NCBI RefSeq assembly: GCF_026210795.1
Contig: NC_089436.1
Coordinates: 1,674,001 to 1,738,000 of the forward strand
Source: Rhizophagus irregularis
Taxonomy: Eukaryota
Direction: 5' to 3'
DNA: 64,000 nucleotides
Every line of letters starts with the position of its first letter. Within the stretch, counting starts at the first letter, position 1. Below, piece after piece: positions 1 through 64,000 of the stretch. A program made the position numbers and the translations under genes. Under the pieces are notes generated by a model, which was not told the origin of the DNA, did not search any database, and saw only the letters and a program-made list of their open reading frames with translations.

Positions 1-692
1 TATACACAATTCCTCATTTTCTTGCCTTAACGAAGTTTCACAGTCGCTAGTAATGGGCTTCATCTTCTGATGCTCTTTTTGCTTAATATAATTTCCAACC
101 GCCTTATTTAACAAATCTTCCACTTCGGGATGGATACTACTTGCCTGTTCTATTGATAATGGATGTTTTCGTGAAGTAAGACGTCGCCATACATCTATTT
201 TGATGGAATGAGGGAGCTGGTTAAGTTGCTTTGAGTAATATACGTGAAAAGATGGTGTTAGTATACCGGTCGTTGTTACTGGCCGTAGCTAATAAAAAAT
301 TTTGAGAATTTTATAGATTCAGAAATTTTATAAGAAAATTTTGAGAATTTCCCCCAAAGGTGCTTTGCTACGCGCCAATATCACGGATTGCGTCACATCA
401 GATAGGGGATCTGCTAGAAAACTCCGATTGGCAAAAAATTCACGTGATTTTGGCAGGGGTGTCCCGGCTGAAATCTGCCAAGAATACATGATCACGTCTT
501 TCGTGATACAGATAATAAGTTTTTAACTATTTCGTTTTGTAATTGCTTATCTTCCAATTTCGCAATTCTGGCCTTAAGCTCAGCATTCCTGGCTTCAATC
601 TCAGCAAACTTCTTTCTAAGTTCGGCATTCTCGACTTCGAGCCTGGCAATGCATATTTTCAATGAATCGGTCTCATCTATTTCAGATTGCAT
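1..692 (-). CDS. Coiled-coil protein, probably spliced; continues off the left edge
   Basis: MQSEIDETDSLKICIARLEVENAELRKK heptads. A second open exon at ~1-290 follows a TTTTTATTAG acceptor. 37-170 is homologous to 52203-52336. Confidence 0.5.
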
Positions 693-913
693 GCTTGCGT
701 AATGTAGTATTAGTATGTTAATATTCAAAAATAAAAAACAGTTCCCTGAGGGAACGATCGGTCATGTGATTTTCCCTCACGGCCCGTAAGCGAAATTTGC
801 CAAGAAAAAATATTGTATAGTACATGAGAATATATGTTTGTGAAATCGACCACCAGGGTCAGTTTTTATTATAATACAAAATAATAGTACATCCATAATC
901 GAAGGAGCTAAAG

Positions 914-2540
914 CTAAAGAATTATCTCATCTATAATTTCGCAGTACTGGTCAGTAGTATCCCGAAACCTAGCGCTCATCCGAACATTTTTAAAGTCCCT
1001 GTCATGCCAAAAATGGACGACATTTAATCCCTTCTCTTGAAGCTTCTCAGATGGCCAATACGGATTAGTTACAACATAATCTTCACGGGAGAAGTGTACA
1101 ATCCAGATCTCTCGGGGATGGAGTTGCTCTTTATACTTAAACACTTGCTCAAAATGCCCATCCAATTTTGAAATTGAAGCCGTCGCTAACAGTTCAAGAA
1201 GAGCTTCCAGATGGGGATTTTCAGGCTTCTTTATGGTTAGGTCGCAATAGAGGTGATAGTAGTCCCCATCATCACAAACTTGTTCGAGGTGCCACTGACC
1301 AGTGATCTCATATCCATGGATCTTTCTTAACCAATTCACTAGGACCCGGTACATCTCTGCATCGTATGTACTTTCTTGGAACTTTGATATAATGTTCGAA
1401 TTCTGTCCCTGTGGAAATGATTGGAACTTTTGTATGAGCGGGAGGATCCTAGTGCTATTATACCTTGGTCGAAATCACGTACTGCGGTCTTTAAAATCTC
1501 CAAAATGTCTATAGATTTATCATCCCGTAATGGGATATCTGCAGAAGCATCCAAAACTTTGCTAATACTTCGTTTTTTAGCGATAGGGGTGGAAGAAACT
1601 AATGAATCTGACTTTGAGGAGACCGGCTTCTCTATTATCTCTTCTTGCAGGTTAGAAGTATCAGCTAAAGGTTTGCGACCTTTTTTTCCACTAACCTATA
1701 TAAAAGTAAACCCCCTCAGTAATAAGTATCATCATTGGGGGATAATGAAATAAAAAAAATAATATTTTTTAGAATGGTGATACTAGAAGTAACGACCATA
1801 TGGGATGCTCCTATATGAACCCATCTGCCCAAACACGGAATATTACTCAGTATACTTTTATCAAAAGGAAGGTACATAACCGAATCCTCCTCCAGAAACA
1901 GTAGACCTTTAATAAAAAGTATCGCCAAATAATCTCACAACATCTAACAGAATGAATATGCTAAAACACTGCAATAACCGAGGGCTTATATATCCCCAAG
2001 CGAAAGCTTCTTGTACCTAACATACCATATCTGAAAAATGTGTATTCGGGCCTGCAAAATAGAAACACATACCTTCTTCTTAAGTAAGAGATTTCTAACA
2101 ACTTCGTGAATCTCCTGCGAGGCCATCGGATCATCACGGAAAATATATAAGGTATTGTAAAATACTGTATGTGCCTCATTTCTTTCGGTAAGCCCAAACA
2201 TATTGGTTGACCAGGATATGAAATGCTGAAGAGACCATACTCCACACGGAAAGAGCCAAAAGTATTCGATTTTGCCTTTTTCAGAGACTCTTGATTTCTC
2301 TCTAAATATCTTAGCTTGTTTTTCAAGCTTCATAGCAGGTCCCCACTTCATACCATCCTTCATGAACTTTCTTTCTGTCATGTCTGGGAAGATCTGACCA
2401 TCTATTTTCTCTTTACGAAGGATCTTGAAATCGTCCTCATCGAGATTTATGTTCAGATCGCGTAAAAAATTAATGAGGGTCTCAGTATCCCAGTTTTCAG
2501 CCAACGTGGAGCGGTTTGAAAAAGATGTAGAAGTAGACAT
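914..2540 (-). pseudogene. SAM-domain + C-terminal PD-(D/E)xK-like nuclease (Crinkler-associated family), fragmented
   Basis: N-terminal WDTETLINFL..ILRKEKIDG..GMKWGPAMKL is SAM-like. C-terminal YRVLVNWL..EITGQWHL..CDLTI..LLELLATA is REase-like. Split over several frames. Confidence 0.6.
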
Positions 2541-2977
2541 GTTTTATTAATTTGTTAGAGGTAGAAAACCCAAAAATAGCTGATAAGGCACTTCGCAAGA
2601 AATACGTATAACGAACTTACCCTCTATGATATATGGCCTTTTATAAATAAGAAGAGACGCGCTAGAGTTTGTTTTTTGGTAAGAGACGCGTATACTTATG
2701 TTTTGTAACAATGCAATTAATACAGATTGGCATATTGCTATTTTAGTAAGATTAGCATTACATTATTCGGGAGTTAATCTAGAATAGGCAGATCGTAATA
2801 TTTTACCCCTTCCTGCATAAACCTGCAGGTGGTACATTTCATGGGTGGACAATATATTATTATTTTATTGAAAAAAGCTAATATAATACATTTTCCTATA
2901 TAGCACAGATGATACAGATTCGAATACTTGAAGCCTTGTAAGAAAACTGTGTCTGGCCGATCTTTTCCCATCATTGA

Positions 2978-3700
2978 TTAGCACCGTCTATATGCCCATT
3001 TTTTGTTTTGAGAATCTTCTAACCATACTTTATATTTATACCACCAGTCACTAGTTAGCCGACTATAGGTTTTTATGGATTCTATGTCACGTGGTCCCAA
3101 CATATCCTTTCTAACAAAATACCTAAAAATGCGATTTTCTTCAGTATCAAGATAATATTTGGGATTCTGTGTCCATTTTACCATGATAGGCCATTCAAAT
3201 ACACCAGAAAGAAGTTCATAACCTTCTTGTTGTAATAATTTTTTAACAAGTTCAAAGCTTGACCAATTTAACCAGTACGCTAATTGTTCTCGTTTCTCTT
3301 CTGCCCAAGTTCTAGCAGTATAAAGGGTATAACCATTATATTGCATGTTAAAATGCCATTCTTTCCAGATATATCTTATTAGTTTTCCATTAATATAATA
3401 ATAATACTCATCTGGATGAATAATACCTAAATACTTCCATATGTCAGGAGTACTATCATTCCTCACCGCCTCCCAAATCTGTTTTGCCAAAGATTCAGGT
3501 CTCTTCTTGTAATTCCTGTAAGCTCGCTGGATAACTGTTGCATATAAATTTTCAAAGCCGTAATTATAGTATTTAGGAATCAAGATCCCCAAGATCGCTT
3601 CATTGATCTTCCTGAAATACTTTATTAAAATAGTTATACAATATTGGAGGATCTAACCCAGAATAGATGGATCATGCATATTCCACATAAAATGCAGGTG
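2978..3700 (-). CDS. Hypothetical aromatic-rich protein with IQ-like motif (IQRAYRNY)
   Basis: 204-aa ORF. Decayed paralogs at ~54290-55150 and ~55290-55900. Confidence 0.5.
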
Positions 3701-3847
3701 ATACATTTCACAATTATACTAGGCGATCATGTATGCAGATTATATAGCGTAAAAAAATAAAGTATAAGTTATACATTGCGCCTTTAGCTAAATGATATTA
3801 ATCTTCAATAGTCTATAATTAATATATTTCTCAGTCAGTTAAACCAG

Positions 3848-4717
3848 TTAAACGAATGTGATTTTTGTACCATCTCTCAATCTTAATGCGGGTACTCCGT
3901 TTCGATTAAGATGGTCTATAGATGGTAATAAGTTATTTTGTTTAGCATACCGAGATGAGATAAATATTTCACTTGTATTACTTTTGCAATTTGATGATTG
4001 ATGTAAAACTGGCGAAATCATTTCTTGCCCGGTATTAGTAATATAAACTGGCTCGAATTTTAGAGCACTTGGGATAGTATTTTTTGCCATAGTTGTTTTA
4101 ACCTGTGTGTATGTTTCATAGCCAATTGTACGAGAATCATAATCATATGATATCGATGCCAATTTATCCTTCTCTGAGTGTGAAAGAGATTGGGATGCAA
4201 GTTCCAATTGGAGACGATTAATTTTAGCCTCTTCTTGTAATATGTATTGTCTATATTGCCAGATCTGAAATTCCCTTCTATCAATAGATTTGAGAATTTC
4301 ATTTCTTCTTGCATGTTCATTCGAAATAGTATTTCCAGAAATACATCTTTTCAAGTGGCTATCTCGATAGGTTATGGCAAGACCATCAAGGCCATTTTCA
4401 GATATGAAAACTAAGGAGTCACATACACTACAATATATGTAATTTGATGGAAGACCATGGACTCTATCACTTCTTTCAATTAAATTTCCATGCATCGTAA
4501 TATATCCATTCTTAGAAAGGATTTCCCTGGAATAGTTATCTTCTAGTATTTTCCTAAATGGATCACGAATACGAGAGCACCACATTTCTGGTGTTTCGTG
4601 ATCATGTCTTTTTGTTAAAGGGCTTAATCTTTCAAGTATTCTTCTATAATCTTCAGAGCCTCCATGAGTATTCCATGCATCAATTAGCTTAGAATAGGCT
4701 TTACTATCTAAATCCAT
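3848..4717 (-). CDS. Hypothetical protein with CxxC..HxxxC zinc-finger-like motif
   Basis: Intact 289-aa ORF. Decayed homolog at ~56010-56360 (shared CACCACATTTCTGGTGTTTC). Confidence 0.6.
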   Translation of the reverse strand: MDLDSKAYSKLIDAWNTHGGSEDYRRILERLSPLTKRHDHETPEMWCSRIRDPFRKILEDNYSREILSKNGYITMHGNLIERSDRVHGLPSNYIYCSVCDSLVFISENGLDGLAITYRDSHLKRCISGNTISNEHARRNEILKSIDRREFQIWQYRQYILQEEAKINRLQLELASQSLSHSEKDKLASISYDYDSRTIGYETYTQVKTTMAKNTIPSALKFEPVYITNTGQEMISPVLHQSSNCKSNTSEIFISSRYAKQNNLLPSIDHLNRNGVPALRLRDGTKITFV

Positions 4718-5332
4718 ATTAGCGTTTTGGTAGAATAACAGAATATAACGATTTTATTGATTTTAGCCGATTTTAGCAATTTTAGATGATTTAGCAATAT
4801 TATACTATAATAAATATCGGATTCAAATTTATAAGCAACTTTATCGATTTGTAGCCGATTTGGTGGGACTACATATTACTAAACTCAAATTCATTTTTAT
4901 TCGATTATAGGGATTTATATAGGGTCATATCCCTTCGGATTTTATATTTACATGCATATGCACAGCATCTTCGGCTAAATCAGTTTGTGGCATGATGTAC
5001 TGTATATCGTATCACATGAGATCCCCACCAGTTCCTCGATAGTTCTAGGAGAGTTCCAGGAGCTGATGAGTTTCTATAAGTCATGAGATGGTCGGCCCTA
5101 TAAAAAATTATACAGACATCATTCCGCATATAGCATACATTAAAAAACATTAGGAGATTAAAAAGGAGAAAAAGTTCACTATGTGAACAAAACTTTATTT
5201 GATATGCACATGCAAAGCTAATTAATTGACAGGCGAAAATAATCTAAAGGGAAGGATTATCAAATATATATATTTTGGATTTCAAATTCTCTGACGCCCC
5301 GTCAGAAAATCACGTGACTGTGGCGCAGTAGC

Positions 5333-7000
5333 CTATCTAAATTTCTCTCCAAGAGTATCGATATCTTCCCAGCTTAATCCATAGATATGCGACACTGGGG
5401 TCTTTACCCGCTGTATCTTTTCAAACCCAATGGTGCTAAATAAATCATAAATCTTTCTTGCTCTTTCTATCCTTTTCTCAATAGTATTTTTCGATAGATC
5501 GCTTGGGAGTTGCTTTGTAACTTCTTTGACGAGCATTCTCTGAGCCTTACGGTCTCTATGGAGACTTTTGAATCTATCAAACATATTTTCAAGTTCTTCC
5601 CCAAACGAATAATATCGCAAAATAATCTCTTGATTTGTAGCTCTATTTTTTTCTTCAGCTGTAAGGATCGCATTATATAAATCAGTAAGATTGCCTCGGT
5701 CTGCGATTGTGGGTTGTGTATCAGTGGTACTCGATGCAGAGCTTGGTGTTGCTAACTCCTTGATAAGCCTTTTCAGAGTAGGTGATTCCCCGACATTAGT
5801 TAAGGTCTTCTGCTTTTTGCTAGATGATTTTTCGGTAGAAGCAGGTTCCATAGTACGTTTATTCTGCGTGGTACTCGAGCCCTGGGTTTCAAAATTGTTG
5901 GTTACTGTTTCATCGTCGTCAGTTTCCATATCATCAGTTTCCGTATCATTAGTTGATGGACATATAGGGCATAGCTTTCGTGGATTATCGATACAGTTGT
6001 AATGGACAATATGCTTGCAGGTTAAATATACGAGCGGTTTCGAAGGACCTTGAGGTTGAGGGGCGATTCGAAGAAAGCCTAGAGGAGGGAGGGACGAAGA
6101 AAGGTCTTCAGAGCATTTAGCGCATCTCAAAGTACTTTTGTCTTGCTGAGTTACTGGACCCTCGATCCCTAACATCCGTATAGGCGGTGAAGATAGGGCA
6201 AACGTTCCCATTGAAGGTGAAATTCCACTCGATTGGGAGGTCATTCTGGGATCCGGATTGGAAATGATACCAGCTTTATCTAAGATGTCCACACTCTTTC
6301 CACAGTCGGGGGCTGGACATGCGCTTGGAGTGCCAATAAAAAGTCTATTTTCGATACAGAGTCTGTGAAAAATATGTCCGCAACTGAGGTATGTGAACGC
6401 CTTGAGAGGGGACATTAAAATGTCATTGCCACATTCAGAGCATGAACCTAGTTCTGGGAAATCAATATCTCTAACAGTCTTATCTTCGAGACTTTTGAGG
6501 ATATTATATCCAAGGTTTCTAAGGTTAATAAGAGAGGATCTCTCAGATTCCGAAATACTGCTCTTTTCTCTACCTCCATAATCGACTATGCTGTATTGGA
6601 AAGGTAATAATGGATCACTATTATCTGCCTTACCACATGAGCAAAGTAATGTTCCATCTTTATACATTGTTTTCGCACAAGTCCAATGGATCATATCGCC
6701 ACAAACGTTTAAAACGAGCGCTCTAGGTGGATCTTCTGCCAAAATGGGGGTACTACACTCTCCACACGGCCCATAATCCGGGATAGTGTTGTTGGATTTA
6801 ATCGATGAAAAATCTGGCTCTTCACGAAGAATGTCCTCTGGAAGATACTTTAATATATTTAACGCAATTGATTTAAGGGATTTGTTGCGTCTTGGTTGCA
6901 CTTCGTAAATATCTCTTCTTTGTGTGTTGCCGATTGGGTCCATATTGATTTCATCAGCAGTGATCGCTTCCAAATTAACTGAGCTCTCTTGGTTCTCCAT
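5333..7000 (-). CDS. Multi-RING-finger protein (three RING-like units) with helical C-terminal domain
   Basis: CxxC..CGDMIHWTC..CSC, CSEC..CGHIFHRLC..CPAPDC and CAKC..CKHIVHYNC..CPIC. Intact 555 aa. Confidence 0.8.
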   Translation of the reverse strand: MENQESSVNLEAITADEINMDPIGNTQRRDIYEVQPRRNKSLKSIALNILKYLPEDILREEPDFSSIKSNNTIPDYGPCGECSTPILAEDPPRALVLNVCGDMIHWTCAKTMYKDGTLLCSCGKADNSDPLLPFQYSIVDYGGREKSSISESERSSLINLRNLGYNILKSLEDKTVRDIDFPELGSCSECGNDILMSPLKAFTYLSCGHIFHRLCIENRLFIGTPSACPAPDCGKSVDILDKAGIISNPDPRMTSQSSGISPSMGTFALSSPPIRMLGIEGPVTQQDKSTLRCAKCSEDLSSSLPPLGFLRIAPQPQGPSKPLVYLTCKHIVHYNCIDNPRKLCPICPSTNDTETDDMETDDDETVTNNFETQGSSTTQNKRTMEPASTEKSSSKKQKTLTNVGESPTLKRLIKELATPSSASSTTDTQPTIADRGNLTDLYNAILTAEEKNRATNQEIILRYYSFGEELENMFDRFKSLHRDRKAQRMLVKEVTKQLPSDLSKNTIEKRIERARKIYDLFSTIGFEKIQRVKTPVSHIYGLSWEDIDTLGEKFR

Positions 7001-7511
7001 ACCTACCCACTTACCACGCTTGTAGCCAGAAAAAAAATAGCTATCTTGCTGGCTAAAGCTAAAGACGGGTTTTTATATCACTTGTAAATTTCGTAGGAGA
7101 AAACATTCCCCGGATTTTCACCAGCAATTACGCACTGCATTTCGTCATTCCGTTAATCCCCTGCAAATCGATAAAAATGACTTCATGATTAGCATAGATA
7201 TCCCGATCCCATATGCGAAATAATGATTGCTGGAAAAAATATCCATACCCGATTATTGTTTTGTCAGTATGATAGTAGCGTGGCCGGAGACATGACATGC
7301 AAAAATAAATGCAAATCGAATTAGAAAAAAAAAAATAATGTGAATATATATGCGAATCCACGTCACACAGCCCCTATTCTTCGGCAAGAATTTTACCGAA
7401 TATCTTCTGCGCATTTCAGGTGATCGGCCCACATGACGAATATAGAGATGACGTTAATATCTAAGCCACCAACGTGATTCGAAAAAAGAAATGGAGAGAT
7501 AATAGGACTCA

Positions 7512-8150
7512 TCATTGGGGAGGTTTTCCTTTCGTAACCTCCATCACGATAATAATAACCTCTATCGTATCACGTTCATCATATTCATTAAATCCGCCAT
7601 ATCCATTATATCCATCATCATCCGAATCGTCTGGCATCTCCTCTTCAGAATCACTAGAATCGTTATCATCTTCTGACTTAACTTTGTTCGATCCTTCCTC
7701 CTTTAAATCCTCCTCATCAAAATACACATCATAATAGTCTTCATTTGAAACTAAGGATTTCGCTTGCGCCTCTGGTGTCTTAGCGATTACTTCAGACTTT
7801 TTTTCAATCGCTTCATTCATTCCTTCTTCCTTAAAAACCTCCTCATCAAAATAAACTGTAACATTGAGGTGTCACTAGAGATATCGTCTGAATCGTTAGT
7901 TGAAGTAGTAGCCATGGTATCAGAGGTTTTGTTCACACGACTCTGGTGATCACTAGTGATCGTTTTCGAATTAACTTGATCTATAATGTATTGGATTTGG
8001 GGATTTTTGAGTCTTGAAATACTATCAGCATTACAAGTGATACGCTGGACCTTCTTTAGGGTTATGGGGTCATATTCAAACCCAAATAACTTATTTATTT
8101 TTCTTGCCTTACAGGTCATTACGTAAATATCCATTTGAAACGTATGGTTT
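7512..8150 (-). pseudogene. Fragmented hypothetical protein with acidic tail
   Basis: Adjacent ORFs 7817-8134 and 7512-7820 in different frames; D/E-rich end. Confidence 0.4.
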
Positions 8151-8434
8151 CATTTCCTAAATCTCGGATTGTATGTTTTGGCATAGCTTTATATATCCGA
8201 TAATATACTTAAAATGTGTTAACTATAGAGTAGCAAAAAAGAAATTTCCAAATTCCAACCATGTCTGGGTTTCTAGTATCGGCAATAATTTTTCCGAAGT
8301 ACTGTATACTGCGGTTCATTATAATCAACGGTTATAAATACCATTATTTTTAAGATCCGACATAATTTTAATATAAATAAATTAAATCATGTCTTGTCCT
8401 TTCTACAAAATTAATAAACTGGTACCGATAACCG

Positions 8435-9160
8435 ATGGAAGGTCAACAACCTAATCAACAACAGGGAGGTCAACAACCTAATCAACAACAGGGAGGTCAA
8501 CCTAACCCAGCTTTACAAACATGGTACGCGAAATCGTGGGAAGTCTCGAAAAGAATTTATGGTAAAAAAGTTTTCTGCGCCGTTTCTTTGCTAGTCAACA
8601 TATCAATAATCTGTATATTATATCTTTAGAATACTTTAACGCTCTCGTTAAAGTTATTGGAGTGATAGGATCGTTTATATCTTTTTTAATTTACTTTTTC
8701 CGAATAATGGGAGTATGTACAGTAACCTTTATCTGATCAGCATACTATATCAGTAGTTCATTTATAAATGATGCCACCTGTTTCACATAATAACATCTTG
8801 ATTTTTTAGGCGGTGGAAAAATTGGAAAAAACTATGAATGCAGGTTTTAAAGACATTGACCGTAAACTCGATTTCGTTAATAAAGAAATCTCGGTAATGA
8901 ACAAAGAGGTTACAGTCACAAATAAAATATTTGAGGGCAAACTCGGTCTGATCGAGGGCGGACTTGAGCTCGTAAATAAAGAGATTGCAATTAAACGCGA
9001 ACCTGCTATAAATTCGGAGGTAAGAATTTGTGAGCCATATTGAATAATTTTGTTGTTTGATTAATCTAAATTATGTCAATTACAGAATTGGAATTATATG
9101 AATATTATTGTAATTCTCGTGATTCTTGTTGTACTTGTCGTCCTTTTGAAAAGATAAACG
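8435..9160 (+). CDS. Small spliced protein: Q/G/P repeat N-terminus, hydrophobic segments, coiled coil
   Basis: 27-bp tandem repeat (GGQQPNQQQ) at ~8440-8505 and GT..AG introns. One of only two plus-strand genes in the block. Confidence 0.45.
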
Positions 9161-9703
9161 AAAAATTCACCTGTAGGGCCAATGTCGCTCGTTTTATTAT
9201 GAAAGAATTAAGAGTATGGCTTTAGGGAAACTTCTTCTCGCAAATCACTACAAATTTATGTGAAAAAAAATTATTGCTTAATAATAATAGGTCTCTGCTA
9301 ACTTGCTAAGCTGTGTATTTATATTGGTTAAAGCATAACCTTTGTAAGTAATAAATTTCATATAAAAAATAAATAAATAAACAGTAGATTGCATGAAATA
9401 CATACTGTATATAAACCGGTCATTCTTTTTATTCATATAGCCCGATGTGGGCAAACTTTATTAATAAAATGCACACACGCTTAAAAAATTCGAAGTAAAA
9501 TCTTTATTATATTTTTGTAAAGCTGGCTGGCTAAGAAAAATGAATGTAAAAAATGGTAGAGAGCGGGATATTTCTACTCAGTATTATTATCTAACCATCT
9601 GCTAATTAACTTTACTGTACTATATTTCGAATCACTGTATCCATAATAAAAACTTTTTATAGTAGCCCTTTTCCCCGTAAGTTATTTCACAAACTACATA
9701 TAG

Positions 9704-10342
9704 TCAACAGAATAGCTTAAGTTCCAGTCTTGTAGTTTTTTGTTGATCGTTTCCCAAGGAAACGGTTTTTGTGCTACTTTCGATTTCATCATTTCTTAGA
9801 GAAATTTCTGTAACAAGCAATAAGTTGGAAGGGACAGTTGACTCACGTTGAATTTTCTTCTCCCTATTGCGTTGCCTTATCCCATCACTAACACTTTTCT
9901 TATGTGCGAAAGCTTCCATTTTCCTATCCTCCGATAACTTCTGATCTCTCAAACAAGATGGCGCCTTATTACACTGATCTGTAATGGAACTAGGCACATT
10001 GACAACTACTTCGGAAATATCTTTGGTTGGCTGTTTGCTTTCCTCATCGCCATCCCTTAGTTTCACCACTTCGGCTTTAAACTCATCAATCACGCCTAAC
10101 ATTCTTGGCCAAGAATCTCGATTCTAGTCTTGAGTTCTGCATTCTCAGCATCACGTTTCTTACTCTCTTCCATAGCCTGTCTTAGAGCTTCGGCAAGTCC
10201 GGCCTTAAGCTCAACTTTCTCGGACTTAAATTTGGCTAACTTTCTTTTAAGATCAGGCATTCGCCATTCTAAGCTCTGCAATCTCAACTAAGAGTTTAGC
10301 ATTTAATTCTCTTAGTGAATCAATGGAGTGAGAATTTGTCAT
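9704..10342 (-). pseudogene. Coiled-coil protein, frameshifted; related to the 492-692 family
   Basis: MTNSHSIDSLRELNAK.. followed by DAENAELKTRIEIL heptads across frames. Confidence 0.45.
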
Positions 10343-10469
10343 TATTTTTTTACAAAATATGCGATATATTCAAAATAATAAAAATCACACGTTTTTCCTT
10401 ACGAAGAAAAATTTTTATTAATACATGTAAAAAATAAATACAAATTCGGGACGTAGCCTGCAATACATA

Positions 10470-11640
10470 TTATTTTTTGATAAATTTTTTGATCCTAGCC
10501 CTCTTGCTAGTTGGGGAACTATCTCCACTAACCCGATCCTTCAATAACCCTACAATTATGCCGATTACCCTTTTTACATTGCTTCGAAGTAATTCAGGAT
10601 TATCTTTAACTGCAGACTTTGTGAGATTAATTTGGTATTCACTTCCACTCGTAGAGTATATACCATCCGGAGTATATATTATAAAATGCCACTCCGTACC
10701 TGTAGTCACAATGCCATAGAGATAGTCGAAATAATCTTCATTAAACGCTTGATCCGCTGTTCGTTTTTTCTTATTTGTTTGGAACGCACTTTCAAGTTGC
10801 GCCAGATTCTAAGAAATATAATACATCACTCTTTAGTCGTTTCAAAACCAGTAGACTAAGAAGACAAACCGTCCTACCTGCGCATATCCAATCTTAATAT
10901 TACGTGGTTTCCCTTCGGTGATGCAAAGAAGTTCTTCTAGACTTTTGATTGCATAATCTACTCGGCCTGTCGCATCTTCACCAGAAATATCTTTTTGTAA
11001 AACTATGAATATATCTTGAGAGGTGAGTTTTTTAGCGATGGCAATTGACGCATGTAATATAGCTGAAATAAATTCACAGCGTGTTGCCTCGTTAGCATCG
11101 GTCATGGTCTCCACGTTCGAAAGTTTTAAGATAATGTCCTCCATACAATGATCGAATGCCTTATCTTCATCACTAATCTCCTCGTAGACTACAGAGAAAA
11201 ATAAAGTTAATATAGCTATCTAGTCAGCTTCGAAAAATAATCACCTACCAGGAGTGAATTGCTTGATGTTTGTTATATCTTCCCCATTGACCTTATTTCT
11301 ACGTAACATTTCCTTCAGGTCGTCGAGAGTTTTAAGCGAGGAATAGTTTCGTAATTTCTGACTGAGACCTTCGATAAATTCTGCAAGAACTGTTGCTGGA
11401 CCTAATGTGAGGCCAATACTGTGAAAGTCCTCTTTAGTTAACTTGAGAAAGGCTAGACCGGTGATTTCTTCCTTTCGTAAAATTTTAAAGTGAGACTCTT
11501 TGAGCTTCAGGTCTTTCCTCCCCAAATATTCGATAAGCTCCTCTGTATTAAAATCCTTAATCGACGTCTGACATCGTTCTAGTGGGAATTTCTTCTGTTA
11601 TTGAGGCGGGTGAAGCAGGTGAAGAAGCTTGTGAAGACAT
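10470..11640 (-). pseudogene. SAM-domain + REase (HsdR-N-like PD-(D/E)xK) protein; 3 exons, one frameshift near 11560
   Basis: SAM: ILRKEEITGLAFLKLTKEDF..GLTLGPA. Nuclease: GRVDYAI..ITEGK..GYAQ and GIVTTGTEWHF. Confidence 0.7.
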
Positions 11641-12012
11641 AGTGTTTATATATATGTGCTTGTGTTTGTGCTTGCGAAAAAATATGTACTTGACTGCAGT
11701 TACAGGTAAAGCTGGTTTATGGATATAAAAGTATTTTGGTTTCCGGTGTAAAGCGCTCGGAGAGAAATGATAGATTTTTTGTATCGATTCATAATGCATT
11801 TGCCCAATATATATGCAATTAAGATGTAGTACAGGATTGTCAGGCGATTATGTTACATCATTACACGTGACATTTTTCAAGAAGAACAGATCCTGAAAGG
11901 ACCACGTAAATAATATTTTATTTATGAAATAAAAAAAGTTGCCGGAAGCCGGCCTACAATACATAAAATTGCGAATATATCGCTACATGATACGAATGAA
12001 AAATTCTTACTA

Positions 12013-12312
12013 CTAGGGGTATACAGTGATATGGAAGTGCTCTGCTTTAGGTTCCTCAGAAAAATAATCGGAAATAGTGTCCTCATACCCATCCATTTCC
12101 TTTTCAATACCACCGGCTTGAATTATACAAATTTTTTTGAGAATGATATTATTAAATGGTGCCCCCAATCTGCTTCTAATTGCAGTCTGAAGGTCAATAT
12201 AACTTCCATTTTTGCGAATTGAAATTGCCTGCATTACTTTAATGCATGGAATATTCACAAGTTCTCCTATAGGAACAATAAGACAATTGAGAGTAATGTT
12301 TTCATCGGTCAT
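12013..12312 (-). CDS. Crinkler (CRN) N-terminal ubiquitin-like domain, stand-alone
   Basis: ITLNCLIV at the start; ends ISDYFSEEPKAEHFHITVYP, matching the CRN HVLVxxP terminal motif. Confidence 0.7.
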   Translation of the reverse strand: MTDENITLNCLIVPIGELVNIPCIKVMQAISIRKNGSYIDLQTAIRSRLGAPFNNIILKKICIIQAGGIEKEMDGYEDTISDYFSEEPKAEHFHITVYP

Positions 12313-12914
12313 TTTTGATTCCTAAATACAAGACCCATGGTGAGAAAAACTCATTCCCATACATACATAACTTCTGGCATATACATACCTTATTTTGCGT
12401 TAGCTACGCTAGTGAAACTATTTTACAGGAATATTTTTGCGGAAAGTTGGCTGAACTTCCACATACCTCTACATGCTTTATATCTTGCTGGGAAAAAGAT
12501 AAGGAGGTATGAGGCGTAATTAGTATTGTCGTCTGATGCCAAGAGTTCCATGAAAGCATATGTAAACGGAACCCTCATACCTTTTCACATGTAGATCTAC
12601 CGGAGAGACATAGTTGGCTTTACGCCTGCTGATCTCGGAATTGCGACTCCACTAGCCTTTCATAACATATGCTTTTGTCAGCACTATTTACTTTTAGAGT
12701 TGGTCCTGTGTTGCATGTAGACCTCCTTTCACATTTTTCTCATGTTGGTTTGGGGAAAAAATAGAGGTACTGGTTAGTATATATTTTTTTTTTCGAATAT
12801 ATATGCGAAATTAATATGTCGTACAGACCTAACTGATGATCCACTTATTTTTCTGTAGCACAATCTGTGGCCCAGCAAATTCTTCCGAGCTGAAGAGGTC
12901 TTAAAGGGACCAGA

Positions 12915-13319
12915 TCATTGACCTCGGACTGACCAATATATACCATCCGGCCAGGTCCTGGAGGGACCCCATATTTCTGATCGAAGTTCAAGTGGATAAT
13001 ATGGTAATTCTATTAGACTTATTATTTGTGGGAGATAAATAACATTGGATTGTAAGAGTACATGGAATAATGACGTTGGATTACTTACACTGGGTAGACT
13101 ATATACAAATCGCTTAAGTATTTTCTCTCTCCAATACTTGACCACTTTTGTGTTCCAATGGGTCTTAATTTCACAAAAAAGGTCATCCCAGTCGTGCCAA
13201 TCATCATAAATAGTCCAATCCTCTTCTCTCTGTCCATATTCTTTGGTAAATTCATTGAAGGCTTTCTCCTTCTCAGCATCTATATCCTCATCAAACATTT
13301 TGCTAATATTGTAGATCAA
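12915..13319 (-). CDS. Hypothetical Trp/acidic protein
   Basis: 134-aa ORF between two ~140-bp direct repeats. Confidence 0.4.
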   Translation of the reverse strand: MIYNISKMFDEDIDAEKEKAFNEFTKEYGQREEDWTIYDDWHDWDDLFCEIKTHWNTKVVKYWREKILKRFVYSLPSVSNPTSLFHVLLQSNVIYLPQIISLIELPYYPLELRSEIWGPSRTWPDGIYWSVRGQ

Positions 13320-13471
13320 TTATACTTAATAAAAAATAAAGTACTGGTAGCGTGCATAGCTTCTTTTCAGTATATGCGAAAATTAATATGCTTTAGCGCC
13401 TTAACGGCTGTCGCACAAGACCTGTCTGATGATCCACTTATTTTTTGTCGCACAGGAGTGGCCCAGCAAAT

Positions 13472-14395
13472 TCATCCGAGCTGAAGATCACTGCTCCGGA
13501 CTATTGATCTAGCCAACCCTGGATCGGAATACCACTGCAAATTATCTCGCATACTTAAATCTAAGAGGCGCTGAAGTCCCTGAGCTAAAATCTGTCTACT
13601 AAAAACGTTGTTCTGTATAAGATGATTTCTAACTGCTCTAATGAGATCGGGAGGTGATAAAGTTTCCTCGAAATTCTCTATGTGGACATTTGGATTTAGC
13701 TTATTTACGGCTTCTTTGCTAATTTTATAACACCCCCCTAAATTAAGATATTTTAAATTGGGACATGATCTAGCAATTTCTTCAATAGTTATATCAGTAA
13801 TTTCACAATAGCTAAGGTCAAGTTGTTGGAGCCTCGGGCAGGAGCAAATAACATTACAAATTATTATTTCAGAAAACCCTGTATGACCCGAAATATTTAG
13901 ATATTCTAGTTTGTGGCATGAATTTGCGATTGCAGATAAACCTATATCGCTTTCTGATTTAAATCCGTGTAAAGTAGATATATTAAGATACTCCAAATTT
14001 GGGTATGACTTTGCTATTAGCTTTAGAGTTTTACCAAAACGGTCGTCTGTACTCCCTTCGAAATTTAAATGAATTATATTTGGGAATGTGTGTACAATGC
14101 CTTTGATTTTTTTATTTGAAAGTGAAGGATAGCGTGTTATTTTAAGATGAGTTAGTTTTGAGCTATAAACTGGCTTTCTTCCTCCTCCGGGTACTATTTT
14201 TAAAAATCTTTCTAATCGAGTTCGATCCTCTGCTTCCCCTCCCTTTAGCTCAATACGCCTCCATAGAATAGGAGCACCGCATCTGTACCACAATCGGGAA
14301 ACATATAGAGCGGGATAGAGAGATTTATCTATCAATAAGAAATGTAAAATATGTTCTAGTACTTCTGGTAAATAAAAGATGCTTGTTTGCGCCAT
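13472..14395 (-). CDS. F-box/LRR protein
   Basis: [26 protein letters not shown] is an F-box. LRRs include [26 protein letters not shown] and [12 protein letters not shown]. Confidence 0.9.
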
Positions 14396-14489
14396 AAATA
14401 GTCTGTATTATATGATGTATCTTTAATCGAAAAAATAAATTAGCCGAGCTGGTAGTGGTCCGAAAAAACTGGATCTACCGGATGGGAAA

Positions 14490-14927
14490 CTAAGACAGGT
14501 GTTCATTTCCTCCTCGCCTGTTCTCGAGACATTGGATCACTTCAGATCGAATCAAATTCGGATCACTACCGGTTAGTATCTGCAATTTCAGATAAAGTGG
14601 AACATCTAATTTAACTAAAATTACATATAACCTATTTAGAGGATCCGAAGGTTCCTTATGGGCAAACCGGATCTTTGCCTCTTGATTGAGGCCTCTGAAG
14701 AACCCTTTTTCCATCTCTGCTTTACGTAAATCCAGACCTGATAATGAGGTGTATTCCTTATATTCCTTATACGCCTCAAAAAATTCATTTAGTAATTGGT
14801 TATCTTGAACCGGTACTGGGCTATCTTTACCTTTTTCAGGTTCCAATATTGGTGAAGTTGGAGGCCAATTTTGATCCAGCCAATTAAATGTATCGTATCC
14901 TTTAGGTGACAGGCTATCTATTTTCAT
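14490..14927 (-). CDS. Hypothetical protein
   Basis: 145-aa ORF preceded by the shared upstream motif. Confidence 0.5.
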   Translation of the reverse strand: MKIDSLSPKGYDTFNWLDQNWPPTSPILEPEKGKDSPVPVQDNQLLNEFFEAYKEYKEYTSLSGLDLRKAEMEKGFFRGLNQEAKIRFAHKEPSDPLNRLYVILVKLDVPLYLKLQILTGSDPNLIRSEVIQCLENRRGGNEHLS

Positions 14928-15026
14928 AATGGGTTAGTTTTTATAGTTACTGTATCTTTAATCAGAAAAAAAAACATTCTGAGCCTAGTCCGCCGATAAT
15001 CACTGCTTTCTATCAATTAGCTTAGA

Positions 15027-15338
15027 TCAAGATTTTTTATTATATGCATTTTTCTCCTGATCTTTCTTTCGGGCTAGGCGCTCCCGAATCCTTTGATACT
15101 TAATCATGTTTACTATTACATCAATGTCAGAATCGGATGAACTGGATTCGGATGAGCTGGATTCAGATGAACTACTCTCGGATGAAGAACTTGATTTAGA
15201 CGAACTACTCTCAGATGACGAACTAGACTCAGACGAACTAGTCTCGGATGAGCTTGATTCAGATGAACTAGACTTGGACGAAGTAGAATTGGGCGGGATA
15301 TTAGTTAAGGCCGTCAAATGCTTTGGGTCACTTTCCAT
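15027..15338 (-). CDS. Ser-rich low-complexity protein with basic tail
   Basis: (SSSES)n encoded by 15/21-bp repeats; preceded by the shared upstream motif. Confidence 0.5.
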   Translation of the reverse strand: MESDPKHLTALTNIPPNSTSSKSSSSESSSSETSSSESSSSSESSSSKSSSSSESSSSESSSSESSSSDSDIDVIVNMIKYQRIRERLARKKDQEKNAYNKKS

Positions 15339-15548
15339 TTTGATTATTTATAAATTAAACTTAATATCTTTGATCGAAAATATGTAAAGTGCTTGACTCA
15401 TCAACCCACTTCAAACTACTAACCGTTTAACCTTTCTTAGTCGTGCCTTCCTTCGTTGCTTATGAGGGATATCCTCGCTCTTTCTTATCACAATTGTCTC
15501 GACCGAATCAGATCCTTCAGAAGATTCAGACGAATAGGAGGAAGCTCC

Positions 15549-15893
15549 TCATACGGCGCCTCTCGACCCTTTTTTACCAATAAGCGAGGGAACTATTTCA
15601 TGTATTATGTCGACCACAGTTTCCCTATCCACACATTCGTCCAGATCCCCAAATTCGATTTTTAAGGATCTTATGTCTTTTTCCAGTCTTTTTACCCTCT
15701 TTTCTAAAGTATTATTTTGGGAATGACAATCTTCGAATTGTTTCTTTAGTGCCTCTCTTATACTGGAAAGCGCACTATATGCTTCTACATTTTGCTTATC
15801 TGCCTCCAATAATCGGGCTAATTTTTCTGTATTTGGGATAACTCCCTGCTCGCTAGCTATACTATCGGATGAATGCTTTTGATCGGTTACCAT
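15549..15893 (-). CDS. Coiled-coil hypothetical protein
   Basis: LEKRVKRLEKDIRSLK heptads. Confidence 0.5.
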   Translation of the reverse strand: MVTDQKHSSDSIASEQGVIPNTEKLARLLEADKQNVEAYSALSSIREALKKQFEDCHSQNNTLEKRVKRLEKDIRSLKIEFGDLDECVDRETVVDIIHEIVPSLIGKKGSRGAV

Positions 15894-15975
15894 TTTACGA
15901 TACTTTATAATATGCTATATCTTGTCTGGACGAAAAAATAAAATTAATAAATGATGTCTAGCCCACCTATTGTGA

Positions 15976-16497
15976 TTAGTTTTCGTCGAAGAGCTCACGT
16001 AGCTGTCGATACTCTTTTTGAATTCTGTTAGATCTTCGGATAAGGTCTGGATCTTTGGCATAGCTATTAATAATCTTGGGATTCACTCCGGCTTTTACTA
16101 ATTTTTCACGAAATCGATATTGACGTGAAGCGCCTGCTATGACTTCTTTTTTATCATTATTTTTCGGTCCTAAATTTATACTATATGCGAATATCCCACT
16201 TATTACCAGTCTTGGCACAATATTCTGCCCTTTTCTCTATAGTAAACTTCTCCTTTCTTTTATCTGGTACGAGACTTTCTTCTTTTTTACTATATTTGCG
16301 CCGGTTAGGAGATCTTGACACATTTGCGGGCCTCCCAACCCTGTAATGAAGCACCAAGCTCTTTGTTGTGTTTACTCAGTTGCTTTGGACTGGACTTGGC
16401 AGATAAGTTATATTTTTCTGAAAACTGCTCTAGGATCGATTTAAAGTTATTTGTTTTGGGTTTTCGGGCCTTTGGGGTTGCTTTTGTAATAGCCATG
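15976..16497 (-). pseudogene. Truncated paralog of the recombinase N-terminal domain (no catalytic domain), frameshifted
   Basis: MAITKATPKARKPKTNNFKSILEQ..KYNLSA and LGPKN..GASRQ..FAKDP..SNRIQKE align with the N-terminus of 16930-17823. Confidence 0.75.
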
Positions 16498-16604
16498 CGA
16501 TATCTTACGGCCAATTTGAAATTTGCAGATAGATAGGATATGTGAAAAAAATACCCCTCAATCATAAATTTTGGGACCTAACAAAATTTGCCGAAGGCGC
16601 GTTG

Positions 16605-17823
16605 CTAGTAACTATACATATTGATAATATCAGATATTTCATCATTTTCTGCAGACTCCGATTCTGGCTCTGGGTTGTGATCAGATTCTGAGTCTTCTGT
16701 TTCCGTATCACCTTTAGAATAATTATTTCCAGCATCGAGACCTATATAATGTCTTAATGCGATTTTTGTAAGATTGCTAAGATGCTGAGGGGTCGATTTG
16801 GGTCCACCATGAGTCCTGCAAGCGTGCTTACCTCCTATTTTTCTTAAATCCTTTGGGAGAGACTTATAAGGCTTTTGTTTTAAGAATTCATTAAAGCTTC
16901 TAACATTACCAATATTACGTTTCCCATTTTTATCGTGTATTGACGGGATCACGTAACTTTCCAGCCTTAATTGCCTCTTGAATCCAGATAAGCAATTCCC
17001 TTGCACGTTCTGGATCCTTTTCCATAGAGAGAAATCGTCGTGGGTCCTTCTTCCCCTTATCCTTTTTATAACCTATGCAATACCAAGTATAACCCCTTTT
17101 ATACCATGCGGGCGGATCCTCGGATTCTGGTTCATAGTGCATAATCTGAAGAGATGATACTTCTGAAGGTCTCATGCTCAACATCACAATCACATCTGCG
17201 AGATTCTCTCGATTAGGTATTTTAGAAGTATCTATATTTTGAAGCCTTTCACATACCCTCGCTAAAGAGAAGTGTGGGGGGATTCCATCCGAGTTAGCCA
17301 TTGTCTCATCAGTTCGTTCTTTCTGAATTTTATTAGACTCTTGAATAAGTTTTGGATCTTTAGCAAAGGTATCAATAGTTGCGGTATCTACCCCACCTTC
17401 TGCTAACTTCACACGGAATGTTGACTGACGCGAGGCACCAGCAACGATTTCATTTTCATCTTTATTTTTCGGACCTAACTCCAAATGATGGGCGAAAATG
17501 TCCAAAGCAGTACCGGCCTTAGCACAGTATTTTGCCCTTTCTTCTATGGTGAGCTTTTCCTTTCTTTTGTCCGGCACGAGAACCCCTATCTGCTCTTTGC
17601 TAAATGCTTTTCTTTTTTTAGTACCTCTGACAAGGAGATTTTTAATGCTCTTGCGGTCTGTCCAATCATGTAGTTGAGCATTAAGTTCTGGAGCATGTTC
17701 TCTCAATTGTTCTAAGGTGGAGTTGGCCGACAAATTATACTTATCTAGGTGCTGTTCTAAAATCGTAACAAAGTTATTAGTTTTCAGCTTTCGAGTCTTC
17801 GGGATTGTTTTTCTGGTAGCCAT
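16605..17823 (-). CDS. Tyrosine recombinase-fold protein (topo IB/protelomerase-like motifs); one frameshift at ~16945
   Basis: MLSMRPSEV (R), GYKKDK (K), PKDLRKIG (KxxR) and ALRH..NNY (H, Y) occur in the canonical order. Confidence 0.7.
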
Positions 17824-18159
17824 GCTGACAATAAGTAGTTATATTTGTTATCTACTTATACATACATAGAAAAAGTTTAATTCGAAAAAAAATATTCCGA
17901 TGATTGCGTTTATTTTAGTAAACGACGGCCCCCACTCATGGTCGGTGGGCAAAAAGAATATTATAACTTATTGCGGGCTCTCTATGAGGCCACGAGTTCC
18001 GGCCGGGATATCTTTTATATATATTTGAAAATTGTGGGTAGATATGATATGCGAAAAAAAAATAATAATAATTTGGAATTTTATATCGCCTAGTTGTAAA
18101 GAATAAATAGACCCTCTTACCCAAACACCTCACCTATAAACCGGCTTCTTATTCGCTTT

Positions 18160-21100
18160 TTACCAAAGCATACCATTCTCCTGGAGTATGCTTACTGTTT
18201 TTTTCCATTTCTCGTCAGTATCAAGCCAGGAGGATGTAACTCCATCATCCTCGAGCCCACGACGGATAATTTCTTCTCCTATTAATCTTTCCCGTACTTT
18301 CATGTCCATATATTCTTTGGGATCTTCTTCTAACTCTTCTGCCCAACCACACATTCGTGAATCAGTTTCCATCCTATCCCGAAATGTAATGGAATCGAGC
18401 CTGTCTTTTTCGGTAATGGTTACGAAGACATCTGGATCCTCACCAAGTTCGACTGCCCTTTTTCTGAGACGCTCATCTCGCTGAGCTCTGGCCAAAAGTA
18501 TGGCAGACGATACTTCATTGATAGGCTTAGAAGAATCGCGCTTGACATTTGTTTCTTTAGAAGGCGTATACACTACTTCACAAATAGGCTCATCTGACTC
18601 AGGATGCTTGCTAGTCTCAGGACCATCGATTAGTGGCTCAGCTGTTTTAGAAGTCTCGGATGTGCCAGATGTTGAGGCGACCGGAGCACGTGTATCTTCT
18701 GCCATATAGTCAAAAAGAGATTGGGTCAAATCGTCCTGTTTATTCGCCTTCTTATCTTTACTAGTACTAAGTGGAGGCGTATTCTTTTCTGGAAAAGGTG
18801 AGATTATTTTGGGAGGGATAATTTCCGGCACATTAAATATAGGTATGTCTGCTGTCTCATTTTCGGGTAAGACAGGTTGAGGTGTATCTTCGATAGGTGT
18901 ATCGGAAAATTCTTCCATATCACCTAGGCCAGATTCATGGAGCTTAGCTATGATCTTGGAGCGGTCGAGAATGTATTGCCATTCTCTTTTCCCACCACCC
19001 ACTCGTCCCTGTTTACATTCAATAATATTTTTCTCTGATAGCTTCTTGCCGAAAATGTTATTAGAAAATGGCTTTTCACCATTATCCCCACACCATTCAA
19101 GATATTTTTGATATAATAATGTTCGACCTGTCTTGACTATACTATTCTCAGCCCAGGATCCAATATGGTCAATAATAAATCGAATGGGATTGGGAAGTTG
19201 GTCTCGCATTATATCTTTTTTCATTTTAGTATTAGGAATTTCCTGTGGCTCAAAATCTGAAAGGTCACGACTAAGAAGATATTTCATAACTATGCCAGGC
19301 GCATCAGAATGGTCAAGTATATTTCCTAGTCTTTTGAAATACTTTGTATTTCCTCTACAGCGTGTAGAGACATTAAAACAAACTACACGAGAATCACCTA
19401 TGTCTATTTTGAGTGGCGCATCCTGATTACTAGTAATCATATACCCGGTGAAGTCTTTTAATCGTTTAGTTTCAAGACCTTTACGTTCTATAGCAACTCT
19501 TCCTTCTGTTATGAGAGATTTGAGATGTTCGTTAAACTTATACCATTCCCCACTAGACATTCCAGTCTCATTCATAATGATAAGTTTTCAAGCTTGAATG
19601 GCGCTATTAAACCGCCCAAGAATTTTTTCTAAATCCGATGTTGCGAAATGAAGATGTGGTCCTAAGACTTTATCTCCAATAAAATCTGTAATAATATTTT
19701 TTCCACACTGTTGTAGAGTGGATTTTAGTACTAAGATTGATCGGGGCTTCTGTTGTGGTTTCTGCACTAAAAGGGCCCACCAGTTCCAGATATACTCATT
19801 AAGGACTTCATTCCCATCGCAAATTATATTTCTTACATGCCAAAGGATCAGATCCATAATTTCTTTGTTAATATCCATCGCTGGCTTAGCCAAAAATCCT
19901 AGGAAAAGGTTAAAAAATTCTGTGTTTGGTTGAGGAACGCTTATGGGATATGGGAGGAAATCATAATTTGCGTAAACTATTAGACCTTTAATAACTGCCT
20001 GGTCTATCAATGATTTTAACTTCACTGCTTCACCTCCATATTCGATTATTTTAATCACAAACTTGGCAAGTTTTAGTTCGGCTCCCATACCAAAGTAAAG
20101 CCCATTTTCTGGATCCCTATGTTTTAATATCCAGACTGGCTTATCCAATTGAATATAGGCAACGGTTGATTGGATTGCTTTATAAACTTCAGCGCGGGAG
20201 AATTTACTACCTGAAGTACACATACATATTAAGTCCCACCATACAAAACGATCATTTGGGTTCGAAATTCTGGGTTGTTCTAATCTTACTGGACTCAGAA
20301 GTTTTTTTCCCTATCTAAGGCTGTCTCGCTAATAGTAAGCCTTACTGAGGGATTTCTAGTTCCAGGTTCTCTTTCATGGTTTGCACGATGGCAATAAAAT
20401 CTATATGTTTTTTTATTTCGTAGGATATATGCATTATCACTTTCATGTTCCCGATCACATATTGGACAGTGCGATGGGGAGTTGCGTACTAATGGAAATA
20501 AGTCAGGGATGTTATCTGAAGGAAATGAGAGAGTATAACCTTCGATAGAATTATCTCTAAGTAATGTTTCTATGAAATCGAATTCAGCCTGATCATTTTC
20601 GATATTGGCATCAGTATTTTCATTTCCTTTGATCGGGCATCTCTTAACTTCTGGCTCTGAAACAGTCAAAAGAGGACTATCAATGATTCTGGAATCATCA
20701 TTGGGCGGACGAATCATAAAGTCAAAGATGGATCCATCTTTTGGACGAATAGCTTTTTTTATACGAACATGTTTGTCTGTTTTTTTATCATATTTGGGCG
20801 TTCCAAGCATCCGCAAGGAGAAAGATTTGAAAGAACCTATATTTGCTATATTATCAATTATCCTTTTTTTCTGTAATCCTGCTGGAAGTTTCTTGCGAAC
20901 AAGTTCGGTGAAAGCTGAAACCTTAGCGATATTTGGAAGTCTCATGCTGAAAGTTAAGACATGTAGAGATATTTTTTTCTCATCACTACTTTCGGCAATA
21001 GACATAGTTTCTTTATCCCATTCTGGGAATATTTCTAGGCAAATATCTCTAAAGGCGCGACAAAGTAAATTTTTTGCCTGACCGCTTGAAAGCTTGGGGG

Positions 21101-21368
21101 TAATAGCATTTAATGCTTCTACTAGTAAGTCAAAATCTATAATGGGGCGGAGTGGTTCATCACCATCGATGATTTCGTGTAAGGAATGGCCTTCACGTTC
21201 TGCGAGTATGGCCTCTATTTCGTCCTCGTTATCTGCGCCAAGGAATTGTCTTGGTCTGACGCTATCATCACGAATTTTATATTGGTATTGACCTACATCG
21301 GAGGCTTTAAACCCACATGGGGCGGAGGCGTCGGAGAGGAACTCTGAAAGCTCAGAATGTTCGGTCAT
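18160..21368 (-). CDS. AEP primase-Zn finger-SF3 (D5/DUF5906-like) helicase-wHTH; frameshift at ~20305 and in-frame TGA at 19588
   Basis: AEP: RPIIDFD, KISLHV, IIDN..SLRM. Zn finger: CPICDREH..YCH. Helicase: QQCGKN (Walker A), IIMNE (Walker B), MITSN (motif C), DSR. wHTH: LYQKYLEWC..FGKKL. Confidence 0.85.
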
Positions 21369-21485
21369 TTTTTCTCAAGCAATTTACGATAATTTATAGT
21401 TATACCAAATCTCGAGGTATATTATTCACAAGAAAAAAGTTTAAAATGAAAATAATTCCCCGACATTATTAATTGATATATACAA

Positions 21486-21797
21486 ATGGGAGGCGGAAAA
21501 AAGGTGACACTCTGGAATTTTTATTATTGTCCATATATTCTTAGGACTGGAGAAGTGTGCAATCGGAGATGCTATCATCCAAAGGGATGTAAAGTCCATC
21601 GAAAATCTAGGCAAGTTCCTTGCAAAGAACCCGGGTGTGAAGAGAATACAAGATCCAAATATGACTATTGCGATACACATGCAAAAAAACATAGATCAAG
21701 GGAGCATTATCATCAGAAAAAGCAGGCTAAGTTGGCTTCGGCGGAGATACTGGTAGGTAATTTAGAGGTAAACAAAAATAATACAACTTATCACTAG
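21486..21797 (+). CDS. Small Cys/His-rich zinc-binding basic protein, divergent from the primase-helicase
   Basis: CPYILRTGEVCNRRC..CKVH..CKEPGC..YCDTH. Confidence 0.65.
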   Translation: MGGGKKVTLWNFYYCPYILRTGEVCNRRCYHPKGCKVHRKSRQVPCKEPGCEENTRSKYDYCDTHAKKHRSREHYHQKKQAKLASAEILVGNLEVNKNNTTYH

Positions 21798-21814
21798 TGG
21801 ATCCCTTTGGGATC

Positions 21815-22220
21815 GTGTCACTAGAAAAAAAAGCTGGTGACAGAAGCCAGTGACGCAGACGATAGGCTCTTTAAGAATTCTAAGCTGAAAGAAATCTTTC
21901 TCGATGAGTGTCACCAGTGTCACTAGCGTCACTAGAAAAATCTGAGTTCCTTAACTTTTTTTTATTTTTTTATAGCATATATACACTATACATATATCAT
22001 ACCATAATATATATACATCATAGAAGATAGCATAGAAAAAATTCGTTTTTTTTTTCAGAATTTATTACTCTTTTACTAGTGACACTAGTGACACTAATCA
22101 AGAAAGAAATGAAATAGCATAATAACCTCAAGAAGTATAACGAACGTGTCACTAGTTCTGTCACTAGTTCCGTATACTAACTGATGACACTAGTGACGCT
22201 CAAAAAATAGCATACACACT
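21815..22220. promoter_or_regulatory. Putative replication origin unit A: GTCACTAG iterons in both orientations around an AT-rich core
   Basis: About 11 GTCACTAG/GTCACCAG-type copies, including 9-bp-period triplets at 21908-21935 and inverted copies at 22076-22096. Confidence 0.55.
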
Positions 22221-22339
22221 GCCTCAGCTGAAGAAAAAAATAGAGCTACAAATCAAGAGATTATTTTGCGACATTATTCATAAATTCGGCTCGATAAAAT
22301 TAAAAGGTTTGATACAATACAGAACTGGCCTTAGAAAGT

Positions 22340-22845
22340 TGTCCATAGAAAAAAATCGGACTATGAATGCTTCTATGGACGTCGGAAGTAGGTTTTGGGC
22401 AGTTTAGATTCCTGGAAAGCCATCCAGATGGGTGACCGATAGTGACCATAGAAAAAAATCAGACTATGGACGTCAGAAGTAGGGTTTTTGATGCTTTTAG
22501 ATCTCTGGAAGGCTTTACAGATGGGTGACCATAGCGACCATAATGACCATAGAAAAAATCGGATCTCTTAACTTTTTTTTTTATTTTTAGCATAGCATAT
22601 ATTACACATATACCACCCATATAGCATAAAAAATGATCGCATATAATGGAACATTTATAGCATAGGAAAAGTTTCGAAAATTTCCCTACAACTTTACTTT
22701 TACTATGGACACTATGGACACTAGGGACAAATATAGAAGAAAAGAAGCAATAAACTTAAAATCCCCAAAAACGATACCATAATTGTCCATAGAAGCGTCC
22801 ATAGAAAAATTTCCCTATGGACACTCAAAAAAGTAGCATACACAT
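22340..22845. promoter_or_regulatory. Putative replication origin unit B: same architecture with GTCCATAG/GACCATAG iterons
   Basis: Triplet at ~22525-22552 and inverted triplet at ~22703-22728. Shares the flanks CTTAACTTTTTTTTTATTTTT..AGCAT and CTCAAAAAA(G)TAGCATACACA with unit A. Confidence 0.55.
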
Positions 22846-23704
22846 TATCTCCGACCCAGATTAAACCATGATCGGACCTCGGAAGTGCTTACAACATCCC
22901 GCCAATATACCGGCAACTAATAGGCAATAGTTGGTGCACTTCCGGCAATCAAATGGGTCAGGCCAAGATAATACATATGCACCTCCAATTCTAGATACAA
23001 AAAATATGTGGCACAAATGCATATATATTGGGTTCCGGAAACATTCCCAGAACATTCCCGTCACTATCCCGTAACTATGTGAGGGTGTTCGGACGCCGAA
23101 CAGGATCACGTGACCGGCGCAGTAAGGCGCAGTCAAAAATCGCTCCATAAATTCGGCCAGTTCTTTAGACATAATATTTCGGCATCCAAGCTGGCAAACT
23201 ACCAGTTCCCTACCAGTTCCATGGCAGTTCCACAGTAGCTACCAGGTCACTACCATGGCACCAAGTTGGAACCTCAAATCATGTGTCTAAAAGATCGGCC
23301 GAAATTATGGCATAGTGCCGGCCGAAATTAATCGCGGATCTAGATCGAACCACTGCTTAGCCCGACGTGATATTTTTTTACGTATTTCGGCATTAGCACA
23401 ACAAAATAAGTAAAGAATAAGCCTCGACACCTTAACAGGCAACCAAAGAGACCCAGAAGCAGGTAAACAAATAAATAGCTCTTTATTAATAAAATGAGCA
23501 CAGACCATTGAAAATAAGCAGATAGTTAGAAGGTAATAAAAAAGAAATAGAGCAATAAAATCAAATAAATATCTACAAAGCAATAAAAAAGCTACAAAAT
23601 AATAAAATCAAGTAGATAGCAATAAAGCAATAAAAAAGGCCATAGAGCACGAAAACAAGAAAGTAGGTAACATTATACCCATAAGTAGGTAACATTATAT
23701 AGCA

Positions 23705-23737
23705 AGTAGTTAACAGTCTAATAGACTGTTAACTACT
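23705..23737. repeat. 33-bp palindrome (16-bp arms, 1-nt centre)
   Basis: AGTAGTTAACAGTCTA-A-TAGACTGTTAACTACT. Confidence 0.95.
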
Positions 23738-26700
23738 AATTTCTTTGACTTGATAGACGGTCTTGATGTAAGTTTTTTCTTCTTTCTTTTCGTTTTCTCT
23801 CCTTTTTTCTTTAAAGTTGGTACTAATAGGACCCCGAAGAATACATATATAACTCAGATCTAGACTCAAAATTTTAATATAACTTTATACACTTAATTTT
23901 ATTAAAAGCTTTATACAAAATCATCATATAAGTTTAAATTTTATTATAAATTATACAATTTCAGATGTGAGTTTATATATAATCAAAATTATTTTTTATT
24001 TATACTAATAAAATTTCTTCAATATCTAATTATCACATTAGTTTTGTGTAATTATATGAATTATTTCTTTTTGTTTAAAAAAATCATAATAAGTTTTTGC
24101 TTTACCTAATAATTGAAGAGTATTATCAAAATTTTGTATATCCTATATATCTAAATGATAAAGAACATTCTTTGGACATTGGTGTGTAATTAAAACTTGA
24201 CCTTCTTCTATTTTAGCTGAAAAAATATTACGAATAATAGGAGTAAAAACTTTAAGAGTTAAATATGATATATTTTCAATATCAGTAATTGGTTCCTGAT
24301 TATAAGAATGATATCCATAAGCTTCATAAAAACTAGAAATTACTTGTCCGATACAAAGTTGTACTCCAAAATAAGCTATAACATAATTTTGTTCATTAAG
24401 AGGATTATTATGATTAATATTTGCATACTCTATGTTTTTAACTATAAACAATTAAATTAAAAGTTAGTCCAAAAGTAAAATTTTAATAAATATTAATATA
24501 AAATTATTTTAATTTAAACTTACTTAAACTTTGATTACTAGATAAAATTTTTTGTTTTTTATCTGATAATTTACTTTTGTAAATATTAGCAATAGATTGA
24601 CTTACAAGTTTTCGTTCATTTTTCCATCTTTTTTCTTGCTGTTTAACAAATCACATTTCTGCATTTTCATTTTTAGTAAAAAATGATACAATATGATTTG
24701 CTTGATTTGGATTAATTAAATCTGAATTGATTATTCTTGTATTATTTGTCTTGATTGTCCATTCAATATTTCGAGAAGTATAAGCATTATGCTTTTCACG
24801 TTGATAAACCATTTCTTGAATATCAATTCCATTTTTAGTGACAAATATCACATTATCGAAATCTTAAAATTAAAAAAAAATTTAAATATTTTTAAAAAAG
24901 TTTAAAATATGTAAATAAAATATAGTAACCTGTGCTAATCATGTTTTTTGAAGTTTCTATTTCAACCATATCAATAAAAGAAAGTTGTTTTTTGCATTCA
25001 TTTAATGATGAGTTTTTACTTTCATCATTTATATCCATTTTATTTCTTTCATTTTCTCTTTACCTCAAAAGATCCACTTCATTAGCAGCATGACTAATTA
25101 TTTGAGAAAGACCACAATTAGATAAGTTTTCATTCGAATTCTCCCTATCCTGCATGTATTTATCATTTGAACCAGAAATTTCTATATCATTAGGTGTTAT
25201 TAAGACATAAGGCCAAAGTGAATTAATAGGTATAATATCAGGTGTTAACATTTCCAAATATTCAGCAAGATTACATGCTATTTGACGTGATTAATCAAAT
25301 GTATGACGAATTTGATCATCATCTGGCCAGGTTCGTAATAGATTAATTTGATCATTTTTGATAAAATTTTGATTATATTCAAACTGATACCCTAAAATTA
25401 AATAACTTATTTTTAAATGTACTGATATAAATTATAATACATACAAAAATCATTTTACTTACCTTCACGTACAGATTTATCTTTATTAAAAGATATTTCC
25501 TTCGAATTTAATGCTTTAGTATAATGTTTTATTTTTGGTACCATATCTAACAACTCTGCAAAGTCAAAATCGGCGTTGACTTGTCTTGCTGCACCAAAAA
25601 AATGCTCACATGCTTCTGAGTCATGTATTCAAGAAACAAGAGGATATTGATTATAGAAATCTCTATGAGCTTTTACGAGTAAAACCATTGATTCAGCCAA
25701 TAAAGTAAGTATTGCAAATATTTGAGATGCAATAAAATTCTGGTTAGAGGAAATGAATTTAGGGTATTTTCGTGCTAATGTATTTATATGAAATCACCAA
25801 ATTCGTAAAAAAAAGTAGGATATCATCACCATTCTTATTCGTTCAATAGAAGTAATATTTCGATTCAAATAACTATCAACCAATTCGCCTACATCAATAA
25901 TAAAAGGTAATCAATTTCAATTCATATTTTTTATTATAAAATCGGGAATACATACCAATTATAAATAGATATACAAATGTTTCTTCAAATTCAGGTTTGA
26001 TTTTATTATTAGGATCGAGACAACATTTCAGATTTTTAGGACAGAAAATTCGATAAGCAGCACCATCATCTTGTCGGTTAAGTTTATATATATATATCAC
26101 ATTTATACATAGGACTTTCAGGGTGAGTAAGCAATTTTGTAAAATGGCCAAATCCCACGGTAGAATGATTAAGTGAAAGAACTCGAGCACCTGATATTGC
26201 TGCATTACATCCTATTTTTTTAGCATGTTTAGGGTCCTGAACTTGTATTACTGGTCCAATATTTGGAAAAATCGGACAATTGAAATCAATATTGTATGGT
26301 GAATAACTAATTCTAAGTCTACTGGAAGTTGATATTTATTGAACTTGATTTTGCGCATTAAACTCAACTTGAGCACTATCAGATCCAATCGAAATTATAT
26401 GTAATTTAAGTTCTTGCGCAAAATCTAGAAGTAATGTATGTATGTCCAATATTGATTCCGTTTTATCAGATCCAAGATTAGAAAGAAGAGCAATAATAAC
26501 GGAAGGGAATTTTGGCAATGGAACCTAATATATGATTTTAATCATCAATAACCGATATTAATGCAAATGTATTAATTACAGTTTTAACTTACTTGCAATA
26601 TATATACTCTTACATATTTGGCAACAGCATTATTTTTTTTGATTTTATCAATTGTGATCGAAATATCATTATATGTTTTAATATTTGTTTCATTATTTGA

Positions 26701-27119
26701 GAATGTAGAGCCAATAATGCATCCCATCTGTGAAGAATAGCGAAGACGGAGTTTCAGTTTGGTATTGTCTGTCATGGCTGCGATTGGCCCATCATAACCA
26801 ATAGAGTTCAAAAATCGTTTGAACTGAGCCACATTTTCGAAACAAAGATTTGGATCTGTTAGCATATCTTTGGAATTAGAACGCAAATGCCTAGAAGTAA
26901 GAAATTGTTATAATAATATATTTAATATAATAAGTATACATCAGGAAATTTTATAGCGCGAAAAATTGCGTAAGTTTACGATTTTGTAAGTTTACGAAAG
27001 TTTATGGCATAATATTTCAAAAAATTTCAAAATATTACGTAAGTTTACAATTTCGTAAGATTTATGTGATATTACGGTTAAAATATTACGTAAGTTTTCA
27101 ATATCGTAAGATTTACGCA

Positions 27120-27560
27120 ATATTACGGTCAAAATATTCTGCAAATTTACGAAACTGTAAACCTGCGTAATATTACGGTTGAAATATTTCGAAAATTTAC
27201 GAAACTGTAAACCTGCGTAATATTACGGTTGAAATATTTCGAAAATTTACGAAACTGTAAACCTGCGTAATATTACGGTTAAAATATTTCGAAAATTTAC
27301 GAAACTGTAAACCTGCGTAATATTACGGTTAAAATATTTTGAAAATTTACGAAACTGTAAACCTGCGTAATATTACGGTTGAAATATTTCGAAAATTTAC
27401 GAAACTGTAAACCTGCGTAATATTACGGTTAAAATATTTCAAAAATTTACGAAACTGTAAACCTGCGTAATATTACGGTCAAAATATTCTGCAAATTTAC
27501 GAAACTGTAAACCTGCGTAATATTACGGTTGAAATATTTCAAAAATTTACGAGATTGTAA
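27120..27560. repeat. 50-bp subterminal tandem array (~8-9 copies)
   Basis: GAAATATTTCGAAAATTTACGAAACTGTAAACCTGCGTAATATTACGGTT repeated. A related inverted array lies at ~36470-36895. Confidence 0.95.
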
Positions 27561-27789
27561 ACTGCATATGCAGTAGAACGTATACAAGGGGCATGTAATA
27601 CTATTGAATAATCAAAAATAATATAAACACCTTTTTTTTATATAAACACCTTTTTTTTTAAGTTTGGGAAAGCAAATTTATTTTTATTTACGAATTTTTT
27701 ATTATTTACAATTTTTATGTTAAAAATTAAAGTAAATTCTAATTTTTATTATAACTTAATAAAAAAAATACACATTTGATACTTGTTCA

Positions 27790-28611
27790 CTACTATTTTA
27801 TAAAATAGTATCCAGGCTGTATGGCGTGGACGTCAGTATCAGTCACAGCCCAAAAAAAACGTGAGTCTCCAGCCGATATTTGGTACGGACTGGGCCTAGC
27901 TACTCACTTAATAAATAATAAAAAAATAAAAATAATTATCTTCTTCTACGATACGTAGGTAAGTTTCTTCTTGCCCTACGATCATCACGCGTGACTAAAA
28001 TTGATCAAATTTATCAAATTTAAAACATGAACGTAAATATTAATTATAAATTTTATTATAGTATAATTACCCGGCCTCTCCCAAAATCTCGTTCTAAATT
28101 CGCGATAATATCTTGCGCCGGTACGCGTCCACAGCCGCCGCCCAGGGTTACCATTACGATAAAGGACATAGTTCTAAATATCAAAATCAGTTTGAATATT
28201 CAGTAAATACATTTAATTTATATGAATGTAATGTTATTTATTTACTTACATGGTAATCCCCTGACGAGGTTCCTCCACTTTTGGCTGCACTGTTGCCCGG
28301 AAACCCTCGTTCGAAATATTCTATTTATTCTGATTCAATTAAATGGATTGGTTAATTTGAATTTAAATTCTTTCTTAAAGAAATTATAGATATTAGTCAT
28401 ATGAACCTATTGGCAACAGAAATTGTAAAATTCCTTTAAGCGCTTCTACCATTAATATTGGTACAGAAAACGACGGCCGTCTCGGCGTACGTCAATGTTT
28501 CGTCCATCATAGCCCAGTTCCAATGGACGTTATAATGGGAATGACGACGTGTGTGGCGAGGTATTATTAGTAATTTGATTTTGGGATGAGTAAAAATTTG
28601 AAAGAAAGTCA
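27790..28611 (-). pseudogene. Myb/SANT (trihelix-like) DNA-binding protein; multi-exon, disrupted, not in the ORF track
   Basis: GC-rich exons with GTAAGT/GTAATT donors encode RVSGQQCSQKWRNLVR and TRTGARYYREFRTRFWERP. Confidence 0.6.
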
Positions 28612-29020
28612 TAAAATGTCACTTTAAATAAAATTTGAACAATACCTCTTTGGTTTGATTTTATTTCTCGTTTCAATTAAAATTTAATTTATTAGACTTT
28701 TCATCATTAAACATATTAATTAAATCTCATGCGGATATGGATTATCTAAATATAAATATCATGATTCTAAATATAAATATAAATCACTTAATTTATTTTA
28801 ATTTTTTTTAAAAAAAAATCTTAGTTTGATTTCAATTAAAAATAATTAAAAATCATGTACATATTTTGGTTATTTAAATATAAATATCAATATATTATAT
28901 TTAAAAATAAACCAATTTATTATTAGCACATTCTATTGAATTTTAAAAAAATCAATTTTTTTTTTTAAAAAAAAAATCATCAATATATCATATTTAAAAA
29001 TAAAACAATTATATTCTGAT

Positions 29021-29404
29021 TAAAGATGTGATATGTAATTATTTTTAAAAGGTTGTAAGGTTGCAACTATTACAACATACATACAACACTTTTGTTGTAA
29101 TTGCAATACAATATTATAATTATTATATAGTATTATAATACTATTAAAATTGTAATTATTATATAGTGTTGTAATTATTTTTAATTATACAAATATGTAT
29201 TATAATATATTAATTATTTCTTTTTATAATGATATTTATTCTATAAAAACTTATTTTTGTAATTTTTATTTTTCAAAAAGAAAATTTTTGAATAATCATA
29301 AGTGTTGTAATATTACAACACTTTAACTTTAAAAGTAGTAATAGATTGCAACCCTTACTATTACAACATAAGGTAGTAATTATCAATTACATACTACATC
29401 TTTA
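29021..29404. mobile_element. hAT-type MITE, 384 bp (copy 1)
   Basis: TIR TAAAGATGT..ATGTAATT; 8-bp TSD ATTCTGAT; near-identical to 53659-54042. Confidence 0.95.
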
Positions 29405-29780
29405 ATTCTGATTAAATATTTTGCATACATTTCTTAAAAAAATCATAAAAAAAAATCTTGTACGTCGTACATGCAATTACTAAATATCATCCCTTTGTGA
29501 TAAATAAAAAATTACGCAACACAAATTCAACACAAACTCAACACAAATTTAACAAATTTAACGAAATTTGGCCAAAATTAATAATTTTTTACCAGAATTA
29601 TCAACACAAATTGAACACAAATTGAACACAAATTTCAGTCACGATTTATTTATGTCACACCCGTGTTGTTAATAATTAAATAAATAAATCTGCATTTTAT
29701 TTATGATATGGGAAACGTGACCATAAATTCTTTAAGAATATAATTTTATTAAAATAAATCAAAACTCCTATATCAAGTGA

Positions 29781-32761
29781 CTAAAAAATATATTTATTTA
29801 CGAAATATTCATTTTGTTTATCAAATCGGGGTACTATGTGAACGACACCATGTATAGACTCTATAGCTACAAAGTTATATAATTCTATCAATTTTAAGGG
29901 AGGACATCCATATAAATATGGGTTCCTTTTAGATTTAAAATCGTACCATTGAATTAATGCGAGATTTAGCGGTGGGTCTGTTAATACTTCTGCTAACAAT
30001 AAGGCCTATAAATAATAAATATTTATTAATACTTTATAATAAATTATTACATAAATTGGAAAAATACCTGTCCATAACAAAGTCCTTTGTCTGATATATA
30101 ATCATTTGATTCTTCAGAATCCATTGAAATAGCTATGTCGCTAAACCATACTTTATTATGATACCTGTTTGTGGCACGCATTATGGCACCATTTTCCAGT
30201 ATTACCGATCCGTATATGTTTATTCGGGTTTCACCAATAATTGTGAACTTATCAAGTAAATCTAGATATGAATTCAGACAACTTATAAATCTAGCAAAAC
30301 CGGTCTGCATTTTATTGTCTACGGAATCTTTTTTTTCATTAAAAAATGTATTTGCATCTTGTAAAGAGAAATCAAAGAGTCTTGCAGAAAATTTACAAGT
30401 GCGAGGTGTTTTTGCCGGATTCACTGAATGTTGAGACATTCTAATAGATATTGCTTGACGTTTTATCGATTAATTTAATTTCCATCTTAAGTTATATAAT
30501 AAATATATACAATAAATAAATTTCCAAATACTTACAGTTCGTAAAAGCTGAGGTTCGACATCTTTTTTATTGCTAATTCGGTAGGGTATTTTAACGAAAT
30601 ATTTGTGGAGACTTTCGTAAGTTTCTGTGGTATAGCCATTTATTGCGCCATAAGATCGTATTGAGTCAATAATGTGATAAACCCATGAATGCAATTTAGG
30701 CAACTTCAAATTGGAAGGAGAAACAAATTTAAAAGCCTTGACAAACATCCGCGCCCATCTATGTATTGCATCCTAAAATTTAAATGTTAATTTAATTTAT
30801 TTAATTTAAATTTTCGATTTTACTAAAATTTTAATACATACATTAAATTTCTCCAAGTCACTTTCACTAAATTCTTCATATCTACTTAAAATATACATTT
30901 CATTCCAATATTTGTACAATTTCACAAGATCATCATTATTTACAAAATTATCTACTTCGTTATTATTTTCATCATATAAATTATCAATAACAAATATCAT
31001 GACTTTCATCAAACTTCGATATTCATTAGCAGTTAATCTTGCAATTGACTGCAGTCCATTGGAAAAAATTTTAATGGCGGAAAAACGTGGAATTGCTGCT
31101 AGACGGCGATCTACTTCTTCAACTAATTTATTACTATTAACATGTTGCAATTTTAAGATATCGCACGTGAAGATAATTTGATAACGAAATAAACCCAAAT
31201 CTAAATGATGCATTCTGTCAGGAACAGTAGCCAAGTAGATATTTATATTCCTTGATAATATAAATATTTATAATTAATATATATATATGTTATTATAATT
31301 ATTTCTACTTTTGCATACTTACGGCAAATCCCAAAAAAAATTAGGTACAGATTCTATGCAAACAGATTTTTGTGTATCATTTTCAAAATATTTACGCATT
31401 TCATCATGAGTTCTTAGTATTACATCATTAACCGATAAGTTTATATTTGCAAGATTGTCCCTTTTAATTAAACAGGAGTGACATGGAAGGCTTGAATTGG
31501 AGGATTTATAAACTAAACAAAAACTTGCGGCTTCTGGCCAATCTGCAATAATAGTTGAAACTCTAGGATAAAACCAGGTATTTTCATTATTTATAAAAAG
31601 GTCTATACCATCTTTTAATAAAATAATTGGTTCTAGTAAATGATGTAAAGATTTATGAAAGGTATCACGAACCAGATCTTTATTTGCAGCTTCTAAAATT
31701 GGTAAATATCCCAAAAGTTGCTTTGCATCCTGTTTATTACGACACCATATTGGGATATTGCCTAATGAAATATATATTGGATGCAATTGACTTTTTCCTA
31801 ATGTATCTGTAGTTGTTGCATCTGAATATAAAATAATTGATAATAATTTGGAACCAGTAGGTAAGGATTCTTGCGTAGTTTTCCACCATTTTCCAGTGTT
31901 TTGTTCACTGTAAATACTTTTTCTATTATACTATAAAATAATATAAATAAATTAAAATAAATATTATTTAAATTATTGAATTAACTAATATTTACTATTT
32001 ACCTCATAGTTTTCGTAAGATAGCGCAAAATTTTGTGTTATGTCAGGAACAGTTAAGATATTTTTGATGCACTGTATTAAGTTTTGATAATAAAGAAAAT
32101 AATCTTTATCCTTATGTTTTGTTATAAGAACTTTACTAAATTCTAAATTAGAAAACTTCATATTATTCATAAATGCTCGTCCCTGTTCAATATTTTTTGG
32201 TAATGGTGATTCTGTAAGATTTGAATGTTTATAAAAAAAACGTATTATTTCATTACCACCTTTATTGTTTATTTTATATTTCGTTACTAATAACATTAGA
32301 TCTTTATAAGCATCATTAGGAAATTCTGTGCAAGTTTTGGTATTGAGATTTTTGGGTTCTTCAAAAATTTCAGGCTCTTCAGATGAATCTAATATATTTT
32401 CAAAGTTACTATCTTCAAGGCTCATCTCTGATATTGCACTTCCAATACTGTCAAATGACATATTTTGTACATTATTATCATCATCCACCTAAAATTATAA
32501 ACCAAAATGAGTTAGTATAATTTGAGCTTTTTCTTTAAAAAGAATAATCTGGAATAACATAATTACCTCAACTTTATCATTTTCATATTCACTACTTAGA
32601 TTACTTCTTGTATCCATTTCACTGCTATATTTTTCACTATCATTATTATCATCATCATCTTCTACTTCTACTTTTACATTTTTTAAGCATTTTTGGGCGT
32701 GTTGAGTATATGCAAAGCGTTGACTGAATATTCGCATACAAAGGGGGCATTTGAAACTCAT
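29781..32761 (-). CDS. Plavaka transposase with N-terminal C2H2 finger, ~7 exons
   Basis: HPIYISLGNIP, IADWPEA..CL..CHSC, PDRMHHLDLGLF and PKLHSW..YG..TTETYESLHK. Confidence 0.9.
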
Positions 32762-33009
32762 GTTACTAAATTAACGCGTCAAATTTGATGAAAAGTATCA
32801 ATTCGCTATTTAATTTATATGAGATTATGTGTGCTAATAAAATTATATTGCAAATTCATTGTAAAAATTTAATGAATTAATTGAATGGATTACAATTGAT
32901 TGAGTTATTTGAATAGACACGACTACGCAAATTTACGCATTAATGAATGGAACTGGCTGTAAGAATCTGGTGGCTAATATCGCGGAATCATTCACAATTT
33001 TACGCATTA

Positions 33010-33224
33010 TAGCAAAATTTAAAATATGCGAAACACTCAGCAATTTTGCTGTCGGGAACTTGCCGAGTTCGTGGGTTGGCAAATCTAAAAATAAATGTAA
33101 CAAGTCTATGATGTACCATATAAATATTGTTTATTATTTTATTTACTATTTCAATTTGCCGGCAACCTGCCAAGTGAATCTGACAGCAAAAGTGCTGAGT
33201 GTTTCGCATATTTTGAATTTGCTG
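33010..33224. mobile_element. MITE with ~45-bp TIRs, TA-flanked
   Basis: AAAATATGCGAAACACTCAGCA.TTTTGCTGTC is inverted at both ends. Confidence 0.75.
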
Positions 33225-33862
33225 TAACGGGCTGTAAGAATTCAGATGGCTTATTCAATCGGCTAATCATCTGATAATTAGCCGCAAATTTATTGGCTTA
33301 ACACGGCAAATCACTTTTACAATAATGGACGGATGATCAGCCACAAATTTATGCGATAATCAGGTTATAAGCGCTCAAGATCACTATCAATCTGATCAGC
33401 CAAATGAGTTCACTGGCTGCAACTTTTTTTTTCCATGCATAAAAGCCCCAACATGTGTAACATATTATTTTTTTATAAATTGGATTTGATTAATATTTCG
33501 ATTGTACTATGTGCTTTTACGAGAGTTTTTTTTTAAAGTTCTCTTATGAAAGTGTTACAATATTTTTTCGTAATATCACGATGCAAAATTTTTGCATTAG
33601 TACATTCATTTTTCGTAATATTTCGCATTAGTTAATCCATTTTTCGCAATATTTCGCAAGTTTTTTTTCTTTTTTAGTATAGAATGGCGGAAATTACCTT
33701 ATGACAGCTTGCCTCCTTTTTCTGAATTTCTGATTCATGTATTTCCCCCTTTTTCCTCATCCTTTTCGAATTTTCTAGTTCACCTTTTTCTCATATATTT
33801 CCTCTTTTTTCTCATATATTTCCTCCTTTTTCTCATATTTTCATTTCAAATTTATTATCATA

Positions 33863-35295
33863 ATGGCTACAAAGCGTGGCGAGAAACGAAGAATTGACAA
33901 TAATGAAAGATTTTCAAAACGTAGTACTGAGGGTAGCGAAGCTGAGAAGCGAGTGAGAATATCCGATGATAGTGTTGATGGTATATATGACATAATATGT
34001 ATCATATTCTTTATAAAAGAAATTATATAATATATAGTTAAATTATATTTTATTGTTAAAGTTAATAAAAAAAACAATAGAAAAACTATTAAGAACCAAT
34101 TCGCAGATAATTTCTAAGCTTGAAGTTCTTATCACCGGACAAAAAAATCTCGAAACCCGTCTCTCGAGCATAGAAAAAAAGCTCAATGATAATAACAAAA
34201 ATAATAATAATACAATAGATCCGGAGTATGTAAAGGTAATAAAGATGAATATTATTTAATGTAAACCTGAAATGCTAACCTCGTTTGATTAGGAGCTCGT
34301 TAAGAAGGTGTCGAAAATTTTATTTGAAAATTTTGTTTATCCTTCGCAAGACGAGTACAAACTCGCTACCGAAAAATATTTAAAAGACAAAAATCCGGAA
34401 TTTATGCGCCAGTTCAAAAAAATCAATGGATTATTTTTTTCGAAAAAAAAATTGCCCCGACTGTAAGTTAAAGCAATTATGAATTTTATTAAATTTCATA
34501 CTAACATTTTTTTTTAATAGTTAGTACAACAACATAGAAGCATACGAGGGACGTTCACGTCTAGAGTTAAAGACGTTATGTATTCTGTTTTCGAAGCGAC
34601 TGGGCATAAATTACCGTCTATTAACACTCAGGCTAGTCCGTCAAAGATTCAGGAATGGAAGAGTAAGGCGGAGGTGAAAAGATGTTACAATAACCTATTT
34701 AAAAAGGTTAAAGATGGGCAACCTATGACATATATGTCGCTGATAATTGATAAGTTGCGAAAAGAAAATAAAAATCCCTCAAAAACACAAATAGCGTATG
34801 CGATTAGCATATGTGAAACGTACTTAAATCCTAATAATCAAAACATTCAAATGAGCGAAAGTATAATAAAGTCGAAGATAATCAACAACTTAGTAAGTTT
34901 TTAATTTACAATTTGCAAAATGTGAATTATTTGAATTACAGTTTATTTATTTATTTATTGATTTTTAGCAAAAGTTGGAAAATAGGGATAAATTTACACA
35001 TTCGGACGATGATTCTCATGATGGTAATGATGTAGACGATGGTGGTGATAGAGCAGCTGACGATAGAGCAGGTGCGGCTGATGATGGTGTGACTAACGAT
35101 GGTAGGCCTAACGATGGTGCGGCTAACGATGATGCGGCCAACGATGGTGCGGCCAACGATGGTGCGGCCAATGATGGTGCGGCCAATGATGGCATAGCTG
35201 ACGATGATATACTTTCTATTGACTCTTATAACACAGAGGAGGAAGGTCGGTATGTAAATAGTTTATTAGAGAATTATGGGTTGCATAAAAAATAA
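33863..35295 (+). CDS. Accessory gene of the Plavaka element (coiled coil, acidic GAAND repeats), spliced
   Basis: ATG at 33863, several GT-AG exons, 15-bp repeats at ~35095-35200; divergent from the transposase. Confidence 0.6.
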
Positions 35296-38209
35296 ATATT
35301 ATTTTTTATATATATCACACGTAATAGCATTTTTTTACCATAATTAATATAGTTTTAATAAATAAAATGGTTATTAATTCTTAACAACACGGGTGTGACA
35401 TAAATAAATCGTGGCTGAAATTTGTGTTCAATTTGTGTTCAATTTGTGTTGATAATTCTGGTAAAAATTTGTTAATTTTGGCCAAATTTCGTTAAATTTG
35501 TTAAATTTGTGTTGAATTTGTGTTGATAATTTTTAATTTATCACGAGGGGATAATATTTAGTAATTGTGCATATACAATTTCTGTGATTTTTTAAAATGC
35601 GGATTTCCGTAATTTTACGATATCGTATTTTCTGGCCAATCAAATTAGGCTGATCCTTGCATGTGATTTAATCATTTAATCATTTAATCATGCACGTGTT
35701 TTTGTCTTATTTATTTTTGTTTCTTATTTCTTTATTCTTTTGTTCAATATTTTTAATTTTTTTGTCTCTTCTTTCTATTATTTCTTTAATTATATACAAT
35801 ATATTTACATATATTTCATAATTTATTGCTTTGCAGGTATAGAAATATTTGTTTATTAATACTAATTATTTTCATTTTTTTTTACCTCTTTGTTATTTTG
35901 TATCGTAATACTAACAATAATATCCATGTTTCCTTTATTCCTTTTTACTTGTACTTTAATACTAACGATACTAACAATACTAACAACATGTTTATTTTTT
36001 CCTTTCTCTTTATTTCTTTATTCTTTTGTTCAATTACTTTGCAGGTATAGAAATATTTATTTATTAATACTAATTATTTTAATATTAACGCATTTTTTTT
36101 TACTTCTTTGTTACTTTATGTCGTAATACTAACAATACTATCTACGTTTCCTTTATTTCTTTTTACTTGTACTTTAATACTAACGATAATATCCATGTTT
36201 CTTTTACTCCTTTTACTGTTTCTTTAACTCTTTTTACCTTAATACTAACAATAATAACAATATTTCTTTTATCTTTATATCTAATACTAACGTTACTATA
36301 GCTGTTTCTCTTCTTTTTACGTCTAATAATATTGTTACTCTACTCTTTCTTTTTTTACTTTTATGTATTCTGTATATATTAATAAATACTTGTAATTTTT
36401 TATGATTATATCTAATAAAACATACATTATATAAACTTATAGTACAGAAAATGAAGTATTATTTATCGAAATATTTTGAAATATTACGAAATATTAAGTT
36501 GTGTAAAATCACAGAATATTACGAATCGTCAAATTATGGAACATTACGCATCATAGAATTTCGAAATATTTTAAAAAGTTGCGAAGTATTACGCAGTAAA
36601 ATTACGGAATATTACAAATCGTAAAATTACGAAGCCTTGCATACAGTAATATTTCGAAATATTTTAAAAAGTTACAAAATATTACACTTACGCAAACTTG
36701 CGGCGGGTCTGAAAACTTACAAAATATTATGTAAAATTACGAAATATTGCGAACCGCAAAATTACGGAATATTACAAATCGTAAAATTACGAAGCTTTGC
36801 ATATCGTAATATTTCGAAATATTTTAAAAAGTTACAAAATATTACGCTTACGCAAACTTGCGGCGGGTCTGAAAGCTTACGAAATATTATGATGTGTAAA
36901 CTTGCGCAACTTTTCGCACTATATAATTTCCTGATGTATTACAAATGTTTTCATACCTAATACTTTGAATTGTTAACCCTTGTAGATTTTGTCGGAATAA
37001 ATTTAACACACGTGGGCTAAAGGTACCAAGAATTATGAGAAAATTTTTGAATTCTTTAGTATATTTCAAATTTCGTGTGGATATATTTTTTTCTTTTCAA
37101 ATTACAGCTTGTAACATAACATTACAAAGACTCTCAAAAACTGGCTTTTTATCAAAAACACCTTGGATGCCTTTTTCTGCCAACTTTATCCAAACATCAG
37201 ATGCTGTATTAGATTCATTATCTTGATCATTAACCAAATGGTGGCAAGGTCAGAATATTTCAGATAATTTTTTAGAGGATCATTTTCAAAATAATGTTTT
37301 GGAGTATGTTTCAGTTTTGAAACGGATGGTTTCACTATAGCAATTCGATTTTGTAAAATTTTATTGTATTTTAAACTAAGACATTGGTTACAAATATTTT
37401 GATTGGTATATCCCTCACACTCCATAGATCGAACACAATTACCTTTAATTGAATTAATAAAAATAATTAATCAATTTTTTTTCACATGGTTGTATCAGTT
37501 ATATAATTAAAAGCAATATTGACTTACAATCACGATCAATTTTCCACACTGCTTTTACATATAATTGACGATTCAACCGACGTTTTTATGAACAATCCAA
37601 CTTCTTACATGAAAAATTTGTTGGAAAAAAGACTTGGAAAAAGTTCCTTTGCAATAACTTCAATTCTTCTGGTCCCACCAAATTGAGCAGGAGTACGACT
37701 AATATATTCAGAGATAATATAAGATCTAAGACTGGGGCAAGGTTTTCGTTTATTGTTTGATGAGATTATCATATCATCATCGCTTAAAACTTCATTCTCA
37801 CAATCATTTTTAACATCACTTATTGCATCAACATTAAACAAATTATCATCATCCATTCCTTCATCATCACCACTTTCCCATTCTTCAGCACTACTAACTT
37901 CATTATCAATTTTAATTTTTTTAAATTTAAATATTGGTTTAAAAAAATTTAGAATTGACTGAACTCCTTGCTTAGCCAAACATCCTTTACCACTAACATG
38001 AATATTTAAGAAAGTTTCATCATAGCGATGACCCAATTTGATAACTTTGCCACAATGACAAATAACCTTTTTTATTCGAACTATATGGGCACAATATGGA
38101 TGTTTTGTAAGTCTCTCTTTACTATATTTTCAAAGTAGTGGCATTTTTTAAGAAAAAAAAAAAAAGTACGATATTTTTTTTCTGATCTATTTTTTTTATT
38201 CACATTCTA

Positions 38210-38691
38210 CAGTCAGCCCCCTCTACAATCACACCCCTCGGGACCATCCAATGGTGTGATTATAATGAGGTGTGCCTATTGGTAAGGGTTAAATATATAA
38301 TCACACATATATAAATTTTTAAGTAAACGTGATTATATATATATATATATATATAATAATAATTAAGTAAAAAAGTTTATATGTAAAATATACTTAAAAC
38401 CATTGAATTTTTGAAAAATAAAAAACTTAAATTTTTCCTCATGGTAAAACAACAAAATAATAAAATGAAACGCACAGTTATTTTATAAATCACGTGATTT
38501 GTGTGCTTATGCAGGGGGAATTTTACATATATTTACTATAATATGGGACCAACGTTTGGTGTGATTGTACTTATAACTAATAAAGTGATTATAAAAGGGG
38601 TATTTTATATATAAAAAAATCCGGACTAAAAAATGTGTGCCTTAAGAAGGGGAGTTCTTATATGGGAGGTGCCTATAAAGGGGGTCGACTG
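38210..38691. mobile_element. Tc1/pogo-type MITE
   Basis: CAGTC..GACTG termini with TA TSD; related to 61668-61843. Confidence 0.85.
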
Positions 38692-40034
38692 TATATACAA
38701 AAGAGAAATAAACTAAACTAAAAAAGCAAATGATTATTATTTTAATTATACTAATTGTAGAATTTCAATTAAGAGGTAAGATGGAATTATACTAATCGTA
38801 GAATTCTAATTAAGGAATATATAGTGGATGTATTCTGAAAAAAGAGAATTTGCTGTTATAAACAAATCTCCTACATGTCATAAACAAATCTCTATCTATA
38901 ATTTTAAATAAATTTATGAATTTTTTCATTTTTTTGCAATATTATAAAATAAAAATTTGTCTTGCTTCATTTTGAGTAAAATTAAATTTATTAAAAGATA
39001 TTTTTTCAGAAAGTTTTCAAAGATAAAATATTTCAGTATATATATAATATATATATATAATACATATATAGTATCATTATACAAAATAAAAATGTGACTT
39101 GTGTTAAAGATCATCATCGTTATACAAATAAATATCTGATTTACCAGATATTTTCCAGTTGGCTATACAAAATCAAACATATGAGATATGACTTATCGGA
39201 AAATTACTTAATAAGTCTATACAAAATCGGATCCCAGTATTATATATATTCTTCGGGGTCCTGTACTAATCGTTCTTTATTTTTTCCCTATGGTTGACTT
39301 GCTTGGTAAATGATCTTGAGCATTGAGATAGGTTTATTTATTTTCTTTTGCTTCTTCCTTTCCTTTAAAAATGTTATTACTAAATACTAACATTAATTTT
39401 CTTATAGAAAGATTTTTTTGATTTGGTAGATAGTAAATTTTTTTCTTTTTTTCTTTTCGCCTTCTGTCTTTTTTTCTTTAAGATTGGTACTAACCGTTCT
39501 TTATTTTTTTTCTAGAATTGACTTGCTTGGTGGAATTACCTTAAGCATTGAGGTAGGTTTATTTATTTACTTTTTGTCTTCTTTCCTTTTCTTTTTCTTT
39601 AAAATTGTTATTAACTTCAATTTTTTTTTTAGAAATGTTTCAGCTTTTACTTGATAAGATGGTGGGTGGGTTTACTTTTTTTCATCCTCTTTCTTTTTTT
39701 TAAGAACAGTACTAACCATTCTTTAATTTTTTTTTCTAGGAAAGATTTCTTCTGATTGCACCGTGAAATTGCTTTGATGTAGGCGTCCTTAAAATTTTGT
39801 TGATTCTTTTTTTTAAAAAAAAAAGAAATATTGCTAGCTCTATATACTTGATTTTTTAGTTTCTTGACAAAAAAGAAACGCATGAACAGTTTTTTTTTTA
39901 TTTATCAGAAATAATTTCTTTTGCTTTGATAGTTGGAATTAAGGTAAATGCTTATACTTTTTTATTGATTGTTTACTTCAACTTTTAGATGTAGAATGGT
40001 ACTAATAATTGTCTTTTGTTTTTAGAAATAATTT

Positions 40035-40233
40035 CCCTATAAAAAATTTTTATCTGAATATTTCCATTATTTCTCCGTGTCTTCCGTAAAAATTCCGTGA
40101 AAATGATACATTCACGGATATCCGTGTTAGTGAGATGAAAATTTTTATGATTTAAGCCTATAAATTCCATTAAAATGATACATTCACGGAAAAAATATGG
40201 AAAGATAAAACACAGATCAGATTTTTTACAGGG
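40035..40233. mobile_element. Small MITE with CCCT(A/G)TAAAAAAT TIRs
   Basis: Inverted termini with TTT on both flanks. Confidence 0.65.
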
Positions 40234-42866
40234 TTTATTTGAAGAGACTTGAGATAGTTCATTTAACTTTTGATTAATAAATTTTCGATTAAAAATAAAA
40301 AATATTTTCTATTTTAAATACGTAAGAAAATTTTAAATAATTTTGAAATCACATGGCAATAATCAAATTCAACTATCTGAATTGAGAAACTGATGCGCTA
40401 TCAAAAAATAAGATTATATTTAATAACTAATAGGAAAAATTTTTCAATTTTCATTTTTTTTTCTTTATTTTAATTTTAATCATGGATAATTCACAAGAAC
40501 CAGTAGGAAATTCCAACCCACCAGTTGATAGAAAAAGATCAATTAGAAGACCAAAATCTAGTTGGATCTGAAAATACTTTGACTCAGAAATTTGTGATGA
40601 TTATAAATGGGCAATATGCAAATTAGATAAATTTGGTACAGATATTCCCTGTAAAAAAGAATATAAAACAGACGGCTCTACTAAGAATTGCATTGATTAT
40701 TTGTTAAATAAACATAATTTTTGTAGTGATGGATCAAAAGATGATCAGGTATAATTTTTTTTTATTATTATTATTATTATTATACTCAAAGAGAGTGATA
40801 CTAATTTATTTTAAATTAATTATAATACATAAATATTTATTAAATAATCTTATTATATTTTTTATAGCAAACAATTACTGTTAAAATTATTAATAAACAT
40901 CAGGAAGTCGTCAACTTGAATTACGTCAATATCTGGTAGATTTTATTTTAAATATATCACAACCTTTAAGAGTAGTTGAAAATATGTATTTTCGTCAACT
41001 CATTCAGCAATTGGACTTAACATTTAACATCCCAAATGCTAAGAATACAGTTCACCCTTTCTATAGTGAATTTTTATATAGTGAATAATTTGCTATAATA
41101 AAGAAAAGTTCAGGTACAGTTTTTTTTATAAATAATAACTCTTGGTATAGTGAATTTTTATAATAAATTCTCTATAACTCGTAATTCGAATTTAAATTCT
41201 AGAACCAGTATTAATAAAATGACCCTTGATATAATAAAGATTTTCACTATAACGAATTTTTAAATGTTATACTATTAATTAGTGAATTTTTGATTATATG
41301 AAATTTATTTGAATATTCAATTTGCCTTTAGAAGCTAGAAAAATTTTGTGATTTAAACTAAAAAGGAAAAATATCATATTTATCTTTGATTGATAATAAA
41401 ATAATTCTGATTCAGTTAATTATTTTCTTCACACGTTAACGCTACTATGCTTAAAACTCAAAATATAAAAATTTCGTGTACTCAAATAGCCATAGGCAAA
41501 GGTAAAATATCCCAAGAAAAAACTTTGCCAAAAAGAACTTCCTTATCTCTTCCTCAAAAACATGAAATATGTCTTAAAAAAGTTACTGAACCTTCTATAA
41601 AAAATAAAGAACTAGCAAAATTATTTGATATTAGTGAAGAATGTATTAGTAATACGTCAAAAAATTCACAAAAGTGGCTTGAAATTGATTTTCAAGCATC
41701 TGAAGTTAAAGGAAAAAGACAAGTTAAAGCAATTTTTCCAGAAATTAAAGAAGCACTTACATTATATTATAAGTATTAAAAGTTTTGGAAAATGGTGTTG
41801 ATATTAGTAATCAAGTTTTACATAAAAAAGCCATGATGTTTGCATCTCTATATAAGATCGAAAATTTTAAAGGAAGTAATGGTTGGATTAACAGATTTAA
41901 AAAAAAATGTAATCTTTTTTGTTATTTAAAGCAAGGAGAAGCTGCAAGTGCGCCACTTGAAAAACTTGATGAATTTAGGAAGAAGCTTCAAGATTTGATT
42001 CATGGATATAGTCTTGATGATATTTTCAATTGTGATGAAACTGGTCTTTATTGGAAAATGGAATCTAAAGAACGATTTCTAATAAACCTGTATCTGGACA
42101 AAAACAATTAAAAGATCGGGTGATAATTCTCTTTTGTTCTAATGCAACTAATACAAAAAAGCTTAAACCAGTATTCATTCATAAATACAAAAATTCCCGT
42201 CCCTTAAAAAACTTACCAAAGTTATCCTTACCAGTAGAATATTACTGGAATATAAAAGCTTAGATGCAAGTCTCAATTTGAAATGATTGGATTTGTCAAC
42301 TTGATGCAACAATGAGATTAAAAGGAAGAAAAATTCTCCTTCTTGTAGATAATACTTCCATTTATGCTTTATATGAAGGTGTGGAATTAACTAATATAGA
42401 AATTAAGTCTTTACCTCCTAACACAACCACACACCTACAACCATGTGATAAAGGTATTATCAATAGCTTTAAGGTAAATAACTCTAAAATTTTAATGCAA
42501 TTTTTTATTTATTACAAAGTTGACTTACCATATCAGCTAACTATCAAGATTGGGCCTAATTTTATATAGTAATTTTGATCAATGTTATACCATCACAAAT
42601 AGTAAAAAAAATTTTTTTGTAATCAATTTAAGTAAACGCACCCTGAAAAAAAATAACATATTAAAACACGCGTCAAACTAATGAGCACAACCTAAAACTG
42701 ATGAATTTGAGTAGCGGAAGACTAGTAATTGGCAATTGGCATTTCACGCTTTTAAATGTTACTAATTATTAACTGTAAATAAAGTTAGTTATTGCAAAAT
42801 TACTTTTTATTTTTTAAATAATATTAAAAACATATTTATACTTTTTCAGATTTAATTACTACTAAT

Positions 42867-43535
42867 ATGTCAAACACTAATACAAGTTTTGCTTCACTTA
42901 CAACGTCTTTTACTACATTTACATCAGAATTTATCTGTTCCACTTGTCAAAAAAGATTTAAAAAACAAAGTGGACTTTTACGGCATTTGAATATTGTGAA
43001 AAAATATAATATTCCGTGTAATAACTTGGATAATTTGTCAGAAACAAACAATGAAAAGTTTAGAAGTATTCTTGTTTACTTAATTCACCGCAAACTTCCA
43101 CATGGATTTAAAAAGAGAGGTCACCAATTAGTGTCTCTTGCCTGTACTGAGCATCAGTTTTTTAATATTTTTAAAGGACATATTCATTATCATCATAGTA
43201 ATAGAAACATCTACAAGTGTATTTTTTGAAGATCTGCTGGATATCAAATATTAAGTGAAATCTTGAATAATCCATTATGGGGTCAAAAATTTTATGACAA
43301 TGAACAACAAACTTATGTTGTTTTATTTAGTGATCCACTTCAGCATTTAAAAAATAATCTATTAGCCATTGCAACTCACTGTATTATTGAAGGTGTAAAC
43401 ACTAAAAGGCACAAATCTAAATATAATCCTGGAGAAGTTGTTGTTGAATAGAAAATTAAGGGTGAAAGAGATGCAAAGGAGAATTATTGTGAAGCAGGAT
43501 TTATATATATACGTTTTTGGGTGAAACAAATTTAA
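42867..43535 (+). pseudogene. C2H2 zinc-finger protein, convergent with the RAG1-like gene
   Basis: CSTCQKRFKKQSGLLRHL; in-frame stops. Confidence 0.6.
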
Positions 43536-44461
43536 AATTTTATTGTAATAGAAAAAAAAAAATTATATACATTTATAATAAAGTGTTTTGATATTTTTTT
43601 CTATCTAAATATTAACCAAAGATAAATTTATAAAATGTGAATATTTTGAGGGTTTGGATAGGAAAGTGAGACATTATTTTGAGTATAAAATAGAAGTCGA
43701 TTTTCATGTTCCAAAATTTCGCAGATTGCTGATGTTTTATTTTGAAATTTTCCACCATTCTTGAGAGTTTTCTTAAAAAAATAATAAACATGATTGTGAT
43801 TCTTTTTTTCGACAGCACTGCATGAAAATGCATTTATTAATCCTCACCTTTTATGGATAAACATAAATTCCCAAACATGTGATACCAAAACATGAATATA
43901 AGAGATTATATCTGATGATTAATAAAGTTCTTGTTCTAAAATATTATTAGTTTCAGGATCTATCACAGTTTTTTTCAAAAATAATTCGTACCATACTTTT
44001 CTTTTAAACGAAAATATTGTAGATCTGTTTTTATTTCTCCTAAATGATCATAATATATAATTCAGCAAATCCATTCCACAAATTTTTAATTAATGTAGCA
44101 CGTTCTGGATCAAAAAGTTTTGCCAAATTAAAGTTCTGAAGAACACGAAGCTTATCATCTTCCATTAAAGAGATGTAATCCCAACTCTCAGTACCATGAA
44201 TTTTCCAAAACTCAAATCAAATTTTTAATTTTTCCATCTCTTTGATTATAATATTCTGAGATATATCATTAAATAATCCTTCATTTTTGATTTCTTGTAA
44301 AACTAATTCTCACAAGTGGTCAGTTATACATAACATTATGTGAAGCTTATCAGAAACATGATTTTTAAGCAAAATCATATTGAAAAGTGGTGGTAATTTA
44401 TGACCTGGGTATGCTATTGAATTTTCATTTAAAATATTTATTGATTTACTAATCACCCAAT

Positions 44462-44830
44462 TAGAGATCCTGGGCGAAACCAAAATATTTAGTCATTTGA
44501 CTAAACCGAAATAGTTTAGACATTTAAAATTAAAAGACGAAATGCCGAAATTCAATATTCCATAGTATTTCCATGGATTTTTTATGGATTTCCATGGATT
44601 TTTAATTATAATAATTACTTATAAAAAAAAATAATAAATTTATATTAAAATATAATATTTTTTAAAGAAATTTATAAAACTATTTTATGTATAATATAAT
44701 TTAATATATTTTTATAATAAAATTATAATTTTATATAAATAAAATTTAAACTTAAAAAATATTACTATATAGTTTAGTCAATGACGAAACCGAAACTAGT
44801 TGGCAAAAAGAGTTTAGCCAGGTATCACTA
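44462..44830. mobile_element. hAT-type MITE
   Basis: TIR TAG(A/T)GAT..CCTGG; 8-bp TSD CACCCAAT. Confidence 0.9.
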
Positions 44831-45529
44831 CACCCAATCAACTTGCCCATTTTCACGTTGGTTTTTAGTTATCTCGCATCATGGATAGAAATAATTGGAG
44901 TTTGCAGTATTAAAATCCAAACAGGTAGCGAGAATCTTCCAATCTGAGCTAAAAAAAAGCTCAAAATTCCAAAAAATATTGTTGATAATCATTTCATTAT
45001 TACTTAATTTTTGCAATTCTTGAATTAAGGCATTTACTGCAACTTTTAAAGTTGGATAATTTTCTGTTCCTGAAAATAAAACGGTTGTATAATGATAATC
45101 AGACTTGAAAAGATTCATTGAATCATCCAATAGTGCTACGGTAATCATCACGTAGCCACTTTTCGGTTCGCGTTCTACATCACCAGATATTTGAAGATGA
45201 ATAGTTGGTATTGCAGGATCTAATACTTTTTTTTTAATATATGATGGTATTATATACTCAAAAATTTTTTTGACACTTCGGTAAGCACCCTTTCCTGTTG
45301 CACTAACAACTTGTTCAATAATTAATGGATCAGTTATATCAGGCTCTTCCAAAGGTTCTTCTTGTATAATAGTAGAATTTAAATCAATAAAATTAATGGG
45401 TATTAATTCTCCCATACATGCATTAATCTCTTGACGGGTTTGAGAAATAGCATATTCTCGTGGTAATGTTGATTCTACAGCTGCAAGATGATGATATGCA
45501 TTACGAGGTATATTTTCTATATCTTGTAC

Positions 45530-45684
45530 TATACTTTTCGTCAAAATGACAAAATACTAATTAAATTTATTTTGACATACGTAATGTATTTTGACAGATG
45601 TAATTAATTTATAGTAATTTTATAATAAATAGTGAATTGGTCCGTTCACCGAAATATGACGTAATTAATTAGCAAAGAAGTATA
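45530..45684. mobile_element. hAT-type MITE, 155 bp
   Basis: TATACTT termini; 8-bp TSD TCTTGTAC. Confidence 0.85.
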
Positions 45685-48600
45685 TCTTGTACATATGCCA
45701 TTGATTGTAATTTTTGTTTTTTTTTAACACTATCATCATCTTCAAATGTTATATTATATTCTTTATTTTCTATAGTAAAATTTAAAGTTCTTAAAACTAC
45801 ACGATCTTTAGGATTGTAAAAGTCTTTAATTAAATTTTCAAAGTGTATTTGTTCTTTTTTCGCAAGACCTTTTGCACGTTTAATTTGTGTAGTTTTGCTT
45901 AATTCTTCATATAGTTTCAATTCACGTGGTCTACCTTTGCGATTTCTATCAATGCATTTTAATTGAAGTCCAAAGAGATAAACTCTGGAAACAGCAGTCT
46001 TCTTATCTGATGTTATAATCTGATAAAATATGTATAAATTAAAATACATTCTTTTATGATTTTTTTTTAAAATAATAAATGTATAAAAACTTACTTTGTG
46101 CAGTTCAACAGAAGCATCAAATGGTGATTGAGCTGAAACAACTTGATATTGTAAATTATCTCCAAAACAAATTAGGTAATGAGGTTTTTCTTCTGCGTAA
46201 TAAATAGAACATTGAATAGTACGACTTCTACTAAGGTAGTTTTAATAATATAATTATCAGATATAGGAAAATAATTAGGTGCTTCAATATGATTTACAGT
46301 TGGTGAGTAGGTACCTTCTTGAATAACAACATAAGTAAATTTTCGGTCATCATAGTATATTATTTCAGATGAAATAGGGTAATTTTCTTTTTCAAAAGAT
46401 TTTTGCTGCTTAGAATTTGACATTGAAAGTAACAGTTTTTCAGTTTTACGCGTTAAAAAATAGCAGCATATAAAAAAATTGTACAACAGATCTATAAAAA
46501 TGCAATAAGTATAAAAATTTCTGGTTATTAAAAATTCAATATGAGTCTTAACACCATATTTCTTTACCACTTAACTTTCGTAACAATAACAGAAAAATTT
46601 ACAACGTATATATAAAAATTTTTTGGCGTCATTAGTGCATGATTAGTATTATCACATAATGTCAGGTGATTTGACTATCATTATGATTGGTCCATAAAAT
46701 TTGGGGTTATCTCAAAAAAATTAGGGTTAGGGTATAGATTAGCGCATATGCTGTATTTGTATATTTGTAGGCATACTATTGAAAATTGCTCCTTTAAAAT
46801 CGTATCAAAGCCTTTGAAAAAACAGGTAATAGTAAGTTACTAATTAATATCAAAAAAACTATTAAATATATGGTATCAGCTTGGAATAAAGTTCTTTTCA
46901 AAACTATATTTAACTGCTAGAAAGATGCAGGAATTTTGCCATTAGATGATACAGATTCTCAAGATGAAATAGAAGAGAATAAACATGAAGAGACAGAAGA
47001 GAATGAACGTAGAGAAATTCAAGATTTAATTGATAAACTTGAATATACATACCTTCTTACTGCTGAAGAATATATTAGAATAGATCAAGAAAATGAAATT
47101 GATGGTAAGATATCAACTGAAGAGCAGATTGTTGCCATTCTTAAAAAAAATAATTCCATTTCTGACGATGAAAGTGATAGTGAAATTACTTTAGTATTTA
47201 GCTCTGAAGTTTTAGCCGCATTTGATAAAATATTTATCTATTTAAAACAAAATAATAGTTAAGATATTATTGATAAAAGTGCGCTTAAAGCTATAAAAAA
47301 AGCTAGGAAGGAGGTTTATAGAAATAATTTTTTTTAAAAAAAGCAAACGAGTTTAGACCTGTTCGTTAAATCTAACAACAGTGTTGACAGTATTGGTAAT
47401 AATAATATAAGAGAAGGTGTTAAAGATAATATTATGGATGTTGATAATATTAATTTTGAAACTTTATATTTTAATGAAAGGGACTTTTATAATCATGAAG
47501 AAGAATATGAAGGTTTTACTATCGAGTACCAGATTGATCAGAATTGTCTTTATAAATGATTGTATTACAGATTTATAATAATTGCATTTATCATACTTAA
47601 TAAAGTAATAATCCTTGAATGTCACAAATATAAAAAGTATTTATGCGTAAATTTATTAAAAAAAAATAAAGAAAATTTATTTTATTGCATGTGTTTTTTT
47701 AAAATATAAATTATTGCTTAGTCGAGTCGTAATTATCGTCATCATGTGATTAGAAGACTTTTGATATAGCAAAAATCTTATCTTTATTATTCGCTATACG
47801 TGATTAGTGAATTTTCTTACTATAGTGAATCTCAATTTTCAGCCTAAGAGGTTCATTATAGTGAAAGTGAACTGTATTAAAGCTATCATACATCGTGTTT
47901 ATAACTATATCTTTGAAGCTATAGTTAAATTATTACAATCAATTATTTCTGTCTATCTAACTCTGGATTTATGGACTGCAAGAAGCAACTATGGATATCT
48001 TGATATCACATGCTCTTTTCTAAATCAAGAGTATAAACTTAAAAAATTACTCTTACTGTTTCTCATCTCAGGTATCCACATACTTCTGAAAATATCAAGG
48101 ATGCTATTAATGAAGTTCTTGAAAAATGGAATTTACAGACCAAGGTATTCTTAATTACTACTGATAATGGAAGTAATGTTAAAAATTGTGTAAAAGAAAA
48201 ATTGGAAGAAATAGAATGGCATTCATGTGCTGTACACACCTTGCAGCTCGTTGTTGGAAACTGGAAAGGGATTAATGCCAGTTAAAAAATTACTAGTTAT
48301 AGTAATTTTAAGAGTAAAACGATTAATTAATTTTTTTTCAAAATCTAAGCAAGCTGAAAGATTAGAGGATGTCCAAAGAGATATAAATGAAAATATAAAT
48401 AATAAATTTTTATTGTATTAAGTTAATAATATAAATAAATCCTAAATTTAATTATTTTTTTATTATATAATAAAAATTCAAAAAAACTGATAAATATTTA
48501 CGTACTATTCAAAATTGTGAAACTCGTTGAAATAGTTTATATTTTGCTTGGAAAAGATTATTAGCCCTTCAAAATGCAATAAATATTCTTAATATACGAC

Positions 48601-49554
48601 TAGAGTAAAAAACAGATAAAAATTAAATTAAAGATTCCAAACAACTAAAGAAAATTTTGATTACTACTGAAGAGTGGGATTTGCTAGGAAGTTTAGTTGA
48701 TGTGTTAGAGCAACTTGCAGAAGCCACTGATTATTTAGGAAGCAGCACTTATTGTACATATAGTATTATTAATTTTTTTATTGAACAAATTAAAGCTGAT
48801 TTAATAAAAACCTTCTCTTCTGATTCTTTACAATCTTTGCCACAATCATCTTTTGTCATACTATCCTACACAAATTATTAATCAAGAAATAAATGATGAT
48901 GACGTATTTGCTAATGAAGATTTAGAAATTCAAAATGATTTAAATCTATCTGTAAATCAAACAGATAATTTGCTAAATTTAGTCAAGACAAGACTTCATA
49001 AAAATTTATGTAAATATTGGAATTTTCAAGATTCTAATACTCTTTTAGCTTCTTTATTAAATTCACGTACAAAGAATCTTAATAATATACCTGCTCAAGT
49101 TCAAACAGAAACAATAGCATTATTGTATGATAAACTTAAAGAATTAAAATTAAATCATGAATCAATTTCTTCTAATTCTACATTATCATCATTATCATCA
49201 TCAAATAAATATAAAAATTCAATTTTAAAAATTTAAATCAAGGCCAAAGACTCTGGATAATGAAATTTTAGAATATTTAAAAATAGATGAAATTGATTGG
49301 AAGGATAATTCCTTTATTTAGTGGAGATAGGAAAAAAACACTTTCATTATCTAAGTATTTTAGCACGTAAGTATTTGCCAATACCTGTTGCATTTACAGC
49401 TTCAGAGTGAATGTTTTCAGATGCAGGGAATTTGATGAGACCAAAAAAACTAGAATGAATCCTGAGTTGTTTAATAGATTTATTTTTTAAAGCGTAACTC
49501 TAAGATGTTACCTTCAATTTATCCACCTGTTTCTAATTCTGCTAATGTTTAAAT

Positions 49555-49731
49555 TATACATGCTGCCCAAATTATTTTGGGATGCCATAATTATAATTTG
49601 GGATGCCATAATTCATTCGGTTTATATATAATTTACTATGTAAAGTGCTAAAATAATTTGGGATGCCATAATTAAATTTGGGATTTTACTTATAATTACG
49701 GCAGTCCAAAATAATTTGGGTGGCATGTATA
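49555..49731. mobile_element. hAT-type MITE
   Basis: TIR TATACATGC..CCCAAATTATTTTGG; 8-bp TSD GTTTAAAT. Confidence 0.9.
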
Positions 49732-50505
49732 GTTTAAATAATAGTATTACATTTTCTTATTAATTTCAAACATTTGTACTTTATTACTTTATAAATAAAT
49801 AAATACTATTATAATCACTAATTTGCTACATTTAACTAAAAATAAGAAAATTAATTTTTATTAAATATAATGATCAATTATTGATTAAAAAATGATACCA
49901 TTTCTATAGCAAAGCTGTTCTGGAAGGTCAAAGCTGAAATCTACAAAAAAGAACAAAAAAGAACGTTAATAAGTGTTTTTAAATAAAAATAAATTCCCCT
50001 CCATTGAAATTACCATTTTGGAAGGTTAAAGCTGAAATCTACGAGAAAAACCAAAAAAAAAATGTTAATAAACGTTGTTAAAATAAAATAATAAAGAAAC
50101 CTTCTATTGAAATTACCTCCAAGGCTGTTCCCAGAAGGTTCAAAGTTGAAATCTACAAGAAAAAAAAGGCTTTAATAAACGTACTTAAAAAAAAAGTCTT
50201 CCTATTTTTTATGTAATTATCTGTTTAAACCTTTCAAAAGTTCTGAAACTTTAAATTATTTGTAAACCAGAGCTGAAAGGAGGACTGAAAAGATAAGTTC
50301 TGTGAAAAAAACGTATTTAATAAAAAAAATAAAAAAAAAGGGGTCAATCCGATATATTCAGATGCATCTGAATCAATCCAATACATTTGGATGCATCCAG
50401 CGAATATCTGGATAAGTAAAGGATGGATCTGCAGATCTATTTCGGATATCCAGATCATTTTAAATCAGATTGATAGATCACAAATTCATTTGGATCGTAA
50501 TACTA

Positions 50506-50880
<375 letters not shown>

Positions 50881-50983
50881 TCGAGAAAGCTCACATGATT
50901 TTGAGTGAACTTGGTTTGCTAAAATTTCACTAAAAAATTTTACTTTGCTTGATATAATATTAATAATACTTAGTCTCGATAAT

Positions 50984-51730
50984 ATGAAAGTTGAAAAGCT
51001 TGATCTGGTAGAAAAAATCATTCTCCATGTTGATAAGATTAAAGATGCAAAAAAGTTTAACGATCCCTTAATGGTCCTTTACATTACTAATCAGTGGTCG
51101 TACCAATTCAGGAAAAACTAATAAAATCGTGAACCTATTATTAGGAAATAAGTTTTATTGCATGTTTAATAGTAAAAAGGGAGAAACATGCTATATAAAA
51201 AATGATGATTTGGTCCTTATCGGTTACTATCTTAAAGAGCTAAAATATTTATATCTAAAATCAGCATATCAGATAATTGCAAATAGCCCAAAATCATATC
51301 ATGAAAATATTACATTTTGGGTTCTGAAGCCTGATAAAATTCCAAATCCTGATTCCTTTTCTCCAGAGAGAGGTACAGTGGCCATATTCGAAGATGTGGA
51401 TGCTGATTCAAAAAAAGTTCAGGAGAAAATTAAACCTTATTTCTCTAAAGAACAATACAGTAATATTAGCAGTATTTACGTCTTTCAAAGTTTTTTTGAC
51501 TGCCCAAAACTGATAAGAAAAAACTTAAACTATTTTGTACTTTTCAATTGATCCACTTCAGATAAATTAGCTTATATTCTTCACCTATATACTAATGACT
51601 GGCGTAACATATATGCAGATGTTAAAAACTATTTATGTGAACAGAATTTCGTTGTCTTCGATTTGACAGTACCCCAAACCATCCCTACCGAATACAAAAA
51701 GGATGGGATATATCATTTCTTAGTGAATAG
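50984..51730 (+). pseudogene. A32/FtsK-like DNA packaging ATPase (Polinton/PLV/NCLDV type), frameshifted
   Basis: [12 protein letters not shown] (Walker A, 51088-51120), VAIFED (Walker B), and [35 protein letters not shown] matching the A32 'GRH.NIS..Q..PK.IR.N' block. Confidence 0.8.
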
Positions 51731-52833
51731 AATTTTCCTCAAAACTATTGAGTAAGACAAAATGTATATTTTTTTCAGGTTTTTAGGTCATATTCAGATT
51801 TATTACGTCTTTTCACCCATAATTTATTTTCATAAATATTAGAATATATTTCTAATTCTATAGTCACATTACTATGCTTCATTTTGGAAAGGATCTGATC
51901 AATAAGAGCAACAATTTTTCTATCCTTAGTAGAAATAATATTCTTCAGATGCCAAATTCTTTAACAAGTCAATAGACTTTTCAGTTGATGCAATAACTTA
52001 TTTTATATTAGGAATTATACTTTGAAAAAAGCTACCGAATCTGATAATTGGGTGATTTTTCTACCACTTTCCTTTAAAGACCTGGTCATGGCTACCTCAC
52101 GAGACTTATATTGCTCTTACAAATCGAGAAGCTCTTCAATCTTTTTTTCCAATATCTGCTTTGATATACACAATTTCTTATTTTTTTATCTTAACAAAGT
52201 TTTACAGTCACTAATAATAGTAGGCTTCATCTTCTGATGCTCTTTTTGCTTAATATAATTTTTAACTGCCTTATTTAACAAATCTTCCACTTCAGAATGG
52301 ATACTACTTACCTGTTCTAGCGATAATAGATGTTTTCAAAGAATTCATATTTACGAATCTTTAGAATTTTTATACTTCAGAAGCCTATCCAAATGGCTGA
52401 ACTTAAAAAAAGTAAAAAATGAACAGTTACTAACCATTCATATTAAATTAAAAAATAAAAATAAATAAACCAAGTTTCATAATTACAAAACTTGGTTTTT
52501 CCATTCTTCAAAAGACACCCAAACAGAGCGGCTAAATCTAAAAAAAAAAGTAAAAAAGAACAGTTAATAACCATTCATATTAAAAATATAAAAAAAAACT
52601 TTAAAGAATTTGTATTTATAAATCTTTGAGGTTTCTATATTTCAGAAGTCCACCTGAACGGCTGAATCTAAAAAAAAGTAAAAAAAAAAACAGTTAGTAA
52701 CTGTTCATATTAAATTAAAAAATAAAATAAACCAAGTTTCATATTTACGAAACTTGGTTTTTTCATACTTCAAAAGCCCACCCAAACAGCTAATCTAAAA
52801 AAAAGTAAAAAAAGAATAGTTAGTAACCATTCA

Positions 52834-53077
52834 TAAGGTTGCTTGTCTAAACCTCTTCAAAATCCTACGATTAGTTTCGTCAAAATTTTACTATAGATTT
52901 ATTATAGTTTCGGCAGAATTTCAGCAGTTTCGGCATTTATAATAAGTTTTGGCAGTTTCGCCTTTCTCCAAAGTTTCGCCAGTTTTTTAATATAACTTTA
53001 ATATAGTTTCAGCATAATTTCGCTTTTTGGCGAAACGCCATCTTGCCTAAACCCCTAGATTTCGGCAAGCAACTTTA
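52834..53077. mobile_element. hAT-type MITE
   Basis: TIR TAA(G/A)GTTGCTTG; TSD ACCATTCA/ACCGTTCA. Confidence 0.85.
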
Positions 53078-53658
53078 ACCGTTCATATTAAAAAATAAAA
53101 TAAAACTTCAAAGAATTCGTACTTATGAATCTTTAGGGTTTCTGTACTTCAGAAACCCATCTGAGCCTTTTAAATGGGTATCTTGAATCTAAAAAAGAAA
53201 AAAATGAAAATGTTAGTGAAATGTTTCGTTAAAAAAAGTAAAAATTTGAAGGTATATGTATACCTTCAAAAGAGATAAGTGACGAAAGAAAAGGAAAAGG
53301 ATAAGGAAAGGAAAAGAAAAGGAAGGAAAAGAAGAATGAAGGAAGGAAAAGGGAAGAAGAGAAACTAGGACGAAGGAAAAGAGGAACGAAGGAAGGGAAC
53401 AGGCGGGAAGGGAAAGAAGAAAATTAAAAAAGTTTAAAAAAGAATCATCCTTTTTTAAACTTTTATTTTAATACGCATATTACATAATGCGTAACGTTTG
53501 ATTAACATAATTTAACTAGATTAAATATATGTCTAATCATAGATCTTTACTAATTGAAGTCAAATTTTATTAATTTTAGTCAAATATAAGCCAAATTGCA
53601 TTAAGGCCGAATATTTTTTTTGACTAGTGATTCTATAATCATTTTAACATGTCAGACC

Positions 53659-54042
53659 TAAAGATGTGATATGTAATTATTTTTAGAAGGTTGTAAGGTT
53701 GCAACTATTACAACATACATACAACACTTTTGTTGTAATTGCAACACAATATTATAATTATTATATAGTATTATAATACTATTAGTATTGTAATTATTAT
53801 ATAGTGTTGTAATTATTTTTAATTATACAAATATGTATTATAATATATTAATTATTTCTTTTTATGATGATATTTATTCTATAAAAACTTATTTTTGTAA
53901 TTTTTATTTTTCAAAAAGAAAATTTTTGAATAATCATAAGTGTTGTAATATTACAACACTTTAACTTTAAAAGTAGTAATAGATTGCAACCCTTACTATT
54001 ACAACATAAGGTAGTAATTATTAATTACATACTACATCTTTA
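53659..54042. mobile_element. hAT-type MITE, 384 bp (copy 2)
   Basis: Same family as 29021-29404; 8-bp TSD GTCAGACC. Confidence 0.95.
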
Positions 54043-54412
54043 GTCAGACCAGCCTGTACTTCCAACAATTATATAACCTTACTGATATAATACTCTAGAA
54101 ATAGCTATGTATGCTACAGTACCTAATCATCCATATAACTGATTTCTCTTCGCATCTGTCCAAGTAGTAGCAAAATAAATGTTATGTTTATTTTTTATAT
54201 AAAATCGATCACTCATATAATTAGATTCTATTGATATGTTTTACTATAAGGAATAATATCTAAAAATTTCTTATTGTCAGAAGTATCATCATTTCTCACC
54301 ACCTCTCAAACCTGTTTTGCTAAAGACTCAGGTCTTTTTTTGTAATTCCTATAAGCTCGCTAGATAACTACTGCATAGAAATTCTCAAACTGATAGTTAT
54401 ATTGTCTCACAA

Positions 54413-54980
54413 TAAGATGCTGCCCGAAACTATTTTTCAGTTTCCGAAACCGAAACCGAAACCGAAACTAAACCCGAAACTATTCCGAAACTCCCGAAAC
54501 TAGCCGAAACTCCTGAAATTAGCCCGAAACTCCCGAAACTAGCCCGAAACTCACTAATTTTGGCCAAAATTAAAATTTGGCCGAAATTATGACATTTTTA
54601 TCACGTGACGTTACACTAATTTCCTAAAAAGGAAATTATGTTTCCCAGTAAAATTGGAAAAATTAGTTACACAATGGTTACACAAAATTCCAAAAAAGGA
54701 AATTTTAACGTCGATCATTTTCTTGGCCAGAATTACGTCCTAAAAATGGCCAGGATTATATCAATAATTTCGGCCAAATTTTGAACTTTCAGTAATAATT
54801 TTGGCATTATAAATTTTGGATTAATTTTACCAGTTTCAGATTAGTTTTACTAGTTTCAGGTTAGTTATACCAGTTTCGGGTTAGTTTTACCAGTTTCAGA
54901 TTAGTTTTACCAGTTTTACCAGTTTTGAAAAATAAGAAAATTTCAGAAATAGTTTTACCAAGTTTCGGGCAGCATCTTTA
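54413..54980. mobile_element. hAT-type MITE with CCGAAA subterminal repeats
   Basis: TIR TAA(A)GATGCTGCCCGAAACT; TSD TCTCACAA; interrupts the homolog of 2978-3700. Confidence 0.92.
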
Positions 54981-57204
54981 TCTCACAATCAAGAATTCCC
55001 AAGATTACTTCATTATTCTTCCTGAAATACTTCACTAAAATAGGTATACAGTATATTAAAAGATCTAACCCAGAATAAGCAGATTATGCATATCCACGCA
55101 GTATGTATGAGCATTCACAATTTTACTAGACAGTTATGCATACAAATTACATACTGAATTTTAGTAGGGATAGTGCAAAAAAAATATTATATTGTATTAT
55201 TTTGCAAAGCGCCATAAAGACTTAGCTAATAATTATACATAAAATATATTACACTATTTTAATAAAAAATCTATGCTCCAGAAAATTCAGCATACATACT
55301 CATTATTATTATTATTCAGATCTGAGAAATCCATGATACTAAACTTTCCCTCAATAGTAAAATATCCAGATTTAAAATAATCATTTTTTAGCATATATTC
55401 TGAACTTCTAATAAAGTTTACATTACCATTGTTGAGGTATTTATTAATATGATAATATTCAGGTTTTGATAGCCACTTTAACATATCAGTCCATCCTAAA
55501 TATTTAACGATTCTATAGCCTTGCCAATGTAATTTTATAAAAGCAACTATATAAGATACAAGACATAATTAATTACTTAGCTATTCTCTTTTTTTTTCTA
55601 TCCAGCTTTATGAAGAATAATGATCATATAATATAGAAAGATTCTGATAATGTACAGGCATATCTTTAGCTTGAATTCTATCTCCATAATTAATTTCCAT
55701 CAAAAGATAACTGGGATCCTATATATAGTTTATATATCAATCATCAGGAACTCTTATTTTACAAGGAGTTATACCTAGAAACTTCTTCTTGTCAGGAGTA
55801 CCATCATTTCTCATCATATTCCAAACTCATTTCGCCCATATTTCAGGCCTTAACTTGAAAGTCCTCCAAGCCCGTTGGACAACTTTTTACATTATCGATT
55901 AAACGATTTACAATCTTTTTCCAACCTTTATGTGTTTAAGAATAAGTCATAATTATAATAGAAGAATAAACCTTTATAATGCTAAACATACTGCTTTAAT
56001 CGGAATATGTTAGATAAATCTCATCAATTTCATCGAACTGAGTAATGATATACTTTTTCCTTTTTTTATATTCTTTTGTACAGAATTAAAATGCATTTTA
56101 GCGGTTTTAGTAATACATTTTTTCAGATAATCATTGCTACAGTTGATGGTATTTTTACAAATGATTACTAAGGAGCCATATGCAGTACAATAAATATAAA
56201 ATAAACGCCTTTCAGCTTTGAATCCTCCATCTATATATACTCTTTCAATCATCTAAATAAACCCATTCATCGAAAGGTATTTTGGGTTATATTCAAGAAG
56301 TTTCTTAATTAAATGAATAATGAATATGAGAACACCACATTTCTGGTGTTTCATTACTATACCTATATTATAAATTGTTTAGCACCTGCACTACTTTTAT
56401 AACTGATAGTATTTTAGTGGATTATAATAATTTTAGTGTGTTATATCGATTCTTTATCAACCTATACTAAATAATATCATGATTCAAATTTATAGCAATT
56501 TTATTGATTTGTAGCCGATTTAGTGAGACTACATACTGTTAAACCCAAATTCATTTTTTATTTGATTGCAGATCTCTTGTGATTAATAAGTATTATGACG
56601 TATATCATATTACAAGTACTACAAGTACCACCCTAGCTCTCAGGCAGTTTCTGGTACTTCCTCACAATCTTTTCACAACTTGAATTACGAGATGATTGGC
56701 TAATCAGAAGACAGATTCATAATTTTTTGATTTGACTAAAATTTATATTACATAAGTTTCCTGTCAGTTTTTTAATAGTTCTAGGAAAGTTTCAGGTACT
56801 GGCGAGTTTCTATAAATCATGAGATGATCAGCCAATTAGATTTCAGATTTTTTCTTTAGCCAGATAGCCTTTGATTTAAGAAAATTATATTTTTTTTTTG
56901 ATGGTAAAGTATGAACACGATGTCTGGACTCAACTTAATTGCGCAGAAAAAAGAATTAATCACATAGTGTAGTAGTCAGCAGATTAGCCATGTTTTTTTA
57001 TTCGAAATCTTATTGGAAGTAGCAAATTCAGAAAAGTACATTATATTATATTTGGTAGTACACTAAAACGCACTTTAAAATAAAATCCGATATGGGAAAT
57101 ACTTTATTAATATATGTTTAAAAATGCACATATAAAAAAATACTATTTTTCTGATGGCAGAGTCTGGATACGATGTCTGAGCTCGTCAAAAGAAATGGCA
57201 CAGT

Positions 57205-58500
57205 AAACTATCGAAGTTTCTGTTTTAAGACTTCAGATATTACATAATCTTTTTTATTCTTAGTTAAATTTAAGATGAAACCTGGAGAGGTAGATTTTAT
57301 CTGTGCTATTTTTTCTTTGCCTATACTATTAAAAAGCTTATAAACCTTTTCAGATCTCTCCATCCTTTTTCGCAAAGTTTCATCAGAATATTTTGCTTCA
57401 GGAATTGCTTTTTTAATCTCACTTTTAACTAATGCTATGATTGAGTTTTAATTCCTTATATCAGCCGTTTAAATACAGCTTTCCCAAAATCAAAATAGCT
57501 GTAAATAAGACCTTGAGATGTATCTTCATTTTTAGATTCAGCGCTATCAATCTTATAGTATAGTTGCAAAAAATTGCTAGTTTTGTTTTCACTTGCTTCT
57601 TCTTTCAAGTTCTCTTCAACTACATCTGATATCACATCAGTTAATAATTTTTTGATAAGTTTTTTTAGCATGCTCGATACTTTCTTTTCACCAGTCTTTT
57701 TTACTTTCTTGTTAGAGAATTTTTTGGTAGATGATTCCCTAGTACGTTTTTTCTGTGAATCACTCAGATCTGATTCTAATAGAGTTGATATCTCTGATAT
57801 CGTTTCAGATAAAGGGCAGGTAGAACACATCTTGAGAAAATCCTTAATGCAATTGTAATGCACAACATGTTTACAGGGTAAAAAAATGGTTAATTTCATA
57901 AATTTTAGAAAGATTTCTTCAGAGCATTGTTCACATATAGGACATTAAATTTGACTGCTAGTATCCTTTAAAATCGAGTTATCTACATTTCCAAAATTGC
58001 CAGGTGTAGTACTAATAACCTCAATTGGGCTGGTTTTCTGGTCAGAAGTTTCTTTAGTGATCTCAGTCGTCTATAACGAACTTTACTCCTCTCCGCTAAA
58101 TAATTCAAGTTGTTTCATGAGTGCTACATCATCATTCACGGGAGTCTGATTTCCTAAATCTACAGGCTTGGTAGTGATATTCTCATTAGCAGTTGAAGAT
58201 TTGTCTTGCGATCCCTTAAGGAGTTCTGGAGAAAAAAAAGTTTTAATAATTTTGTTATATTTCTTATTCAGACAAATCGCCTTTCCATTCACTAAATGCT
58301 TTTCAAGACACTACTGATGATAGATGTGTCCACACGAAGCCAAAGTAAATTCTTTAAATGGTAGGAATTCCTAGGGTAAATAAAAATTTTTTTCACATAA
58401 TGAACATGAATCTACTTTTGGAAAAATAGTATTATCAGGAAGAATGTTTATCCTTTTGAGAATATTAATTGCAAAAGTTTCGATATGATTTATATGCATA
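57205..58500 (-). pseudogene. Decayed RING-finger protein, paralog of 5333-7000
   Basis: ASCGHIYH, LPCKHVVHYNC..CSTCP, LKKLIKKL, YFDFGK. Confidence 0.75.
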
Positions 58501-58764
58501 CTGCCTTATGTTTATAGCTGAACAGTTTTGAGTAAAAAAATATACTGACCTATTTTTTATAGTATAGATATATCCAGGAGAAAACAATACCTGGATTTTC
58601 ACCAGCAATTACGCACTGCATTTTGTTATGATGATAATTCCTCTGCAAATCAACGAAAGATTAGCATATATACTTCCAAACCCCATATGCGAAATAAGGA
58701 TTATCAGAAAAAATATCTATACCCGATTATTGTTTTATTAATATGATTATGTTTTTCGCGATAC

Positions 58765-58945
58765 TTAGCCAAAGGTGTTTACGCATGACGCATGTAATAA
58801 GTTTTTTATTACTACGTTTTTCAACTGCTTCTCTTCCAATTTTATGACTCTTTTTATAAGCTCGGTTTTATCAAACTTGAACCCAGTTATTTTTGCCATA
58901 AATCTGGCATTTTTTTCTTTAAGTAAGGCAAGTTCAGATTTCATA
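58765..58945 (-). pseudogene. Coiled-coil gene remnant, paralog of 492-692
   Basis: KLEEKQLKNVVIKNLL versus KLEDKQLQNEIVKNLL. Confidence 0.6.
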
Positions 58946-59505
58946 ACACCTTTTATACAAGCAGAAAAAAATAATGAGATATATATATGCACCTTACATG
59001 TTACACAGTCAGCAAGAATTTTACCAGCATTTTCAGATGATCAATCTCACACAACTGGGTCCATGATAAAATCCATCTCATATCTCATTATTCTCATTTG
59101 AAGCTTTTAACAACTCTTCAAACTATGGTATATAAGAATTTTTCATAACATTTAGGTTTAAAAAGAATAAAGTATATTAAATTTATAAAAAGCTAAATAC
59201 AATTTTACGATTACACTATCATTGCATGATTTAAAAAAATACCATTTGAATTTAAAAGTACACATCACTCAAATATTTTATTATTAAAAGATTAGCAGTT
59301 TGGAATAAAAATGATAAGTAATATCTGTTTCAAAAATATTGTACATATTTCTTTGATTACTAGTAAATTATAAAGTTCAATTGTTCAGAAGCTTTAGTTC
59401 TCAAAGTTAAGCTGAATTGACGCTTCTAATATAATCATTTATCAAAGCATGTAAGAATGTATATTAGCTATCATTGATAAATTAACAAACAACAATAATT
59501 TTCAT

Positions 59506-60934
59506 TTAACTATATTCATTTATAAACTGGGTGAGACTAACTTCATCTGTACCATCCAAAAATTTTAATGGACTTTTAGGCTTATAAACATATGCAAGTT
59601 GATCGGTAATATTGTTGCCGATCAGTATATCTTCTACTTGATCGCCAGAATCTGCTTCCCAAACTGCAATCTTCGTCTGAACCCATTTTGACCAATTATG
59701 ATCATCGCCAATCCAGATTTCAAACATTTTATATGAATGGTATTTCAATGCGCCTTCCCCATAACCTGAGCTTGCTATAGCATCTTCATCCATTCATTTT
59801 TTATGTTCCTAAATGTTCTTTTAACATGATATGGAAAGATCATTGAAGGCGCACCAGTATCTATTACACATTGATATCTTTTATTGTTGTTATCAATATC
59901 ATAAAAGTCATAATCAATTTGAGCAAACAGTCCAGGTTCTCCAGGTCTTTTGACACAAGCTTTGACCTTTATTTGAAAAAAATTAAACTACTTTGAGAAC
60001 ATATAAATTCTTATGTACTAAGACTTATAAAAGTTTTAAAAACTAATTCTTTAATTTACAATCAAGTACATATTCAAACTTTATAGTCATTCCCATTATT
60101 ATTAATTCGCTTATTAGTAGTTACCATTCTTCTTCTTTCACTACGTGGGAGATTTTCCTGATTAACCGGAAGTTGTACGACACCAGGCATCTTTTCGAAA
60201 ATTTGCATAAATTCATAATCACTATACTTTTCCCCATATTCTATTATTTTCTGGTTGTATACCGTCACCCAATCATTTTCGTGTCCTAAAAATCCCCCTT
60301 TATCAAGTACGTTGTAAAAAAATATGGTGTTGCACCCAATTTGAACATCATCAATATTAGACTGGTAATCAGTGATCTTGAAGAAACAATGTCTTCTCAT
60401 ATGTTCTGGCATTGAAGAGGGCCAGATGAAGTTATTGTCCGTATGAGCTATAAATAGATCAAGAAAATAAACATCAAAACACTATATGTATTGCCACATT
60501 GCCACAATGCTATTCAAAATATAAAAGCCTTATTACCAAGAAACGTTTTCACTTGACCAGGTTTTTTCTCATACTTTAAGAGAGTTTGAGACGTTTCAGG
60601 TAGATTTTGAACTGGCTGAAGAGATACCATTATTCGAGATAAAATAAAAAATCTAAAGAGATGTTAATTGATAGTATAAATGCTTTTGACAGTACGTGTT
60701 TACATATTTATTTGGAAAAGATTTATACCCAGCAAACGAGAGGACTGCAAAAGGGAGCCAAATGGAAGTGAACATAATAATTGAGCAATTTATAAAAAGA
60801 AAAACAAAGAATACAGAAGGAAGTAATAGAATAAACAAGAAAACAATTAAGAGATAAATGACTATTAAAGGATTCTTGTCTTTATTAATCTCATTTTTAA
60901 AGTTTTTAGTCATAGGATCAATGGAAATATGCAT
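59506..60934 (-). pseudogene. Retropepsin-like aspartic protease gene, spliced, with disruptions
   Basis: QCVIDTGAPSM at ~59843-59875, then GYG and ILIGNN. Upstream exons at 60074-60447 and 60653-60934. Confidence 0.6.
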
Positions 60935-61667
60935 GACGAATTTGGTATAAAAGAAACTGTAGAAAAAGTATGCTGTATGACACTTATATGTACTACAGGC
61001 GAAAAATCAATTAGCAACTATTTATATAAAATCTATTGTTGCATAGATTAATAATGAAAAATGTAATGATTAGCAAAATCTACTCATTGAGCATAAAAAT
61101 GGCCTGAAAAAGTATCCTTGATTTTTAAGAAATTTGACGCTTATTTTTTTATCACCAAAATGATATTGCGCCAAACATTAAGATGCTTATAAAGATAAAT
61201 TAATTTTTATTTGTGAGTTATTTCCAATGATTTCATGATATTTTGATGATGATTTAATAAAGCGGTAAGATTTATATTTTATTAATTTTGCTTGATTTTT
61301 GCTTTATTTGTACAGTATAAGGCAGATAAAAAAGAACTACTAACCAGTACCTCACTCTATTTTATAGGATTTGTAGTGAGACCAAGAACTGAATTTAAAA
61401 TGCATTTTTAAAGAAAACTACGCCATCACAAAGATTGATTAACATGCACTCCTTAAAATTACAATAGATATTATTTTTATGTAAAGATACTAATATATAT
61501 TAGAACCTTCAGGAAATACACCAGGTGATCGCTAAAAATTATATATTAAAAAATGCAATTAAAAATTTTATATAAATTTTATTATATTACTAAAAAAATA
61601 TATTTGGTTAATTTTTAATATAATAAAAACTGATTAGATTTTTATTATAGAAATATTTATAAATATA

Positions 61668-61843
61668 CAGTCATCCTCCCACCCTGTATAATCACAACTC
61701 CCTTATAAGGACATTTACATTAATCCTAAGTTACTAATAAACTTATTAAAAAAACCTTCTCTTTAATCACATCATATATAATTTTTATAGTCACACCATT
61801 TTTTTATGGTCTCAAAGGGTGTGATTATATAGGAGGATAACTG
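61668..61843. mobile_element. Tc1/pogo-type MITE
   Basis: CAGT(C/T)ATCCTCC termini with TA TSD. Confidence 0.8.
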
Positions 61844-62636
61844 TAATGGAAAAAATCTAATATAACTTAAAAAATTTTGCTATATTATAGTATAGACGAT
61901 TTTTATTTGTATACCATGTGTTTGAACACTATTTCCAAAAAAGCAAATTTTTATGCTGATCATTTAATGCGAAAAAAAGCAAATATATAAACACAGTTAG
62001 GCCACGTGATTATAATAAAAGTCATATGATAACAAAAGTTCATGTTTAAACTAATGAATTTATTTTTAATAAAGTTCTACTAACAACACATTAATAAAAT
62101 CAATTGTACTACATGTGACATATAAGTTTGTTCTCTACAAATTCTAAAGCTTGTAATAACCCAAAAACCAACTTAACAACTTACCAATTCTAACTAACAT
62201 TTTTTATAACCAACAATCCTAATATCATTTTAATAATCCTAATAACTTAACAGCTAACAATTTTAGTGATTTTCACTAATGCTCCTTCCTAACAATTAAT
62301 AATCCTAATTTCTAATACCCCTAACACTCCTAATGCTCCTAATGCTTCTACTAAGTCCTAACGTTCCTAATGCTAATATTATAATAATCTAATAACTCTA
62401 ACAATCTTAATGAAAAATAATGAAATTAGCAAACATTATCAAATTTTAATAACTTAAACTCAAAATTTCAATGAATTACGAATCTTGATGAAATTCTAGC
62501 CCAAGATGATTATATCAAGATTTGGCAAGTTTTAGTATAATGTCTGTATTATTTGCATTTTCTGCACTTACATCCTTTATTATTTTCATTGTTGTAGATA
62601 TTGATTTGCTGTATGTTATTTCTTGATACATATTTT

Positions 62637-63314
62637 TAGTGCTCTGAAAAAAATCTAATCTGTCAGATTCAGATCAGATCAGATAAATTTAATCTGCAGT
62701 TTAGATTCAGATCAAAAAAAATTTGATTTGAGCAAATCAGATTAGCTTTAGATCAAATCAAATCAAATCAAATCAGATTCAGATTAGGCTTTATTTAAAA
62801 TCTAAATCTGATTAAATTGGATCCGATAGATTTGATTCAGATCTCAAATTTGATTTTATTAATAATTTTAGCTGAATTCATAATGCCAGCTGGAATTAAT
62901 TCATAATTTTAAACTCCAGCCAAAACGGATATGTCAATCATTTCTTTTTTGGTGATAGCCATTCCACAAAAATTGACCTAAATTTCTTTTTTAAGAAATT
63001 CCATAATTCCTGCCAGAGTTAAGTGCATAATTCTGGCTGAATTACATATTTACAAATTATAGCTTTAGAATTTATAACATTTATTTAGATTCAAATCAGA
63101 TTCAAATCAGATCAAATTAGATTCAGATTAGATCAAATTTAATCAGTTTCGAATCAGATCAGATCAGATTTGAATCTTATTAAATCTGATCTGATTTAGA
63201 TTAAATTTAAACCGATCTGATTCAGATCAAATTAAATCAAATTAGATTTAATTAATTTCAGATTAGATTGAATTTAAGTAAAATCTGATCTGATCTGATT
63301 TGTTAAGAATACTA
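62637..63314. mobile_element. hAT-type non-autonomous element with (AGATC/AAATC)n subterminal repeats
   Basis: TAGT..ACTA termini; TSD CATATTTT/CATGTTTT. Confidence 0.8.
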
Positions 63315-63577
63315 CATGTTTTCCTTTAGAAGAGAATTGTTTAACATTTAATTGCAATCTTTTTGGTGAACGCTCTTTATACTTATTAGTAATGTTAGAA
63401 TTATTAGCATCAAGAATATAATCTATTTGCTTTTTGCAAAATTATTTTGTATATCACAAAAAAATATTTTTAACATATTAGATAGATCTTGGTACTATAG
63501 ACGAATCTAATGATATGTGTTTTATTTCTATAGGATAGAGTAAAATTACTATAAAAATTTATTGAATTTTGGTGTCG

Positions 63578-63812
63578 GAGCATGATCTAGTGATTAGATT
63601 TGAATGAATTTACCACCATTTGATTCATCATGATGAGATGATTCTAATGGCGGTAAGATCATCTTTCTAGCATTGAAATTGGCAGAGCTATTATGCTATA
63701 AATATTTAAAAGTTATTGGTATCAGAGCGCGATCTAGTAATTGGATTTAAATGGTCTTACTACCATTAGAATCGTCTTATCGAGACGAATCAAATGGTAG
63801 TAAGATCATCCA
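63578..63812. repeat. Two ~85-bp direct repeats, each with an internal imperfect palindrome
   Basis: TTAC.ACCATT.GA.TC.TC...GAGA.GA.TC.AATGG.GGTAA occurs twice. Confidence 0.7.
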
Positions 63813-64000
63813 AAACGGATCATTGGGTGCCGAGTTATTATTTGTTAAAGTTTTTATATATAAATCGGCCAAAATTAAGGCTAATTCTGGCCAAATATTT
63901 TCGTAATACGAAATTAATTATGGAGTTTAAAATTAATTATAGGATACGGAGTTTTTCTAATGAATTACTTAATAATTACAGAATTACGTAATTACGTATT

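Follow-up and report, generated by a model that had tools for sequence, protein, structure and literature searches.

Telomere resolvases, or protelomerases, have been found in bacteria, in phages and in some viruses of algae. Those considered here are TelA of Agrobacterium, TelK and TelN of phages phiKO2 and N15, ResT of Borrelia, and the Pfam family PF16684. According to one account, all known protelomerases cut 6 bp apart within a self-complementary 6-bp core (PMC3558466), and asymmetry in the core is reported to block hairpinning and to favour recombination (PMC12270096). Homology does not fix the reaction, because TelA can be made into a recombinase by point mutations (PMC12270096).

Three kinds of eukaryotic element come close to the one described here. 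Phaeovirus EVEs of Ectocarpus, which linearise at a telRL-like site, are a precedent in eukaryotes (PMC13236599). Like the fungal element they are integrated in a eukaryote and combine a telomere resolvase with a palindromic linearisation site, which in the fungus is only a candidate; however, as described there, the phaeovirus is a giant virus with a capsid and a separate tyrosine integrase, whereas the fungal element is small, has one such enzyme and yields no capsid match. Polinton-like viruses (PLVs) have a primase-helicase between a terminal repeat and a recombinase-fold gene (PMC11296320, PMC7805220). The first of these reports, the nearest anticipation of the present element, notes abundant distant primase-helicase homologues in Rhizophagus irregularis and guesses at many PLV-like elements. 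The fungal element differs from PLVs in its resolvase-like enzyme and in its cargo, which consists of F-box/LRR, RING and SAM genes; neither a capsid nor an ATPase or protease was recognised in it, and no long terminal inverted repeats were seen. Crypton/Glomhopper (DUF3504), DIRS and Starship elements also carry enzymes of the tyrosine-recombinase superfamily on Glomeromycota or other fungal mobile DNA (PMC13465315). Glomhoppers, though, consist of a single DUF3504 ORF whose enzyme has an R-H-R-Y tetrad, and the main text of that paper does not contain 'primase', 'helicase' or 'telomer'; the family described here has no DUF3504 or other recombinase Pfam match.

The window, by which we mean the whole 64-kb stretch of R. 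irregularis DNA analysed, carries a gene whose product shares with telomere resolvases the fold of the linker helix and catalytic domain, the R-K-x-R-H-Y set at similar spacing (H to Y is 10 here and 11 in TelA; PMC3558466) and the G-x-x-K strand, with a palindrome and a replication gene nearby that recall the N15 layout. It differs from them in its 11-16% identity, in forming its own clade below Pfam detection, and in belonging to a fungal family in a eukaryotic nuclear host, with many integrated copies and an odd-centred palindrome. In the full-text literature we found no protelomerase or telomere resolvase for arbuscular mycorrhizal fungi or Rhizophagus, and this family was not described in any of the literature listings; such elements may stand in repeat libraries under other names. 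We regard it as a new, divergent telomere-resolvase-like family, carried by a fungal mobile element that is apparently undescribed.

The gene, its catalytic codons and its frame break

In the ORF list the gene appears as two overlapping minus-strand frames, 16930-17823 (297 aa) and 16605-17072. Residues are numbered after the intact 404-aa relative P0002.

16605..17823, minus strand: telomere-resolvase-like gene, encoding 404 aa if read like its intact relatives
Residues ~17-176: helical N-terminal part, ending in a long linker helix
Residues ~180-370: catalytic domain, followed by an acidic tail
16719..17172, minus strand: catalytic codons R218 (17172-17170), K254 (17064-17062), R326 (16844-16842), H357 (16751-16749) and Y367 (16721-16719), with the variable K323 at 16853-16851
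16937..16945, minus strand: apparent frameshift, with 4 bases in excess and one base substituted relative to locus L001 and run contigs

The original prediction had read an active site R(PSE)..K..KDLR..H-x9-Y across a 1-nt frameshift. All of the named residues are present in the two frames: M-R-P-S-E holds R218, Y-K-K holds K254, K-D-L-R runs from K323 to R326, and H357-x9-Y367 completes the set. The frameshift itself has to be described differently. Alignment with the intact, 98%-identical metagenome locus L001 places a 4-base excess, net +1, at ~16937-16941. In contigs of runs X2, X8 and X11 (3/3 spanning runs, from three studies) the 4 extra bases are absent and an A stands at 16945; a contig of X4 has the same substitution. 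The window's form of the break occurs in 0 contigs, X15 being the one of four runs compared that lacks cover there. Because all spanning run contigs lack the 4 bases and none shows the window's form, the break is probably an assembly error and the gene intact in the organism; since variants can be dropped in contigs, and one run may be the window's own source, this evidence is strong but not final. The X11 contig is of low depth and carries a further 1-base deletion. The X2 contig (over 16284-17966) differs from the window within the gene only by the A at 16945 and the missing bases, whereas P0275, the closest of the other copies in that assembly, has 12 differing residues, so the run contigs do not derive from that paralogue. 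A real 1-nt frameshift was rejected, and so was the 23-aa intron of the public R. irregularis gene model P0001, which simply jumps over the break; P0001 has 100% identity to the N-terminal frame.

A sister family of telomere resolvases

In a wider profile search the family comprises at least 636 proteins; narrower searches gave 120 close relatives and 389 representatives at 50% identity. Among the matches listed, the named members all come from Glomeromycota and span 11 genera, a count outside which the distant members P0249, P0258 and P0259 stand; at least 8 gene models carry the prefix of the window's assembly, and the public labels include one 'integrase: PROVISIONAL' and two 'integrase'. 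No sequence-level match to the protein was found in Pfam and PHROGs, in PDB sequences or in phage and plasmid records, and pattern scans of IMG/VR and prokaryote genomes, sensitive to close relatives only, found no relatives.

Conservation was counted over 149 proteins that span the catalytic domain, and 94 rows gave the same picture. R218 is conserved in 133/149, K254 in 146/149, R326 in 135/149, H357 in 128/149 (with Q in 16/149) and Y367 in 137/149. The Gln belongs to a subfamily (P0003-P0013) in which it replaces the catalytic His and R, K, R and Y stay. Position 323 is variable (K 63, S 51, R 25, E 4, G 3, H 1, gap 2; n=149), so that the H-x-x-R of classical tyrosine recombinases could be read in 1/149. 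Compared with the window, dN/dS lies between 0.20 and 0.54 in 27 of 28 loci, the remaining one being saturated, and stops interrupt the aligned part in 24/28. Low dN/dS combined with stops in most loci points to purifying selection while the element is active and decay after insertion, as would be expected of mobile DNA.

In order to compare folds, residues 125-372 of L001 were modelled from the 94-row alignment. The model has a pLDDT of 89 overall and is weak only towards its end, falling under 50 at model positions 235-248, around Y367. An earlier model, built on a shallow alignment of 34 rows, could not be relied on in the catalytic domain; its Foldseek result was meaningless, and its N-terminal part had no clear structural match. 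Against the PDB, Foldseek placed TelA at ranks 1-5 and 7 (best E 6.8e-4, prob 1.00) and gave TelK prob 0.99 and topoisomerase IB prob 0.21. Structural comparison by VIA gave Z 11.0 for TelA (223 residues aligned at a high rmsd of 9.6), 10.0 for TelK (203, 8.7) and 8.7 for ResT (141, 4.2), ahead of XerH (7.1), Cre (6.4), lambda Int (5.9) and poxvirus topoisomerase (4.9; topoisomerase IB range 4.5-4.9). Across 48,161 chains the top four rows were all telomere resolvases, followed by SroF (7.5) and MrpR (7.4); the superfamily fold is shared with integrases at Z 5-7.5. The N-terminal helical part reached Z 4.7 to TelA 121-195, amid many unrelated helical matches.

Profile-profile comparison agrees with the fold. 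The sets were 40 non-redundant telomere resolvases, 13 integrases (all cyanobacterial) and 12 bacterial TopIB. Forty-five family rows matched the resolvases with prob 95.8% and E 8e-9 over 179 columns that include the linker helix, as against 0.21% for the integrases, 0.13% for TopIB and 0.11% for a reversed control; the high value was reached after domain trimming and with a deeper resolvase set, hhalign with untrimmed alignments having given only prob 24% and E 9e-4. Ten 13-row subsamples gave 70-92%. The matched columns include R..E, G.xK, R and H, with the H-to-Y end aligned at a small shift, and the R-K-x-R-H-Y active site aligns with the resolvase residues. Language-model neighbours in the ESM Atlas gave PF16684 as the best named cluster for two queries (19/30 matches in one, ranks 2-3 in the other), and in a viral library the highest-probability match was a coccolithovirus telomere resolvase (0.90, E 0.04). 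At its curated cut-off PF16684 was not matched in Pfam searches: it is absent from the complete list of 10 families for 34 members and from the first 25 of 63 for 94 members.

A quick tree of 56 sampled rows (14/45 family, 20/40 resolvases, 12/13 integrases, 10/12 TopIB) resolves these four groups and nothing further. The phylogeny thus places the family in a clade of its own (100 SH-aLRT), and its joining with the resolvases reaches only 66 SH-aLRT. Taken together, these results make it very probable that the protein is a homologue of telomere resolvases; it is a member of a sister family of theirs, not a formal member of PF16684 and not a topoisomerase.

The link to protelomerases was already part of the original prediction, and fold, profile-profile comparison and language-model neighbours bear it out: a tyrosine-recombinase fold is present, R/K/R/H/Y are conserved, and TelA, TelK and ResT rank ahead of Cre and topoisomerase IB. 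The argument then offered for it, KDLR as a KxxR motif, does not carry over, since K323 occurs in 63/149 and the position varies in protelomerases too, so the relationship rests on fold and profile. The third catalytic position of the 40 resolvases is K in 20, H in 12 and other or unread in 8, and it is Tyr in TelA and ResT (PMC3558466); KxxR was therefore rejected as a diagnostic. The parallel link to topoisomerase IB falls away on the Z-scores and profile probability given above. That the enzyme is not a standard Crypton or DIRS recombinase agrees, at the level of Pfam scans, with zero recombinase matches: PF00589 had no match in the protein (Pfam scan, 34 members), and DUF3504, DUF3435 and reverse transcriptase had no Pfam match in the protein or in the scanned neighbours.

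Several bacterial and phage resolvase genes (L177/L185, L089/L090, L112/L113) are found in pairs that mirror each other about a point, the pattern that an assembly running on through a hairpin end would be expected to leave.

The surrounding element and its palindrome

The gene lies in a GC-richer block with the following features.

1..23740, no strand: GC-richer block, 37% GC against 26.5% in 23741-50000; nearly all long ORFs on the minus strand
13472..14395, minus strand: F-box/LRR gene; homologues after the resolvase gene in 4/28 related loci
15976..16496, minus strand: tandem duplicate of the N-terminal part, 67% nucleotide identity, without catalytic domain; follows the resolvase gene
18160..21368, minus strand: primase-helicase in three pieces, upstream of the resolvase-like gene; matches PHROG primases
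20295-21368, minus strand: primase-like piece with DFD, SLHV and Zn motifs
19588-20310 and 18160-19587, minus strand: D5/SF3 helicase pieces (DUF5906, E 1.6e-8; Pox_D5)
21486..21797, plus strand: small Cys/His-rich ORF; homologues beside the resolvase gene in 4/28 related loci
21780..23260, no strand: non-coding region with short repeated, iteron-like motifs, a putative replication origin

The primase-like piece, which we take to be an AEP, has no library match for a primase. Run contigs agree without difference with the in-frame stop (TGA, 19588-19590) and with the frameshift around 20300; the breaks in the primase-helicase are therefore real decay. We read the window copy as having an intact resolvase and a dead primase-helicase. 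Seven public gene models fuse primase-helicase parts to the resolvase (P0044, P0048, P0087, P0119, P0212, P0218, P0355), which places the two genes side by side in other genomes as well. In L026 (1-2355) the primase-like domain is joined to a herpes origin-binding (UL9-type) helicase (PF02399, E 3e-22) and lies divergent from a resolvase homologue. Judged by this sequence comparison the replication module is exchangeable, because the same primase-like domain occurs with another helicase type.

The F-box/LRR gene is likely cargo. SAM-domain ORFs and ORFs that we take to be Crinkler-like lie within the block (1986-2540, 10842-11525, 12013-12312) and are possible cargo too. An 81-bp direct repeat (86%; 12817-12896 and 13409-13487) flanks the ORF 12915-13319, and in other copies the joints pass over this unit, which suggests cassette-like gain and loss of cargo genes. 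The 628-bp segment 22225-22852 is likewise skipped in other copies, with joints in three runs; its first 55 bp are a 98% copy, inverted, of a stretch of the RING gene (5607-5661), and its second half repeats the 21936-22096 motif block. The tandem N-terminal copy has breaks that are not the same in the window and in run contigs, with several small indels at 16274-16314; the assembly is therefore locally error-prone, and the public gene models there may be wrong. At 52165-58842 there is a degenerate, partly colinear second copy of left-hand genes (2978-3592, 3848-4717 and the RING gene 5333-7000), with no resolvase or primase relic. To the right of the block lie a tandem array of ~ten 50-bp units (26961-27665) and a Plavaka transposase relic (30047-32761; PF18759, E 2e-13).

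No separate integrase was found in the element's part of the window, and no giant-virus core gene was matched among the window ORFs scanned. Pfam, PHROGs and a repeat search revealed no double jelly-roll capsid, packaging ATPase or terminal inverted repeats; several ORFs have no family and the left end may lie beyond the window.

Three features suggest where the enzyme may act.

17831..17859, no strand: inverted repeat with 8-bp arms and a 13-bp spacer; 7 bases lie between its end and the start codon
23661..23738, no strand: array of three direct half-sites (23661, 23683 and 23704, spacing 22 and 21) and one inverted
23705-23737, no strand: perfect palindrome, 16-bp arms around a 1-base centre, made by the last two half-sites at the GC boundary and element edge

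The palindrome, known from the window's copy only, is the longest perfect one in the 64 kb; 0/200 window shuffles and 0/500 local shuffles reach it, and IMG/VR holds no exact match. AT-rich DNA elsewhere in the window has inverted repeats with 15-bp arms, and another repeat begins ~30 bases to the right of the palindrome. The palindrome can also be read as 13+7+13; as assembled, it has an odd centre and contains no self-complementary 6-bp core. The array is a candidate resolution or recombination site. With one mismatch allowed, its half-site (a pattern picked after the array had been seen) recurs once in the window, at 17846-17857, right before the resolvase start, where it forms one arm of the inverted repeat. 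We infer a link between gene and palindrome because both share this half-site motif.

The upstream inverted repeat occurs once in the window and in 10/28 family loci (10/17 with the 5' flank read), always just before the gene, and 431,789 bases of control sequence contain none. Near-copies make up six of these ten loci, and spacer lengths of 13 to 19 are rather loose for a site bound by a protein. One base is swapped on both arms in L003, nearly so in L025 and on one arm only in L016. As a DNA hairpin the repeat is not strong (z -0.4). It is a candidate operator or binding site.

Elsewhere in the window, a duplicated AT-rich segment (29268-29323 and 53906-53961) has a perfect palindrome with 12-bp arms, and other long inverted repeats stand at 52726, 53245 and 53428.

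Proposed resolution, possible integration, and meaning

Starting from the family, the fold, the conserved catalytic set, the neighbours, the palindrome and the shared half-site, we take the protein to be a divergent TelA/TelK/ResT relative carried by a multi-copy primase-helicase element of Glomeromycota, and hold with moderate confidence that it resolves replicated palindromic junctions of this element into covalently closed hairpin ends. By analogy with the known enzymes, a dimer would bind two inverted half-sites, and Y367 of each subunit, helped by R218, K254, R326 and H357, would form a 3'-phosphotyrosine; the freed strands would fold back and be resealed as hairpin ends. The element's primase-helicase would start replication internally, and the free form would be linear with hairpin ends. 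Opening of an end, followed by its joining to host DNA through host repair or the reverse reaction, could give rise to chromosomal copies, and an opened end would leave a short palindrome at the element edge, such as that at 23705-23737. The inverted repeat before the gene could serve autoregulation. The main difficulty for hairpin formation is the odd centre of the palindrome, because known resolvases need a symmetric 6-bp core; read as 13+7+13 it resembles a recombinase site equally well. Every copy seen lies in a chromosome or on a short contig, and the element's part of the window showed no separate integrase, which suggests that the same enzyme also integrates the element. Hairpin resolution and an integrase role are not mutually exclusive.

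A strong rival, though less probable, is that an enzyme descended from resolvases works instead as an integrase/excisionase, a Cre-like tetramer recombining 13+7+13 sites with a circular free form, as in PLV modules. The odd-centred palindrome with its extra in-phase half-sites, the many chromosomal copies (the gene models with the same assembly prefix) unaccompanied by another integrase, the latent recombinase activity reported for ResT and TelA (PMC12270096), and the same two-gene module beside inverted repeats in PLVs (PMC11296320) would all fit. However, fold and profile favour resolvases, long linker helix included; the spacer is symmetric but for one base and would give little directionality; and no att-like partner or target duplication was identified in the window.

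That the genes are dispersed remnants of a large DNA virus or of another element, with the palindrome and GC block unrelated or part of the adjacent repeat, would account for the stops in most related loci and for the repeat right of the palindrome, and giant-virus remnants are reported in R. irregularis (PMC10640383, PMC7017919). We consider this improbable, given that the neighbours recur across 11 genera, that one primase-like domain is common to two helicase types beside the gene, that the palindrome's half-site recurs directly before the resolvase gene, and that no giant-virus core gene was matched. A topoisomerase IB-like relaxase or nickase aiding the primase-helicase is the least probable of all: it would share the chemistry and the Lys at the third position of the window copy, and resolvases are reported to relax DNA on asymmetric sites (PMC12270096), but K323 is not conserved in the family, the structural match is weak (Z 4.5-4.9, Foldseek prob 0.21) and a profile match is absent (0.13%).

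Hairpin resolution, if correct, would give the first protelomerase-based replicons of fungi. Tentatively, and with somewhat less than even confidence, we propose a widespread unnamed class in arbuscular mycorrhizal fungi: self-replicating, capsid-less, linear, hairpin-ended nuclear replicons that encode a D5- or UL9-type primase-helicase of their own and a resolvase that also drives integration, and that spread genes of the F-box/LRR, RING and SAM kinds. Such replicons would then account for some of the unclassified repeats and orphan genes in these fungal genomes. About two-thirds of R. irregularis repeats are given as unclassified in one report (PMC11075540), and helicase-primase genes were filtered out as transposon-related in another (PMC8647823). 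The element lends itself to direct tests, because its enzyme is named, there is a candidate site for it and intact alleles occur naturally. To our knowledge, the multinucleate symbiont is not routinely transformable. The element could reveal extrachromosomal DNA in this multinucleate symbiont, and its enzyme could be a natural case of the transition from resolvase to recombinase, so far made by mutation only.
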